From: Candidatus Latescibacterota bacterium
Lineage (GTDB): Bacteria; Latescibacterota; UBA2968; UBA8231
DNA length: 64,000 nt
NCBI GenBank assembly: GCA_965242865.1
Contig: CBDETK010000013.1
Location: forward strand, 4,384,001-4,448,000
Direction: 5' to 3'
Shown: piece by piece, positions 1-64,000 of the stretch
Layout of the letters: each line of letters begins with the position of its first letter
How positions within the stretch are numbered: the first letter of the stretch is position 1
The notes under the pieces: generated by a model
The model's database searches: none
Told to the model about the DNA's origin: nothing
The model's input: only the letters and a program-made list of their open reading frames with translations
Made by a program: the position numbers and the translations under genes

Positions 1-2
1 CC

Positions 3-2009
3 CACCAATCGAATACCCTCACCGACGGCTTCGGCGGCAATCCCCTCGCCGGGGAACTGACCGTGGATCAAAAGAACGAAGCCATCGCTTGGATTGAAAT
101 TTTGCTCAGCGACGACTCGCCAGCCGATGGCGAGGGGGGCGCGGCGTTTTTCCGCGCCGGCTCGGACATCATCATCACCTATTTGGACGGCAGCGTGGAC
201 CGCGGCAGGGAAATTGGGTTTGAGCCGGTCGTCGAAGGCGGGTTCCCGCAGGAGGGATTTATCGCGGCCGACGGCAACGAGCAAATCCGCCTGCGCTACG
301 ATTTCAACAGCGCGGATTTTTTGTTGGTCGCGTCGCAGGACAAATCCCAGATTCGCAACGTCCAGTTCGACTTGGTACTGGGCAACGACTACAAGGTGCA
401 GGCCACGTCCAACCGCCAAACCGGCCGCAGCAACGACCCCATCTTCCTGCTGGTCACCCGCGCCCCAGGCAACGTCAAGGACAACACCAATCTGCGGGTC
501 GTCTCGTTTGAGTACGGCCTGCCCACGGCCACGCAAATATTTGGCTTCACGCTCGCGTTGGAAGACGTCAAGGGCTTTCACCTGTACGGCGAGTGGGACA
601 ACAGCCGCACGTATCGCAAGTATCCCTATCCGAGCGCGGACCAAGGCAACACCGACCACAGCACCTCCTCGGGCACATCCGCCAAGCCCTCGGCCGACGC
701 CTTCATGCTCAACCTGTGGAAGCGCGCCGCGCCGTATTTCTTTTTTGCCGAGGCATTCCAGATGGACCCAGATTACGCCACCTCAACGTACATCAGCGAG
801 CAGGACGGCTTCATCGACTACAATTCCGGCTATTTTGCCGACCACAACCCGGGCAGCAACGAGCGGTTCTTGGTGGAATTCGTCGAGGACAACGACGACC
901 AAGACCGCACCCCGGATTGGGGCCGCAACGACGCCCTGTCGGTCGATCGCGCAGTCTTTCCGGGGTGGGACGAAAACAACGATTTCATTCCCGACTTCAA
1001 CCAAAACGACAACGGCCGCGTCATCAATCTGATCCCAGACTACGAGGAGCCTTTTCTCCGCCAACACGTCGATCGGCCCGAATTTCTCTACGGCATTGAC
1101 GCCAACAACAACGGCTGGGTCGATCGCTTTGAAAACGACAACGAGCCAGACTTTCCCTACAAGCGCGACCGCCGCGGCTTCAACGTGTACGCCGGCGTCC
1201 ACATCACCCCGGAAATCCGCGCCACCATCGGGCATTTGCGCGAGGAGCGGATTACCTCGGACCAGCGCAACCGCGCCACCTACGGCGTGCTGACCGTCGA
1301 TTTAGACCATCCGAATTGGGGGCGGCTCAAGGTCATGGAAGTGCTCAAAAGCGTGGCGGACGACATTCCCGACGACCTCATCCAGTGGGACAACCGCAAC
1401 ACCCTGCGCGACTCCCGCAACGTGGAGGTGCTGGACCCGCTGTTGGCCCGCGACGCGCTCAACAATTCGCTGTACATCGGCCATACGTACGCGCCGCTAG
1501 CGGATTTGACGATCAAAAATTCGCTCAAATACGACCTGTGGCACCAGCGTCTCGGCCCAGCCGCACGCACCCAGTTCGGCTTGGACGACGCGGAGTTTTT
1601 CTTGGGCGTCATCAACAAGGCCGACTACCTCGTGGAGCTGGCGCGGCTGCGGGTGCTGCCGAGGTGGAAAAGCGAATACCGCCGCCAGACCTACGACCTG
1701 TTTACCCAAGCCAAGCGCACCGAGCTGACCGAGATTCTGGGCGTGGTCGTAGAGCTGCCCCTGATGCGGCGCACCACCCTCGCGACCGGCGTCGAGTACG
1801 TGCTGTTTCGGGATTTGGAAGCCGACATCAACAACTTCCAATCCTTCATCACAGCGGGCCAAGTGACCAATGTGGCCGAATACCAAGGCTACGTGCTGAC
1901 CACGCAGGTCGGCCTGAAGTTCGACGCCCGCGACTTTGAAGACCCAGACATTAAAACCCGCACTGTGACCGAGGGCTTTATCACGGTGTACGCGGGCTTG
2001 GGTATATAG
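3..2009 (+). CDS. Large exported/outer-membrane hypothetical protein, 5'-truncated by the window edge; Asp-rich Ca-binding-like motifs and a beta-strand-rich C-terminus
   Basis: The frame is open from nt 3, before the listed GTG at 63. It has DxD/DxN motifs (DNDDQDRTPD, DENNDFIPD, DANNNGWVD) and an amphipathic C-terminus ending ...FITVYAGLGI. Confidence 0.7.
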   Translation, partial: HQSNTLTDGFGGNPLAGELTVDQKNEAIAWIEILLSDDSPADGEGGAAFFRAGSDIIITYLDGSVDRGREIGFEPVVEGGFPQEGFIAADGNEQIRLRYDFNSADFLLVASQDKSQIRNVQFDLVLGNDYKVQATSNRQTGRSNDPIFLLVTRAPGNVKDNTNLRVVSFEYGLPTATQIFGFTLALEDVKGFHLYGEWDNSRTYRKYPYPSADQGNTDHSTSSGTSAKPSADAFMLNLWKRAAPYFFFAEAFQMDPDYATSTYISEQDGFIDYNSGYFADHNPGSNERFLVEFVEDNDDQDRTPDWGRNDALSVDRAVFPGWDENNDFIPDFNQNDNGRVINLIPDYEEPFLRQHVDRPEFLYGIDANNNGWVDRFENDNEPDFPYKRDRRGFNVYAGVHITPEIRATIGHLREERITSDQRNRATYGVLTVDLDHPNWGRLKVMEVLKSVADDIPDDLIQWDNRNTLRDSRNVEVLDPLLARDALNNSLYIGHTYAPLADLTIKNSLKYDLWHQRLGPAARTQFGLDDAEFFLGVINKADYLVELARLRVLPRWKSEYRRQTYDLFTQAKRTELTEILGVVVELPLMRRTTLATGVEYVLFRDLEADINNFQSFITAGQVTNVAEYQGYVLTTQVGLKFDARDFEDPDIKTRTVTEGFITVYAGLGI

Positions 2010-2013
2010 CGCG

Positions 2014-4215
2014 GTGGCAAAACTCGCGCTCGTCTGGGGCGCGGCCTTTGCGTTGCGGCTGTTGTACCTCTTCCAGAGCCAGCGCAGCCCGTTCTACGAT
2101 TTTCCCCTCGTTGACGCCAAAACGTACGCCCAAGCGGCCGCGGCCATGGCCCTCGGCCACTTCGGGGATCAGCCCTTTTGGCAACCCCCGCTCTATCCGC
2201 ATTTCCTCGGCGCGCTCTACGCGCTTTTTGAGCCTAATTTTACCCTGCCGCGGTTGGTCCAAGCTGCACTGGGGGCCACGCTGTGCCTGCTGATTTTTCG
2301 CTTGGGGCGGGTCTTTTCGCCGACCGTGGGCTATTGGGCGGCTGGGCTGGCCGCGTGTTACGGGCCTTTCATTTTCTTTGAGGCCGAGTTGCTGCCGCCG
2401 GCCCTCGCGCTACCGTTAAACCTGCTCGCGCTGGGGGCGTTGTTGTGGGCGGTCGAGGGGCGGGCGCGGCGGTTGCTGTTGCCCGGGTTCCTCTTCGGCC
2501 TTGCCGCGCTGTGCGTGGCCAATGTGCTGGCGTTTGTGCCGGTGGCGGTGCTGTGGTTGGTATGGGTGCGGCGCGGCTCGTTGGCGGGGGCGGCCCTGCT
2601 GTTGTTGGGCACCGCCTTGGCCATCGCGCCGGTCACTTTGCGCAACTACGCTGTGGGCGGCGATTGGGTGCTCATCTCGTCCAACGCGGGGCTCAATTTT
2701 TACATTGGCAACAACGCCCAGTACGACGAGACCGTGGCGATTCAGCCCGGACCGGCGTGGGCAGAACTCACCGCGCGGCCGCGCTTGGAGGCCGGCGCGA
2801 CCCAGCCTTCGGCCCAATCCCGTTTTTTCTGGGCCGAGGCTTGGGACTTCATGCGCGAGCAGCCGGTGGCGTACCTCAAGCTGCTGCTGCACAAGTTGTA
2901 TCTGTTTTGGCATGGCGACGAGATTGGCCGCAATCAAGACCTCTACTTTGCCCGCCAGTACTCGCCGTTGTTGCAAGTCTTGCTTTGGAAGTGCGGCGTG
3001 GCATTCCCCTTTGGGCTGCTGGCGCCGCTCGCGCTGGTGGGGCTGGGCCTGAGCTATCGGAACGGCTTGTTGCGCCGCCCCGAACCCCTGTTGCTGGCGT
3101 TGTTCGCCGGCGCGTACATGCTCACGGTGGTGGCTTTTTTCGTTAGCGCCCGCTATCGCCTGCCCGTGGTGCCCATCCTACTGATATTTGCCGCATACAG
3201 CGGCCGGGAGCTCTACCGGCTGTGGCGGCGGAGGGCGTACCGAGACCTGCTCGTCGCTGGCGGGGCCGCGTTCGCGTTGGCCCTCGCCAGCAATTTCCGG
3301 GTGGGAGCGATGAATGTGGAAGGCGACGCCCACACGCACTATCGCTTGGGCTATGTGCAGGAGAAAAAGGGGTTGCCGATCAATGCCACCGCCGCTTATG
3401 AGAAAGCACTGACGCTCGACTCAGACCTCAAGTGGGCGCGGTTCAACCTCGCTTCTTTGTACGCCCGGAGCGGCGAGTACAACCGGGCCATGGCGGCATA
3501 CAGGGAGTTCATCCGGCGCTTTCCCGCAGAGGCACGGGCGCGGCTGGCGCTGGGCAATGTCTATTTGCGGACCGGCCGCTACGCCGAAGCAATCGCGATG
3601 TACGAGGGCTTGCTGAATGCCGAGGACGCAGACACCGCCGACCTCTACGGGCGGCTCGGCTATGCTCGCGCTCAGTTGGGGCAGTGGCAGCAAGCCGCGG
3701 TCGCCTATAGCGCGCTCGTGGCGGCCAAGCCGGATTCGCTGCAAGCGCGCTTTCAGTTGGGCGAGCTGTACGAGCGGCTGGACCGCTTGGACGTAGCCCG
3801 CGCCGAATACCAGCAGATTCTAGCGGCCGATTCCCTGCACACGGCGGCGCGCTACCGCTTGGCGCGCTTGCTCTTCTTCGCCGACCGAGCCGAGGAGGCC
3901 AAAGCCCACTTGCAGCAAGCGATTGCGGGTGACCCAGCCGCGGTTGATGCCCGCTTGCTCTTGGCCACCCAGTACATCGTCGAGCACCGTGCGGCCGCCG
4001 CCATGGAACAGGTGCAGGCCATTTTGGCGATTCAGCCCGAGCACTATCAGGGCAACCGCTTGGCCGGTCATTTGTACATGGTTTTGGGGGACACGCTCAA
4101 AGGCGTGCAGCACTTAGAGCAGTTTACCGAGCAGTATCGAGAAGGGCGCTCGGCCGAGATTTTTGAGCAGCTTAAAAAGCAGTGGGAGCAGCAGTTGCAG
4201 GGAGGGGGTCACTAG
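2014..4215 (+). CDS. GT-C (ArnT/PMT-like, GT39/83) membrane glycosyltransferase fused to C-terminal TPR repeats
   Basis: Multi-TM N-terminal half with D-A-x-x-Y, P(L)YP and GLNFYIGNN motifs and RYRLP, followed by a TPR array. Confidence 0.8.
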   Translation: MAKLALVWGAAFALRLLYLFQSQRSPFYDFPLVDAKTYAQAAAAMALGHFGDQPFWQPPLYPHFLGALYALFEPNFTLPRLVQAALGATLCLLIFRLGRVFSPTVGYWAAGLAACYGPFIFFEAELLPPALALPLNLLALGALLWAVEGRARRLLLPGFLFGLAALCVANVLAFVPVAVLWLVWVRRGSLAGAALLLLGTALAIAPVTLRNYAVGGDWVLISSNAGLNFYIGNNAQYDETVAIQPGPAWAELTARPRLEAGATQPSAQSRFFWAEAWDFMREQPVAYLKLLLHKLYLFWHGDEIGRNQDLYFARQYSPLLQVLLWKCGVAFPFGLLAPLALVGLGLSYRNGLLRRPEPLLLALFAGAYMLTVVAFFVSARYRLPVVPILLIFAAYSGRELYRLWRRRAYRDLLVAGGAAFALALASNFRVGAMNVEGDAHTHYRLGYVQEKKGLPINATAAYEKALTLDSDLKWARFNLASLYARSGEYNRAMAAYREFIRRFPAEARARLALGNVYLRTGRYAEAIAMYEGLLNAEDADTADLYGRLGYARAQLGQWQQAAVAYSALVAAKPDSLQARFQLGELYERLDRLDVARAEYQQILAADSLHTAARYRLARLLFFADRAEEAKAHLQQAIAGDPAAVDARLLLATQYIVEHRAAAAMEQVQAILAIQPEHYQGNRLAGHLYMVLGDTLKGVQHLEQFTEQYREGRSAEIFEQLKKQWEQQLQGGGH

Positions 4216-4541
4216 CGTTTGTCGCGCCCGAGCTTGTAGAGCGCGACACTCCGTCCCGCTCGCTTCGCTTTGAGCCAGCGTTTGAACGAAGCCTCGCTCT
4301 CCCCGGATCGACGCCCCGCCAGCAGCCCTTCCACGCTAATGTCCTCGTCCAAATTTTCCCAGTGAATGTGGCGATTCGCAGCACACAGTTCCCAATTGTT
4401 GCGTTCGGCTGGCGTCGCGTGGACGAGCCGCGGATACCACGTTAGCGGAACGGAGATGATGCGACCGTCCGCGAGTTCGACCGTAAGCGTAGCTTCAGTG
4501 ACCGCGATGCTCTTTGCACCGGGCACTTCTAATTCCCTCAA
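4212..4541 (-). CDS. DUF2442-family protein (TA-associated), orphan, possibly N-truncated
   Basis: LADGRIISVPLTWYPRL...IHWENLDEDISVEGLL is the DUF2442 signature. The likely TTG start overlaps the stop of the upstream gene. No DUF4160 partner is present. Confidence 0.75.
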   Translation of the reverse strand: MRELEVPGAKSIAVTEATLTVELADGRIISVPLTWYPRLVHATPAERNNWELCAANRHIHWENLDEDISVEGLLAGRRSGESEASFKRWLKAKRAGRSVALYKLGRDKR

Positions 4542-7195
4542 TACGCCACGGCCACTGAGCGCATCCGGTGGGTCTGACGCGCATCGCCATTGACCGAGAG
4601 CGATACCAAGTACAGCCCCGGCGGCACCCGGTTGCCGTTGGCGTCGCGCCCATCCCAAGACAGGTGGTCGTAGTGCCCGCTCAGTTCGGCGCCTGCGTAG
4701 AGCGGCTTTACGAGGCGGCCAGACAGGTCGAAGACGCGCACTTGTACGGCGGTGGGGCGGGTCACAGCGAGGATGTCGTAGCCAATGGTCGCGGCGTCGT
4801 TGATGCCGTCGCCATTGGGGGTAAACGCGCTCGGCTCAATGGCAAAAGCGCCGAACAGGTCGCCTTGGTTGATGTCTGGGCTTAACACGGTGATGCCCGA
4901 ATCCGTGGGCAGGTCGGCTTCCCCTAAGAAGTCGGCGTTGCCTGCGGAGATGCGCTGGATGCTCCCGGCCTGCGACGAGAGCACGGCCTGCCCGCGGAAC
5001 AAGGTGCTATACAGCAACACGCGCCCGCGGAACTTGATTTTTAGCAGCATCTCGCCGCCATCGGCCGGGCGAGTGATTTGGGGGAAGCGCACGATCGCAT
5101 TGCGCTCGGTCACCGCTTGGATGACAAACGAGCCGCCGTCGGCCGATTCTACGGTATAGGGCAAGGCGTGTTGGACGCCGTCGGGCGTCTGCACGGCCGC
5201 TTGCCCATTGGCCGCGGTCACGATGTCGGCGTTCAGGGCCTGCTCGGCCACGAGCCGGTCGGGCAGCTCCCAGATCTCGATTTTGTCAATGCCCAGCACT
5301 TGGTTCGCGGTTAGCAGCTCAAAGGTGTCGAACCCCTTGACCCCGGCGAACTCCATTTTGGCGCGCACCGCATACGTGAAATCCACCGGCTCAAAGACTT
5401 CCACCTCCCGCGGGAAGATCTCGGCGACGAGCTCCTCGGCAATCGGCGGCAGCAGGTATTCAATGGACAGCTGTTCCAACGCCTTGGTCGCGTTGATTTC
5501 GCGGTTGAGAAAATCGACGGAAAACTGGATGTAGCGGCGCGGCCCGGGCGACAAAACCGGCGTACCGCCCTCCCATTCGCCGCCTTGGTGGGGCGACGAC
5601 CAAGGGCTCCAATTTTGCAGGTCCTCTTCGATTTCTCCCTTGCCCCACACCTGCGGGGGCACGGCTTCGAGGTCGGGCGCGAGGTCGAGATATTCGTCGC
5701 GTGCGAGCTGGTCGCTCGGGCGGTCTAGGGAGGAGGCAAGTTGGTCGTCTGACACGCGCTGGACATTGCCGCGCTTGTACAGCACCGGGGTCGGATCCGT
5801 GCCCGTGCGGGTGCGGACGATGATCTCGGCGAGGCCGCTGGTGCGCCCGAGCGGTCTGGCCGTTGGCTCCGCGCTTTGCTGGCGGCCCGGCCGCACGACC
5901 GCGCCGCAGTGGGTCTGGAAGCACTCATGCACGTTGGTGTAGCCTTCGGCGGTAAACCGCGCCGTGGGGGCGCAGTCGCCGTAGTCGCTGGGGATGGCGT
6001 CCGGGGCGGTGAACACAGCGGATTCGACTCGGCAGGTACTGGGCGCGGGGTCGGTTGGATTGCTGCGGGAGCGCAAATCCACGGTTCTTTCGCGCCAACT
6101 GATGTTTCCCCAAGTGGCCGGTGCGCCCAAGTCGTACACGTGGGAGATGTAGCGGCTCGTGCCGATAAAGCCCTCGCCAAAGACTTCAAATTCGTCGAGC
6201 TCGTAGGGAAAGGAGGACGTGGATTTGAGGCGCACAAAGCGCGCGGTCTGGGCCGGGTCAATCGCCAGTTCCACGACCGCCTCTTCGTTGCTAGCGGTCT
6301 TGAGCAGCATTGCAAAGTCGTCGAGCTGGGGCACGAGGCGGCCGGTGCCGTCTAGGACGAGGTTTTGCCCGTCGTGGGAGAGCAACTCAAACTGGCGAAT
6401 GAAATCCGTCTGAAAGGGGTATTGGGGAGCACTTTGCACGGTGTTGCGCGGATAGAAGCGGATGCGGTTGATGCCAATGGGGCTGCCGAGGTCGAGGACG
6501 ATAAAGGTGCCCAAGGCCCCAAAGGTGCCCTTGCGGGCGAACGCATCTTCGGCCCCGCCCGGCTCAATGAGCTCCAGCAGGGTCGCTTCGAGCAACGATG
6601 CGGGGATATCCTTGATGGCCGGTGCCGTAATGCCGCCGCCCCACCCGAGGGCGCGCCGGGCCACGTTCTCGCCGCGGACGACGTGGTCTGGGCTCAACAA
6701 GACCGGCAGGATGAGCGGGTCAACGCCGGCCGAGCGCACCGGCTCTAGGGCGGCCGCGATTTGTGCCACGGCCTCGTCGAGGGAAATGTCCGCGGCAAAA
6801 TCAATGCGAATCAGGGAGAGTCCCTCGCGCTGGGAAGGCGCCATCGCCGTGGCCCCGGGCAGGGACGCGAGCGCGGCGAGCAGTTTCTCTTCGGCTAAGG
6901 CCACTTCGCCAGCGAGCAATTCGGGCGGGGCTTGGATCAGGGTCTTGACCAGCACTTGGGGGCTTACCACCGCTAGATTCGACAAATCGATGATGTTGCC
7001 CGGTACATTGCCGACTTCGGTGAAGAACCGGCTGACCTTGTATTCGGCGGGGAGCGGCTGCACGGCTGCGCCAAAGGTCTGCCCGGCCCAAGAGACGTTG
7101 CCGTTGTTGCCCACCCGCAGGGTATCGAGCGCTCGCAGGTCGGTGCCGAGCACCAGCACACCCCAGAGCATGCCCAACGCGAGCCGATAAGCCAT
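4538..7195 (-). CDS. Secreted FlgD-Ig/CHU-type CTD protein, subtype A (copy 1), with two insertions
   Basis: Signal-like N-terminus from MAYRLALG (7195). Family motifs RIRFYPR, EFEVFGEGF, RTRTG, NWSPWS, SPGPRRY; CTD AFTPNGDGIND...DLSGR...WDGRD...VPPGLY...VAY. Confidence 0.8.
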   Translation of the reverse strand: MAYRLALGMLWGVLVLGTDLRALDTLRVGNNGNVSWAGQTFGAAVQPLPAEYKVSRFFTEVGNVPGNIIDLSNLAVVSPQVLVKTLIQAPPELLAGEVALAEEKLLAALASLPGATAMAPSQREGLSLIRIDFAADISLDEAVAQIAAALEPVRSAGVDPLILPVLLSPDHVVRGENVARRALGWGGGITAPAIKDIPASLLEATLLELIEPGGAEDAFARKGTFGALGTFIVLDLGSPIGINRIRFYPRNTVQSAPQYPFQTDFIRQFELLSHDGQNLVLDGTGRLVPQLDDFAMLLKTASNEEAVVELAIDPAQTARFVRLKSTSSFPYELDEFEVFGEGFIGTSRYISHVYDLGAPATWGNISWRERTVDLRSRSNPTDPAPSTCRVESAVFTAPDAIPSDYGDCAPTARFTAEGYTNVHECFQTHCGAVVRPGRQQSAEPTARPLGRTSGLAEIIVRTRTGTDPTPVLYKRGNVQRVSDDQLASSLDRPSDQLARDEYLDLAPDLEAVPPQVWGKGEIEEDLQNWSPWSSPHQGGEWEGGTPVLSPGPRRYIQFSVDFLNREINATKALEQLSIEYLLPPIAEELVAEIFPREVEVFEPVDFTYAVRAKMEFAGVKGFDTFELLTANQVLGIDKIEIWELPDRLVAEQALNADIVTAANGQAAVQTPDGVQHALPYTVESADGGSFVIQAVTERNAIVRFPQITRPADGGEMLLKIKFRGRVLLYSTLFRGQAVLSSQAGSIQRISAGNADFLGEADLPTDSGITVLSPDINQGDLFGAFAIEPSAFTPNGDGINDAATIGYDILAVTRPTAVQVRVFDLSGRLVKPLYAGAELSGHYDHLSWDGRDANGNRVPPGLYLVSLSVNGDARQTHRMRSVAVAY

Positions 7196-7571
7196 AAAAA
7201 CCTGCCTGTTGGAAATGGATGTGCTAATATAGAACCCAGCCCAAAGAGTGCATAGCGGGGTTTTTCGCAAAGCTATCTTGATAATACCCGAATCGGTGAA
7301 AATCGCCTTTCGCCCTCCTTTGACTGGCTGCGCGGCTCGTCGTGCTGGTTGAGCAGGTTGCCGGGCGGGGCCGGCCGAGATGCGTTTTTGACAAGCTCCC
7401 TCTTTGGCGTTCTCTTATACTCGTAGCCCTGAAGCGGAGCGTACTGTTCCGCCCGTCGAACGGACCGTGAAGATGAGAGTCGAAGATGCCGACGCGAACC
7501 GCTGATCCCAAGTGCTTGGACAAACCGACCGTCCCTCGGGGCCGGGCCGCCGAAATCGCAGAGGCCGTAGG

Positions 7572-8747
7572 ATGATTGGAAAGAGCGGTACGCTGCTGTT
7601 GGTCGTTGCCAGTTTGGCCGTTAGTGCCCTCGTCGTTGAAGGCTCTTTTTGGCTGTTCACTCGTTGGGCCGAGCCGGTCTATCCCGTGGTCCATTACAAG
7701 ACGGACGAGCGACATGTTAGTCTGGATTGCTACGACGACCACTTTGCGGGCACTCCCGACTTTGTATGTGGGGGGGTGGGGGAATTGACCTATGTAGGGA
7801 ATGCCAACATGGATCCCGCCCTCGCCGATCTATCGCCGCGGAATGCCAACATGGATCCCGCCCTCGCCGATCTATCGCCGCGCAAAGTGCCCAATGCCAT
7901 TGAGATACGCCTCAATGGAAGAGGCCTGCGCGAGCGGCCTATGGCTGCATTCGATGCACGGCGGGACAAAATCGTCGTGTTAGTCGGCGACTCCTTTTGC
8001 TTTGGTCAGGGGGTGCGGGTAGTGGACCGGTTTTCAAATGTCTTGGAAACCCGATTGAATCGGGAGCACCCAGCCGAGCGCTATCGCATCTTCAATACCT
8101 GTTATAAGGCCTGGGATGTCACGTGGAGTGCCAAAAGGATGTATGAATATGTCAAGTTCTTTGGTCGGGTCGATCTCGTCGTGTATTCGTTTGTCCTAAA
8201 CGATCCAATTCAGGATGGGCGTCTGCAGAAAAAGGAAAGAGAATTGTGGGGCCGACTGAAGTTGGAAGGTGAAGTTAACGATTTTATGCACTTGCGGACC
8301 AAGTCTGATGTACCGAGGCGACGGTCTGCCCGATTTTTGGCGGGATGGGATAGCTATACCCTGCGTTGGTTTGCCCTGCGTGTGCAGCGGCAGCAGACCG
8401 CCCGCGAGACCATTGAGTGGTATCGACAACTGTACACCAACAACTCCTATTGGCCCCAGACCCAAGAGTTGCTTCGCCAGATGAAGGATTACTGCGCAGC
8501 GAAGGGGATTGCATTCTCTTTGGTCGTTTGGCCTGTATTCCACCAACTCGACGCCTATCCCCTAACAGAGGTACACGAATTCATCGGGGCCGTGGCGCAG
8601 CAGGAGGGAATCCACTCCGTGGATCTGCTCCCGCTCTTCGCTGGCAAGGACGCCCAGCAGTACCGGGTTCACCCGACGGATTTTCATCCCAACAGTCGGG
8701 CGCATGCCGAAGTAGCGGCCTTTCTGTACGACGCTATTCCTTGGTAG
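7572..8747 (+). CDS. Membrane-anchored SGNH/GDSL hydrolase or O-acyltransferase-like protein (copy 1)
   Basis: N-terminal TM helix, block I GDSF, LND and block V DFHPN. Start placed at MIGKSG by comparison with copy 2. Confidence 0.8.
   Translation: MIGKSGTLLLVVASLAVSALVVEGSFWLFTRWAEPVYPVVHYKTDERHVSLDCYDDHFAGTPDFVCGGVGELTYVGNANMDPALADLSPRNANMDPALADLSPRKVPNAIEIRLNGRGLRERPMAAFDARRDKIVVLVGDSFCFGQGVRVVDRFSNVLETRLNREHPAERYRIFNTCYKAWDVTWSAKRMYEYVKFFGRVDLVVYSFVLNDPIQDGRLQKKERELWGRLKLEGEVNDFMHLRTKSDVPRRRSARFLAGWDSYTLRWFALRVQRQQTARETIEWYRQLYTNNSYWPQTQELLRQMKDYCAAKGIAFSLVVWPVFHQLDAYPLTEVHEFIGAVAQQEGIHSVDLLPLFAGKDAQQYRVHPTDFHPNSRAHAEVAAFLYDAIPW
7799..7882 (+). repeat. Exact 42-bp in-frame tandem duplication (NANMDPALADLSPR x2)
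   Basis: gaatgccaacatggatcccgccctcgccgatctatcgccgcg at 7799-7840 and 7841-7882; single copy in the paralogue. Confidence 0.95.
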
Positions 8748-8838
8748 TGAGGCGTCTAAAGGGGCAAGTTCGCGAAATGGGGTCTCACTTTTGAGAAAGG
8801 CCCCAGGTTGCCGCTCGGGTCAACGCCGTCGACCCGCT

Positions 8839-10183
8839 CGGGGCCGGTCGAGATGCGTTCTTGACGAGCCCTCTCTTTGGCGTTTTTTTATGCTCGTAGC
8901 CCTGAAGCGGAGCGTACTGTTCCGCCCGTCGAACGGACCGTGAAGATGAGAAACCACCCCCCATTGGCGATGCCGTTGCTGCTGCTCGCCGCGCCGGCCC
9001 CTCGTACGTCCCTCGGGGCCGGACCGCCGAAATCGCAGAGGCCGTAGGGTGATTAGAAAGAGCGGTACGCTGCTGTTGGTCGTTGCCAGTTTGGCCGTTA
9101 GTGCCCTCGTCGTTGAAGGCTCTTTTTGGCTGTTCGCTCGTTGGTCCGAGCCGATCTATCCCTTTATCAATTACATGACGGACGAGCCACGTGTTCGTCT
9201 GGATTGCTTCGACGACCACTTTGTGGGCACTCCCGACTTTGTCTGTGGGGGGGAATTGACCTATATGGATAATGGCTTCTTGAATCCCTCCCTCGCCGAT
9301 CTATCGCCGCGCAAAGTGCCCAATGCCATTGAGAATCGCCACAACGAAAAAAGACTGCGCGAGCGGCCCATGGCTGAGTTTGATGGGCGGCGGGACAAAA
9401 TCGTCGTGTTGGTTGGCGACTCCTTTTGCTATGGCATAGGGGTGCGGGTCGAGGATCGGTTTTCGAATGTCTTGGAAACCCGCTTGAATCGGGAGTACCC
9501 CGCCGAGCACTACCGGCTCTTCAATGGCTGTAAGCCGGGCTGGGGTATCGAGCATGTCTCCGGGAAAATGGAGCACTTTATCAATTACTTTGCTCGGGTT
9601 GACCGCGTCGTGTATTTGTTTGTCCTAAACGATCCAATTATGCGGGGGCATCTTTGGAAGTGGTTCAAAGAATCTAAAGGTATTACAGTTAAGAACGGGC
9701 GTCGTCCGAGGTTGGACGGTGAATTTAACAATCTTATGAGCGTGTTCTCCAGATCGAATGCAGCCCGATTTTTGGCGGGACGGGATAGCTATACCCTGCG
9801 TTGGTTTGCCGCTCGCTTACAGCGGCAGCAGACCGCCCACGAGACCATTGAGTGGTATCGACAACTCTACACCAACAACCCCCATTGGCCCCAGACCCGA
9901 GAGTTGCTTCGCGGGATGAAGGATTACTGCTCGGCGAGGGGAATTGCATTCTCTTTGGTCGTCTGGCCTCTATTCTATAAACTCGAAGCCTATCCCCTAA
10001 CAGAGATACACGAAATTATCGAGGTCGTAGCGCAGCAGGAGGGAATCCATTACGTGGATCTGCTCCCGCTCTTCGCTGGCAAGGACGCCCGGGATTATTG
10101 GATTCACCCGACGGATTTTCATCCCAACAGTCGGGCACACGCCGAAGCAGCGGCCTTTCTGTACGACGCCATTCCTTGGTAGT
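8839..10183 (+). repeat. Tandem duplication unit 2 (leader plus SGNH gene)
   Basis: Homologous to 7366-8748. Confidence 0.9.
9049..10182 (+). CDS. Membrane-anchored SGNH/GDSL hydrolase or O-acyltransferase-like protein (copy 2)
   Basis: GDSF...LND...DFHPN; paralogue of 7572-8747. Confidence 0.8.
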   Translation: MIRKSGTLLLVVASLAVSALVVEGSFWLFARWSEPIYPFINYMTDEPRVRLDCFDDHFVGTPDFVCGGELTYMDNGFLNPSLADLSPRKVPNAIENRHNEKRLRERPMAEFDGRRDKIVVLVGDSFCYGIGVRVEDRFSNVLETRLNREYPAEHYRLFNGCKPGWGIEHVSGKMEHFINYFARVDRVVYLFVLNDPIMRGHLWKWFKESKGITVKNGRRPRLDGEFNNLMSVFSRSNAARFLAGRDSYTLRWFAARLQRQQTAHETIEWYRQLYTNNPHWPQTRELLRGMKDYCSARGIAFSLVVWPLFYKLEAYPLTEIHEIIEVVAQQEGIHYVDLLPLFAGKDARDYWIHPTDFHPNSRAHAEAAAFLYDAIPW

Positions 10184-10204
10184 CTTAAACGCTGAGGTCG
10201 GGAT

Positions 10205-12337
10205 ATGCTCTTTGTTGGTCTTTTGCTCGGCGCGTTGAGTGCCTTGCCGGCTTTCGCTTTTAACGCGTACAAACTCGGCGGCGAGGACGGCAATGCTTGG
10301 ACGGCGGCCCTGTCGTTTGAGCCGGGGCACTACGCGGTGCTCGATTCGGCCGGTGCGCCGATTGAACTGCGTCCGGTGGCTTCCAATATCGCTTATGCCA
10401 CGTGGGAAGATACGCTCAACGAGATCGTCGATGCGGCCGATGGGCTGTGGATGCGCCCATTTTTCGTGCGGCCGGATTTGAACTTGGCGCACCCTGCAGT
10501 CCGCACCCGCATTGCCCGCGGCATTTCCAACAACATCACCACCAGCGGAAGCTGCAGCGACATCTCCACCCAACTGGTGCAGGTGGCCCCGATGTTCGAC
10601 GGCGACCCCAACACCGCGGCCTTTTTTAACGTCAGCACCAGCGAGAACAGCGGCATCCAGACCCGCTTGTACGTCCAAAACTCAATCGTCGAGCTGGGCG
10701 TCAACTATCCGATCAATCGAATCCGCTTTTACCCGCGGCTGGGCACGACCAACCCCAAAATCGACGAGCTGCTCGCGCTGATGGGCGAGCCGCGGCTGAC
10801 CAAAGAAACCTTGGCCGAGGAGGATTTTACTGAAAACTTTCTGCCGTGGTACGAGGTCTCGGCGGCCAACAGCTCCAACAACTTTGCCTCCCACTGCTAT
10901 TTGAGCACCTCCGAGAACCGCTGGTTCACGCGGATCAGCAGCACCCGCGTAGATGCGCCCAACGACTCGCGGCTGATTACCCTGAGCAAAGAAACCGAAA
11001 ACTTGGACCCAATCGTCGATATCCGCTTCCCCACTCAGCAGTTCCAATGGGTAGCCGTGCGCCCGCTCAACCCAATTGAAAACTGGGAGATCGCCGAGTT
11101 TGAGATTTTTGGCGAAGGCTTTGTCGAACGCGCCGTGTACACCACGGCCGTGCTCGACTTTGGCACGCCCATGGCGTGGGGCAAAATTCGCTGGGATGGC
11201 GCGTTTGCGGAGGGAGCGAATGCAATCATTCGCACGCGCTCGGGCCGCGACCCAGACCCCAATTTGTACTGGGTGCCGAGCAACATAGAAGGCGAGCCGA
11301 CGCCATTGATCCGCAAGGAGTTTGAACGCGCCGATTTGTCCGTGCGCTTTACAACCCTCGACGAAGAGAACTGGAGCTTCTGGTCGGCGCCCTACGCGTT
11401 AACGGCTGGTCAGCGCGATTCGACCTTAGCAGCGGCCGCGTGGGCCGATGGCACCCCCATCCTCTCGCCCGGCCCCGAGCGCTATTTGCAAATCCAAGTC
11501 ATCTTTCTGTCGAGCCTGCACCAAGCCGGTGCGTTGCGCGAACTAGAAATTCAATTCGCTCCGCCAGCTGCCTTAAAGGTCGTCGGGGAGATTTGGCCGC
11601 AGGACGTCTCGCGCAACGAGAGCACGCACTTCACCTATAGTGTGCGCCCGACCTTTGCCCAAGGCGACACCGGCTTTGATCGGCTGGAAATTTTCACCCT
11701 GACCCGCGCCGAGGCCGTGCATGCCGTGCGCGTGGATGGCGTCGTTTTGGGCCGCGACTTTCCGGTCGAAATCCTCGACGACCGCATCGTCGTGGCCTTG
11801 CCCAAGCTGGCGGGCGCGGGCGACACCTTCAAGCTCATCGAGGTGGAATTCGCCGCCCACGTGGTGCGCTATGGAACCCAGTTTCAAGGCTGGGTTTTCG
11901 ATAGCGAGAGCGACGGCGTCAAACAACTCATCGATCCCGGGGATGCCAACATCGACTTTCCGGGCAATTCCCTCGGCGTGCGCACCGACGAGTTGGGCGC
12001 GAATCCGCTGGCGCAAGTGCGCGTCGCGCCCAATCCATTCACCCCCAATGGCGATGGCCTCAACGACGCGGCCGAATTCCGCTTTCAGTTGCACGACGTG
12101 TCCGTGCAGCGCACGCTCACCGTGGGCATCTACGATTTGGCCGGCCGGCCGGTGCGCCAGCTAAAGCAGCTAAACGCGATTCGCGGCTTGTTTGACCGCG
12201 GCGCGGCCGTGCCGGCATGGGATGGTCGCGACGACGCTGGCCAGCCAGTGCCGCCGGGCCACTATCTCTATCGCATCTCACTGGACACGGACGCCGAAAC
12301 CGCAAGCCGGGTCGGCACGATCTCGCTCGCCTACTGA
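10205..12337 (+). CDS. Secreted FlgD-Ig/CHU-type CTD protein, subtype B (copy 1)
   Basis: Signal peptide ending AFA. Motifs RIRFYPRLG, EFEIFGEGF, WGKIRW, NWSFWS, SPGPERY; CTD NPFTPNGDGLND...WDGRD...LAY. Confidence 0.85.
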   Translation: MLFVGLLLGALSALPAFAFNAYKLGGEDGNAWTAALSFEPGHYAVLDSAGAPIELRPVASNIAYATWEDTLNEIVDAADGLWMRPFFVRPDLNLAHPAVRTRIARGISNNITTSGSCSDISTQLVQVAPMFDGDPNTAAFFNVSTSENSGIQTRLYVQNSIVELGVNYPINRIRFYPRLGTTNPKIDELLALMGEPRLTKETLAEEDFTENFLPWYEVSAANSSNNFASHCYLSTSENRWFTRISSTRVDAPNDSRLITLSKETENLDPIVDIRFPTQQFQWVAVRPLNPIENWEIAEFEIFGEGFVERAVYTTAVLDFGTPMAWGKIRWDGAFAEGANAIIRTRSGRDPDPNLYWVPSNIEGEPTPLIRKEFERADLSVRFTTLDEENWSFWSAPYALTAGQRDSTLAAAAWADGTPILSPGPERYLQIQVIFLSSLHQAGALRELEIQFAPPAALKVVGEIWPQDVSRNESTHFTYSVRPTFAQGDTGFDRLEIFTLTRAEAVHAVRVDGVVLGRDFPVEILDDRIVVALPKLAGAGDTFKLIEVEFAAHVVRYGTQFQGWVFDSESDGVKQLIDPGDANIDFPGNSLGVRTDELGANPLAQVRVAPNPFTPNGDGLNDAAEFRFQLHDVSVQRTLTVGIYDLAGRPVRQLKQLNAIRGLFDRGAAVPAWDGRDDAGQPVPPGHYLYRISLDTDAETASRVGTISLAY

Positions 12338-12343
12338 TGCACA

Positions 12344-14149
12344 ATGCACTGGGGAAGGGGTGCGCTGTGGTGGGTCGCTTGGGCACTGCCCGCATGCATG
12401 CCGGCCGACTCGCCGGTGGTCGCAGCGATTGGCCCGCATCGCATTGACGCCGACTCACTGCGCGCGTACGTCGAGCAACTTCCCGCCGAAGACCTCGGCT
12501 TGTTGGACGCTGGCCAGCCCCAAGACGCCGCGGCGGTTAGACGCCAGTATCTCCAGCTAATCATCGATCGCTATCTGTTGCAATCGGCGGGCCGCGCTCA
12601 GGAGCTAGCCGCCGCCGAGATCTGCGCTTATTACCAAGACCCGTATCCCGCCGCCCTAGCCGAGGGCGCGCCCGGGGCCTTGTTGGCGAGGTTGCGGCAA
12701 CAGCGCGGCCCTGAGGTGCGCGTCTATCCCGAGCCGCTAGACCGGGCCTTGCCGGATTCACTGCTGGCACGCAAAGCCCGGCAGTGGGGCGTGCTGTTGA
12801 GCCAGCGCGGCCAAGCGTTGCTCAAACAGGGCCGCCACCGCCGGGCCGTTGCCGTGCTGGAGCGAGCGACCGCGCACGCGCCCAGCCGCGCACAAACGCA
12901 TTTCTACCTAGGATTGGCCTACGCCCGCTTGGCCGAGAACGAGCGGGCCGCACCCGCGTTTGAACGCGCCATAGCCCTCGCGCCGGAAGAGGCCGACTTT
13001 CACTACGCACTGGGCACTGCCTTGCAAATGCAGCATCGGTACGAGGACGCGGCCGCTTGTTTTCAGCGGGCCATTGAACAAAGCGCGGACCAGCCCCACT
13101 ACCACTTTCGCCTCGGGGAGGTGCGGCGGTCTTTGGCGGACTTTGACGGGGCGTTGGCCGCATACGACGCAGTGCTCGCATTGCAACCCGACCACGCCCG
13201 AGCCCTGCACCGGCGCAGCGACTTGCTGGCCCGCCGCGGCGATTTGGTTGCGGCCGCCGCCGGGCTTAAAAGGGTCTTGGCCTTGACGCCGGAAAACGCG
13301 GCCGCGCTCGTCGATTTGGCCGGCATCTATACCAAGCAGCAGGATCCCGCCGCGGTCCCTACTTTGGAACGCGCACTCCAGTTAAATCCGGCCGATTACA
13401 GCGTCCATTACCTGCTGAGTTTGGCCTACGCACAAGCGGGGCAACCCGACCAAGCGGCGGCCGCGGCGGCCGAGTTCCAGCGGCTGAGTGCCGCAGACCG
13501 CCACTACAAGGAGGGGCTACGCAATGCCAAGCGCGGCTCTTGGGATCGCGCCACGACGCTGCTGACCCGCGCCGTGGCGGCCAATTCCTCCCATGTGTTG
13601 GCGCACATTCGTTTGGGCATGGTCTATCTGTATCAAGACGAGCCTGCGCGGGGCATCTCAGCCCTCAACCGCGCCCTCGCGCTGGCCCCGCACCACGTGG
13701 AGGTTCACTGCCTGTTGGGCGAGGCGTATGCCGCGAGCGGCCAGCCGGACTCGGCGCGTCATTTCTTTAAGCGAGCGCTGGGCGTGGATTCTACTGCGGT
13801 GCGGGCGCATTACGGCTCGGCCAAGGTGGCGTACCAAGCCGGCGATTTGCCGGCCGCGGTGATCGCCAGCCAACGCGCCTTGGCCAGCGACCCGGACCAC
13901 CGCGACAGCCATTATTTGCTCGGATTGGCGCACCTGCAATTGGGGCAGCCGCGCCAGGCTTGGCGCAGCTTTCAGGCGTGTATTGAGCTCGATCCCGACG
14001 ACGCGGAAGCCCTTTACAGGCAAGGCTCGCTGTTGGTGCGCCACGGTTCAGCGGACGAAGCCGAGCGCGTCTTGGCCCAGGTCTTGCAGCACGATCCCAA
14101 CCACGCGGAGGCGCGACAGCAACTGGCGCGCTTGGAGCGGGAGCCATGA
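12344..14149 (+). CDS. TPR-repeat protein, probable lipoprotein, with a SurA/PrsA-like N-terminal fragment
   Basis: Possible lipobox (LPAC), then VVAAIGPHRIDADSL...RRQYLQLIIDRYLL, then roughly a dozen TPR units. Confidence 0.75.
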   Translation: MHWGRGALWWVAWALPACMPADSPVVAAIGPHRIDADSLRAYVEQLPAEDLGLLDAGQPQDAAAVRRQYLQLIIDRYLLQSAGRAQELAAAEICAYYQDPYPAALAEGAPGALLARLRQQRGPEVRVYPEPLDRALPDSLLARKARQWGVLLSQRGQALLKQGRHRRAVAVLERATAHAPSRAQTHFYLGLAYARLAENERAAPAFERAIALAPEEADFHYALGTALQMQHRYEDAAACFQRAIEQSADQPHYHFRLGEVRRSLADFDGALAAYDAVLALQPDHARALHRRSDLLARRGDLVAAAAGLKRVLALTPENAAALVDLAGIYTKQQDPAAVPTLERALQLNPADYSVHYLLSLAYAQAGQPDQAAAAAAEFQRLSAADRHYKEGLRNAKRGSWDRATTLLTRAVAANSSHVLAHIRLGMVYLYQDEPARGISALNRALALAPHHVEVHCLLGEAYAASGQPDSARHFFKRALGVDSTAVRAHYGSAKVAYQAGDLPAAVIASQRALASDPDHRDSHYLLGLAHLQLGQPRQAWRSFQACIELDPDDAEALYRQGSLLVRHGSADEAERVLAQVLQHDPNHAEARQQLARLEREP

Positions 14150-14440
14150 ACGTACCTTGGGTTGAGAGCAATTTAGACTGTAGTGCGTTCCGCCGACCAT
14201 TGTTTTCCCTTGCGCTGGTGATGGGGTGTAGCAATCCTAAATCATTCAGTATGGAGTCAGCCTGCTTGGTTGGTAAATCAGCGGAACCATTGCCGACAAC
14301 ATCCTCGAGCAAGGCATAAGGGCCATGAACCTAGAAGCGTGTCAAGGCCAGGGCGCGGCCCCAACCAATCTCTTGGCGTTTGGTTTCCAAAAGGGCGAAC
14401 AAAAATTCACGAGGCCCAGAAGTCGCTGCTAACTACAAGC

Positions 14441-15427
14441 TCAACTGTCCCTCGGCACGGCCATCATTCGCTCCAACGCCCGCCGCGCCCCCGCAATCAC
14501 TTCGTCGTCTAGCTCGATTTCGTAGCGCTCGTAAAGCAGGGAAAAGTACACGTCTTGCAGGTCGGTGATCTTCATGTACGGGCAGTGTAGCCGGCAGCCA
14601 ATGCAGCCGTCAGCCGCTACGAACTCTTGGTGGGGGAAGCGCTGCCGGAGCTGGTGCAACATGCCGTTTTCCGTGGCGATGATGAAGCTCTTGGCCGCGG
14701 GATACTTTTCTACGGCCTTGAGCATCCCCGTGGTCGAGCACACTTCGTGCGCTATTTCGACCACGTCCTCGCGGCATTCTGGGTGCGCGATGATGACGGC
14801 CTCGGGATAGTCCGTGCGGGTGCGCTCGACGCTGGCGGCGCGCAGCACGTCGTGCGTTGGGCAAGCGCCGTCGTACACGACGATTTCTTTTTCTGGCACC
14901 TGCTCGGCCACCCAGCGGCCCAAGTTGCGATCGGGCGTAAAGAGGATTTTGTCGCTAGCGAGGCTGCGCACCACTGAGACGGCGTTGGCCGAGGTGCAGC
15001 AGATGTCGGACTCGGCCTTCACCTCGGCCGTGGAGTTGACGTACGTCACCACCGCGTGATCGGGATAGTCGGCTTTCCAATCGTCGAGGCTTTCGGGGGT
15101 GATGGAGTCGGCCAGCGAACAGCCCGCGCCCAAATGGGGCAAGAACACCTGCTTGTCCGGGCTGAGGATTTTGGCCGACTCGGCCATGAAATGCACGCCG
15201 CAAAAGACGATGCGCTCGGCATCCGCGTTGGCCGCTTCTACGGACAGCCCGAGCGAATCGCCCGTGAAGTCGGCCAAGTCTTGGATCGGCGGAATCTGGT
15301 AGTTGTGCGCGAGGATGACCGCGTTTTGCTCGCGGCGCAAGCGGTCGATCTGGGCGATGAGCTCCTCGGCCGGCAGGTCGCTGTAGTACTGCCCGGCGGC
15401 TGGGGCGAGCGTCTGTGAGTAGGTCAT
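14441..15427 (-). CDS. nadA: Quinolinate synthase
   Basis: ILAHNYQ, GDSLGLS, FCGVHFMAE, GAGCSLA, YVNSTAEVKA, CPTH, AHPEC, CPYMK. ATG at 15427 overlaps the upstream stop (ATGA). Confidence 0.95.
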   Translation of the reverse strand: MTYSQTLAPAAGQYYSDLPAEELIAQIDRLRREQNAVILAHNYQIPPIQDLADFTGDSLGLSVEAANADAERIVFCGVHFMAESAKILSPDKQVFLPHLGAGCSLADSITPESLDDWKADYPDHAVVTYVNSTAEVKAESDICCTSANAVSVVRSLASDKILFTPDRNLGRWVAEQVPEKEIVVYDGACPTHDVLRAASVERTRTDYPEAVIIAHPECREDVVEIAHEVCSTTGMLKAVEKYPAAKSFIIATENGMLHQLRQRFPHQEFVAADGCIGCRLHCPYMKITDLQDVYFSLLYERYEIELDDEVIAGARRALERMMAVPRDS

Positions 15428-15633
15428 GGCTTGACTTGCGCTCCTTCGTCGGGGGGGATGGTCTCGGTGCCGTTGGGAAAAACGCGCCAAAACTCCTTGC
15501 GAATGAGGCCGGCGATCATGGCGCTTTTGCTGCTGCCGTGATAGCGGGCAATCGCGTCGAGCATCTCGTGGTCCCGGTCGGGGGCCGAAAAGGTTCGCAC
15601 CTTGGCCCGGCGGCTTTGGTCTTTGGTTGGCAT
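15424..15633 (-). CDS. Small ribbon-helix-helix (CopG/MetJ-Arc-like) DNA-binding protein
   Basis: Beta strand KVRTFS, helix DHEMLDAIARYH, G-S-S-K-S turn, helix AMIAGLIRKEF. Translationally coupled to nadA. Confidence 0.7.
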   Translation of the reverse strand: MPTKDQSRRAKVRTFSAPDRDHEMLDAIARYHGSSKSAMIAGLIRKEFWRVFPNGTETIPPDEGAQVKP

Positions 15634-15639
15634 GAAATT

Positions 15640-15658
15640 ATTTATATTTTATATAAAT
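15640..15658. promoter_or_regulatory. Perfect AT-rich inverted repeat, putative operator
   Basis: ATTTATAT-TTT-ATATAAAT between the predicted promoter and the RHH start codon. Confidence 0.6.
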
Positions 15659-15676
15659 TTTAATCAATATATATGT

Positions 15677-15705
15677 AATCTAACGAATCGCCGCCCGCCC
15701 GTCAA
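15677..15705 (-). promoter_or_regulatory. Sigma70-type promoter of the RHH-nadA operon
   Basis: Minus strand TTGACG-N17-TAGATT. Confidence 0.6.
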
Positions 15706-15760
15706 TAAAATGTACCCATTTTTTAACGAAATTTTCGCAAGGGAAGGATGGGACTCGGCT

Positions 15761-16987
15761 CTAGAGCTGGCTAATCCGCGCCATGGCCTCTTCGATGCGG
15801 TCGCGGTGATTGAAGGCCGACAGGCGCAAGTACCCCTCGCCAGCCGCGCCAAAACCCGCCCCCGGCGTGCCGACGATGTGGGCCTTGTCGAGCAAGGAGT
15901 CGAAATAGGCCCAGCTGTCCTGCCCGTCGGGCGTGGCCACCCACAAATAGGGAGCGTGCTCGCCCCCATGCACGGTAAGCCCCGCCGCGCCCAACCGCTG
16001 GCGCATGATCGCGGCGTTTTCCATGTAGAACGCCACGCGCTCGGCAATGCCCTGCTGCCCGGCCGGCGAGTACGCGGCGGCCGCCCCGCGCTGCACTGGG
16101 TACGCCACGCCGTTGAACTTGGTCGAGTGACGCCGCGCCCACAGCCGATGCAGGTCTAATTCCTCGCCCGAACCCGCCCGGCCCATGAGTTCCTTTGGCA
16201 CCACAGTGTACCCACAGCGCAGGCCGGTAAAGCCGGCATTCTTGGAAAAACTGCGAAACTCAATGGCGACCTCTCGACCGCCTTCGACCTCGTAGATAGA
16301 GTGCGGGAGCGACGGATCCGTGATGTAGCTCTCGTAGGCCGCGTCAAACAGAATGACCGCCTGTTCCCGCCGAGCGTATTCGATCCAGCGGGCCAAGGCG
16401 TCGCGGGTCATGGCCGCGCCCGTGGGATTGTTGGGCGAGCACAAGTAAATCAGATCGACGTGCTCTGTGGGCAAGTCCGGGATGAAGCCGTTGGCGGCCG
16501 TACACGGCATGTAAATCAAACCGGCGTACGAGCCGTGCGCGTCGGCCGGGCCGGTGCGCCCCGCCATGACATTGGAATCGCAGTACACGGGATAGACCGG
16601 ATCGGTCAACGCAACGACGCAATCACTGGCGAAAATTTCCTGCACATTGCCCGAGTCGCACTTGGACCCGTCGGAGACAAAAATCTCGTCGCAGTGAACC
16701 GATACGCCGCGGGCGTCAAAGTCGTGCTCGGCAATGGCGGCGCGCAAAAATTCTTGGCCTTGGTCCGGCGGATAGCCCTGTAAGGTGTCGTCGTGGGCCA
16801 TTTCCTCGACGGCCTCTTTCATCGCATCGACGATCGGGCGCGGGATGCCCTTGACTACATCGCCGATCCCCAGGCGAATCACATCGGCCTGCGGGTGCGC
16901 GGCCGCAAACGCATCGACCCGGCGGGCGATTTCTGGAAAGAGGTAACCGGCTTTGAGCTTGAGGTAGTGGTCGTTGATATGCGCCAT
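15761..16987 (-). CDS. dapL: LL-diaminopimelate aminotransferase
   Basis: N-terminus [17 protein letters not shown]; [36 protein letters not shown]. Confidence 0.93.
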
Positions 16988-17055
16988 GGCATTGCTTTCT
17001 TTGTTTGAAGGAATTACAGGATTGACGAGGATAAGAAGGATAAGGAATCCAAACC

Positions 17056-19962
17056 ATGAACGGCAACACGACTGAACCCACCCTCAATACCCATCTCGCC
17101 CAACTCTTGCGGCGCAAGGGCCTTGAAGCAGAAAGCGAGCAACGAGTGCGCGACGCCTCGGGCAGATACCATCAGGTCGATGTCCTCATAGAATTGGACG
17201 CCGACGCCATCGCCTTAGAAGCCGAGTTCGCACCGGCGCGTTCGGTGCGCGATGATGCGAGCAAACGCCTCCAACGAAGCTCGCTATACTGGCGCGGCCT
17301 GCCGGTCACCAGCGCGTTCACTGTGATTTACCCAGAATCCATGCGGCGCATCCCCGAAAGCGACGCGGCCAATGCGCTCGCCAATACCCACGATCTCGCG
17401 TTCGCCCAAGGCACTGGTGCCGATGGCGTCATCCATTGGCGGCCAGCCCAGACGGGCAGCGTCCGCGACTTGGCTGAGACGCTGCACAATTTCTGGGTCC
17501 ACACCAGCCAAGCCGTGAACATTCAAGACATGGTAGATATGGCTTCGCAGGCCATTGCCACGGCCGCCGAAACACTGGCGCGGGCACCGAGCCTGCGGCA
17601 AATCGAGAAAGACAGTGACCCCTCGGCCACCTGTGCCCTGATTTGGCTCAACGCGCTCCTCTTTCAAGAAATTCTCGCGAAAGACTTGCTGCCCGAGGCA
17701 CTCCCAGCACCCCACACTGGCCGCCGCATCCCCCGGCCGCAAACCCATGAGGGATCGGTCGATTTACTGCAACAATGGGACTTGATTCTCTCCATCAACT
17801 GGTATCCGATCTTTGACGTGGCCCGCAAAACACTCGCAGAAGTCCCGTCGCCGTTGGATGTGCAGGCGCTGGGCATTCTCAAGCCGTGCGCTAAGGCCAT
17901 GGCTGAAAACCAAGCCATCCGCCGCCACGATGTTATGGGGCGGATATTTCATCGCTTGTTGGAGAGCCGAAAATACTTGGCGACCAACTATACCACCATA
18001 CCAGCGGCTGTTCTATTGGCCGGCCTCGCTTTTGACGACGATTCTCCATTGTGGGGTGGGGTGAAATGGGATGACGCTGAGCGCTTGGGAAAATTTTTGC
18101 GGATCGTCGATCCGGCTTGCGGTAGCGGTACGCTGCTGATGGCCGCGACCCAAGAGATACTCAAGCGATTGCGGCGAACACAACAGGAGTTGGACGGATC
18201 GTTGAAGGCCGTGCTTGAAAACGCTCTCATCGGCTTTGATGTCGTCCCCGGCGCAGTGCATCTGACCGCTACGACGCTTTCCATGGCTGAAACCCGCCAA
18301 GTATTAAAAGGCATCCCCATCTATCGCATGCCGCACGACGTGAACAACTGCATCGCTCGGCTAGGTAGTTTGGATTTCCTCCGCAAGGCCCCGAACTACA
18401 CAAACGCCCGCTCCGAGAGCTTATTCCCCGATCCAGAACAAGAAGCGGTTCGCGTCACTGGGACCGGAGAGCAGTTGCACGATTCCGAAATGTCATACGA
18501 GTGCGATCTCATCATTTCCAATCCGCCGTACACCCGTGCGGGTGGTCCCGGAAGCAGCGACAACACTAGTTGGAATCCGCTGTTTGGGTCTGTGTTGTCG
18601 AGCAAGGACCAAGAACGCATGAATAAGGCACTACGCAAAACGTTAGATGGCACTCCGGCGAGTTTGTACGCCGGTCTTGGCTCCGCGTTTGTGACGCTAG
18701 CGGATGAGCACTTAAAGATCGGCGGGCGGCTCGCTTTTGTTTTGCCCGCTACCGTCTTGACCGGCAGCCGCTGGTCGCCCATCCGCGAGTTGCTGCTCGA
18801 CCGCTACGATATTGAGTGGGTAATCGTCAGCCACGACGACCGCAACCGGACGGCCCGTGCTAGCCTACCCGGCCGCAGTTATGTCGCCTTCTCGGAATCG
18901 ACTCGCATCGCCGAGACGTTGATCGTCGCCACGCGCCGCAATGATTTAGAAAAGGCCAACGGGTGGACGCGATTTGTCAACCTTCGCCGCATCCCGGATG
19001 AACCCATTGCGGCTATAGGACTTGTACGCGCCCTGCTCACGGATCGCACGGACAACGATCTTCAAGAAGATGTCGAATGTTCGGTGATCGACCTTGCTGG
19101 CGTTGAGTGGGGAGAAATCATCGCCGTGCGTCAGCAAATGTTAGATGCTGGCTCATGGGCACACACGACCTTTATTCAAAGCCAACTTGCGACAACTACC
19201 TTGGATTTCCTACACTCGCAAAAGCTCGGATCGGGTCAGATTCCTCTAACCACCTTGGAAACTATCTGCGACTTAGGTCCTTACCACATGCAGATCAAGA
19301 ATCCAACACACGGTCTATTCGACATCGTTGAAACGGATGATCCAACGAGCATGGGCGAACCGGCCGTGTGGCATCATTCAGAAAAAAAGATGACAACATT
19401 AAAAGCGGCTGCGAATGCAAAGTTGCGACGGAAGAGGGGAAAAAGTCGTGCTGAACAAGACAAAATGCTGGAGCAAGCAAGTCATTTGCAGATCGCGTCA
19501 GAGCTGAGACATGCCCCGCAGAGAGTGGCAGCTATCTATACGGAAGAGCCGATGCTCGGCGTTAGCTCATGGATCAGCTTAAAGATGAAGAATCCACGCG
19601 ATGGTGCAGAAGAGGTGCTATGCCTGTGGCTCAACAGCACCCTCGGTTTATTGCTGCGAATCGTTCACGCGAACCGGCCCTATCTCGGCAGAAGCAGGCT
19701 ACCGCACGAGTTAGGGCGCACGTTGCAGGTTATAGACGCGAATCGTCTGACCGACCAACAGTTACAGATAGGAAAGCAGATTTTCGCTGATTTAGCCGCC
19801 AGTCCGCTCGCTGGTTTCGCCAAGCTAACTTCCGACCCTGTTCGCCGCGAGCTAGACCAGCGAATAATGGCAGACCTGCTAGCGCTTCCCGACGCGGCAA
19901 CCACGGTCGAGCAATTGGCAAAAATGCTGGCGCATGAACCACTACTGACGACTCGCCATTAG
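17056..19962 (+). CDS. Fused type IIG-like restriction-modification enzyme (nuclease-like N-terminus, N6-adenine MTase, TRD)
   Basis: Motif I VDPACGSG, motif [15 protein letters not shown]; N-terminal VDVLI...LEAE PD-(D/E)xK-like pattern; lower GC than the flanks. Confidence 0.8.
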
Positions 19963-20040
19963 AGCAGGTTTAAGTACGCGACACTTGCTTTAAGCAGTTC
20001 CCGTTGCGTCCGGGATCGAGGGCGTCCCGCCCGCCCTTGA

Positions 20041-20059
20041 CGAGGGCAAGATGCCCTCG
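20041..20059. promoter_or_regulatory. Inverted repeat upstream of the isomerase gene (possible operator)
   Basis: CGAGGGCA-AGA-TGCCCTCG overlapping a TTGACG hexamer. Confidence 0.35.
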
Positions 20060-20142
20060 ATTCCGATACTTGGGAAGCAGGGGCTGGTGTCGCGTAGTAA
20101 AGTCAACCACAAAACCCGCATTCAAGCGGAGGAGAAAAGCTC

Positions 20143-21099
20143 GTGGACCTAAGTTTTATGACCAGCGCCGGCGGCGCCAACCATTGGAGCCTCGACGAAT
20201 GCGCCTGTTGGGCGCGAGCGCACGATTTCGACTGCGTACGCCTGAACGACTCCGGTGCGCTCGATTCGGATCACATTCTAGTGGTCGGCCCGGATGCGGT
20301 GTTGGCGACCCTGCGCCAGCACGGCCTGTATCTCGCCGCCCTCACCGCGCACCACAACCTGCTCGACGACGACCGCGCCCAAGCCCGCGCCGCCCAAGCC
20401 AAGCTGCTCAAGGCGATTGAGTCGGCCCGCGCCCTCGGCTGCCCAGTCGTGGTCACCAGCAGCGGCGCACCCGTGCGCAACGGCCAGTTCTACGGCATGT
20501 TCTCGGCCGAGCCGGGCAACCCCAGCGACCGGTCCGACGAATTAGTGGGCCGCTTCCAAGCCATGTTTGAACCCGTGGTGCAAGCGGCCGAAGCCAGCGG
20601 CGTCCGGCTCGCCCTCGACGTGGCCGTGCGCATGGGCCAAATTGGCTGCAACCCGGAGATGTGGGAAAGAATTCTCAACGCCGTGCCGTCGGATCACCTC
20701 GGCCTGTCCTGCGATCCTTCGCACTGGCTGTGGATGCACATTTTGCCGGTTGAGGACGTCATCCGCGACTTTGCCGGCCATTGGTACTACGCCGATGTCA
20801 AGGACTGCGAGATTAGCCCGCGGATGCTCTATCGCCAGGGCATCATTGGCAACTGGTGGTGGCAATACCGCGTCCCCGGCCGCGGCCAACTCAACTGGAG
20901 CACGATCATCGGCGCGCTGTGGGAATCCGGCTACGACTACGTGTTGTGCGTTGAAAACGAGGACCGCGGCTTTCCCGGGCTAGCGGGCTTTGCCTTTGGC
21001 GGCCGTCACTTGCGCGGCTTGCTGCCGCCCAAGGAAGCGAACTTTAAGCGGCAAGGGCCCCCTTGGAAGACCAGCGGATGGGAGCGCAAGGCCGAGTGA
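20143..21099 (+). CDS. Sugar phosphate isomerase/epimerase family (xylose isomerase-like TIM barrel)
   Basis: GGAG RBS; LGLSCDPSHW, ADVKD, RVPGRG, GYDYVLCVENED. Confidence 0.8.
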   Translation: MDLSFMTSAGGANHWSLDECACWARAHDFDCVRLNDSGALDSDHILVVGPDAVLATLRQHGLYLAALTAHHNLLDDDRAQARAAQAKLLKAIESARALGCPVVVTSSGAPVRNGQFYGMFSAEPGNPSDRSDELVGRFQAMFEPVVQAAEASGVRLALDVAVRMGQIGCNPEMWERILNAVPSDHLGLSCDPSHWLWMHILPVEDVIRDFAGHWYYADVKDCEISPRMLYRQGIIGNWWWQYRVPGRGQLNWSTIIGALWESGYDYVLCVENEDRGFPGLAGFAFGGRHLRGLLPPKEANFKRQGPPWKTSGWERKAE

Positions 21100-21159
21100 A
21101 GGTTGCCGTTGGGACCGTTTGCCCTATTTTGCCACCCTGCAACCAGCCACCGAGGAGCC

Positions 21160-22833
21160 ATGAGCACGGACAACAACCGCGACTTTATCCGCGAAGCCAT
21201 TGACGCCGACCTCAAAAGCGGCCGCTACGGCCGGGTCGTCACCCGCTTTCCACCGGAGCCGAACGCGTACCTGCACATCGGCAGCGCCAAGGCCATCTCG
21301 ATCAACTTCGGCATTGCCGCAGACTACGGCGGCCAGTGCAACCTCCGCTACGACGACACCAACCCCACGCGCGAAGAGCAAGAATACGTGGACTCCATGC
21401 AGGAGGACATTCGCTGGCTCGGCTACGACTGGGGGCCTCAGCCGTACTACGCTTCCGATTACTTCGGCCAGCTCTACGACTGGGCCGTCGTGCTCATCAA
21501 AAAGGGCTTGGCGTACGTGGACGACCAGACTGCGGACGCGATCCGGGAACACCGCGGCACCCTCACCAAGCCGGGCAAAAACAGCCCGTACCGCGACCGC
21601 TCCATCGAGGAAAATCTCCACCTTTTCGAGCAGATGAAAGCCGGCGCGTTCCCCGATGGCAGCCGCGTGTTGCGCGCCAAAATCGACATGGCCTCGCCCA
21701 ACATCAACCTGCGCGACCCGGTCATGTACCGCATCATGCACACCCCCCATCACCGCACCGGCGACGCTTGGTGCATCTATCCGCTCTACGACTGGGCCCA
21801 CGGCCAGAGCGACTCCATTGAGGGCGTTACGCACTCGTTGTGTTCGGACGAATTCATCAACAATCGCCCCCTGTACGATTGGTTCATCCAGCAGCTCGAC
21901 ATCTTTCCCTCGCGCCAAATCGAATTCGCCCGCGGCAACATCACGTACACCGTGTTGTCCAAGCGCTACCTCCGGCAGCTCATCGAGCAAAAGCTAGTGT
22001 CGGGCTGGGACGATCCGCGGCTCTCTACCTTGCGCGGTCTGCGCCGCTTGGGCTGCCCGCCCGAAGCCATTCGCCGCTTCTGGGCCGAATCGGGCGTCGC
22101 CCGCCGCGGCAACAACATCGACATCGCGCTCCTCGAATACTGCATCCGCGACCAGCTCAACAAGACCGCGCCCCGGCGCATGGCCGTGCTCAATCCGCTC
22201 AAGGTCGTCCTCGAAAACTACCCAGCGGACCAAAGCGAAATGCTAACGGCCATCAACAACCCAGAGGACGCAAGCGCCGGCACCCGGTCCATCCCCTTTT
22301 CGCGCCACCTTTACATCGAGCGCGAGGACTTTATGGAAGACCCGCCGCGCAAGTTCTTTCGCCTCGCCCCGGGCCGCGAAATCCGCCTGCGCTACGCCTA
22401 TTTCATCACCTGTACCGAGGTGGTCAAAGACGACCGCGGCGAGGTCGTCGAGCTGCGCTGCACGTACGATCCGGCCACCCGCGGCGGCAACGCCCCCGAT
22501 GGCCGCAAGGTCAAAGCCACCTTGCACTGGGTCTCGGCCCCCCACGCGGTCCCCGCCGAGGTGCGGCTCTACGACCGGCTCTTCAAGGTCGAAAACCCGC
22601 TCAAAGCCCCGCCCGGGGGCACTTGGCTGGACAACCTCAACCCAGACTCGCTCAAAGTCCTCAACCCCTGCTATCTAGAGCCGTCCCTCGTCGATATGGC
22701 CCCGGGGGACTCCTGCCAATTTGAGCGGCTCGGCTACTTCTGCGCCGACTGTGCGGACCACGCCCCGGCCGCGCCCGTCTTCAATCGCACCGTCACCTTG
22801 CGCGACACGTGGGCGCGGCTGCAGAAGCGCTAG
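21160..22833 (+). CDS. glnS: Glutamine--tRNA ligase (GlnRS/YqeY-less type) with non-canonical HIGS motif
   Basis: [63 protein letters not shown]; GAGGAG RBS before ATG 21160. Confidence 0.9.
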
Positions 22834-22849
22834 GCCAGCCCGGCCGCGC

Positions 22850-23620
22850 ATGCGGGTTTCGCGCATCTTACCGGCCTTACTGCTGGCGGCCTCCGTTGCC
22901 GCCGACGAGGTCCTCGTGCCGGCCGGTCCCTTCACCATGGGCATCGATCACCCGCGCGCCACCGACGAAAAGCCCAGCCGCCCAGTCTATCTCAGCGCCT
23001 TTTCCATCGACCGCTACGAGGTCACCAACGCCCGCTTCGCCGCCTTTGTCGCGGCCACCGGCTACCAGACAGACGCGGAAAAACGCGGCGCTGAAAGGGC
23101 CGATGGCATTAGCTGGCGTCAGCCCCATGGCCCCGGGTCGGCGGCCGCCCCAAGCCATCCCGTCGTCTATGTCAGTTGGCACGATGCCGAAGCGTATTGC
23201 GCGTGGCGCGGCGGCCGGCTGCCCACCGAAGCCGAGTGGGAAAAAAGCGCGCGCGGCCGCGATGGCCGGCTCTGGCCTTGGGGTGCGGCGTTTGCCGCTG
23301 ACCGCGCCAATCTTTGGGGCCCGGAAGACGGCTATGCCGAGTTGGCCCCGGTCGGCTCTTTTCCCGCTGGGGCCAGCCCGTACGGTGCCTTCGACATGGC
23401 CGGTAATGTCTGGGAGTGGTGCGCCGACTGGTACGACGCCACCTATTACGCCACCGCGCCGACCCAAGACCCGCAAGGGCCAGCGACTGGCCGCTTCAAG
23501 GTCTTGCGCGGCGGCTCGTGGATCAACCGAGGCCCCACCCTGCGCAGCATCAACCGCTTCGAGCTCCTGCCGGTAGAGCGCAGTGCCTACATCGGCTTCC
23601 GCTGCGCCCGCTCGCCATGA
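22850..23620 (+). CDS. Exported formylglycine-generating-enzyme-like (SUMF1 fold) protein
   Basis: YEVTN, HPVVYVSWHDA, RLPTEAEWE, DMAGNVWEW, RGGSW, GFRC; signal peptide; lacks the catalytic Cys pair. Confidence 0.85.
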   Translation: MRVSRILPALLLAASVAADEVLVPAGPFTMGIDHPRATDEKPSRPVYLSAFSIDRYEVTNARFAAFVAATGYQTDAEKRGAERADGISWRQPHGPGSAAAPSHPVVYVSWHDAEAYCAWRGGRLPTEAEWEKSARGRDGRLWPWGAAFAADRANLWGPEDGYAELAPVGSFPAGASPYGAFDMAGNVWEWCADWYDATYYATAPTQDPQGPATGRFKVLRGGSWINRGPTLRSINRFELLPVERSAYIGFRCARSP

Positions 23621-25257
23621 CCCGGCTTATCGCGCTGGGCGTCGCGCTGTTAGCGGCCTGCGACGCGCCCGATCCCGTGCGCTTTGCCGAAGTGGGCACG
23701 GCCGCTGGCCTCCGCTTTGAGCTGCGTTCTGGCGGGCAGGTCAAAAACTACATCGTAGAGGCCAAGGGCGGCGGCGGCGCGTTTCTCGACTACGACGGCG
23801 ACGGTTGGCTCGACATCTACTTGGTCAACGGCTCGCGCCTAAAAGGCTATTCCGACTCAGCCCCGACCAACGCCCTCTACCGCAACCTAGGCGACGGCAC
23901 CTTTGAGGACCGCACCCGCTCGGCCGGGGTCGGCGATGCGGGTTGGGGCATGGGCTGCGCGGTGGCCGACTACGACCAAGACGGCGACCTCGACCTGTAC
24001 GTGACCAATTACGGCCCCAACATCCTGTACCGGAACGAGGGCCAAGGCCGATTCCGCGACGTCGGCCAAACCGCCGGCGTCGATCGGGCGGGCTGGAGCA
24101 CGGGGGCTAGCTTTGGCGACTACGATCTGGACGGCGACCTCGACCTCTACGTAGCCCAGTACTTGCACTTTGCGCCCGAGCGCGTTCCGCCCCGGGGCGG
24201 CATGTGGAAGGGGGTTTTAGTCTTTGCGGGACCATCCGGTCTTCCCGGGGCGCAGGATGTCCTGTACCGGAACGAGGGCCAAGGCCGGTTCCGCGACGTC
24301 ACCCGCCAAGCAGGGGTCAGTCAACGGACGCCGACCTACGGCCTAAGTGCCCTTTTTTGCGACTACGACCAAGACGGCGACCCAGACCTCTACGTGGCCA
24401 ATGACTCAGCCCCCAATTTTCTCTATCGGAACGAGGGAAACGGCCAATTCCGCGACGTCGGTGTGGAGGCGGGTGCTGCCCTCAGTGCCGAGGGCGGGGC
24501 GCAAGCCGGCATGGGCATCGCTTACGGGGACTGCGATGGCGATGGCGACGGCGATTTTCTGGTGACCCACTTTGAGGACGACTACAACACCCTGTACCGC
24601 AATCGCAGCGATGGGACCTTTGCCGTGGCCAGTGCTGAGGTCGGCCTCGCCGCGCCAAGCCTGCCCCACTTGGCCTTTGGCGCGTGCTTTTTCGATTACG
24701 ACAACGACCAAGACCAAGACCTCTTCGTCGCCAACGGCCATGTCTATCCCCAAATGCGACACCTGAACCCAGACGGGTACGCCGAGCCGAACCAGCTTTT
24801 TGCCAATCAGGGCCAAGCCGGGGCCTATCGCTTCTCAGAAGTTGCCGCCGGGGACCTAAGCCGCCCGGCCGTCAGCCGCGGGGTCGCCAAGGGGGACTAC
24901 GACAACGATGGGGATGTAGATGTTTTGGTCTGCAACCTCGACGGACCGCCGCACCTGCTGCGCAACGACGGCGGCAACCAGCGCAACTATCTGAGCCTGC
25001 GGTTGGTTGGCACCGCGTCCAATCGCGATGGCATTGGGGCGCGGGTCTCGGTCGTCAGTGGCGGGGTCGAGCAGATCGCCGAGCGGGTCAGTGGCGGCAG
25101 CTTTCTCTCGCACAGCGACGGGCGCGTCCATTTCGGTTTGGGCGCGAACACCGTGGCCGAGCGCGTTGAAATCCACTGGCCTTCGGGCCGCGGCCAGCGC
25201 TTAGAGGACGTGCCCGCGAATCAGTTCTTGGTGGTAGAAGAACCGGGGCCGCCCTGA
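23617..25257 (+). CDS. CRTAC1/ASPIC-UnbV family FG-GAP repeat lipoprotein
   Basis: Lipobox LAAC; repeated DYDxDGDxDLYV; C-terminal SNRDGIGARV...HFGLG...WPSG. ATGA overlap with the upstream gene. Confidence 0.9.
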   Translation: MTRLIALGVALLAACDAPDPVRFAEVGTAAGLRFELRSGGQVKNYIVEAKGGGGAFLDYDGDGWLDIYLVNGSRLKGYSDSAPTNALYRNLGDGTFEDRTRSAGVGDAGWGMGCAVADYDQDGDLDLYVTNYGPNILYRNEGQGRFRDVGQTAGVDRAGWSTGASFGDYDLDGDLDLYVAQYLHFAPERVPPRGGMWKGVLVFAGPSGLPGAQDVLYRNEGQGRFRDVTRQAGVSQRTPTYGLSALFCDYDQDGDPDLYVANDSAPNFLYRNEGNGQFRDVGVEAGAALSAEGGAQAGMGIAYGDCDGDGDGDFLVTHFEDDYNTLYRNRSDGTFAVASAEVGLAAPSLPHLAFGACFFDYDNDQDQDLFVANGHVYPQMRHLNPDGYAEPNQLFANQGQAGAYRFSEVAAGDLSRPAVSRGVAKGDYDNDGDVDVLVCNLDGPPHLLRNDGGNQRNYLSLRLVGTASNRDGIGARVSVVSGGVEQIAERVSGGSFLSHSDGRVHFGLGANTVAERVEIHWPSGRGQRLEDVPANQFLVVEEPGPP

Positions 25258-25452
25258 GCTTACGGATGCCAATGCAAAAGTCTGGGGAGGTTGGACAGCC
25301 ATATCCTCGGACTCTCTGACCGATTCTCTCTTCGCCTCAACGATTGATTGGGTATAGGTCAGACATAGCAATAACTTCGCGTCCTCAACTTCACCCCGCC
25401 GCATCTCTTTTGTCAGCAGAGTTGCCGAAAAAAGGTAAAACGCGACGGCCTC

Positions 25453-26727
25453 CTACCAATAGCGCAGCGCGTCCGCAAAAATCCCCGCCAGTGCCTCGGC
25501 GTTAGCGGGGCGCGGCGAGAGCTTGGTCACCCGGTGCTGCGGCAGCGTGCCCTTGACCAGTGCCGGGATGTGCTGGGGGCCGTAGCCGAGCGCGCTGAGG
25601 CCGTTGGGCGCGTCGAGTCGGCGCATCAGCGCGACGATGCGGTCGGCCAAAATCGCGCCCGCGTCCTCGTCGTCAGCGCCGCGGCAATCGGCTCCCAAGA
25701 CCGCTGCGGCCCGCAGATGCCGCTGGGGGCTGGCCGGCGCGGTAAAGCGAAAAACGGCCGGCGCGTTGACGATCACGGCAAACCCGTGCGGCACCAGCGG
25801 GTAATCAACCGCGTATCCAGCCGGCACATAGCTTTCCACCATGCCAGCCACCGGATAGGACATGCCGTGCGGCAAGTGGACGCCGGCGTTGCCAAAACCA
25901 ATGCCGGCGAGGGCCGCGGCCAAGCTCATCGCGCTGCGAGCCTCGTCGTCGCTGGGGTCGGCCACGGCGCGGGGCAGAAATCGCGCCACCAACCGCAAAG
26001 CCTCCAACGCCCACAAGTCGCTGATGGGATTGGAGCCTTGGTAGGCCGGTCGCAGTTGGGGCCGGTCGGGGCGGGGACGTTGGTCAAACGGCAGGGCCGT
26101 GTACGACTCCAAGGCATGTGAGAGCACGTCGAGGCCGGTGGCCGCGGCCACCGGCCTCGACGTGGAGCGCGTGTTGTCTGGATCGACGATCCCCAGCGTT
26201 GGGCGCATATAGCGGTGGGCCATGCCGGTCTTGGCCTTCATCGCGAGGAAGTCGAAAATCGCCACGCCCGTCGTCTCGCTGCCGGTGCCAGCCGTGGTGG
26301 GAACGGCGATGAGCGGCTTGAGCGGGCCGGGCACGGGCACCCCCCGGCCAATTGGCGCGTTGACGTACGCGAGGAAGTCGGCCGGATACGTGGTGTACAC
26401 GTTGGCCGCTTTGGCCGTGTCCATCACCGACCCGCCGCCGACTGCGACAAACCCGTCAAACCCTTGTTGGGCGTACGCAATCGCGGCCTTGAACGAGGCG
26501 TCGGTCGGCTCGACGCGCACTTGGTCGAACAGCGCGTACTCGACGCCCGCCTCTGCAATGGCCGCCAAGGCTGTCTGCACCGGCGCTTGCGCACGCAAGT
26601 TTGGATCGGTCAAAACCAAGACCCGCTTCAGCCCCCAGTCCTTTAGGTCCATGCCGATCTCCTGAGTGGTGCCCGGGCCAAAGCGGATGTTGGAGGTGGC
26701 GATTTCGTAGGCCGTGTCACAAAGCAT
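25453..26727 (-). CDS. Hydroxyacid-oxoacid transhydrogenase (ADHFE1/HOT, Fe-ADH family)
   Basis: GGGSVMDTAKAAN, YVNAPIGRG, PTTAGTGSETTG, RPAYQGSNPISD, GNAGVHLPHGMSY. Confidence 0.9.
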   Translation of the reverse strand: MLCDTAYEIATSNIRFGPGTTQEIGMDLKDWGLKRVLVLTDPNLRAQAPVQTALAAIAEAGVEYALFDQVRVEPTDASFKAAIAYAQQGFDGFVAVGGGSVMDTAKAANVYTTYPADFLAYVNAPIGRGVPVPGPLKPLIAVPTTAGTGSETTGVAIFDFLAMKAKTGMAHRYMRPTLGIVDPDNTRSTSRPVAAATGLDVLSHALESYTALPFDQRPRPDRPQLRPAYQGSNPISDLWALEALRLVARFLPRAVADPSDDEARSAMSLAAALAGIGFGNAGVHLPHGMSYPVAGMVESYVPAGYAVDYPLVPHGFAVIVNAPAVFRFTAPASPQRHLRAAAVLGADCRGADDEDAGAILADRIVALMRRLDAPNGLSALGYGPQHIPALVKGTLPQHRVTKLSPRPANAEALAGIFADALRYW

Positions 26728-26798
26728 GGCGTCGTCCTTTCGGGCGGGGAATATAGGGTTGACGCGAAGGGGGAGGCAAGGCTAGTTAAAAGAGCTTT
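26693..26798. repeat. Left direct repeat of the RM island (5' end of hot plus divergent promoter region)
   Basis: 26721-26798 matches 30904-30981 at 76/78; weaker similarity extends to 26693/30876. Confidence 0.9.
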
Positions 26799-26870
26799 CA
26801 TGGCCTCTCAGCACCTGCGATTACTAACGCCGCCCGTCGCCAGACTATTCCCGCTTTTCGCGAAAAGGGG

Positions 26871-28652
26871 GCACTCGCGGCCAACTTCCGGGGCTATGAC
26901 ATTTCGCCCGATATGGTGCGGCTGTCGCTGGTGAATCTGTATCTGCACGGCTTTGTCGAGCCGCATATTGCCGAATACGATACCTTGACCAGCGAGGAGC
27001 GTTGGAACGAGTATGCCGACGTGATTTTGGCCAATCCGCCGTTTATGTCGCCCAAGGGGGGCATTCGCCCGCACAGCCGCTTTTCGGTCCAGTCCAAGCG
27101 CAGCGAAGTGCTGTTTGTCGATTACATTGCCGAGCATCTGACGCCTGCGGGTCGGGCGGGGATCATCGTGCCGGAGGGGATTATCTTTCAGAGCCAGCGT
27201 GCCCACAAGCAGTTGCGAAAGATGCTGGTGGAGAATTATCTGGTCGCGGTGGTCTCGCTGCCGGCGGGGGTGTTTCAGCCGTATTCCGGGGTTAAGACTT
27301 CCATCCTGATTCTGGACCGATCGCTTGCGACAAAGGCCGATCACATCGCCTTTTTCAAGGTAGAAAACGATGGGTTTGATTTGGGGGCGCAGCGGCGAGA
27401 GATTGTGGAGAATGATTTACCGCAGGTGCGGGCGGAGCTTGGCGAATACTTGCGCCGTTTGCACACAGGAGAATCTGTGGCAGACTTCGCGCCGACGTTG
27501 GGACTGGTCGGTGAAAAAGAAAGAGTTGCGGAGGGTGGGGAATACAATCTGAGTGGGGAAAGGTATCGGGAGAGTGGAGCAAGACAGTCTAATTGGCCGG
27601 TGGTCTCGTTAGGAGAGCAAGAGATTTTCAGCATTGAAAGTGGTGGCACACCCAAGTCAGGAATCGAGGAATACTGGGATGGTGGCATACCTTGGTTCAC
27701 GCTGGTTGATTTGCCAGCAGGCGATTTCATCACAGAAATTACCGACACGCAGAGGACGATAAGCGAGAAGGGCTTGCGGAACTCGGCTGCAAAGATGCTT
27801 CCTGCCAACTCCGTTGTTGTTTCATCAAGAGCGACTATTGGTCGAATCGGTATCAATCGCATCCCTCTCGCCACCAACCAAGGCTTCAAAAGTGTCGTCA
27901 TCAAAGATACAAATAGAGCCATTCCTGAATACGTTGCATTGGCATTGACGAAATTGGTGCCGACAATGCAAGCCCAAGCCAGCGGGTCAACGTACAAAGA
28001 AATTATCAAGTCAAGGTTCAGTGAACTAAGCATCCCTCTGCCGCCGCTGGAAGTACAGCGAGAAATCGTCGCGGAGATTGAGGGCTATCGGCGGGTGATA
28101 GAGGGGGCACGGGCGGTGGTGGAGAACTGGCAGCCGCAGATTGCGATTGATCTGGGGTGGCCGATGGTGGCGCTGGGAGAAATCATCTCTTTGGAATACG
28201 GCAAATCACTCAAAGCCGAAAACCGAATTGAAGGACCATATCCGGTATATGGATCAAATGGAATCGTCGGTTATCACAATGAATGTTTGATTGAGGGACC
28301 AGCCATCATTGTAGGACGAAAAGGTTCTGCGGGTGCCGTCAATTTTTGCGAGACGCCGTGTTATCCAATAGATACGACATTCTTTGTCCGTATCAGAGAG
28401 CGACAGCGGCTTGATGTCCTATTCTGCTACTATCAGATGCTTGAGCTTGAGTTGGACAAAGTAAATGTTCAGTCTGGTGTTCCGGGTCTAAATCGGAACG
28501 ATGCGTACCGCAAAACGATAGCTGTACCGCCCCTTAAAACTCAGCAAGCCATCGTCGCCGAGATAGAGGCGGAACAGGCATTGGTGGATGGCAACCGAGC
28601 GTTGATCGAGCGACGCGATGTGGTGGGACGGGTGTGGGGGGAGGGGGAATAG
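26871..28652 (+). pseudogene. 5'-truncated type I-like HsdM-HsdS fusion
   Basis: Begins mid-MTase (NFRGYDISPDMVRL, LANPPF, IIVPEG, GVFQPYSGVKT) with no motif I upstream before an in-frame stop. Two TRDs follow (SGGTP...SRATIGR...TNQGF; YGSNG...GRKGSAG) with PLPPLEVQ/VPPLKTQ spacers. Confidence 0.75.
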
Positions 28653-28685
28653 ACTAAAAGCTGATTGGGAAGTTGATCAGTTCGG

Positions 28686-29657
28686 TTAATGGTGTTTTGG
28701 CAGGTGTTTTTGAATCTCTTGGAAAATCTCACGCATACCACGCGGCAGATCTTGGCATATCAACGGCTCGGATTTCTCCAGCAACCGACATATTCTGTAT
28801 CGGTCACATAGGATACAGTAGTTGGTACGTGACGGATCTTCCCGCCATTGTGCGTGGATGATACGTGGAAAATGAGGAATCAATAAAAAATTTGTATGAT
28901 CTGTATTTAACCGCATGACCCCCGATAAAGCATGGCGAGATTGGGCTTCATGTTTTTTGGTCCACCATTCTTTTGCCACTGTGCATTGAGCGAAAGCAAA
29001 GAATGGATACTCCAATTTGTCCTCAAAAGGACAAATGGCAATCAAATCAATACCAAATTCGAGTTGCGTGTTGGGCAGTTTCTCTATTTCCTCTTGATAC
29101 TCTTGGGCGTTTAATTTTCGAGCCAAGGCCGGAATGGCCTCGCGTGCGGACCACCCAAGATTTTTTCTATCCTCGCTGTTTTGACTAAACAGAAAAACCT
29201 CTGCCCAATCGGGAAACAACGCCCGCATCGCCTCTTTGCAGAGATTTTCAAACTCTATCCTCAGATTATGCCGCAAAGATGGAATCTGATTGTGACATGA
29301 ACAGGCCAGCAAGAACAGATACGACAAATAGTGTTTCTTGGACGTTTGAGGTGCAAACAGTACTTCGCCACCGTCTTGTCTGAAAGGGTAAGTGTCCCCC
29401 AACCATAATGCGCGTTTTTTGATAAGATCCATCGCCTCTTCAAACTTTGCATTAAGATCATCAACTTGCTCGCCTTGTAAAAAATTATCCTCTTCCTCTG
29501 AAAAAATCTCTCTTTGAACTGCGTCAAATTCTGCGCGTGTGAAACGACCACCATGGTCGTTGTCAGGGAATGCGACAGCCAACTCAATGCAGTCGGTAAA
29601 ATCAACGACATCTTTGACTATTTTTTGACTCAGTTCAAAATCAATCATTGTGATCAA
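28686..29657 (-). CDS. Hypothetical protein, putative PD-(D/E)xK-variant restriction nuclease
   Basis: FE...GIDLIA...FAQCT pattern; overlaps the upstream ParB-like gene; low GC. Confidence 0.55.
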   Translation of the reverse strand: MITMIDFELSQKIVKDVVDFTDCIELAVAFPDNDHGGRFTRAEFDAVQREIFSEEEDNFLQGEQVDDLNAKFEEAMDLIKKRALWLGDTYPFRQDGGEVLFAPQTSKKHYLSYLFLLACSCHNQIPSLRHNLRIEFENLCKEAMRALFPDWAEVFLFSQNSEDRKNLGWSAREAIPALARKLNAQEYQEEIEKLPNTQLEFGIDLIAICPFEDKLEYPFFAFAQCTVAKEWWTKKHEAQSRHALSGVMRLNTDHTNFLLIPHFPRIIHAQWREDPSRTNYCILCDRYRICRLLEKSEPLICQDLPRGMREIFQEIQKHLPKHH

Positions 29658-30720
29658 CCTTTAAGTCTAAACGGTCAAGTGTGACATCAAGCACTTTCAC
29701 TACTTCTTGGACTTTCTTTATAGCCTCTTGGTCATCGGGCGTCACAGAATGCAGGTTTGAGTTTGCTTGCTTGATATGTTCTATGGTTAATATTATATCT
29801 TGTAAAAACTCCTTCCTGTCATCTACCGTATCACTATAAGCACTATCCAATGACACGCCTTGCCGAAACTTTTCTAGTGTGTTTGGGTTTTCTATTACCT
29901 CACTCAATTTGGGGATGTTGCGAGACTCGCCAAGACGTGTGGAACCCTGACTATCTTTTTCAAACATCCATTTGGTAAGTTCTTGAAGAGGTTCTTTCTT
30001 TAAGGATTTTGGATTGGCAATGGGGTATGTTGCACTACCGTCCTCTCCCCTGACGCCGACAAATGACGCGATTACCACATTCCCAATCGCAGTGTAGAAC
30101 ACGCCGAACTGAAAACTTTCTTCGTCTAAGTCACGAATGTCAAAAAAGTCGCGTTCCTTAATGGCTTCGTACGCTGCCAAAGCATCCAGATTTCGTCGGA
30201 CAGAATTGCTTTTACTCCCAATTTCACGAGCAATTTCCTTACAGCGGTCTTCTGGTTTACCTTGTGCTTGATCGAATAACAATTTCAAGTATCGCGCCTT
30301 TGCCAAAGGATCCCAGCGTTGGCTTCCAGAAATATGGCGAAAGCCCAGATATTGCAGGGTATCATCCCTTGAGTTGACTATATATGCTGGGATTCTAGTT
30401 GGCTTACTTTCAGCTTCTTCTGAGACTTTTGTGATGCTGCGGCGAGCACCCACCAATTCCGGATCTTGCAACAGTTTCAATGCTGCCAGTCTGCGGTTTC
30501 CCTCTAAGACTGTGTATTTGTCGTCTTCAGCAGGAGTTACGACGATGGCTTCGCCCGGGAAAAACCCGTTCTCTCCAATCGAAATCATCAAGTCCTCAAT
30601 GCCGGTTTTTGCCGCCAAATACTTGATAATGTCGCTTTCTTTAGTACCTACCGTAGTCGGCAGCCGCGGGTTTTGCTCGTCAAACTCGATCTGGTCAATG
30701 TTGAGTGTCTTAAAGTTCAT
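29641..30720 (-). CDS. ParB/Srx N-terminal domain protein with HTH
   Basis: FDEQNPRL, SIGENGF, VLEGNRRLAALK (GxRR box); HTH IAREIGSKSNSVRR. Confidence 0.75.
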   Translation of the reverse strand: MNFKTLNIDQIEFDEQNPRLPTTVGTKESDIIKYLAAKTGIEDLMISIGENGFFPGEAIVVTPAEDDKYTVLEGNRRLAALKLLQDPELVGARRSITKVSEEAESKPTRIPAYIVNSRDDTLQYLGFRHISGSQRWDPLAKARYLKLLFDQAQGKPEDRCKEIAREIGSKSNSVRRNLDALAAYEAIKERDFFDIRDLDEESFQFGVFYTAIGNVVIASFVGVRGEDGSATYPIANPKSLKKEPLQELTKWMFEKDSQGSTRLGESRNIPKLSEVIENPNTLEKFRQGVSLDSAYSDTVDDRKEFLQDIILTIEHIKQANSNLHSVTPDDQEAIKKVQEVVKVLDVTLDRLDLKVDHND

Positions 30721-30806
30721 GAGAATACCTCTCTTGGTAGGGCTTCAAAAATTTGTCGGAAGATCATCGGCGGCACGGCATTGCCAATGACCTTGTATTT
30801 ACTCAT
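30717..30806 (-). pseudogene. C-terminal remnant of a C5-cytosine DNA methyltransferase
   Basis: Unlisted frame MSKYKVIGNAVPPMIFRQIFEALPREVFS* contains motif X (GNAVPP); its TGA overlaps the ParB-like ATG. Confidence 0.7.
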
Positions 30807-30875
30807 AGACCTCTTTGGCATAGGCCAGAATATCGTTTGCCATCAGAATCTCGCAGCCTGAATCAATCAGCCTTA

Positions 30876-30981
30876 GAGGCAGCGATTTCGTAAGCCGCGT
30901 CAAAAAGCATGGCGTCGTCCTTTCAGGCGGGGAATATAGGGTTGACGCGAAGGGGGAAGCAAGGCTAGTTAAAAGAGCTTT
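30876..30981. repeat. Right direct repeat of the RM island (diverged copy of the hot 5' end)
   Basis: Minus strand encodes MLFDAAYEIAASKAD* versus MLCDTAYEIATS of the intact gene. Confidence 0.9.
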
Positions 30982-30997
30982 GAGAGGAGAGATCGTC

Positions 30998-31423
30998 TTG
31001 ATTGAACGAGCAAATATGACGCCCGAGGATGTGGAGGAAGGGCGGCGGTTGGCCTTGGATTTTGGCAAGCTGCGGCGGGCGGTAGCCGGGGGCGAAGGCT
31101 TGGTGCCGGTGGCGGTGCAGGACGCCGACAGCGGCGAAGTGCTGCTTGTGGCATACGCCAATGAAGCGGCCCTCAACTATGCGCGGCGGGCGGGCGTGGC
31201 CGCGTTTTGGAGCACGTCGCGCAACGAGCTGTGGGTGAAGGGCGCGACCTCGGGCAATGGGCTCAAACTGGTCGAAATCCGCGTCAACTGCGAGCAAAAC
31301 TCGCTGCTGTATCGCGTCCGCCCCCAAGCGGGCGGGGCCTGCCACACCCGGGACGCGGCCGGTCGGGCGCGGTCCGGGTGTTACTACCGGCGGCTCGTGG
31401 GAGACGGGCTCGAACCCATTTGA
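30998..31423 (+). CDS. hisI: Phosphoribosyl-AMP cyclohydrolase
   Basis: GLVPVAVQD, FWSTSRNELWVKGATSGN, NCEQNSLL, GACHT, CYYR. Start uncertain (TTG 30998 with AGGAG, or ATG 31016). Confidence 0.9.
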   Translation: MIERANMTPEDVEEGRRLALDFGKLRRAVAGGEGLVPVAVQDADSGEVLLVAYANEAALNYARRAGVAAFWSTSRNELWVKGATSGNGLKLVEIRVNCEQNSLLYRVRPQAGGACHTRDAAGRARSGCYYRRLVGDGLEPI

Positions 31424-31451
31424 ATCGCAATTTCACCGGGAGGATTAGGCC

Positions 31452-31979
31452 ATGGCCAATGCCGTGATTGTCGTCGATATGCAGAACGGCTTTATGCGCT
31501 CAGATGGGACGCTCTACTGCGGAGACCATGCACGGGCGATCATCCCGCGCATCGCCGCACGGGTCGAGCGCGAAAAGGCCGCTGGGGCCGCGCTCTTTTT
31601 CACCCAAGACAGCCACACCGCCAACGACCGCGAGTTTGAGATGTTTCCGCCCCACTGCATTGAAGGCAGTGAGGAAGAGCGCATCATCGCCGAGCTGGCG
31701 CCGCTGGCCCGAGACGCGCAGATTGTCAAGAAGCGGCGCTACAGTGCCTTTTTTGAGACCGAGTTGGCCGCACAGTTGGCTGCGCTGGCCCCGGACAAGG
31801 TCGTGGTCATGGGCGATTGCACGGACATTTGCGTCCTGCACACCGTGGCCGGGCTGCGCAATCGCGACTATTCAGTTGAGGTCCCGGCCGATTGCGTCGC
31901 CAGCTTTGATCCCCAACAACACGAATGGGCCTTGGGGCACCTAGAAAAAATCCTCGGAGCCCAAGTGACGAACCGCTGA
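31452..31979 (+). CDS. pncA: Nicotinamidase / isochorismatase-family cysteine hydrolase
   Basis: VVDMQNGF, DSH, FPPHC, KRRYSAF, GDCTDICV; directly upstream of pncB. Confidence 0.8.
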   Translation: MANAVIVVDMQNGFMRSDGTLYCGDHARAIIPRIAARVEREKAAGAALFFTQDSHTANDREFEMFPPHCIEGSEEERIIAELAPLARDAQIVKKRRYSAFFETELAAQLAALAPDKVVVMGDCTDICVLHTVAGLRNRDYSVEVPADCVASFDPQQHEWALGHLEKILGAQVTNR

Positions 31980-32980
31980 TGGCAGAACGCGATCGCTACG
32001 CGCCCTCGGCCGCTACGCTGGCGGGCGACAACGCAGACATTTACTTCCGCCGCAGTTGCGACATCCTCGCGGCCGAGCAGCTCAATCCGGTCGTGGCGAT
32101 GGAGGTGTTTGCCCGGCAGCGCGCCCGGGTCTGCGGCTTGCGCGAGGCCCAGGCCCTCTTGCGGCAGGTGCTCGGGCCAGCGGCCGAGGTGTGGAGCTTG
32201 GACGAAGGGGATTGGATCGAGCCGTGCGAGATCGTATTGCGGATTTGTGCGCCCTATCGGCAGTTTGGGCTGTACGAGACCGCGCTGTTGGGGATGCTCA
32301 GCAGCGAGACGGGGTGGGCCACGGCCGCGGCCGAATGCGTGGCTGCAGCCGATGGGGTGCCGATCATCAGCTTTGGTGCGCGGCACGTCCACCCGGAGGT
32401 CAGCGCTCGGATGGAATACGCGGCCATCGTCGGGGGGTGCGCCGGCTGCGCCACGCCGCGCGGGGCCGCCCTCGCGGGTATTGAGGCCACCGGGACCATG
32501 CCCCACGCCTTGATCCTGTGCCTCGGCGACACGCTCAAGGCCGTCGAAGCCTTTGACCGCCACATCGACGCCCAAGTCGAGCGCATCGCGCTGGTTGACA
32601 CCTTTAAGGACGAAGCCGAAGAGAGCCTGCGGCTGGCCGCGGCCTTGGGCGAGCGGCTGTGGGGGGTGCGGCTCGACACCCCCAGCGAGCGCGGCCGCGT
32701 CACGGCCGAATTGGTCGCCGAGGTGCGCGCTCGGCTCGACCAAGCCGGGCATGGCCACGTCCAGATCGCGGTCTCCGGCGGCTTAGACGCCGAGCGCATC
32801 GGCTATTTCCGGGCGGCCGGGGCGCCGGTGGACGCCTTTGGCGTTGGCAGCGCGATCAGCGCGGCTGCGCCGATCGATTTTACCGCGGACATCAAGCAAG
32901 TAGAAGGCCGACCTCTGGCCAAGCGAGGCCGGATCCCGGGGCTTACTGCAAACCCCCGGCTCAAGCGATTGGAACGCTAA
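31979..32980 (+). CDS. pncB: Nicotinate phosphoribosyltransferase (short archaeal/Thermotoga-like type)
   Basis: DIYF, SFGARH, GTMPHAL, LVDTF, GVRLDTP, VSGG, FGVGS, DFTADIK; TGATG coupling with pncA. Confidence 0.9.
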   Translation: MAERDRYAPSAATLAGDNADIYFRRSCDILAAEQLNPVVAMEVFARQRARVCGLREAQALLRQVLGPAAEVWSLDEGDWIEPCEIVLRICAPYRQFGLYETALLGMLSSETGWATAAAECVAAADGVPIISFGARHVHPEVSARMEYAAIVGGCAGCATPRGAALAGIEATGTMPHALILCLGDTLKAVEAFDRHIDAQVERIALVDTFKDEAEESLRLAAALGERLWGVRLDTPSERGRVTAELVAEVRARLDQAGHGHVQIAVSGGLDAERIGYFRAAGAPVDAFGVGSAISAAAPIDFTADIKQVEGRPLAKRGRIPGLTANPRLKRLER

Positions 32981-32993
32981 AAGGAGATTTTCT

Positions 32994-34118
32994 ATGAGAT
33001 ACGATTTTGGCAGTGGACGCACAGATCCCGGGTCGTTTCCCACGGAGGCGCTGGCCGAGGCGGCGCGCGAGGCCGTGCGCGAACTCGGCGCGCAGCTAGT
33101 GCGCTATCCCGGCGACATGGGCCACCAAGGCTTGCGCGCGCTCATGGCCGCACGCGAATCGCAGCGCGAGGGCGTGGAGGTGTCCGCCGACCACATCGCG
33201 CTGATGAACGGCTCCATGCAGGCCGTTACGCTGGTGGCCGAAGCACTGATGAAAGGGCCGGGCGACGCGATCGTCACCGAAGAATTGACCTATGCTGGGA
33301 CGATTGGCGCGTACCAGCGGTTGGGGGCCGAGCTGGTCGGGGTGCCGCTCGACGAGCAGGGTATGCGCGTCGATGCACTGGCCGACGCGTTGGCCAGCTT
33401 GCACCGGAAGGGCACTAAGCCGCGCTTTATCTATACGTTGGCGACCTACCAGAACCCCACCGGCTCGGTCATGCCGCGGTCGCGCCGCCTCGAGCTGCTC
33501 GAAGTGGCACGCTACTACGAGGCCATTGTGGTGGAAGACAACTGCTACGGCGACGTGCATTTTGAGGGGCCGCAAGAGCCGGCCCTCTACGCGCTCGACG
33601 ACAGCCCCAACATCCTGTACATCGGCTCGCTGTCCAAAATTTTGGGCCCCGGGGTGCGGTTGGGCTATTTGTTGGCCCGGCCGCCCATGCTGGAGCGGAT
33701 CCTCGACCGCCGCTACGACGGGGGCAACAGCATGCTGGCGGCCGCTAGCTGCGCGGCCCTGTTCCGCGACCGGCTCTGGCAGCACTTGGCCACGACCAAC
33801 GCCATCCTCCGAGAAAAGCGCGACGCCGTCTTGGCCGGCCTCGCCGAGAACGCGGGCGATCTATGCACGTGGTCGCGGCCCGTAGGCGGCATGTTCACTT
33901 GGATCGAGTTCCCCGAAAGCGTGGATCGCGATCGCCTCATGGCCTTGTGCGCCGAGCGCGGCATTGTGGTGGCGCGGGGGCAGGGCTTTCACATCCGGCG
34001 CGAGGACGTGCCGGCCATCCGCCTCGCCTTTGGCTTTCCCTCGCTGGAGGCGATCCGCCAAGGCGTGCCGCTGTTGGCCGAGTGCATCCACGAGGCGCGG
34101 GTCCCCGTAATGGTCTGA
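32994..34118 (+). CDS. PLP-dependent class I aminotransferase (LysN/MocR-AT-like, no HTH)
   Basis: YQNPTG, VEDNCYG, GSLSKILGPGVRLG, GGMFTW. Confidence 0.85.
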   Translation: MRYDFGSGRTDPGSFPTEALAEAAREAVRELGAQLVRYPGDMGHQGLRALMAARESQREGVEVSADHIALMNGSMQAVTLVAEALMKGPGDAIVTEELTYAGTIGAYQRLGAELVGVPLDEQGMRVDALADALASLHRKGTKPRFIYTLATYQNPTGSVMPRSRRLELLEVARYYEAIVVEDNCYGDVHFEGPQEPALYALDDSPNILYIGSLSKILGPGVRLGYLLARPPMLERILDRRYDGGNSMLAAASCAALFRDRLWQHLATTNAILREKRDAVLAGLAENAGDLCTWSRPVGGMFTWIEFPESVDRDRLMALCAERGIVVARGQGFHIRREDVPAIRLAFGFPSLEAIRQGVPLLAECIHEARVPVMV

Positions 34119-36013
34119 TGGGCCTGCCCGAAATCGCCTTGGTGCAGCTCGCGGTCAAGCCCGGGCGACCCGATCTGAACGCGGAGCGGATGCTGGCCTT
34201 TATTGAGCAGGCGCGGGCGGCCGGTGCTGAGATCGTGGTCTTTTCCGAGCTGTGCATCTCCGGCTATATCCTCGGCGACTTGTGGGAGATCGACGCGTAC
34301 GTCGAGGACTTTGCCGCGTACAGCGACGAGATTTGCCGAGCCAGCACCGGGTTGACCGTGGTCTTTGGCAACGTGGCGATAGACCCCGTCCACAAGGGCC
34401 AAGATGGGCGGCCGCGCAAGTACAACGCCGTCTATGTGTGCTCCAACGGCGCGTACGTGGTGCGCGACGCCGTGCCCGCCGGGCTGCCCTGCGGCGTCCA
34501 CCCCAAAACCCTGCACCCCAACTACCGCTTCTTCGACGACGACCGGCACTTCTTCTCCCTGCGCCACCTAGCCGAAGCAGAGGGCCGGCAGCTGGAGGAC
34601 TGGCTGCAGCCGTACCGGGTGCGGCTCAGGGACGGGCGGCCCTTTGGCTTTGGCGTGCAACTGTGCGAGGACATCTGGTGCGAGGACTACTGCCGCCGTG
34701 GCCAGCCCCTCGACACGCTCGCGCTGTATCGCCGCCGCCGCGCTGAGGCCGTATTTAACCTGTCGGCCTCGCCCTTTACTTGGCAGAAAAGCGACAAGCG
34801 CCACCGCGTGGTGCGCCAGATACTAGCGCGCTCGCCCCTGCCGTTTTTCTACGTCAACCAAGTCGGGGCGCAAAACAACGGCAAGAACATCCTCGTGTTT
34901 GATGGCGACAGCGCCGCGTACGCGGGCACCGGCCGCATTGCCTGCCGCGCTCGGCCGTGGCGGGAACAGCTCGTGCTGACCAGCCGCGCCGAGGTCGCCC
35001 CGCCCCAAAGCGAGGTCGAAGCCCAGTACGCGGGCATTTTAGCCGGGCTGCGGCACTTGGATGACGTGCGCGGCGCAAAGAGCACGTTCCTCATGGCGAC
35101 GAGCGGCGGCGTGGACTCCAGCGTGGTTTGCTGTCTGCTGGAGCGCGCCTTTGGCCCCGAGCGCGTGTTCGCGCTCAACATGCCCACGCGCTTTAACGCC
35201 GCTGTTACTCAAGACAACGCCCGCTCGCTGTGCGCGGCGCTGGGCGTCGATTACCTTTGCTGCCCGATTGAGTCGCTGTATCAGGCGGTCGCGGCCCTCG
35301 TGCGCGGCGCGGAATTTTCCGTAGGCCGAGGCGAGTACACTCGGTTGGTGGATGAGAACGTGCAGGCGCGCATCCGCTTTGCCGATGTGCTGGCTGGCGT
35401 AGCGGCCAAATACGGACTCGTGTTCACGTCCAACGGCAACAAGACCGAGGTCGCTTTGGGCTACGCCACGCTCTACGGCGATGTCAGCGGCGCGGTCGCA
35501 CCAATTGCCGACCTGTACAAGGGGCAGGTCTTTGCGCTGGCGCGCTTTCTCAACGAGGAAGTCTATGGTCGCGCCGTAGTGCCGGAGAACCTGCTTGACG
35601 GCTCGGTCGTGCCCAGTGCCGAGCTGTCGGAGGCGCAAGACGTGACGCAGGGCTTGGGCGATCCGATCAAGTACGGCTACCACGACGCCGTGTTGCAGCA
35701 GTTCATCGAATACCGGCGGCACAGCAGCGACCTGTTGCAGTGGTTTATCGACGGGGTGCTGCTAGAGCGGTTGGGGTGGGACGACGCCGCGCGCTTTCGG
35801 GCGTACTTTCCCGATGCGCACCGGTGGATCGACGACCTCGAATGGGTGGAGCGGCAGGTGCGGGCCAACTACTTCAAGCGGATTCAAGCGCCGCCCATCA
35901 TCGTCTTGAGCAAGCGCGCCTTTGGCTTTGATTTGCGCGAGACCCAACGGCCGTTCTACGCGCCGCGCCGCTACGAGCAGCTAAAGGCCGAGGCCCTGAA
36001 GGTGCGAATTTGA
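34118..36013 (+). CDS. nadE: Glutamine-dependent NAD+ synthetase
   Basis: Nitrilase domain (FSEL, K, LCEDIW) plus SGGVDS, ENVQAR, GNKTE, GYATLYGD, PSAEL, FKRIQAPP. Confidence 0.93.
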   Translation: MGLPEIALVQLAVKPGRPDLNAERMLAFIEQARAAGAEIVVFSELCISGYILGDLWEIDAYVEDFAAYSDEICRASTGLTVVFGNVAIDPVHKGQDGRPRKYNAVYVCSNGAYVVRDAVPAGLPCGVHPKTLHPNYRFFDDDRHFFSLRHLAEAEGRQLEDWLQPYRVRLRDGRPFGFGVQLCEDIWCEDYCRRGQPLDTLALYRRRRAEAVFNLSASPFTWQKSDKRHRVVRQILARSPLPFFYVNQVGAQNNGKNILVFDGDSAAYAGTGRIACRARPWREQLVLTSRAEVAPPQSEVEAQYAGILAGLRHLDDVRGAKSTFLMATSGGVDSSVVCCLLERAFGPERVFALNMPTRFNAAVTQDNARSLCAALGVDYLCCPIESLYQAVAALVRGAEFSVGRGEYTRLVDENVQARIRFADVLAGVAAKYGLVFTSNGNKTEVALGYATLYGDVSGAVAPIADLYKGQVFALARFLNEEVYGRAVVPENLLDGSVVPSAELSEAQDVTQGLGDPIKYGYHDAVLQQFIEYRRHSSDLLQWFIDGVLLERLGWDDAARFRAYFPDAHRWIDDLEWVERQVRANYFKRIQAPPIIVLSKRAFGFDLRETQRPFYAPRRYEQLKAEALKVRI

Positions 36014-36041
36014 AACAAACCACAAACCAAAGGAGCTCGTT

Positions 36042-37649
36042 ATGACCGACCCTATTCTGCTGACCGACGAGCAGGTGCGCGAGTTTATCGTCAATGGCTA
36101 TCTGGTTTTTGAGCCGACTGTGCCTGCCGGGACGCACCAAGCGTGTTATGAGCAACTCAACCAGATCATCGACTCAGAGCTAAATCCGGGCAACAATGTC
36201 CTGCCGCGCGTACCGGCCATGCGCCACGTGCTCAACTCGCCCGAAGTGCGCGGGGCGCTCATCAGCGTCTTAGGCCCCAACTACTTGGAGCATCCGCACC
36301 GCTATTGCCACTCCCTCAAGCCCGTGGCGGAAGCCGTGCCCGCGGCCGAGGCCGAGGAAAGGCTGCGCCACAACTGCCATCAGGACGGGTACACGCCGAT
36401 GGGCCATCCGCGCCAGCACTATCTGCGCTATGCGCGCATCATGTATTACCCGCAGGATTCGCCGGTCGAATTGGGACCGACGCACGTGATCCCGGGCACG
36501 CAGTTCAATCGCGGGCTGACCGACGAGGACCGGGCGCGTGCCTTGCCGCTAGCCGGCCGGGCCGGCACGGTGTCCCTGACGCACTTCGACGTGGGCCACG
36601 CGGCCGGCGTCAGCCTGCTGCCGCTGTACCGGCACATGATCAAGTTCATTTACATGCGGGCCTCCGAGCCGACGGCCCCGACTTGGGACTGCCGCAGTAC
36701 GCACTGGCAAAAGCCCCAGCGGATTGAGCCTCCCTACGATCTGGAACTGGCTTGGGCGCACACTTGGGATTGGCTCTGCGGCAAGCGGGATCGCTACGCG
36801 AGCTGGCCCCAGGCCGCTGGAGACGTGGCGGCTCTCAGCGCCCAGCTCGACCCGGCCGTGGACTTGGCGCAGCGGCTGGCCGCGGCCCAGCAGTTGGCTG
36901 GCTGCGGTAGCTATGCGGTCGCGGCCGTGCCTACGCTCGTTGAGTGCTTGGGCACGGATCACCAAGCCCTGCGCACGGCCGCGACCTACGCGCTGGGCGC
37001 GATCGGCGAGCCGGCGGTTGAGCCGTTGGCCCAAGCCCTGCGCGCAGCCGGTCGCGAGGCCGCCCAACACGAGGCCCCGCCCGCTTGGAACGAGGGCGCG
37101 ACGAACATGGAGGACGCGGCGCAGGCGCTGGCGGCCGTTGGTGCGCCGGCAGTCGAGGCCCTCTGTGCGCTGCTGGTGGACGAAAGCGAGTGGACGCAAG
37201 TCAACGCGGCCTTTGCCCTCGGCGAGATGGATTCGCATGCAGCGGCCGCGGTCCCGGCGTTGACGCAGAGCCTTCACAACGGCTCGCATCGCTTGGTGCG
37301 CACGGCCCTCGTCGCGCTGGGCAATATCGCGCAGGGCGTGCCCGTAGAAGCCTTGGGGAAAATGCTCTCGGCTGACCATCCAGACTGGCGGGAGGAAGCC
37401 GGCCGCCGCTGGGTGCCCCGCGATCAGGTGCGGACCAACGCCGCCATAGCCTGCGCCCAGCTCGGCCCAGCAGCCGCTCCGTTAGAACCTCAGCTCTTCA
37501 GGGCACTCGACGACTCCTGCGGCCACGTAGGCGCATTCGCGCTCAGTGCCTTACAACAGATTGGCTCGCCCACAGCCACGCAAGCCGCGCTGGATTACCT
37601 CTACTCGCAGCGCTGGGACGCGGCCATTGATGGCGAGCGACAGTTTTGA
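36042..37649 (+). CDS. Phytanoyl-CoA dioxygenase-like (PhyH) domain fused to HEAT repeats
   Basis: LTDEQVREFIVNGY, HQD, YYPQD...GPTHVIPGT, distal His; HEAT units (AATYALGAIG, AAFALGEM). Confidence 0.8.
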   Translation: MTDPILLTDEQVREFIVNGYLVFEPTVPAGTHQACYEQLNQIIDSELNPGNNVLPRVPAMRHVLNSPEVRGALISVLGPNYLEHPHRYCHSLKPVAEAVPAAEAEERLRHNCHQDGYTPMGHPRQHYLRYARIMYYPQDSPVELGPTHVIPGTQFNRGLTDEDRARALPLAGRAGTVSLTHFDVGHAAGVSLLPLYRHMIKFIYMRASEPTAPTWDCRSTHWQKPQRIEPPYDLELAWAHTWDWLCGKRDRYASWPQAAGDVAALSAQLDPAVDLAQRLAAAQQLAGCGSYAVAAVPTLVECLGTDHQALRTAATYALGAIGEPAVEPLAQALRAAGREAAQHEAPPAWNEGATNMEDAAQALAAVGAPAVEALCALLVDESEWTQVNAAFALGEMDSHAAAAVPALTQSLHNGSHRLVRTALVALGNIAQGVPVEALGKMLSADHPDWREEAGRRWVPRDQVRTNAAIACAQLGPAAAPLEPQLFRALDDSCGHVGAFALSALQQIGSPTATQAALDYLYSQRWDAAIDGERQF

Positions 37650-37654
37650 GGGGA

Positions 37655-37711
37655 TAGAGAACGGTCTATAAAGAAAACAAGTGGATCAGGCTGCGCGGGT
37701 GTATAACTCAC
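37655..37711 (-). pseudogene. N-terminal remnant of a VapC45-like PIN toxin
   Basis: Unlisted frame (V)SYTPAQPDPLVFFIDRSL overlaps the DUF433 stop and breaks off at the convergent gene end. Confidence 0.55.
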
Positions 37712-38399
37712 AGCGGATCGCTTCTTCGATCTCGAGCGTCGGGCGACCATAGTCGTCCGCTAATGCACCGATCGCCTCTCCTGCTTTATAGCGTTCGGCA
37801 ATAATAGCTGTAGGAATCCCCGTGCCTGCGAGCGTCGGGCGGCCAAAAGATATGCGAGGGTCAATGGCGATTGCCTTGGGTTCTTCTTTGAGTTGCTGGC
37901 TCAGGCACTTGCGCGTGAAAGGGTATAGCCTCAGAGCATAACCAGCCGAATCCCTATCAATGCGCCGCAGATGCGCCTGCAATAGTTCCCGAAGTACCAG
38001 TTGTCCCGCCTGAGAAACATTTATGAGCTGACCGTACTCCTCAACAAAGAGATCCAAGCCATCGGTTTCGAGCTTGTGGTACGCGAGAGGGCGATCAGAC
38101 TTTAGTTTTTCTTTAATGAAATCGATAGCAATCCTGACCTTGTGCAGCGATATGCGATGGTCGCGGCGAATGGCATCTAGCACGTGGATTTCGACCAAAT
38201 TGATAAAGGATAGAAGGTTCTGGCTATCGTCCGGTAGCTCGATCACAGGTTGGAAGAACTGGTCTCCCTCGCTAGTAGGATACTTGCGGCCTCGCACCCA
38301 AGAGCGAAGCGTAGTCGCGGGAATGCGCAGGTAGTGAGCAGCCTCGGGAACGCTGTAACAGGGCATTGCGCGTATATCATCTGTTGCGATAGATCTCAT
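37686..38399 (-). CDS. HTH + DUF433 antitoxin (VapB45-like)
   Basis: YSVPEAAHYLRIPATTLRSW, LSFINLVE, IDPRISFGRPTLAGTGIPT...IEEAIR. Confidence 0.85.
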   Translation of the reverse strand: MRSIATDDIRAMPCYSVPEAAHYLRIPATTLRSWVRGRKYPTSEGDQFFQPVIELPDDSQNLLSFINLVEIHVLDAIRRDHRISLHKVRIAIDFIKEKLKSDRPLAYHKLETDGLDLFVEEYGQLINVSQAGQLVLRELLQAHLRRIDRDSAGYALRLYPFTRKCLSQQLKEEPKAIAIDPRISFGRPTLAGTGIPTAIIAERYKAGEAIGALADDYGRPTLEIEEAIRCELYTRAA

Positions 38400-38438
38400 G
38401 CCGGGAAGTCCTTTAGTCGTGTAGCCCGCGTAATTTGC

Positions 38439-39017
38439 TCAGGGCCTTTTGCGGATGCCTTGGAGAAAAATTCGCATGATGGTATCGACCATCGCCTCGG
38501 CGCTCAGGCCCTTTGCGTGGATCATCACTGAGCGCACCATGTCGCGGAGGATGGCGGTTTCTACCTGCGGGTGCTCAATGGAGAAGACGCCTTGGTCCGC
38601 CCCGTTTTGCAGGACCCGCTCGATCGCGGCGCGTTGGATGCGCCGTTCCTCGCGCCAGCGCTTGCGGTTTTCGCCCTTGCCGCCCTCGCTCTTGCCGTCC
38701 TCCTGCGACATCAAGCGAAAGAAGAAGCGGTTCTGGCTGAAGAAGGAGACGATGGCGTGGACCATGCGGCGCAGTTCTTCCTCGGGGTCCTGCTGGCGAT
38801 TGGCCTTGCGCTGAAGCTGCTCGTTGAGCCGTCGGATCCCTTCAAAGACCACCGCAAAGTATAGCTCTTCCTTGTCGGCAAAATGCGTGTAAATCGTCCC
38901 CTTGCCGACGCCGGCCTGTTGGGCAATGTCGTCCATGAGCACTTCGTCAAAACGCTTGGCCGAAAAGAGGCGGGCCGCCTCTTCGATGATTTGCTTTCTG
39001 CGGTCGGTTTTAGCCAT
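38439..39017 (-). CDS. TetR/AcrR-family transcriptional regulator
   Basis: IIEEAARLF...MDDIAQQAGVGKGTIYTHFADKEEL. Confidence 0.9.
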   Translation of the reverse strand: MAKTDRRKQIIEEAARLFSAKRFDEVLMDDIAQQAGVGKGTIYTHFADKEELYFAVVFEGIRRLNEQLQRKANRQQDPEEELRRMVHAIVSFFSQNRFFFRLMSQEDGKSEGGKGENRKRWREERRIQRAAIERVLQNGADQGVFSIEHPQVETAILRDMVRSVMIHAKGLSAEAMVDTIMRIFLQGIRKRP

Positions 39018-39027
39018 GGTATAAAAT

Positions 39028-39255
39028 TTATGCTGCATCCACAGCAGCGTACACTTTGCCTTTTTGGGTCAACCAAGCCACATCTTCCCGCTCGGCGTGC
39101 TCTTTAATCGCCCGTAGAAGTTGAATCGTTTCAGATTCATAGCACGGCTCACTCGGGTCATCGGCTGGGACGACCATTTCGACTTCTACCGCGACCACAA
39201 ACTTATCAGTCTGAATCAGTCGCGTCCGCTTGATTCGTCGTCCAGGAATACGCAT
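39028..39255 (-). CDS. Small hypothetical protein, probable partner of the DUF4258 gene (TA-like pair)
   Basis: 75 aa, starts 3 nt after the DUF4258 stop with a GGAG RBS; lower GC. Confidence 0.6.
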   Translation of the reverse strand: MRIPGRRIKRTRLIQTDKFVVAVEVEMVVPADDPSEPCYESETIQLLRAIKEHAEREDVAWLTQKGKVYAAVDAA

Positions 39256-39258
39256 GGC

Positions 39259-39549
39259 CTAATCTCCATTAAAAAAATGTACCGTTACCAGCTTGGCGAC
39301 ACCTGTTTGACGCAGATGAGACCAAACGGCCTTGTACTCCGTACCGTCGGGCAGTGATTCGCGTATTTCGACAGCCGGGTTGGGCATAGCGTTTGGCCGC
39401 TCGGCGATCAATTCGCCGTCCTCCACCCCTGCGACCACTTGCCACTCCATGATACCACGTTCTTCCAACCGCTCGGAAGCGTGCTGACCGACGATGTAAT
39501 GTTCTTCGGCGATCAGTTGTCGAAGAACGTCAAAGAGTTGTCCCATCAA
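39259..39549 (-). CDS. DUF4258-family (RelE/BrnT-like) protein
   Basis: HASERLEERGI...GELI...LVTVHF pattern. Confidence 0.7.
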   Translation of the reverse strand: MMGQLFDVLRQLIAEEHYIVGQHASERLEERGIMEWQVVAGVEDGELIAERPNAMPNPAVEIRESLPDGTEYKAVWSHLRQTGVAKLVTVHFFNGD

Positions 39550-39584
39550 TTCCTAGGTTTCCCGTCGCAAGCGACCTTAGGGGC

Positions 39585-40214
39585 TTATTCTTCGAGAAAC
39601 ACATACCGTTCCAGTCGTGCGAGTTCGTGGTCTTCGACGTATTTTCCGATTTCTCGCCGCCAGTGTGCCATGCTTTGGTAGGGGCGGTACTCGTCAAACT
39701 CGTGCGCCATGAGCTTGCCAACCCCCGGAATCGTCAGGAAATCGGCCTCGCTGGCGCGGTTGAGTTCGAGCGGCACGAAAACGTACTGCTCCAGTCGTGC
39801 GAGTTCGTGGTCTTCGACGTATTTTCCGATTTCTCGCCGCCACTGCGCCAAGTTTTGGTAGGGGCGGTACTCGTCAAACTCGTGCGCCATCCGCTTACCA
39901 ACCCCCGGCACCAGTTTCATCTCGGCGTCGCTGGCACTATTGAGGTTGATCGGCAGGAAGAGCTCGACGTACAGTTCGGCTTGGACCGAGTCCGCTAGGG
40001 TCGAATCCAAATAGGCGTCGAACGCTTCCATGCCGATAAAGGGCCGCCGCGCCATAATGCCCTCGACCAACGCCGAATCGAGCGGCGCTAAGGCCAATAG
40101 TTGCTCGACGCCGGCTCGGTTGGGATTGAGGACCGTTTCGTTTTTGCCGACCTGCCCTTGGGCGTTCCCGCAGAGGCCGATGGCTAACATCCCGGCTAAA
40201 ACGACTCGCTGCAT
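39585..40214 (-). CDS. Exported helix-hairpin-helix (ComEA-like) protein with internal 60-aa repeats
   Basis: Signal peptide; NLNSASDAEMKLVPGVG and ELNRASEADFLTIPGVG. Confidence 0.75.
   Translation of the reverse strand: MQRVVLAGMLAIGLCGNAQGQVGKNETVLNPNRAGVEQLLALAPLDSALVEGIMARRPFIGMEAFDAYLDSTLADSVQAELYVELFLPINLNSASDAEMKLVPGVGKRMAHEFDEYRPYQNLAQWRREIGKYVEDHELARLEQYVFVPLELNRASEADFLTIPGVGKLMAHEFDEYRPYQSMAHWRREIGKYVEDHELARLERYVFLEE
39604..39909. repeat. 180-bp-period internal repeat in the HhH gene
   Basis: 39611-39660 is identical to 39791-39840. Confidence 0.85.
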
Positions 40215-40217
40215 TGC

Positions 40218-40676
40218 TTAATTCTCCTTGGTTTGCTCCCGGCTCAGGGCCGGGTGGTGGTGTGTGTAAAGGAACCCAATGAGTCCGAGCTGAACCAGCG
40301 CCCCAGGGGCCAACGCCGGCATGGCGCCGCCCAATGCCTTAGACAGCAGGTCCAACCCGCTCAGGGTCGGGTACATCTCCAGTTCAAATTCCATGTTGGC
40401 ACTCAGGTGCAACCACAGACCGGCTAGGCCGCCCAAGACGAAAGTTAGCATGGTCCAGCGGAACAAGCGCAAAATAATCGCGCCTCGGTAGAGCATCCGC
40501 GCCGCCAACAAAATCAACCCGAATGCGAGCAACACTAAGGGCACCTGTTGACGCCATTCTTCAAAATGCCCGAGCAGCAGCAACTCGGCCCCTAGCCCCA
40601 CAGTTCCCAAGACAAAGATCAGCAGGAGACCTCGTCGTAAAGGAAGGCCGCCCCCGGCTTTTTTGCTAGCGGACAT
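40218..40676 (-). CDS. Hypothetical integral membrane protein (about 4 TM)
   Basis: Hydrophobic segments; ELLLLGH, HLSANMEFELE, PALAPG. Confidence 0.65.
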   Translation of the reverse strand: MSASKKAGGGLPLRRGLLLIFVLGTVGLGAELLLLGHFEEWRQQVPLVLLAFGLILLAARMLYRGAIILRLFRWTMLTFVLGGLAGLWLHLSANMEFELEMYPTLSGLDLLSKALGGAMPALAPGALVQLGLIGFLYTHHHPALSREQTKEN

Positions 40677-40728
40677 TTTCTGGCTCGATACACTCGATAC
40701 AATAGATGTCGATATCGTCGATTTTCAT
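40666..40728 (-). pseudogene. Truncated gene start MKIDDIDIYCIE..., resembling an enolase/mandelate-racemase family N-terminus
   Basis: GAGGAG RBS + ATG at 40728; 9-bp tandem repeat ctcgataca (40684-40701) at the break; stop after 20 aa. Confidence 0.4.
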
Positions 40729-40781
40729 CTTGAGCTCCTCATTCGTAGGCTAGGTTTCGCGCCGGCATCGTCCGCAATCCC

Positions 40782-41294
40782 TCACACCATCTCCTCGACC
40801 AAGGCTCGGCTCGCTGGGTCTAGCCGCCGGTAGTCGGGAATTTCGTAGCGGTTGCCGTCGGCGTCTTGCACCAAGACCCGACCAGCACCCAGATGGCGCA
40901 CATCGCGGCGGCTGGAATAGATTTCAAAGGTGCGCGGGCCGTGGTCGGTCTCCACCTCCCAGCGCGGCACTCGGTAGGCCGTCGTCACCTTGGCGATGCG
41001 CTGGATGCGCGGCGTGAAATAGGCCCGCTCCAATTCGTCGGCCACGGCCCGGCGGCTGGCCCGATCGAGCGCGTCGAGCCGGGCCAGCGAGCCAATCTCC
41101 TCGCCGGCGCAGTCTTGCACCACGATAAAGCAGTCCTCGCAGGTCAGGGGAAAGGCCCGTTTGACTCGCACCTTAGAATAGGTCCGCTCCCCGATCAGCT
41201 CCAAGTTCAAGTCCTCGAAAGCATCGACGAAAAATCGCGCTTGGGCCGGGTCGAGGTACGCGACTTCAGCGGCTAAATTGGGGCGCGGCGGCAT
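40782..41294 (-). CDS. DUF1854 domain protein
   Basis: RAFPLT, EEIG, ELERAYFTPRI, WEVETDHG, DADGNRYEIPD...LDPAS. Confidence 0.8.
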   Translation of the reverse strand: MPPRPNLAAEVAYLDPAQARFFVDAFEDLNLELIGERTYSKVRVKRAFPLTCEDCFIVVQDCAGEEIGSLARLDALDRASRRAVADELERAYFTPRIQRIAKVTTAYRVPRWEVETDHGPRTFEIYSSRRDVRHLGAGRVLVQDADGNRYEIPDYRRLDPASRALVEEMV

Positions 41295-41298
41295 GGCT

Positions 41299-43617
41299 TC
41301 ACCAAGCTCTCAGTTTGGACATTTCGGTCTGCATGCGGCACAAATGCGCGTAGATGCCGTCGCGCGCAATCAGCTCGTCGTGGGTGCCGATCTCGGCGAG
41401 TTGGCCCTGGTCGAGGATGAGCAGGCGATGGGCGTTTTTGAGGGTTGATAAGCGATGGGCAATGGCAAAGGTGGTCCGCCCTTGGACGAGCCGCGCCAAT
41501 GCCTCCTGAATCTGCGCTTCGGTCTGGGTATCGACGTTAGAGGTCGCTTCGTCGAGGATGAGGATGCGCGGGTCGCGCAAAATGGCCCGGGCAATCGACA
41601 GCCGCTGCCGCTCGCCGCCCGATACGCGGACGCCGCGCTCGCCGACCAGGGTGTCGTACCCGTCGGGCATGTCCATGACGAAGTCGTGTGCATTGGCGGC
41701 CTTGGCCGCGGCCACGATCTGCTCTAGCGCGGCAGCGGGCTGGCCGTAGGCAATGTTGTCGGCCACTGTGCCGTTGAAGAGGAATGGATCCTGCAAGACC
41801 ACGCCGATCTGCTCGCGCAGCGATTTGAGATTGATTTGGCGCGTGTCGTGGCCATCGATGAGAATGACGCCCGCTTGGGGCTCGTAGAAGCGGCAGATGA
41901 GGTTGATCAGGGTGCTCTTGCCCGCGCCGCTGTGGCCGGCCAAGCCGATCATTTCGCCCGGCTCGACCGCGAAGCTCACATCCTCGAGGACGGGCTTGCC
42001 TTCTTCATAGCCGAATTGGACGCCGCGAAACTCAACCCGGCCCTCGATGGGCGGCATGATTACTGCGCTGGGTTGGTCGAGCCCCTCCGGGTGCGTATCG
42101 AGCACGTCAAAGACGCGCTCGGCCGAGGTGGCAGCGCGTTGGAAGCGATGGTTGAGGCGGCACAAGCTCTCTACCGGCCCGTAGAAGCGATACATGTAAC
42201 TGGTAAAGGCGACAAAGTCGCCCAAGGTCAGCTCCCCGGCCAAAATGTCGCGCCCGCCGACCCACCATATAATGATGGTGCCAATGGAGGTTACAAAGGC
42301 CATGACCGGGCCGAACAGGCTGCGCATCCACGCCACCCGCAACTCGCCCCGCAGCAGGTCTAGGCTGCGGCCCTTGAATTTGCCCACTTCCCGCTGTTCT
42401 TGGGCAAATGCCTTAACCACTCGCACCCCCGGAATCGTATCGGCCAGCAGGGCGCTAAGGCCGGCCCAACGCCGCCACAGGGGTCGGTACATGGCATGCA
42501 AGCGCCGGCCAAAGCGCAACGTGGCCCACACCAACAGCGGCGTTGGCAGCAACACGAGGGCCGCCAGCCCGGGATTGAGCGCGAAGAGGATGAGGCAGAT
42601 AATGATCAAGGTGAGCACGTCGCGGATGGCCTCTTGCAGGCCATCGCTGATAAAATCCTGCAAGCGGCCCACGTCTTGGGTGACGCTGGCCATGATGCGC
42701 CCGGTCTCGTTTTTGGCGTAATAACTAAGCGACAGCGCGTGCAGGTGGGCGTACACCTCGTTGCGCAGGCCGTAGGTGACGCGCTGGCCAATGCGGGCCA
42801 TGATGTAGCCGCGCAGGCCGGACAAGCCGCTGACGGCGAGGCTCATCCATATCAACAAGCCCACCAGCCAGCCCAGCACCCCGGCCTTATCGTCCTTGGC
42901 CACCGGCAAGAGCGCGAGCAGATCAAAGCTCCGCCCAGCGCCCATAGACGAAAGCGCGCCGGCATTTAAGACGTCGTCGATGAGCACCCGCATCAGCAGG
43001 GGCTGGCCCAAGCCGAGGGTCGTGGCTACCACCATGAGCGACAAGCTCAGCGCGATGAGCGGCCAATGCGGCTTGGCATAGCCCAACAGCCGGACCAGCA
43101 GCTTGCCCTTTTCCAAACAGGCCGGGCACACGCCGGAGTGGCGCGGAATGACTTGGCCGCAGCGGTTGCAACGCGCGCGCCCGGCCCGCGCCCCGGCCAA
43201 GCGTCCGCGGAGCACTGGCCCCTCGGGTTGGGTCGAGCCAGCTCGCTCGACCAAGCGCTCAACCTGATTGGGCAGTTCGGCCAGCGCGGGCACCAAGCTC
43301 TTGGAAAAGACGGCTATGGTCGCGCCCTGCTCCTTGGTGCGGACCTTGAGCGCGGCGGTCCCCCAATCCTCGCGCACCTCCACCCCGTTTATCTCGGCCA
43401 ACGGGAAGCAGACCACATCGGGCGGGCCGCCGCGGTCCGGGCTGAAGGCCACCAGCAGCTCGTCGGTGGCCATTAGCCACGCCTCGCCGTACTGGCCGTC
43501 GAGCTTGATGTCCGTGGCGACCGCTAGGCGGAGCTCTTCGTCCGGGCCTACGATCTCGGCCAGTGCGCACCGAACCGGCGCGGGCACTGCGGCGTGCAAG
43601 GCGTCAGGCTCATTCAT
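41299..43617 (-). CDS. ABC exporter (fused TMD-NBD) with N-terminal extension and CxxC-CxxC ribbon
   Basis: GHSGAGKST, VSGGERQR, ILDEATS, IAHRLST; CNRC...CPAC before the TMD. Confidence 0.9.
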   Translation of the reverse strand: MNEPDALHAAVPAPVRCALAEIVGPDEELRLAVATDIKLDGQYGEAWLMATDELLVAFSPDRGGPPDVVCFPLAEINGVEVREDWGTAALKVRTKEQGATIAVFSKSLVPALAELPNQVERLVERAGSTQPEGPVLRGRLAGARAGRARCNRCGQVIPRHSGVCPACLEKGKLLVRLLGYAKPHWPLIALSLSLMVVATTLGLGQPLLMRVLIDDVLNAGALSSMGAGRSFDLLALLPVAKDDKAGVLGWLVGLLIWMSLAVSGLSGLRGYIMARIGQRVTYGLRNEVYAHLHALSLSYYAKNETGRIMASVTQDVGRLQDFISDGLQEAIRDVLTLIIICLILFALNPGLAALVLLPTPLLVWATLRFGRRLHAMYRPLWRRWAGLSALLADTIPGVRVVKAFAQEQREVGKFKGRSLDLLRGELRVAWMRSLFGPVMAFVTSIGTIIIWWVGGRDILAGELTLGDFVAFTSYMYRFYGPVESLCRLNHRFQRAATSAERVFDVLDTHPEGLDQPSAVIMPPIEGRVEFRGVQFGYEEGKPVLEDVSFAVEPGEMIGLAGHSGAGKSTLINLICRFYEPQAGVILIDGHDTRQINLKSLREQIGVVLQDPFLFNGTVADNIAYGQPAAALEQIVAAAKAANAHDFVMDMPDGYDTLVGERGVRVSGGERQRLSIARAILRDPRILILDEATSNVDTQTEAQIQEALARLVQGRTTFAIAHRLSTLKNAHRLLILDQGQLAEIGTHDELIARDGIYAHLCRMQTEMSKLRAW

Positions 43618-43618
43618 A

Positions 43619-46600
43619 CTATGCCATGCTGCGCGCCGTGCGCAGCACGCGCTTGCACCACAGCGCTAGGTCGTCCAACAGCGAATAGAGCGTCGGGGCC
43701 AGCATCAGGGTCAGCACCGTGGAGGTGGCCAAGCCGCTGGCAACGACCAAGCCCACCGGCCCCCAGCGACGGGCAAAGCCCTCGGACGTGCCATACACCA
43801 TCGGCAGCACGATCGGCAGCAGGTTGAGGATGGTGGTAAAGGCGGTCATCAGAATGGGCCGGAGCCGGTGCTGGCCACCGAGGCAAATCGCCGCGCGCCG
43901 CGACAACCCGCTCGCCCGCAGGTGATTGATGTGGGCGATTAGCACGATGCCGTTGTTGACGACGATGCCGAAGAGGATCAACAGCCCCAAGACGCCGTTG
44001 TTGTCAAAGGGCACGTCAAGGGCATACAGCCCCAAGGCCACGCCGATCACCGAGAAGGGGATGGCGAAGAGGATGGTTAGGGGATGGATCAGGGACTCAA
44101 AGAGCGAGGCCATGATTAGGTAAATCAGCAGCACGGCAAAAATGGCGGTGAAGTGGTTGTCGCGGGCCTCCTCCTGCTCCCAGCGCGCGGCCCGGCCCAA
44201 ATCCCAGCTATAGCCGGGGGGCAGCTGCATCCCGTCCATCATCTGGCGGATCGGCTCCATCAGCGCACGGGCGGTGCCGCGGTCTTCGGTGTTGGCAAAC
44301 ACGGTGACGTTGAGCACCCGATTCTCGCGCTTGAGATCGCGGGGGCCGTAGCCCAGCTCAAAATTGGCCAGCGACGCGAGCTGGACCGAGCGGCCGTCGC
44401 GGGTGTCGTAGCGGCTGTTTTTGAGCTGCTCGAGGGTGGCGCGGTCGCCCTCGTTGAGCTGCATGACGATGTCGATCTCGCGGTCGTCGCTTTTGAAGCC
44501 ACTGGTGCGGCGAGTGCCCAAGGCCGCGGCGATGCCTTGGGCCACCTCGCGCGGCGACAGCCCATACCCGAGCGCCTGAGCGCGGTTGATCTCCACGCGG
44601 ACTTCCTCCTCGCCATCTTCGAGGCTGCTATCGACGTCTTGCACCCCAGGGAACTGTTCGAGACCGGCCTTGACGTCCTCCATCAGCACCGCTAGGACTT
44701 CTGGATTGCGGCCGTGCAGCTGGACTTCGACGCCGAGTTGGTTGCCGGTCCAACTGCGCGAGCGGCCCATTTTGTACGCGTACCCCACCTTTGCCGGCAG
44801 CAACTGCTTGATGGCGTTGCCCGCTTCCAGGGTCGACAACCGGCCGGCATCCGCATCGACGAGATAGGCGCGGATGCTGCCGCGGCGCAGGCCAAAGCTC
44901 GTCGAGAGCGCTTCCATGTCGAGCGAGTCCTTTTGCGCGAGGAGGGTGTCTTCGATTTGGTCGAAATGGGCGCGAATTTCTGCGAGGCTGTAGCTGCGAT
45001 CGATGACCACCGTCATATCGACCCGCCGCTCTGGGGTCCAAGGGGTGCCGCGCTGCTCGATCTGGTTGTAGAGAAAGTAGCCGGTGCCGGTCAAGGCCAC
45101 CGTGGCCAGCAGCGCGACCCAGCGGTGGTCGAGCGTCCAGTTGAGCAAGCGGCTGTACGAGGAGCGCAGGCCGTGGCGGGAGCAGTACCAGCCGAGCGCG
45201 GCCCCGGCCAGCGTAGCGAGCGCGCAGCCGACCAGGGTCTGCCACGCCATCCCGCCGACCGAAGCGGCAATCAGCCCAGACCAGCGGTCCCACCAAGCCT
45301 GCAACCCGAGCCAGCCAACCGCCCGGACCTGCCAGTAGGCCATGCCCAGCACCACCGCGACCACCAGCAGCTTGAGCCAGCGGTCAAAGCGTTCCACCCC
45401 GGCGCGGAACAACCGGGACGAGGCCAGCGGGATCAGGGACAACGAGACGATCATCGACACCACCACCGCGAGGCATATCGCGATCCCGGCGTCCTTCATC
45501 CACGCGGCCGAGCGCCCCTCGGACAGGAAGAAGAAGGGCACGAAGACGCAGATCGTCGTCAGGGCCGAGGCCAAGACCGCCATGCCGACTTCGCGGCTGC
45601 CCACCTGGGCGGCTTCAGCGGCGGCCAGCCCGTCTTCTTGGCGGCGGCGGAAAATGCTCTCCAGCACCACCACGGCCGGATCGACCAACATCCCCACCGC
45701 CAGCATCAGGCCCATCATGGAAACCATGTTGAGGGTGATGGTTGACTCAAAGACTTCGCGGGCGACGTACATGCCGATAAAGACGCACAGCGCCGAGGTG
45801 GGGATGGCGAGGGCGATGACGATGGTCGAGCGGATGTTGCGCAAAAAGACGAAGATGATAACCATGGCCAAAAACGCGCCCAGCAGGGCCGAATTGACGA
45901 GCGTATTGGCTTCTTGGAGCACGTCCTCTGCGCGGTTGCGGACGATGGCCACATCGAGCTGGCCGGCGTATTCGCCCTCAATCGCCGCCAGCTCGCCGAC
46001 GATGACCTCGCCGACGTCCACGACATTGGCGGTCGAGGCTTTGAAAATTTCTAGCTGGAGCGCATCGACGCCGTTGAGCCGCTCGTAGCGGCGCTTTTCC
46101 GGGAAGCCGTAGTTGATCTCGCCGATGTCGCCGAGGCGAAACTGGCCGCCCAAAAGCGGCATACTGGCGATGTCCTCGACGCGGGTGAATTCGCCGAGGG
46201 CGCGGGCCAGGTAGCGCTGGCCGCCGTCTAGGACCCGGCCCAGCGAGAGGTTGGTGTTGTTCTCGTTGAGCTGCCAGCCGAGCGAGGGCAGCGATATGTT
46301 GTGGGTCTGCAAGCGCTCTTGGTCGAGCTCGACGATCAGTTGTTTTTCCTCGAGGTCGTCGATGACCACGTTGGCGACCCCGTTGAGCCGCAACAGCCGC
46401 GGCTCAATGACTTTTTGGATTACGTCGAGCAAGCGGTCGCCGTCGCCGAGCCACGCTAGATTGGCGTACACAATGGGACGCTGATCGGACTGCCAGCGGC
46501 GCAAGCTGACGCGGTCGACGTCCGCCGGCAGGAGGGCGCGGGCTTGGTCGAGCTTTTCGCGCATTTCCATGTTGGCTAAGTCCATGTCGGTGCCGGCCTT

Positions 46601-46885
46601 AAAGTCAACGCGCACCTCGCCGCGATTGTGCCCCGAGCTCGAACTAATGCGGTCGATGTTGTTGAGCGTCCCCAGCGTCTGCTCCAGCGGCAGGGTCACC
46701 AAGCGCTCGACTTCTTCGGGCGAGGAATTGTTGTACTGGACTCGGGCCGTGATCCCGGAAGAGGAAATGCTCGGCAACTGCTCCATGGGCAGGCGCTCTA
46801 AGGCGACCACGCCCACCACCACGGCGCAGAGGGCGAGCATCAGGGTGGTCACCGGCCGGTTGAGCGAAAACTCCGATAGGGTCAT
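43619..46885 (-). CDS. RND permease (AcrB/AcrD/AcrF family), second subunit
   Basis: NRPVTT, GMLVD, SLFESLIHP, GIVVNNGIV, RLRPILMT. Confidence 0.92.
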   Translation of the reverse strand: MTLSEFSLNRPVTTLMLALCAVVVGVVALERLPMEQLPSISSSGITARVQYNNSSPEEVERLVTLPLEQTLGTLNNIDRISSSSGHNRGEVRVDFKAGTDMDLANMEMREKLDQARALLPADVDRVSLRRWQSDQRPIVYANLAWLGDGDRLLDVIQKVIEPRLLRLNGVANVVIDDLEEKQLIVELDQERLQTHNISLPSLGWQLNENNTNLSLGRVLDGGQRYLARALGEFTRVEDIASMPLLGGQFRLGDIGEINYGFPEKRRYERLNGVDALQLEIFKASTANVVDVGEVIVGELAAIEGEYAGQLDVAIVRNRAEDVLQEANTLVNSALLGAFLAMVIIFVFLRNIRSTIVIALAIPTSALCVFIGMYVAREVFESTITLNMVSMMGLMLAVGMLVDPAVVVLESIFRRRQEDGLAAAEAAQVGSREVGMAVLASALTTICVFVPFFFLSEGRSAAWMKDAGIAICLAVVVSMIVSLSLIPLASSRLFRAGVERFDRWLKLLVVAVVLGMAYWQVRAVGWLGLQAWWDRWSGLIAASVGGMAWQTLVGCALATLAGAALGWYCSRHGLRSSYSRLLNWTLDHRWVALLATVALTGTGYFLYNQIEQRGTPWTPERRVDMTVVIDRSYSLAEIRAHFDQIEDTLLAQKDSLDMEALSTSFGLRRGSIRAYLVDADAGRLSTLEAGNAIKQLLPAKVGYAYKMGRSRSWTGNQLGVEVQLHGRNPEVLAVLMEDVKAGLEQFPGVQDVDSSLEDGEEEVRVEINRAQALGYGLSPREVAQGIAAALGTRRTSGFKSDDREIDIVMQLNEGDRATLEQLKNSRYDTRDGRSVQLASLANFELGYGPRDLKRENRVLNVTVFANTEDRGTARALMEPIRQMMDGMQLPPGYSWDLGRAARWEQEEARDNHFTAIFAVLLIYLIMASLFESLIHPLTILFAIPFSVIGVALGLYALDVPFDNNGVLGLLILFGIVVNNGIVLIAHINHLRASGLSRRAAICLGGQHRLRPILMTAFTTILNLLPIVLPMVYGTSEGFARRWGPVGLVVASGLATSTVLTLMLAPTLYSLLDDLALWCKRVLRTARSMA

Positions 46886-46895
46886 ACCCCACCTC

Positions 46896-49800
46896 CTAAG
46901 CGCTGCGGTCGAGCAGCGTATAGACCACGGGAATGAGCACGAGGGTCAGCAGCGTGGAGACTAAAAGGCCGCCGATGACCGTAACGGCCATGGGCGCACG
47001 GATCTCGGCCCCTTCGCCCAGCCCCAAGGCCATGGGCAACAGCCCCAAGACGGTCGTTGAGGTCGTCATTAGAATCGGTCGGAAGCGCACTTCGCCGGCG
47101 CGCAGGACCGCGGCGAATTTTTCCATGCCTTCGTCGCGGCGCAGGTGGTTGATGTAATCGACGAGGACGATGGCGTTGTTGACCACAATGCCGGCCAGCA
47201 TAATAAGGCCAATGAGCACCACCACGCTGATGGTAGTGCCGGTCGCGAGCAGGCCGAGGGCACTGCCGATCAGGCCCAAGGGAATGGTGAACATGATGAC
47301 CAGCGGATGCAGAAGCGACTCAAATTGCGAAGCCATGACCAGATAGACCAAGAACACCGCCAACAGCAGGGCGAATTTCATGCTGTCAAAGGAGCGGACC
47401 ATTTCCTCGTTTTGGCCGCCGACCGCCACGGTGAAGCCTTCGGGCAGGGGCAAGGCGGCGAGGACGGCTTCAATTTCCGCTACTACGCCGCCCAGATCGC
47501 GGCCGGCGAGGTTGGCCGAGATGACGGCGACGCGCTCTTGGTCGAGGCGTCGGATCTCGGCCGGGCCTTCTACCGCCCGCACTTGGGCCACTGATTCGAG
47601 CGCGACCGGCACCGGGTAGGACGCCGGGCTGACGACCATCTGCTTGAGGTCCGCGACGGTCTGGCGTTCCTCGTTGAGCGCGCGCACCCGGATATCGACC
47701 TTGCGGTCGCGGCGCGCCAGCTCGGTGGCGACATCGCCTTGCAGCTTGTTGCGCAACAGCTCGCCGATGTTCTGCACGGTGGTGCCCAGCTCGGCCACGC
47801 GCCGGCGGTCGAAGACGATCTGCACTTCGGGTTGGCCGCCGGCCGTGCTAGAGCGGATGTCGGTCAGCCCGGGGATGGCGTGCAACCGCTCGACCGCTTG
47901 GTCGGCCAACAGACCGAGCGCACTCAGGCTGTAGCCGCTGATTTCCACCTCTATCGGGGTGCGGAAGGAAAAATACGCGGGCCGCGAGAATTTGAACTTC
48001 AGGTCGGGGACGCGCCCGAGGAGGCTGCGGACCGCTTCGATGGCCGCTTCTTCGCTGTGCGCCGGCGCGAGCCGCACGTGGAGGTGGGCGGTGTGCTCCT
48101 TTTTATCCGCGGCCGTGCCACCGGCTTGGGCGCTGCTGCCGACGAGCGCGAAGACCGAGGCGATTCCGCTGAGACCGCGAATTTGTCTGTCGAGCGCGGC
48201 GACTTGGGCGGCGGTCTGCTCCAGCGGGGTGCCAGCGCGCCATTCGAGATCGACGAGGAACTCGCCTTGGCTCATCTCCGGGATCAGTTCCAGCCCTAGG
48301 TGCTGCGCCCGCCCGAGGACTAAGGCCCCTAGCGCAATAAAGGCCGCCAAGACCAGCCCGCGCCGGCGCAACGCCCAACTCAAAAAGAGTGGGTACGCTT
48401 TGTTGAACGCGCTGAATACGAGGTCGAATAGCCAGTACAGGGGAAAGAGCAGGGTGGAAAAGACCCGGCCTAGGGCGCGGCCCAGCGTGCGGAGCAGGCC
48501 GATGAGGAGGGCCGGGCCTTGGACGCCGCGTTTGGGGCCGATCGCTTCGGCCTCGGCAATCATGCGCTCAAGGCTCAGCGACGAGAGCATGGGGATCAGC
48601 ATCAGCGCCACCACCAAGGAGGCGACCAGCGAGTACGTGACGGTGAGGGCCTGATCGCGAAAGAGCTGACCGGCCACCCCCTCGACAAAGACGATGGGCA
48701 AAAAGACGCAGATGGTGGTGGTAGTCGCGGCGATGACCGCGCGGCCGACCTCGCTGGCCCCGCGCACGGCCGCGGCCAAGACGCTCAGCCCTTGGTCGCG
48801 GTAGCGCTGCACGCTTTCCAAGACCACGATGGAGTTGTCAACCAGCATTCCGACCCCCAAAGCCAGCCCGCCCAGCGACATGATGTTGAGGCTCACGTCC
48901 GAGCCGAACATCAGGAAAAAGGTCGCGACCACGGACAGGGGGATCGACAGGCCGATGATGGCCGTGCTTTTGAGGTCGCGGAGGAAGAGGAACAGGACGA
49001 CCACGGCGAGGATGCCGCCGAGGATGGCGGTGTTGAGCACCTCGTCAACGGCTTGCTGGATAAAGGTCGCTTGGTTAAAGACGACCTCCATGCCGCTGTC
49101 TTGCAGCAGCGAGGCGTTTTCTGCGAGAAATTCGTCTAGACGCTCCTGCACGGCCGCGCTGACTTGGACGGTATTGGCGTCGCCCTCCTTAAAGACCGCG
49201 ACCTCAACGCCCTCGCGGCCGTTGATCCGGGTGACGAGGTCGCGCTCGCGGTGGCCGCGGAAGACGCGCCCCACGTCCTTGAGCTTGATCGGGGCGCGCC
49301 CGAGCTGACCGATGACGATTTCGCCGATCTCGTCAATGCCTTGGAACTCATTGAGGGTTCGGACGAGGAACTCGGCTTCGCCGTCCTTGAGCACCCCGCC
49401 GGTCAGGTTGACGTTTTCCGCGGCGAGGCGGCTGGTGACTTGGTTGATGGAGATGCCGAGGTGGGCTAGGCGCTGGGCTTCGACTTCGACTTGGATCTCT
49501 TCCTCTAGGCCGCCGTTGATGCGGACAGCCGCTACGCCTTCAAGGCTTTCGAGGTCTGGACGCAGGCGCTCTTCGGCAACGCGCCGCATCTCCAGCAGGC
49601 TCAACGTGCCGTAAAACGCCAAGCGCAGTACCGGGTCGAGCGAGGGGTCAAAGCGCAAGAGAATGGGCTTGCTGGCGTCGCGCGGCAGATTGGCCAAATC
49701 GAGCTTTTCGCGGATGTCGAGCGAGGCAAAGTCCATGTTGGTGCCCCAGCCGAACTCGACGACCACGTCCGCGATGCCCGGCCGCGAAATGGACGAGACG

Positions 49801-50036
49801 CGGACCACGTTGCTGACCACGCCGACCAACCCCTCGATCGGCTCGGCGATGAGACGCTCCAGCTCCAAGGGGGCCACGCCCTCGTATTCGGTGCGCACGG
49901 TGATCGTGGGATAGGTGATGTCCGGGAGGAGGTTGACTGCCAAGCGCGAAAAGCCGACCCCGCCAAAGGCGATGATCGCCACCATCAGCATCGCCACGGT
50001 GACGCGGCGGCGCGTGGAAAACTCGACGAGTTTCAC
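46896..50036 (-). CDS. RND permease (AcrB/AcrD/AcrF family), first subunit
   Basis: LLPDITYP, GMLVDNSIVV, SQFESLLHP, RFRPILMT, PMAVTVIGGL. Confidence 0.93.
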   Translation of the reverse strand: MKLVEFSTRRRVTVAMLMVAIIAFGGVGFSRLAVNLLPDITYPTITVRTEYEGVAPLELERLIAEPIEGLVGVVSNVVRVSSISRPGIADVVVEFGWGTNMDFASLDIREKLDLANLPRDASKPILLRFDPSLDPVLRLAFYGTLSLLEMRRVAEERLRPDLESLEGVAAVRINGGLEEEIQVEVEAQRLAHLGISINQVTSRLAAENVNLTGGVLKDGEAEFLVRTLNEFQGIDEIGEIVIGQLGRAPIKLKDVGRVFRGHRERDLVTRINGREGVEVAVFKEGDANTVQVSAAVQERLDEFLAENASLLQDSGMEVVFNQATFIQQAVDEVLNTAILGGILAVVVLFLFLRDLKSTAIIGLSIPLSVVATFFLMFGSDVSLNIMSLGGLALGVGMLVDNSIVVLESVQRYRDQGLSVLAAAVRGASEVGRAVIAATTTTICVFLPIVFVEGVAGQLFRDQALTVTYSLVASLVVALMLIPMLSSLSLERMIAEAEAIGPKRGVQGPALLIGLLRTLGRALGRVFSTLLFPLYWLFDLVFSAFNKAYPLFLSWALRRRGLVLAAFIALGALVLGRAQHLGLELIPEMSQGEFLVDLEWRAGTPLEQTAAQVAALDRQIRGLSGIASVFALVGSSAQAGGTAADKKEHTAHLHVRLAPAHSEEAAIEAVRSLLGRVPDLKFKFSRPAYFSFRTPIEVEISGYSLSALGLLADQAVERLHAIPGLTDIRSSTAGGQPEVQIVFDRRRVAELGTTVQNIGELLRNKLQGDVATELARRDRKVDIRVRALNEERQTVADLKQMVVSPASYPVPVALESVAQVRAVEGPAEIRRLDQERVAVISANLAGRDLGGVVAEIEAVLAALPLPEGFTVAVGGQNEEMVRSFDSMKFALLLAVFLVYLVMASQFESLLHPLVIMFTIPLGLIGSALGLLATGTTISVVVLIGLIMLAGIVVNNAIVLVDYINHLRRDEGMEKFAAVLRAGEVRFRPILMTTSTTVLGLLPMALGLGEGAEIRAPMAVTVIGGLLVSTLLTLVLIPVVYTLLDRSA

Positions 50037-51265
50037 TCGTCCCTACCTTGCCAGCGCCGAGGGCCTCCCCCGCCGCCTTGCTCGCGCAGGGCGCGCAAGC
50101 GTTGGCGCAAGCTGTCGGGCAGGGGCTTGCCGGCGCGGCGGTACTCGGCGATGACTTGGCGCAAGCTGTCGGGCAGGCCCTGCCGGCTGCTCCTTGGGGG
50201 CGCCGTTAGGCCCTCGCCGGCGAGGCGCACGGCCGCGCCGTCCTTGAGGCCCTCGTGGCCAATGGTCACGACTTGGTCGCCTTCTTTGAGGCCGGCGACG
50301 ATCTCGACCTGATCGCCCTCGGCAAAGCCCAACTCAACGGCCACCCGGCGCACCGTGCCGTCTTCGATGACAAAGACGTCGTCCTCGTCGGTTTCGAGGA
50401 TTAGGGCCTTCTTGGGGATGATCAAGGTTTGGGGCCGCCGTGCGGTAATGATGCGCACCGTGGCGAACATCCCCGGTTTGAGCACGCCGCCGCTGGCGAC
50501 TTCGAGGGTGACCTTGACGGTGCCGCTGGCGGGATCGACCTCTGGACTCATCATGCGGATGCGGCCGCGGAAGCTCGTGTCGGGCAGGGCCTCAACCGCG
50601 ATGGTTGCCTCTTGGCCGGGGTGCAACTGGTACATGCGCTGCTCGGGCGCGAAAATTTTCACCAGCAGCGGGCTGAGGTCCGCGACGACGAAAACCTCTT
50701 GATTGCCGCGGACCAGATCGCCCAACTCGACCAACCGCTGGGTGACAATGCCGGCAATCGGCGCGGCAATGTCTGCATACGCGAGATTGAGCTGGGCTTC
50801 TTCAAGGGCCAACGTGGCGTTGTCCAAGCGGAGGCGGGCCGCATCGTATTCGGATTGGCTGACCATGCTGCGCTCGTGCAGCGCCCGGATGCGGTCGTAG
50901 TTGGTGCTCGCGTCGGCAAAAGCCTCTTCGGCTTGACGCCCGTTCAGGCTCAGTTCGTCCTTGTTGAGGCGGACCATGACTTGGCCTTGGCGCACTCGGT
51001 CGCCCTCTTCGACCGCGAGCTCCTCCACTAAGCCGGTCGTGCGCGCCAAGACGCTGACGCGGCGCTCGGCTTCGAGGCGGGAGTACGTCTCGATGTAAGC
51101 GTTCATGTCGCCGCGCACGACCTGTTCGCCTTTGACCGGAATGGCGGCTGCTTCGCGCCCGCCCCAGCCGCCGCGCTGGGGGCCTGGTGCTGCTTGGTCC
51201 TCGCCGCACCCGAGCGCGAAGAGCAAGACGCTGCCGATGGACAGCGCGCATTGGCGAGCCGTCAT
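50033..51265 (-). CDS. RND periplasmic adaptor (MFP) lipoprotein
   Basis: Lipobox ALGC; VEEGDRV, IAAPIAG, LKPGMF, GLKEGDQVV. Confidence 0.9.
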   Translation of the reverse strand: MTARQCALSIGSVLLFALGCGEDQAAPGPQRGGWGGREAAAIPVKGEQVVRGDMNAYIETYSRLEAERRVSVLARTTGLVEELAVEEGDRVRQGQVMVRLNKDELSLNGRQAEEAFADASTNYDRIRALHERSMVSQSEYDAARLRLDNATLALEEAQLNLAYADIAAPIAGIVTQRLVELGDLVRGNQEVFVVADLSPLLVKIFAPEQRMYQLHPGQEATIAVEALPDTSFRGRIRMMSPEVDPASGTVKVTLEVASGGVLKPGMFATVRIITARRPQTLIIPKKALILETDEDDVFVIEDGTVRRVAVELGFAEGDQVEIVAGLKEGDQVVTIGHEGLKDGAAVRLAGEGLTAPPRSSRQGLPDSLRQVIAEYRRAGKPLPDSLRQRLRALREQGGGGGPRRWQGRDE

Positions 51266-51328
51266 CTGGAGCAGGCCCTAGGGGGTGTGTTGTTCACGGG
51301 GTTCCTTTCTGTGGGGTGTCGTCAAGAG

Positions 51329-51357
51329 AGTATAGACGCGGCGTCGATCGGTGTCAA
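51329..51357 (-). promoter_or_regulatory. Near-consensus sigma70 promoter of the efflux operon
   Basis: Minus strand TTGACA-N17-TATACT. Confidence 0.75.
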
Positions 51358-51358
51358 T

Positions 51359-51378
51359 AAAACTGACTGGTCAGTTTT
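51359..51378. promoter_or_regulatory. TetR-type palindromic operator
   Basis: AAAACTGAC-TG-GTCAGTTTT, perfect, immediately upstream of the -35 box. Confidence 0.7.
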
Positions 51379-51398
51379 TCCGATTCGACGAGGGCGCG

Positions 51399-51743
51399 TT
51401 AGCGCGGCTTTTCCAAGGCCGCCAACCGCTCGGCCGCGTCGGCCGGAGCGACGAATATCATGGCCCGGCCCCTTTTGCCCATTTCGAGAACGCCGCGTTC
51501 TGCGAGATCCAACAAATCGGTTCGCGCCGTTTGGTAGGCGACGTTGTGGCTTTGTTGGTGGCTGGCGATGGTATAGCGTTGGCCCGGATTGTCGAGGGCA
51601 TGGCGGATGAGAGCGACCTGCCGGTGATTGAACAGCGCGAGTGCTTGGATGTCCTGCTCGGCTTGGCGCAGTTGAGCCGCTTTTCGCTCAATGTAGCGAT
51701 GTAGCTCGTCAATGGACCGAGAAATCACTTTGGTCTGGGCTAG
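51399..51743 (-). pseudogene. C-terminal winged-HTH remnant of a Fic-family protein
   Basis: LAQTKVISRSIDELHRY...NHRQVAL...YTIASHQQSHNVAYQTARTDLLDL; no HPFxDGNGR domain upstream. Confidence 0.65.
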
Positions 51744-51748
51744 GCAAC

Positions 51749-51800
51749 TAGTAATTAAATGTCAACAAATTACTAATTAATACTAAATTAGTAATTAAAT
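51749..51800. promoter_or_regulatory. AT-rich operator-like array
   Basis: Direct repeat TAGTAATTAAAT (51749-60, 51789-800); inverted repeat AATTACTAATT-N7-AATTAGTAATT (51768-96); minus-strand TTGACA. Confidence 0.55.
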
Positions 51801-51875
51801 CCCCGCTGCCGAGCCATTCGACAGGCCGCAAACGATCCTGCTACTGAGTGTATTCTATCCGCTGCCCGTTCACTT

Positions 51876-51904
51876 TTGCAGGCCGTAGCCACAGCCCCTA
51901 TAAT
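51876..51904 (+). promoter_or_regulatory. Sigma70-type promoter
   Basis: TTGCAG-N17-TATAAT upstream of the DUF151 gene. Confidence 0.55.
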
Positions 51905-51947
51905 TGGGCCGTGTGCAAGAGACTCAAACCGAAACAGGAGCGATATA

Positions 51948-52415
51948 ATGAAACAGCTCCTCGTGGCCTTGGCGGCCCTTGCGCTGGCAGCCTGTGGCCG
52001 AGAACCCCCGGTGGACCTCATCCCCGCCCGCATTGTCGATGTGCGCGACTTTGGCACCGATGGAGTGGCGGTCGTGCTCAAAGGGGACGACGTGCCGCCG
52101 CTACCCATTATCATCGGCCACTGCGAGGCGCGGGCGTTAGTCGGGGCCATGCAGGACGAGGATTTCCCGCGCCCGCTCGCGTACGATCTGTTGGAAGCGA
52201 TGCTGGAGAAGTTGCAAGGCGAGGTAATGCACCTCGTCGTCCACAGCATCAAGGACAACACCTTTCACGCCAATTTGTACATTGAAACCGCGGCCGGCGA
52301 GTGGGTGCTCGATTGCCGGCCCAGCGACGGCATGGTGCTGGTCACGCGCCTCGGCGCCCCCATCTACTTGCGGCCGCGGCTTTTTGAGCCCAAAGACCTA
52401 AGCCCACAGGTATAA
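51948..52415 (+). CDS. Bifunctional nuclease (DUF151/BFN) domain protein with a lipoprotein signal
   Basis: LPIIIGHCEA, RPLAYDL, TFHANL, LDCRPSDG; AGGAG RBS; MKQLLVALAALALAAC. Confidence 0.8.
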   Translation: MKQLLVALAALALAACGREPPVDLIPARIVDVRDFGTDGVAVVLKGDDVPPLPIIIGHCEARALVGAMQDEDFPRPLAYDLLEAMLEKLQGEVMHLVVHSIKDNTFHANLYIETAAGEWVLDCRPSDGMVLVTRLGAPIYLRPRLFEPKDLSPQV

Positions 52416-52431
52416 CCAAGAGGCGAGTGCC

Positions 52432-53433
52432 ATGCCCTATCGCGTCGGCCTCGTGGGCACGGGCGGCATTGCCCGCGCTCACGGCCGGGCCTGTCAGCAG
52501 ATCGCCGCAGCCGAACTCGTGGCTGTCTGCGACGTGTCCGCAGCGCAGTTAGCGCGCTACGGCGAGGAGTTCGGCGTTGCAGCGCGCTACACCGATCTCG
52601 ACGCCATGCTCCGCGAGGCCGAGCTAGACATTGCCATCATCTGCACTTGGGGCGCCTCTCACGCCGAGACCGGGATTCGGCTCTGCAATTCGGGGCGGGT
52701 CCAAGCCGTACTCTGCGAAAAGCCCTTCACCCAAGACGCGGCTCAAGCAGCGGCCTTTGCTGCGGCCGGCCGGAAAAACCGCGTTCTCGTGGCCGAGGCG
52801 TTTAAGTTTCGCCATCACCCCATGCACCTGCGGGCCAAGGCCCTGATCGACGCGGGCGCGATCGGCGATGTAGTCGGCGTGCGGAGCACGTTTTGCACCA
52901 GTTCCGGGGGGGCACTTAGCGAGCGCACGCCCGAGTCGAACTGGCGCTTCAACAAGGCCAAAGGCGGCGGCAGTATCTACGACTTGGCCTGTTACAACAT
53001 TCACCATGCGCGGTTCGCGTTTGGCGAGGAGCCGGAGCGGGTGTTTGCCGCCCAGCAGCGAGGCCTAGAGACCGACGATGCCGCGTCCATTGTGCTCGTC
53101 TTTTCGCGGGGCCGCACCGCGCAAATCGCCGTAGGTTTTAATGCGTTCAGCTCGCAGTACGCGGAAATTTCCGGGCACCGCGGGATGCTGCGGCTAGACC
53201 AAGCGTGGAACAACGAGAACCGAGCCGTCGCCATAGAGCATCACACGCCGACTGGGGTAGAGGTCGTCGAATTCCCGCCCTGCTTTCAGTTTGCCTTGCA
53301 GTTGCAGCACCTGTGCGAGTGCTTGGCCGAGGGGCGACCGCATCGGATCGCACCGGAGCACAGCGTCGCGCAGATGCGGGTGTTAGACGCGGTGAAGGAA
53401 TCGATGGAGACGGGGCGGGCGGTGGCGTTGTAA
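52432..53433 (+). CDS. Gfo/Idh/MocA oxidoreductase
   Basis: VGLVGTGGIA, LCEKP, GGGSIYDLACY. Confidence 0.9.
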   Translation: MPYRVGLVGTGGIARAHGRACQQIAAAELVAVCDVSAAQLARYGEEFGVAARYTDLDAMLREAELDIAIICTWGASHAETGIRLCNSGRVQAVLCEKPFTQDAAQAAAFAAAGRKNRVLVAEAFKFRHHPMHLRAKALIDAGAIGDVVGVRSTFCTSSGGALSERTPESNWRFNKAKGGGSIYDLACYNIHHARFAFGEEPERVFAAQQRGLETDDAASIVLVFSRGRTAQIAVGFNAFSSQYAEISGHRGMLRLDQAWNNENRAVAIEHHTPTGVEVVEFPPCFQFALQLQHLCECLAEGRPHRIAPEHSVAQMRVLDAVKESMETGRAVAL

Positions 53434-53490
53434 AAGCGCACGCCCCATTCGCCCTCCTTGTGAACACTTTGACCAAAGAAAGGACGAATC

Positions 53491-54597
53491 ATGCGCGTTG
53501 GCATTATTGGACACACCGGCCGGGGCAATTACGGCCACTACCTCGACATGGCCTTTGTCGGGGTGGAAGGCGCGGAGATTGTGGCACTGGCCGATCCCGA
53601 CGAGGCTGGACGCCAAGCCGCCGTCGCCAAGACCGGAGCCCCCAAGGGATACGCCGATTACGTGGAAATGTTAGAGGCAGAGCGGCCGGATATTGCGGTG
53701 GTGGCCTCGCGGGAGATCGGCGATCATCTGGCGTTGGTGCTCAACTGCGTGGAGCGCGGCGCCCACGTGTACCTCGAAAAGCCGGTCGCGGCTTCGGTCT
53801 CCCAAGTTGACCAGATGATCGCCGCGCGCGACAAGGCCGGCGTGACAGTGGTGGTGGCGCATCCTTGGCGAGGGCATCCGCCGATCCAGCGGGTGGCGAT
53901 TCCGGCGATTAAGGCCGGGAAAATCGGCTCGCCGCGGCTGTGCCGGATCTATGGGATGGGCGGCGCGCACGGCGGGGATCAACTGTTTTTGGACTTGTAC
54001 CCGCATTTCTTTGACTTGCTCTATCAGTTGTTTGGGCCGCCGCTGTGGTGTCATGCCCATCTGACGCAGGACGGGCGCAGCGCGACGCCGGCGGATTTGC
54101 AGGAAGGCGTTGAAGGGATGGGCTTGGTGGCCGGCGATGGGATCAAGGCGTACTACGAGTTCCCGGGCGGAGTAGTGGCCGATTTTGAGTCCTACCGGGG
54201 CGACGGCAAGGAGAATCCCTACCGGATCGATATCCACGGGACCGAAGGGACTCTGTCGTTGCCCGGGCCGATGGTCAATTTGCCGGACATATACTACCAC
54301 CCGCTGGTCAACCCCGGGCTGATCAACGACTCGCGCTGGGAGGTCGTGCCTGCGTCGCCGCCGCCGGACGAGCACAAGTGGCTCAACGCCCACCGCCGCA
54401 TGGCGCGGTCCATGATCGACCTAATCGAAGGTCGTGCGCCGGAGTGGGAGTTGGTCGCGCTGGAGAATGCGCGGCTCTACCTAGAAATGGCGATGATGGC
54501 CCACGCCTCGCATCGGGCCGGAGCGCGGGTTGAGCTGCCGCTGGCGAGCACGGCGAATCCGTTTGACGACTGGGCGTTAGGAATCGATGCGACATAA
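53491..54597 (+). CDS. Gfo/Idh/MocA oxidoreductase
   Basis: VGIIGHTGRGNYGH, HVYLEKP, IHGTEG. Confidence 0.88.
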   Translation: MRVGIIGHTGRGNYGHYLDMAFVGVEGAEIVALADPDEAGRQAAVAKTGAPKGYADYVEMLEAERPDIAVVASREIGDHLALVLNCVERGAHVYLEKPVAASVSQVDQMIAARDKAGVTVVVAHPWRGHPPIQRVAIPAIKAGKIGSPRLCRIYGMGGAHGGDQLFLDLYPHFFDLLYQLFGPPLWCHAHLTQDGRSATPADLQEGVEGMGLVAGDGIKAYYEFPGGVVADFESYRGDGKENPYRIDIHGTEGTLSLPGPMVNLPDIYYHPLVNPGLINDSRWEVVPASPPPDEHKWLNAHRRMARSMIDLIEGRAPEWELVALENARLYLEMAMMAHASHRAGARVELPLASTANPFDDWALGIDAT

Positions 54598-54672
54598 GGA
54601 AAGTCGAGCACTAGTAGCTGATCCAGTGATTCCCATAGTGCAGTGCCAATTTTTTGCCAGTCTTTTGCTTTG

Positions 54673-56742
54673 CTAGTACGCGACCCCGACGACGCGGCTT
54701 TGCTCGGCGTCGCCCGAATCACCAGCGACAAAGACGCGGGCCACGTACAGGCCCGGAGGAACGGCGCGACCGTGGTCGTCGCGGCCATCCCACGCTTTGT
54801 CTGTGTAGCGGCCATTGGCCTCTTCGCCGGCAAAGAGGACGCGCACGCGCCGGCCGCTCAAGTCGTAGAGCGCGACCTCAACCGGCCGCGGGGTGCTCAG
54901 TGCCAGCAGGTTGTAGAGGATGATCGCCTCGTCGTTGATGCCGTCGCCATTGGGGGTAAACGGATTGGGCGCAGCCTGCACTTGGCCCAACAGCTGCCCC
55001 TCGGCCAATACGGACGGGCTGAGTACCGTGGTGCCGGAAAAGGCGTCCTCGTCGCCCGCGCCCAAAAAGGCCACATTGCCCGGGTCGATCACTTGGGCGG
55101 CGCTCGGCTCGGTCGTGCTCCGCGCCGCGGCGGTGAAGTTGGTGCTGTACGTCAGCACGTTGGTCTGGAAGCGAATATGCACCTGCGTCTGGTCTTCGGT
55201 CACCGCGGGGAAGCGCACGGCAAAGCGGTCGTCGGCCACCTCGACAATGGCGAAGTCCCCACTCGCCTCGTCGAGATCGTGGTGCTCGGCCGCGATCGCG
55301 CCATTGGCATGGACGATCTGCACTGCGTCGATGCTCGACACGCGCGTCGGCGTGTTGATCTCAACGGTGTCGAAGCCGCGCAGGCCGGCCGTACCCATGG
55401 CGGCGCGCACGGCAAAGGTAAAGGACACTTCCTCAGCCACCGTTACCTCGCGGGGAAAGACTTCGCCGACCAAGGCGTCGGCAAACGGCGGCGTCAACAG
55501 CTCGAAGCTCAGCGCCCGGATCACCCGCGCCGCCTCTAGGTCGCTGCTGTTAAAAACGACCTCGAACTGCATGTAGCGGCGCGGGCTAGGCGAGACAATA
55601 GGCCCGTCCGCCGGATACGGCGTGCTGAAGGGGCTCCAATTGATCAGGTCGTCGGTCACGGCCCCGGCCATCCACTCGCGGCCGGCCGCATCGGTAACGG
55701 GCGTCTGGCCGGCCTTTTGGGGAAAGGTGCGGTACTCGGCTAGGCCCATCTCCTCCCCGGGGTTTTCCAGCGAAAAAGGGATGTCCTCGGCGTCTTGCTT
55801 GCCGCGCAGGCGGCGGGTGTACACAAAGGGCGAGGTGTCCGTGCCGGTGCGCGTGCGGATCTGCGCGCTGGAGAAGCGCGGGTCGCCCAACGCCTCTTCC
55901 ACCCAGCGCAGAGTGCCCCACACGGCCGGTTGCCCGGCGTCGAAAATGTTGGACACGTACTGGGCCCGCGACAAAAAGCCCTTGCCGAAAACCTCGATCT
56001 CGTCGATCTCAAAATCCACCGGCGAAGTCGCCCGCAAGCGCAGGTGCTGGACGTAGCGCGGGGGGTCGAGCGGCACGTCGATAACCGCAACTTGATTGTC
56101 GGTTTCGGCGATCAGGGGCTTCCAGATTGGGGTGTTCTCGCTGGTCAGGTTTAGGCCGTCGTTGGTAAACAGCTCGTAAGCCCGTAGGTAGTCGTTTTGG
56201 AAGGGGGTTGAGGGCGAGGCGACGACCGTGTTGCGCGGATAGATGCGGATCCGCTCCACCCCGAAGCGCGCTCCTAAATTGAGCAATACCAAGATGCCGA
56301 GGGCGTTCTGGCTCTTGCGCTCAAAGGCCAACAACTCGCCGCCCGGCTCGTCCGCGAGCAGCTCCTTTAACATCATCTCCAAGTCGAGCGGCTTGAACGT
56401 GCCACTGAAGTCGAAGACGTTGGGCGATTCAATGGTGCCGCCGCGGTCGATGGTGCCGACAGCCACGTTTTCTCCCTCGGCAATGCGCCGGGGCAGGATG
56501 CTGTGGGCAAAGTCCTCGCGGGTGAATTCGATTAAGTCGCCGGGCGCATTGCCCACCAGCAGGTTGTTGGGGTTCAAGGGCGAGCGGTGCTCGGCGTCTA
56601 TCGTAGAGACGGCCGCCTCGCCGTTGCCCTGCCAGTCCAAGTCGCCGCCCTCTCCAATCGAGACCGCGTCGAGGGCCAAACCTCCGCTCGACAGATAGAG
56701 CACCCAGGCGAAGCTAGCGGCCGCAGCACAATGCGCTTTCAT
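54673..56742 (-). CDS. Secreted FlgD-Ig/CHU-type CTD protein, subtype A (copy 2)
   Basis: GGAGG RBS before ATG 56742; RIRIYPRNTV, EIEVFGKGF, RTRTG, NWSPFS; CTD NPFTPNGDGIND...VAY. Confidence 0.85.
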   Translation of the reverse strand: MKAHCAAAASFAWVLYLSSGGLALDAVSIGEGGDLDWQGNGEAAVSTIDAEHRSPLNPNNLLVGNAPGDLIEFTREDFAHSILPRRIAEGENVAVGTIDRGGTIESPNVFDFSGTFKPLDLEMMLKELLADEPGGELLAFERKSQNALGILVLLNLGARFGVERIRIYPRNTVVASPSTPFQNDYLRAYELFTNDGLNLTSENTPIWKPLIAETDNQVAVIDVPLDPPRYVQHLRLRATSPVDFEIDEIEVFGKGFLSRAQYVSNIFDAGQPAVWGTLRWVEEALGDPRFSSAQIRTRTGTDTSPFVYTRRLRGKQDAEDIPFSLENPGEEMGLAEYRTFPQKAGQTPVTDAAGREWMAGAVTDDLINWSPFSTPYPADGPIVSPSPRRYMQFEVVFNSSDLEAARVIRALSFELLTPPFADALVGEVFPREVTVAEEVSFTFAVRAAMGTAGLRGFDTVEINTPTRVSSIDAVQIVHANGAIAAEHHDLDEASGDFAIVEVADDRFAVRFPAVTEDQTQVHIRFQTNVLTYSTNFTAAARSTTEPSAAQVIDPGNVAFLGAGDEDAFSGTTVLSPSVLAEGQLLGQVQAAPNPFTPNGDGINDEAIILYNLLALSTPRPVEVALYDLSGRRVRVLFAGEEANGRYTDKAWDGRDDHGRAVPPGLYVARVFVAGDSGDAEQSRVVGVAY

Positions 56743-56890
56743 TGCAATCCTCCGTGCGATTTGCGGCATAAAACAACCAAAGTACCGGCATAAATCAAGT
56801 TGAGCGCGGCTCGCCCGGCCCATGCCGAACTTGCTAAACGGCCCTCTCCTTTTCTTAATTACCAGCACTCAGTACTCAAGGAAGAGACCC

Positions 56891-59011
56891 ATGCAGCGCA
56901 TCATCGCTTTGTGTTTCCTGCTCGTCCTGTCCATGGCGCCGGCGCACGGCCGCGGGGAGTTTCGCGTTGGCGGGGCCGCTGGCAACCCTTGGTCCAGCCT
57001 GCTGTCGGAAGAAGGGGCCGGCGAGTACTGGCTCTTTGATGCCGAGGGCCAGCGCACGAGCACCGAACTCGTGGGCGTCACGCCCCACGGCGCGGCCGCC
57101 GACACCCTGATTGACTTTGCCGACGACGCCATTGGGCCGCGCTTCATCGACCCATTGGTCAATCTGACCCGCACCGATCCCAATTCCTCGTCCATCAAAA
57201 TTCCCCTGCCCTATATCGGCGGCGAGGCCCAGACCACCGATGGCTGCGGTGCGGTCGATAACCACACGCCCGTAGTCAAGAAGCAATTCGATGGCGATGT
57301 GACCACGGCGCACTTTCGTCGCTTCACCCCCGGTCAAGGCATCTTCAGCGGCGGCACCATCATCGCCGGGGTCACGGGCGAAGGCTGGAAAAACTCCGTG
57401 GTCATCGATTTTCGGGCGGCCGTACCGGTCAACCGCATTCGCTTCTTTCCGCGCCTCGGCCAAGAGGACGACCTATTGCTCATCAACGAACTCACCGAGC
57501 CGCGGCCCTCGTTGGCAACCTTTGGCGTAGATAGCTTTGCCAGCAACTTTCTCGCGTGGTACGAAATCCGCGTCGGCGACAACAATGTGCGCTTTGCCAA
57601 CAGCCCCTGCGACAAGGTCAGTGCCAACCTCTACGGCCTGCGCTGGGTGCGCAACCAAGACCCCGAGCTGACCGTGCTCGAATCCAACCGCGAAAACCTC
57701 GACCCCGTAGTAGAGCTGCGCTTTCCCACCGAGTCGATCCGCTGGATCACGGCCCAAGCCTTCCCCTTGCGCGACTGGGAGGTCGCTGAATTTGAGGTGT
57801 ACGGCGAGGGCTTTGTCGAGGAGACCGTGCTCGTCACCCAGATTCTCGACTTTGGCCAGCCGATCAACTGGGGCAAAATTCGCTGGGACGCCGCGGTGCC
57901 CGAGGGCACTCGCATTGAGGTCCGCACCCGCACCGGCAACACCCCGGACCCCAGCCTCTATTTCGCCGAAAACATCAACGGCGACATCCGCCCGATCACC
58001 TTGGCCGCGTACGAAAAGCTCGACCCGTCCGGCCGCCTGCCCACCGTGTACGACACCGACAACTGGAGCTTCTGGTCGCCGCCCTACGACTTTGCCGCGG
58101 GCTTGCGCGACAGCGCGGCACCGGACGAGGCGTGGCGCGACGGTACGCCGCTGTTGTCGCCCGGGCCGAGCCGCTACATCCAGCTCTCCTTTCGCCTGTT
58201 CGCCACCTTTACCACCGCGCCCCGCATCCGCTCCCTCGCGCTCCAATTCGGCAATGCACCGGCCGCCCGCGAAGTCCTCGGCGAGGTGTGGCCCATTGCC
58301 GTTGATTCCTTTGCGCCGCGGGAGTTTACGTACATCGTCCGGCCGGAGTTCAGTGCCGAAGACACCGGCTTTGACCGGCTGGAAATCCGCACGCACGCCC
58401 AAGTCCAATCCGTCGCGGGAGTTAGACGCGACGGCACCGCACTCGACTTGGACGACTTTGTCCCAAATATCCAAGCCGACCGCCTCGTGGTGTCCTTTCC
58501 CCGCCTGCAAGGCGAGGACGACAGCTTCAAGCAGCTCGAAGTGCGCTTTGTGGTGCCGGTCTTGCGCTTTGGCACCGAGTTTTCGGGCTGGGTTTTCGAC
58601 AGCGACGACCCCGATCAGATCAAACAGCAAGTCCGCCCGGGCAACGCCACCTTTCGCTTTTCGGGCGACGCGCTCGCGGTCAACACGCCCGTTGGCGGCC
58701 GGCTCCTCGTCAATGTGGCGGTGACTTCCAACCCACTTACGCCGAATGGCGACGGGCTGAACGAGACCGTGGAAATTGCCTACAAGCTGCGCGAGGTCAC
58801 GGCTGTTCGCCGGGTGCGGCTGGCGATCTACGACCTCGCCGGCCAGCTCGTGGTCGAGCTGCCGCCCATTGCCGCACGCAGCGGCGAGTTCGCCCATCGC
58901 TGGGACGGCCGCGACGCCGCTCGGCAACTCGTCCCCCCGGGCACCTATATCTGGCGGCTGCAATTAGAAGAGCAAGAAGAACGCGCCGGCATCCTCGCGG
59001 TTGCGTACTGA
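56891..59011 (+). CDS. Secreted FlgD-Ig/CHU-type CTD protein, subtype B (copy 2)
   Basis: Signal peptide; RIRFFPRLG, EFEVYGEGF, WGKIRW, NWSFWS; CTD NPLTPNGDGLNE...VAY. Confidence 0.85.
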   Translation: MQRIIALCFLLVLSMAPAHGRGEFRVGGAAGNPWSSLLSEEGAGEYWLFDAEGQRTSTELVGVTPHGAAADTLIDFADDAIGPRFIDPLVNLTRTDPNSSSIKIPLPYIGGEAQTTDGCGAVDNHTPVVKKQFDGDVTTAHFRRFTPGQGIFSGGTIIAGVTGEGWKNSVVIDFRAAVPVNRIRFFPRLGQEDDLLLINELTEPRPSLATFGVDSFASNFLAWYEIRVGDNNVRFANSPCDKVSANLYGLRWVRNQDPELTVLESNRENLDPVVELRFPTESIRWITAQAFPLRDWEVAEFEVYGEGFVEETVLVTQILDFGQPINWGKIRWDAAVPEGTRIEVRTRTGNTPDPSLYFAENINGDIRPITLAAYEKLDPSGRLPTVYDTDNWSFWSPPYDFAAGLRDSAAPDEAWRDGTPLLSPGPSRYIQLSFRLFATFTTAPRIRSLALQFGNAPAAREVLGEVWPIAVDSFAPREFTYIVRPEFSAEDTGFDRLEIRTHAQVQSVAGVRRDGTALDLDDFVPNIQADRLVVSFPRLQGEDDSFKQLEVRFVVPVLRFGTEFSGWVFDSDDPDQIKQQVRPGNATFRFSGDALAVNTPVGGRLLVNVAVTSNPLTPNGDGLNETVEIAYKLREVTAVRRVRLAIYDLAGQLVVELPPIAARSGEFAHRWDGRDAARQLVPPGTYIWRLQLEEQEERAGILAVAY

Positions 59012-59016
59012 TAACC

Positions 59017-59048
59017 GCGGCCGGGCTTGTTCCCTCGCCGCTTTTTTT
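59017..59048 (+). terminator. Possible intrinsic terminator
   Basis: Imperfect GC stem (GCGGC..GGG/CCC..GCCGC) followed by T7. Confidence 0.45.
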
Positions 59049-59089
59049 GTACCTTTGCTCTCAATTGAGCCATTAAGTAGTATCAAACT

Positions 59090-59111
59090 TGTGTAAACGC
59101 TTGTTTACACA
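59090..59111. promoter_or_regulatory. Perfect inverted repeat, putative operator
   Basis: TGTGTAAAC-GCTT-GTTTACACA, about 35 nt upstream of the ATG at 59147. Confidence 0.55.
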
Positions 59112-59146
59112 GCATTTATCACTTACTCCTAAGGAGGGTTTTCGCT

Positions 59147-60058
59147 ATGCAAGAGCGGACCAAATTCGTCTTAGCGGCCGCGCTGGTCATGGGCTTGTGC
59201 GGTACGTCCTTTGGCCACGCGCCTCCCGGCGAGCTTTACTTCGCCGTGCAATTCCCCGACAACCTCGTCCCCACGATGGACGGCGACCTGTCGGACTGGG
59301 ATGTCGTGCCGATTGATCCGTACACGATCCGCAACGACCGCCTCTACTCGCCGGTGGCCGATATTCAGCCGGTGGGCCGCGGCGAGATCGATGTCAGCGA
59401 CATCAACATCCGCCACCTCATCGGCTGGAACGACAGCGCGAACAAGCTCTACTACATGTCCGAGGTGTTCGACAATGTCCACAACCTAGACCGCGAAAAT
59501 CCCTCGGCCTTCTGGCAGGACGACGCTTGGGAAGTAGAGGTCAACCCGGACCACACGCCGACCGAGGAGCACAACCTCGAAGGCGAGCCGGCCAACAACT
59601 TCAGCTACAAGTGGGCCGTGCCGCCGGTGGAAGGGGCCTATCAGTTCTACCGTCCGGTCAGTGCGCTAGAGTGGCTGGTCGATGGCAGCGAATGGGTGGA
59701 CTTTGGCTGGGGGTACGACGGCGAGCAGTTCGGCGAGAGCACCTATTACTACGAGCTGGCCATCACGCCAATCACCTCGCTGCCCAACGACGCGTCGGCT
59801 ACTCCCGATCAGGCCGTGGTTTTCGATCTCGCGGAAGAGGAGATCATCCACACGTCTGTGACCGTGGGCGACTTCGACGAGCCATGCACCGAGTGTGCGC
59901 TCGAAAGCTATCAAGGCTTCTGGACCATGTCGCCGGAAATGTGCTGCACAGCCACCAACGACGTGGTGTTGGCCCCGCTAGAGCCTTCGATGGCGGCCGC
60001 AGCCGACGGGACCTCGGTCGAGGACGTGAGCTGGGGGCAGATCAAGGCCGCGTACTAA
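59147..60058 (+). CDS. Acidic secreted protein, CBM9/DOMON-like, with C-terminal SWGxIK motif
   Basis: AAGGAGG RBS; signal peptide; MDGDLSDW, WQDDAWEV; ends TSVEDVSWGQIKAAY. Confidence 0.7.
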   Translation: MQERTKFVLAAALVMGLCGTSFGHAPPGELYFAVQFPDNLVPTMDGDLSDWDVVPIDPYTIRNDRLYSPVADIQPVGRGEIDVSDINIRHLIGWNDSANKLYYMSEVFDNVHNLDRENPSAFWQDDAWEVEVNPDHTPTEEHNLEGEPANNFSYKWAVPPVEGAYQFYRPVSALEWLVDGSEWVDFGWGYDGEQFGESTYYYELAITPITSLPNDASATPDQAVVFDLAEEEIIHTSVTVGDFDEPCTECALESYQGFWTMSPEMCCTATNDVVLAPLEPSMAAAADGTSVEDVSWGQIKAAY

Positions 60059-60086
60059 AAGCGGCGACCGCTTCTTCAGGGTATGC

Positions 60087-60120
60087 AAACGCCCTGCTTC
60101 CTTCGGGGAGCAGGGCGTTT
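60087..60120. terminator. Bidirectional intrinsic terminator
   Basis: AAACGCCCTGCTTCC-TTCG-GGGAGCAGGGCGTTT hairpin between convergent genes. Confidence 0.85.
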
Positions 60121-60177
60121 GTTTGGATTCATCGCTAAAGGCATTTTTGGCCGACCTTCGAGCCAAGTTACGGCGGG

Positions 60178-60996
60178 CTACCCTTCCTCCCGCGCCACCT
60201 TCCCCTTGACGATCCGCTCGGCCAGCGGCGGCCACAAGGCGTGGACCACCGCCAGCAGCCGCAGCCGTCGAGGCACGTATAGCTGCGGCTGTCGCTTCTG
60301 CATCCCGCGCACAATGGCCTGCGCCGCAGCCTCCAAGCTCACGGCTTCGGCGCGGTGTTTGCGCGATGCAGCCCCCAACGCCTTCCCGTCCTTCCCCAGA
60401 GCGCGTTGCCGGAGATCGGTCCCCTTGAGCCAGTGCAAGAGCACGGTCATCACCCCCACCCCGCTAGCGGCCACCTCCATCCGCAGCGCGTCGCAAAACC
60501 CCTGCAGCGCGTGTTTGGACGCGGAATACCCACTGTGCAGCGGCACCCCCACCTGCCCCTGAATGGACGAAATGGCCACGAAAAGGCCCTTGCTTTTTTT
60601 AAGATGCGGCAGCGCTGGATGCACGCAGTACACAGCCCCCAAGTAATTCACCTCCATCAGGGTGCGGAACAACGCCACCTCCTCGACCGCGGCAAATTCG
60701 GTCCACATGCTGAGGCCGGCGTTGGCGACCAAGTAGTCTATGCGGCCAAAGCGTGCGATCGCGGCCGCGACCAGCCGCTGGCCGGCCTCGGCGCGGGCCA
60801 CATCCCCGACGACGGTTTGCACCTCGCTGCCCGCCTGCTCGCAGGCGCGGGCCACGGCCGCTAGCCGCTCGGCATTGCGCGCCAAAATGACCAGCCGCGC
60901 TTCCCGCTGGGCGCATTCCAACGCCAGCGTCGCGCCCAAGCCCGTAGAAGCCCCGGTGATAACGACGGTCTTATTGCTCAGGCTCGTCGGGCGCAC
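60178..60996 (-). CDS. Short-chain dehydrogenase/reductase, DHRS7/DHRS7B-like
   Basis: TGASTGLG, NAG, VAISSIQG, YSASKHA. Start uncertain; it overlaps the upstream gene end. Confidence 0.85.
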   Translation of the reverse strand: MRPTSLSNKTVVITGASTGLGATLALECAQREARLVILARNAERLAAVARACEQAGSEVQTVVGDVARAEAGQRLVAAAIARFGRIDYLVANAGLSMWTEFAAVEEVALFRTLMEVNYLGAVYCVHPALPHLKKSKGLFVAISSIQGQVGVPLHSGYSASKHALQGFCDALRMEVAASGVGVMTVLLHWLKGTDLRQRALGKDGKALGAASRKHRAEAVSLEAAAQAIVRGMQKRQPQLYVPRRLRLLAVVHALWPPLAERIVKGKVAREEG

Positions 60997-62812
60997 GGCC
61001 AAAAATCCCGTTTTGAATGCCAAAGATGTTCTGGGGATCCAGAGCCTGTTTGGTCTGGCGCAAGACCGCGATGCTGTTGTCGCTCTGGATGTGCCGGACG
61101 AAGCTCTGGCGAATTTTGCCAACCCCGTGGTGGTGGGACAGGGAGCCGCCGTGGTCCAAAATCGTCTGCCGCAGGGCGTGCTCAATGTCGTGATAGACCT
61201 CAATGGGGCGCGCCAATCCCCGCCCGGAAAACCCCATCGTAAAGTAGATGCACACCCCGGTGTGGTAGGTCTGCGTCACCCGGTACGACAGGTACGGCCG
61301 CCCGGCCACGCCGCGGGTGCTGCACTGCACGACGAGCTCGGCTTGCACGGCCTGCGTCACAGCGTGAATGCGGCTCCAAGGCACAGAGGTCTCAAAGGTC
61401 TCGCCCAAGAAATCGAACTGGTTCAAAAAGTCGCGGATATAGGCGATCCCAAAGGTCAGCATGTACCCGCGTCGGCCGTTGGTGGCCCCGGCGCTCCGGC
61501 CACCGTGGGCCTTGGCCAGCTTGAAGATCGTCCGCTTCTGGTGGGCCACCTCGGCGCGGCCCCCTTCCATGGCAATCGTACACGCCGCCATTTTTAGCGG
61601 GTCAAATCCCAATACCTTCAGTAGGGCGAACTTCTGCACCTTTTCCTTGAGCTGCTGTACGGGAGAGGGCGCGGCCTTGAGCGCCTGTCCAAAGCGGAAC
61701 TCTTGGTTGTTGACCAAGCGGATGCTCGCCGGCAAGGTCCCGGTCTGGCGCAACGCCTGCAAGTACTCCACGCCTTGGGCAAAGGACTTGAACACCAGCG
61801 AACCGTATTCGCGCACCTCTGGCAGGGGATGAATTTTGAGCACGGCCTTGGTGATGATGCCTAAGTTGCCCTCCGAGCCGAAAAGCAGCCCGCGCGGCTG
61901 GATGCCGGTCGAGTTGCGCGGGGTGGTGTGCAAGGTCTCCAGCGCACCGGTCGGCGTCACCAAGGTCGCTTCGAGCACGATGTCCTCGATGTTGCCGTAG
62001 CGGTTTTTCTTCATGCCGCTGGCGTTGGTCGCGATCCAGCCGCCCAAGGTCGAAAGCTCGATGCTGTCTGGGTCGTGGCCGGCCGTGTAGCCCCGGGCGG
62101 CGAGCGTGCGCTCCAGCTCCTTGCCCGAAATCCCCGCTTCAACGCAGGCTTGGAAGTTGTCCTCGTCGAGCTCGACGATCCGGTTCATGCGTCGCATGTC
62201 AACCGAGGCAAAGACGCGGTCGTCGTCGGCCGGCAGGGCCAACGCGCCGCTGACGTTGGTGCCGCCGCCGTAGGGCACGAGGCAAACGTCGCGCTCGGCC
62301 GCGAGGCGCACGATGACGCCCACCTGCTCTTCGCTTTCGGGGTACAGCACCAGATCGACCACGCGCTCCAAGTCGGAGCCGTAGAGCAGGCGATAGACCT
62401 CGTCGACGCTGAGCTGGCCGTGGCTGTGGATGAGGCGCTCGTCGTCGTCGAGCGAAACGCGCTCCGCGCCGAGCGCGGCCTGCCAAGCAGCGACGAGGCG
62501 GGCGTCGGCCCGCGAAGGCGGTACGCGATGATCCTCTTTTTCAATCGCTCGCTCGTCGGGATCGATCGGGACTTGAAGCATCTCCTCGACAAAGGGGATG
62601 AAATGGGGCATGGTGAAGCCGGCCAGCGGATAGCGCCGGCCCGTAACCCGCACGGTCTTAGGCCCGTCAAACTCAAAGCGGGTGTCCGCGTACCCCCATT
62701 TGTGCGGATGGCGTTCTCCGTCGGATACATCGTAGCACGCATCGGCCACGGCGTGGCGCACCACGGCCGCGGCGACTGCGACGACCGCGAGGACGACGGC
62801 GAATTCGATCAT
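60971..62812 (-). CDS. agpS: Alkyl-dihydroxyacetonephosphate synthase-like FAD oxidoreductase
   Basis: WGYADT, PYGGGTNVS, GHDPDSIELSTLGGW, ASGMKKNRYGNIED, GSEGNLG, RVTQTY, SLSHHHGVGK. Confidence 0.85.
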   Translation of the reverse strand: MIEFAVVLAVVAVAAAVVRHAVADACYDVSDGERHPHKWGYADTRFEFDGPKTVRVTGRRYPLAGFTMPHFIPFVEEMLQVPIDPDERAIEKEDHRVPPSRADARLVAAWQAALGAERVSLDDDERLIHSHGQLSVDEVYRLLYGSDLERVVDLVLYPESEEQVGVIVRLAAERDVCLVPYGGGTNVSGALALPADDDRVFASVDMRRMNRIVELDEDNFQACVEAGISGKELERTLAARGYTAGHDPDSIELSTLGGWIATNASGMKKNRYGNIEDIVLEATLVTPTGALETLHTTPRNSTGIQPRGLLFGSEGNLGIITKAVLKIHPLPEVREYGSLVFKSFAQGVEYLQALRQTGTLPASIRLVNNQEFRFGQALKAAPSPVQQLKEKVQKFALLKVLGFDPLKMAACTIAMEGGRAEVAHQKRTIFKLAKAHGGRSAGATNGRRGYMLTFGIAYIRDFLNQFDFLGETFETSVPWSRIHAVTQAVQAELVVQCSTRGVAGRPYLSYRVTQTYHTGVCIYFTMGFSGRGLARPIEVYHDIEHALRQTILDHGGSLSHHHGVGKIRQSFVRHIQSDNSIAVLRQTKQALDPQNIFGIQNGIFGRAPDEPEQ

Positions 62813-62845
62813 GGCTTCATCTCCTGGGAGGCAGGGGGCACCAAC

Positions 62846-63898
62846 CTACAGCCCCTCCTGCACATCCTTTTTCCGCACTTTCCAGATAAATGCGTCGTAG
62901 TAGTAGTGGATCAGGGCAAAGGAACTGAGCAGCGAATAGCTGAAGAGGTCGAAATTGGTGTTGAAGCCGACGAGGCCAAAGCCAAAGTCGCGCACCAAGC
63001 CCTCGCTCAGCGCGTGAAAGACGAGGGCGTAGGCCGCGCACAGCAGGATAAAGAACTTGACGCCCCGCTTGCTCGCCACGTAGCGCAGGAGGGCTGAATC
63101 GCCGCCCGTGCGCTCGACCTTGTGGCGGTTGTAGAAGTACACCATGACGATGTACTGAATCCCGTGCATGATCCGGTGCGCCACCGCAAACACGAGCAGA
63201 TAGGCCGTGGTAAAACTGGTGAAGTACCACAGGAAATAGCTCGACAGCAAAAAGGCGTACTTGAGGGGATTGAGGGCCAAGCCGCGCCGGGCGCAATAGG
63301 CGATGTGCCCCAAGTAAATCAGGCCGTAGCCAATGGCAAGGGTCCACGAAATTTGATGGACCCATTGCACGGCCTCCGCGCTGATCGGCAAGTGCCACTC
63401 GTGCAACATGCGCACCCAGACCGCGGAAAACAGCGGCGACACCACGAGCATATTGCCAAAGAAGATCCAATTGAAGGCCAAGTCGAACTTGGCGGTGGCC
63501 GGAGCGCCGGCCTTGGCCTTGAAGTCGTACACGCGCGCAAAGCCGTATTGCTGCATCAAGCTGTGCTGGTGATCCCACAAGGTCACGATCAACACCAAAC
63601 TCAACGGCGCCCACTGGATCAGGCCGTACGCAAAGGCGACCAACACCACCGGCCCGACGATGAACCGCTCCTTGAAGCGGGCGAACTCGGCCGGCGAGCC
63701 ATAGACGCGCAGCCACGTGACAAAGTGGTGGGGAATGGTCACCCACAGGGCAATGGCCGCTAGCGCAGCCCCCGGCAGGTAGTGCCCGGACACCAGCGCA
63801 AAGCAGACCGCGGCAAAGGGCAGGCTCACAAACCAGATGTAGTCCTGCCGGCGATCGACGATATAAGCAGGTTGGAGAACGATGGAATTAGTCGCCAT
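62846..63898 (-). CDS. Polytopic membrane protein with conserved His motifs (putative non-haem metal enzyme)
   Basis: About 9 TM; PHH, WDHQHSLMQ, HRIMHGIQY, HYYYDAFIW. Confidence 0.65.
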   Translation of the reverse strand: MATNSIVLQPAYIVDRRQDYIWFVSLPFAAVCFALVSGHYLPGAALAAIALWVTIPHHFVTWLRVYGSPAEFARFKERFIVGPVVLVAFAYGLIQWAPLSLVLIVTLWDHQHSLMQQYGFARVYDFKAKAGAPATAKFDLAFNWIFFGNMLVVSPLFSAVWVRMLHEWHLPISAEAVQWVHQISWTLAIGYGLIYLGHIAYCARRGLALNPLKYAFLLSSYFLWYFTSFTTAYLLVFAVAHRIMHGIQYIVMVYFYNRHKVERTGGDSALLRYVASKRGVKFFILLCAAYALVFHALSEGLVRDFGFGLVGFNTNFDLFSYSLLSSFALIHYYYDAFIWKVRKKDVQEGL

Positions 63899-63998
63899 GA
63901 GCAGTGGCCAACAGGGCTAACGCCACAGCGTCGGGGCTGAAGCGGATTTCGTGGGCGCGACGCTGGCGCACGGTCGCGGCCAGCTCCTGCACCGCCGC
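63888..63998 (-). CDS. 3' end of an upstream gene cut by the window edge
   Basis: Open frame ...AAVQELAATVRQRRAHEIRFSPDAVALALLATAHGD* overlapping the next start. Confidence 0.5.
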   Translation of the reverse strand, partial: AAVQELAATVRQRRAHEIRFSPDAVALALLATAHGD

Positions 63999-64000
63999 TT

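Follow-up and report, generated by a model that had tools for sequence, protein, structure and literature searches.

A probable two-gene module for consecutive steps of a peroxisome-type ether-lipid pathway in a Latescibacterota bacterium

In the window, that is, the whole 64,000-nucleotide stretch of DNA analysed here, we identified two overlapping genes that probably form a module for consecutive steps of a peroxisome-type (aerobic) ether-lipid pathway, with a neighbouring His-rich membrane protein as an apparent bystander. Judged by homology, the first gene encodes an alkyl-DHAP synthase (alkylglycerone-phosphate synthase, AGPS) and the second a classical SDR. Gene identity, synteny and co-occurrence lend good support to an alkyl ether-lipid pathway of the peroxisomal type. 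The features of the locus are as follows.

60178..60996, minus strand: classical SDR, candidate NADPH-dependent acyl/alkyl-DHAP reductase; about 272 aa, start at GTG 60996 or TTG 61002
60971..61002, minus strand: overlap of the AGPS and SDR genes; AGPS stop TAA at 60971-60973, SDR start at 60994-60996 or 61000-61002
60971..62812, minus strand: AGPS; 613 aa, hydrophobic N-terminal segment
62846..63898, minus strand: polytopic membrane protein of an undescribed family with conserved His, Asp and Gln; 350 aa
63888..64000, minus strand: 3' end of a PPIC-type PPIase gene (Pfam Rotamase_2 and Rotamase), cut by the window end

The three linked minus-strand genes described by the initial annotation are real (ORFs 62846-63898, 60971-62812 and 60178-61203), and since AGPS, the SDR and the membrane protein each have hundreds of full-length homologues, none of them is a chance ORF. 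The motifs listed for the FAD protein (ASGMKKNRYGNIED, RVTQTY and SLSHHHGVGK) and for the SDR (VAISSIQG and YSASKHA) are all found in the translations, together with the hydrophobic N-terminal stretch of the FAD protein, MIEFAVVLAVVAVAAAVV. The SDR gene does overlap the FAD gene as had been stated, but by about 26-32 nt and not by the 233 nt that the 341-aa ORF implies. The Rossmann fold of that ORF begins only around residue 78 and plausible starts lie at GTG 60996 and TTG 61002, so the ORF is over-extended upstream. The overlap suggests translational coupling. At the other end, the upper limit of 63998 had been placed too far, since it passes the start of the membrane-protein gene (63898) and enters the 3' end of the PPIase gene; the latter overlaps the membrane-protein gene start by 11 nt and in full encodes 525 aa (ORF L002, local 3889-5466, equivalent to window 63888-65465).

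On sequence evidence, the FAD protein is an AGPS. Pfam assigns it FAD_binding_4 (E = 3.8e-39) and FAD-oxidase_C (E = 5.5e-35), and a phmmer search of the PDB aligned its residues 38-601 with residues 95-656 of guinea-pig AGPS (4bby; E = 7e-146, 490 bits), at about 42% identity over 564 residues as counted on the match line, the N-terminal region included. Dictyostelium AGPS (2uuu) matched with E = 4e-86, whereas the next matches, glycolate oxidase and D-lactate dehydrogenase, reached at best E = 1.3e-26 over query residues 154-368 only. These scores bear out the AGPS assignment of the initial annotation, and in the comparison it had proposed with D-lactate/glycolate dehydrogenases they show that the protein is not GlcD-type. 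The active-site Arg419, Tyr578 and His615-617 loop of the guinea-pig enzyme align with the identical residues Arg365, Tyr523 and His560-562 of the query; it is exactly at the Tyr position that the variant chain 4bca differs from 4bby. The genome carries a single AGPS gene.

The order of the two genes is kept across phyla. We compared 80 AGPS loci at 54-92% identity, taken from several phyla with one locus for each species genome. In 59 of them an SDR orthologue follows AGPS on the same strand at a distance of -22 to +126 nt, and in 11 more it follows at 0.3-1.8 kb; eight loci, four of them from Chloroflexota, lack it although 900 nt or more of sequence are available beyond AGPS. The taxa with AGPS-SDR loci include Trueperaceae, Aquisalimonas, Puniceicoccaceae, Akkermansiaceae, Gemmatimonadota and Latescibacterota. 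In most loci of the window's genus, the SDR match in tblastn starts 22 nt before the AGPS match ends, and in five out of five distant genomes the gene after AGPS was the sole SDR match at E <= 1e-25. Within a sample of 151 genomes of the phylum, 103 of the 109 AGPS-positive genomes have an SDR orthologue and none of the 42 AGPS-negative ones does, a co-occurrence that is inflated because the genomes are related and not independent; three genomes (G089, G105 and G017) carry both genes though far apart. Six AGPS-positive genomes have no SDR orthologue which, with the loci where it is missing, indicates that the SDR is not obligatory. Taken as a whole, these distributions suggest that the SDR is functionally linked to AGPS, and the coupling of consecutive steps envisaged by the initial annotation is plausible.

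The SDR matches Pfam adh_short (E = 9e-47) and NCBIfam PRK06181 (287 bits, cut-off 215). Its translation contains TGASTGLG, NAG, ISSIQG and S...YSASK, and strand 2 is followed by an Arg; this set fits an NADP(H)-type classical SDR. The catalytic Ser-Tyr-Lys residues and TGxxxGxG are thus present, as motifs generic to classical SDRs, and the best solved relatives, 11-beta-HSD1 (7e-25) and clavulanate dehydrogenase (1e-24), favour no particular subfamily. No DHRS7B or Ayr1 chain occurs among the best 60 of its 565 PDB matches, and its best 120 homologues are bacterial wherever named. We regard this protein as the best candidate for a bacterial alkyl-DHAP reductase, a role whose substrate, cofactor and product we infer.

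A search beyond the window for the remaining partners, a FAR and a DHAP acyltransferase, yielded candidates both in this genome and in the operons of relatives. Directly upstream of AGPS-SDR, relatives carry a FAR-acyltransferase fusion (8 of 80 loci) or a FAR with a novel 648-aa HX4D protein (21 of 80), together 29 of the 80 loci. The genome under study encodes a 1403-aa FAR-acyl-CoA-ligase-acyltransferase fusion 4.3 Mb from AGPS, with the Pfam domain order NAD_binding_4, Sterile, AMP-binding, Acyltransferase and no ACP domain found by Pfam.

In the pathway we propose, this fusion, perhaps along with a second HX4D-type protein, would provide the substrates. Starting from 1-acyl-DHAP, AGPS would replace the acyl chain with a fatty alcohol, giving 1-O-alkyl-DHAP. 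The SDR would next reduce the keto group at C2, with NADPH as the probable cofactor, and yield 1-O-alkyl-sn-glycerol-3-phosphate, which could then enter ordinary phospholipid synthesis. Because PF10520 (PEDS1/CarF) was not found in this 93.6%-complete genome, the products would be expected to be alkyl (plasmanyl) lipids.

The SDR might instead serve another step, either as a fatty aldehyde reductase feeding the AGPS alcohol or as an acyl-DHAP reductase feeding phosphatidate synthesis. Its synteny and co-occurrence tie it to AGPS without naming a substrate, carbonyl compounds of many kinds are reduced by classical SDRs, the solved structures nearest to it are those of steroid and clavulanate reductases, and the animal DHRS7B enzyme reduces both acyl- and alkyl-DHAP according to the available excerpt of PMC7517302. 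We nonetheless consider both variants unlikely. FAR1-type enzymes are alcohol-forming, and the partner FARs have the same NAD_binding_4 and Sterile domains, which leaves no obvious need for a separate aldehyde reductase. Moreover, alkyl-DHAP is not known to have any fate besides reduction; an AGPS pathway without a keto-reductase would therefore be incomplete.

In our reading, the membrane protein lies outside the ether-lipid module and is a recent neighbour of it. It matches no Pfam or NCBIfam family, and 29 members of its family gave only scattered chance profile matches at E <= 5. The AlphaFold2 model (pLDDT 82, pTM 0.81) is almost wholly helical, with 14 helical segments, and Foldseek returned no fold match for it in the PDB (best E 0.16, TM < 0.3). 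Four His (H57, H112, H245 and H331) are invariant in 118 superfamily members, besides invariant Asp and Gln. The conserved His, Asp and Gln are suited to binding a metal; the model shows no desaturase fold. We considered and rejected the membrane di-iron desaturases/hydroxylases (FA_desaturase, FA_hydroxylase, PEDS1/CarF) in view of the four invariant His, the 14 helices and the missing profile match. The protein is probably a metal-dependent membrane enzyme. Its superfamily has 1,616 relatives, the majority of them fused to TPR repeats; lengths of 500-820 aa predominate among the best 150, and all eight TPR-length relatives tested have C-terminal TPR repeats. Of 80 membrane-protein loci, 38 contain a homologue of the PPIase ORF and 34 a TM/TPR-like protein of about 160 aa, nearly always on the downstream side of the gene. 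We would assign the membrane protein to this large TPR-associated superfamily and group it with the PPIase/TPR/FG-GAP envelope genes that lie upstream.

The initial annotation had instead seen one unit of three genes, in which the His-rich membrane protein may be a new ether-lipid desaturase/oxygenase; a PEDS1 substitute making vinyl ethers would be an example. A gap of 33 nt separates the membrane-protein gene from AGPS on the same strand, and nothing resembling a promoter or terminator was found in it beyond what chance would give, so the two genes may be co-transcribed and share a function within the genus. The desaturase slot is open, the conserved residues would suit a metal site, and AGPS lies downstream in 27 of the 80 membrane-protein loci. 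However, this arrangement occurs only in the window's genus, and we find the three-gene unit improbable. No AGPS lies within 6 kb in any of 45 loci whose membrane protein is at most 69% identical, nor in eight at 72-82% identity. Across the 151 genomes sampled, only one family has the orthologue (40 genomes), and three genomes carry it but no AGPS; it is absent from all 49 genomes of two other families (f2 and f3), of which 47 have AGPS and 46 also the SDR. At E <= 1e-30, AGPS is missing from four of five distant carriers (a member of Longimicrobiales, two Planctomycetota and a gammaproteobacterium). The gene trio found no support, its AGPS adjacency being limited to one genus and two AGPS-bearing families lacking the membrane protein. 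The proposed desaturase/oxygenase role found no backing either, given the lack of a family or fold match and of co-occurrence with AGPS; the count of invariant His, the TPR-fused relatives and the common PPIase and TM/TPR-like neighbours also speak against it. We regard it as a long shot that the membrane protein founds an undescribed superfamily of His/Asp metal-dependent polytopic membrane enzymes (more than 1,600 members, mostly TPR-fused) and was recruited next to AGPS in this genus to act on alkyl ether lipids, e.g. to make vinyl ethers where no PEDS1 was found, and that, separately, the AGPS-coupled SDR family is the long-missing bacterial alkyl-DHAP reductase.

That the FAD protein is a D-2-hydroxyacid (GlcD/LDHD-like) dehydrogenase, in a gene pair unrelated to ether lipids, is highly improbable: such enzymes share its two-domain FAD architecture and GlcD is its top NCBIfam match, far under the cut-off (169 vs 568 bits), but GlcD/LDHD-type chains score at most 97 bits, over the FAD domain only, the HHH loop and aligned Tyr and Arg of AGPS are conserved, relatives have FAR and acyltransferase genes in the AGPS operon, and no Fe-S or kinase partner is present.

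The two-gene AGPS-SDR module can be set against several known systems. Eukaryotic AGPS (EC 2.5.1.26; 4bby, 2uuu) shares with the window protein both FAD domains and the AGPS-specific N-terminal region. The eukaryotic enzyme carries a peroxisomal targeting presequence at its N-terminus, whereas the window AGPS is bacterial, has a hydrophobic N-terminal segment and shares its operon with the reductase presumed to act next. DHRS7B/PexRAP, the mammalian acyl/alkyl-DHAP reductase (EC 1.1.1.101), and yeast Ayr1 are, like the window SDR, classical SDRs with TGxxxGxG and Ser/Tyr/Lys, and DHRS7B/PexRAP catalyses, directly after AGPS, the reaction proposed here (PMC7517302, in excerpt). The same excerpt gives DHRS7B an N-terminal membrane anchor; the window SDR has none, with about 10 residues preceding the glycine motif from either start. 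PEDS1/CarF and the di-iron desaturases/hydroxylases resemble the membrane protein as integral membrane proteins with conserved His, but di-iron desaturases have eight or nine His in three boxes against its four invariant ones, and SCD-type desaturases combine a four-helix membrane domain, nine His and a cytosolic cap (PMC9131029, in excerpt), as opposed to the 14 helical segments of our model.

The 1403-aa fusion recalls ElbD (acyl-CoA ligase, ACP, reductase, acyltransferase), a protein from the elb cluster of M. xanthus, in that it too fuses a ligase, a reductase and an acyltransferase; it differs in its order (FAR, AMP-binding, acyltransferase) and in that Pfam found no ACP. A preprint excerpt (10.64898/2026.06.23.733905) reports 'standalone elbD hits' together with agps in Latescibacterota MAGs. 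The available text of PMC13012113 does not contain 'DHRS7B', nor does that of the sponge preprint contain 'SDR', and neither text mentions an SDR partner.

Bacterial AGPS operons are already known in Myxococcus. According to the excerpt of PMC9131029, the M. xanthus operon comprises MXAN_1676 (AGPS), MXAN_1675 (a FAR-GNPAT fusion) and MXAN_1674 (NAD-dependent epimerase/dehydratase family), and AGPS accounts for a minor share of the ether lipids. MXAN_1676 shares about 42% identity with human AGPS, and strains deleted for it contain less alkyl ether lipid (excerpts of PMC9131029 and PMC13012113). The partner in the window is a classical SDR (adh_short) right after AGPS, while that of M. xanthus is an extended SDR (PMC9131029, in excerpt); the order is FAR-AT, AGPS, SDR in the window's relatives, as against AGPS, FAR-GNPAT, epimerase family in M. 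xanthus, and in the genome under study FAR and AT are unlinked to AGPS and fused to an acyl-CoA ligase. Nevertheless, the M. xanthus operon also joins AGPS to other dedicated steps of the pathway, and a FAR-AT beside AGPS is found in the window's relatives as well.

The initial annotation proposed an ether-lipid operon of three genes, encoding an alkyl-DHAP synthase (AGPS), a reductase resembling DHRS7B (PexRAP, the mammalian acyl/alkyl-DHAP reductase) and a membrane desaturase/oxygenase. The ORF translations confirmed three linked minus-strand genes, together with all quoted motifs and the hydrophobic N-terminus of the FAD protein:

62846-63898, minus strand: His-rich membrane protein, 350 aa
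60971-62812, minus strand: FAD protein (AGPS), 613 aa, with a hydrophobic N-terminal stretch
60178-61203, minus strand: SDR ORF as first called, over-extended upstream

The Rossmann fold of the SDR starts at about ORF residue 78 in the Pfam domain scan, and the sequence offers a GTG at 60996 and a TTG at 61002 as start candidates, which puts the actual overlap with the AGPS stop codon (60971-60973) at about 26-32 nt. A gap of 33 nt separates the membrane gene from the AGPS start. The first 11 nt of the membrane gene coincide with the end of a 525-aa PPIase gene, which continues beyond the window; TPR and FG-GAP/ASPIC proteins are encoded farther upstream of the PPIase on the same strand. A scan of 59900-64000 returned no promoter-like site and five terminator-like sites, with 4.2 expected. 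The genome itself is 93.6% complete, with 6.8% contamination.

On the other side of the SDR gene, window positions 54673-60058 encode two divergent proteins of about 730 aa, whose C-terminal CHU_C/FlgD_ig domains resemble type IX secretion signals. A gene for a 303-aa protein that weakly matches CBM9 converges on the SDR gene. DNA runs labelled as sponge metagenomes contain 45-59% of the sampled words of 60100-63998. Contigs from three RNA libraries, X17 and X18 of one study and X19 of another, match parts of the AGPS and membrane genes at 90-95% likeness, and the X19 contig also covers one piece of the SDR; DNA can be present in such libraries, and the contigs show neither transcription nor strand.

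At the sequence level, the identification of the FAD protein as an AGPS is certain. It combines the Pfam domains FAD_binding_4 and FAD-oxidase_C, and its best match among all PDB chains is guinea-pig AGPS (E 7e-146, 490 bits, residues 38-601 against 95-656), with the Dictyostelium enzyme also matching at E 4e-86. Counted from the printed match line, about 236 of 564 positions (~42%) are identical to the guinea-pig protein, including those aligned to Arg419, Tyr578 and His615-617, which we take to be its catalytic residues under this numbering. A grouping with lactate or glycolate dehydrogenases was not found: in the PDB search, glycolate oxidase and D-lactate dehydrogenases score no better than E ~1e-26, over the FAD domain only, and the NCBIfam GlcD model scores 169 bits against a cut-off of 568. 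No second AGPS is encoded in the genome, which does have two GlcD-type paralogues, 30-34% identical to this protein. Horizontal transfer of AGPS from an animal host was considered and dropped, since ~42% identity to guinea pig equals the value between M. xanthus and human, and since 106 of 112 sampled Latescibacterota genomes of three families in the same class carry AGPS. AGPS matches with one or two in-frame stops (TGA, TAG or TAA) occur in eight genomes of the phylum sample (G089, G098, G049, G081, G096, G070, G072 and G123).

The SDR is a classical one (Pfam adh_short, E 9e-47; NCBIfam PRK06181, 287 bits with a cut-off of 215). Its best solved relatives, 11-beta-HSD1 (7e-25) and clavulanate dehydrogenase (1e-24), are near-equal, so the PDB gives no single-subfamily placement; its best 120 homologues are bacterial and named 'SDR family oxidoreductase' or unnamed. 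We found that its coupling to AGPS is real and widespread. Across 80 AGPS loci, each from the genome of a different species and with AGPS at 54-92% identity, an SDR orthologue lies on the same strand at -22 to +126 nt downstream of AGPS in 59 and at 0.3-1.8 kb in another 11; it is missing from eight despite at least 900 nt of downstream room, and two have no room to be scored. The records bearing the pair are labelled Latescibacterota, Gemmatimonadota, Trueperaceae, Aquisalimonas, Puniceicoccaceae and Akkermansiaceae, and in all five such genomes tested the gene that follows AGPS is the sole SDR match at E<=1e-25 (coordinates cross-checked). Furthermore, among 151 sampled genomes of the phylum, the SDR orthologue occurs in 103 of the 109 with AGPS and in none of the 42 without it, which we regard as supporting evidence and not as a statistic because related genomes are not independent. 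Three genomes (G089, G105 and G017) carry both genes even though these are unlinked. The proposed linkage of AGPS to a putative next-step reductase gene is supported by synteny and co-occurrence alike, and the coupling is best explained as synthesis, then reduction, of alkyl-DHAP, with the SDR as candidate reductase.

Four of the eight loci lacking the SDR are from Chloroflexota by record title (L150, L156, L158 and L161; AGPS at 55-57% identity). They show no linked SDR in 1.7-5 kb downstream and no fatty acyl-CoA reductase (FAR) or acyltransferase upstream of AGPS within reach. These genomes may have another means of carrying out the reduction.

Candidates for a FAR and a DHAP acyltransferase were found beyond the window, both in its own genome (G000, contig C13) and in the operons of relatives:

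G000:C13:88911-93122 (4912-9123 of the fetched locus L168), minus strand: 1403-aa fusion with Pfam domains NAD_binding_4, Sterile, AMP-binding and Acyltransferase
L136 2967-4913 (fetched locus of a relative): 648-aa protein P0241 between FAR and AGPS, with a C-terminal H-x4-D motif read by eye

By its domains, the 1403-aa protein is a predicted fatty acyl-CoA reductase, acyl-CoA ligase and GNPAT/AGPAT-type acyltransferase in one chain, encoded 4.3 Mb from the AGPS-SDR pair. The 3' end of its gene overlaps an Lgt-like gene, followed by an OYE flavoprotein and another SDR, and a YegS/DAGK-type lipid kinase adjoins it divergently; L136 likewise has a kinase of this type, located downstream of its AGPS-SDR pair (8481-9389). 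In eight loci, a FAR-acyltransferase fusion of ~800-845 aa stands directly upstream of AGPS-SDR (confirmed by Pfam for L152), and in 21 of the 80 AGPS loci a 534-aa FAR is followed by the 648-aa protein. The H-x4-D motif is typical of glycerolipid acyltransferases. The 648-aa protein matches no Pfam family and, by phmmer, nothing meaningful in the PDB; its N-terminal ~420 aa form a domain of unknown function. Based on motif and position, it may represent a new DHAP acyltransferase. Its copy in the window's genome is solitary and 45% identical (G000:C13:2862649-2864553), beside TonB-receptor and PepSY_TM genes. PF10520 (PEDS1/CarF) has no match in this genome, nor in the control genomes, and the predicted products are accordingly alkyl rather than alkenyl lipids.

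The third gene does not belong to a conserved trio. Its orthologue is found in 40 of the 151 genomes, all of one family, three of them lacking AGPS, and in none of the 49 genomes of the two other families, 47 of which carry AGPS and 46 the SDR too. The membrane gene adjoins AGPS in the window's genus only; in other genera the two lie 80-300 kb apart or on different contigs. Likewise, AGPS is downstream in 27 of 80 loci of the membrane-protein family, with none among the 45 at <=69% identity or the eight at 72-82%, and four of five distant carriers gave no AGPS at E<=1e-30.

Nor did we find support for an ether-lipid desaturase/oxygenase. No Pfam or NCBIfam family matched, relaxing the threshold to E<=5 for 29 members yielded no family either, and an Atlas search returned unnamed clusters only. 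The AlphaFold2 model (pLDDT 82, pTM 0.81) is almost wholly helical, with 14 helical segments, and Foldseek found no PDB fold match (best E 0.16, TM <0.3), with no solved membrane desaturase or hydroxylase among the matches. The suggested His metal site fared better: in 118 superfamily members, H57, H112, H245, H331, D139, D335, R64, R122, Q116 and Q248 show complete or almost complete conservation, and the four His, two Asp and two Gln would fit a metal site, not the eight or nine His of di-iron desaturases.

A profile search recovered 1,616 relatives at E<=1e-3. The best 150 are mostly 500-820 aa with this domain N-terminal; among ten long relatives scanned, all eight of 537-824 aa have TPR repeats at the C-terminus, and the other two, of ~510 aa, match no Pfam family. 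The protein defines a large undescribed superfamily whose domain mostly precedes TPR repeats. Two longer paralogues lie in its own genome:

G000:C13:769594-770601: longer paralogue of the membrane protein
G000:C13:2236617-2237642: longer paralogue of the membrane protein

A ~160-aa TM/TPR-like protein, the usual follower of stand-alone members, is encoded in 34 of the 80 membrane-protein loci, nearly always just downstream, and a PPIase homologue in 38. Because its AGPS link is shallow, its relatives are mostly fused to TPR repeats and its His are too few for a di-iron desaturase, we read the membrane protein as an envelope enzyme associated with TPR proteins and as a recent neighbour of AGPS. 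Its annotation as an ether-lipid desaturase should be avoided.

Altogether, three related families of one Latescibacterota class, with DNA present in sequencing runs labelled sponge metagenome, likely produce non-isoprenoid alkylglycerol lipids, which serve geochemists as biomarkers. An AGPS-linked classical SDR, present in several phyla and in AGPS-bearing genomes only, offers a specific candidate for the keto-reduction that is simple to assay. Moreover, AGPS-SDR and the FAR-acyltransferase genes make compact cassettes of three or four genes, whose expression could yield alkyl lipids.

The general concept has already been published for Myxococcus, to our knowledge the only case in which the genetics of aerobic bacterial ether-lipid synthesis has been worked out, and one in which the keto-reduction enzyme is unassigned. 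The literature passages on acyl/alkyl-DHAP reductases covered here describe no bacterial enzyme. In the available part of its description, DHRS7B is an SDR that bears a TGxxxGxG motif and is anchored through its N-terminus (PMC7517302), whereas the window SDR lacks this membrane anchor. Matches to agps and elbD in Latescibacterota MAGs from sponges are reported in a 2026 preprint, the available part of which makes no mention of an SDR partner (10.64898/2026.06.23.733905). In M. xanthus, as far as the available parts of the two papers go, the operon consists of MXAN_1676 (AGPS), MXAN_1675 (a FAR-GNPAT fusion) and MXAN_1674 (NAD-dependent epimerase family); MXAN_1676 is ~42% identical to human AGPS, and its loss slightly lowers alkyl ether lipids (PMC9131029; PMC13012113).
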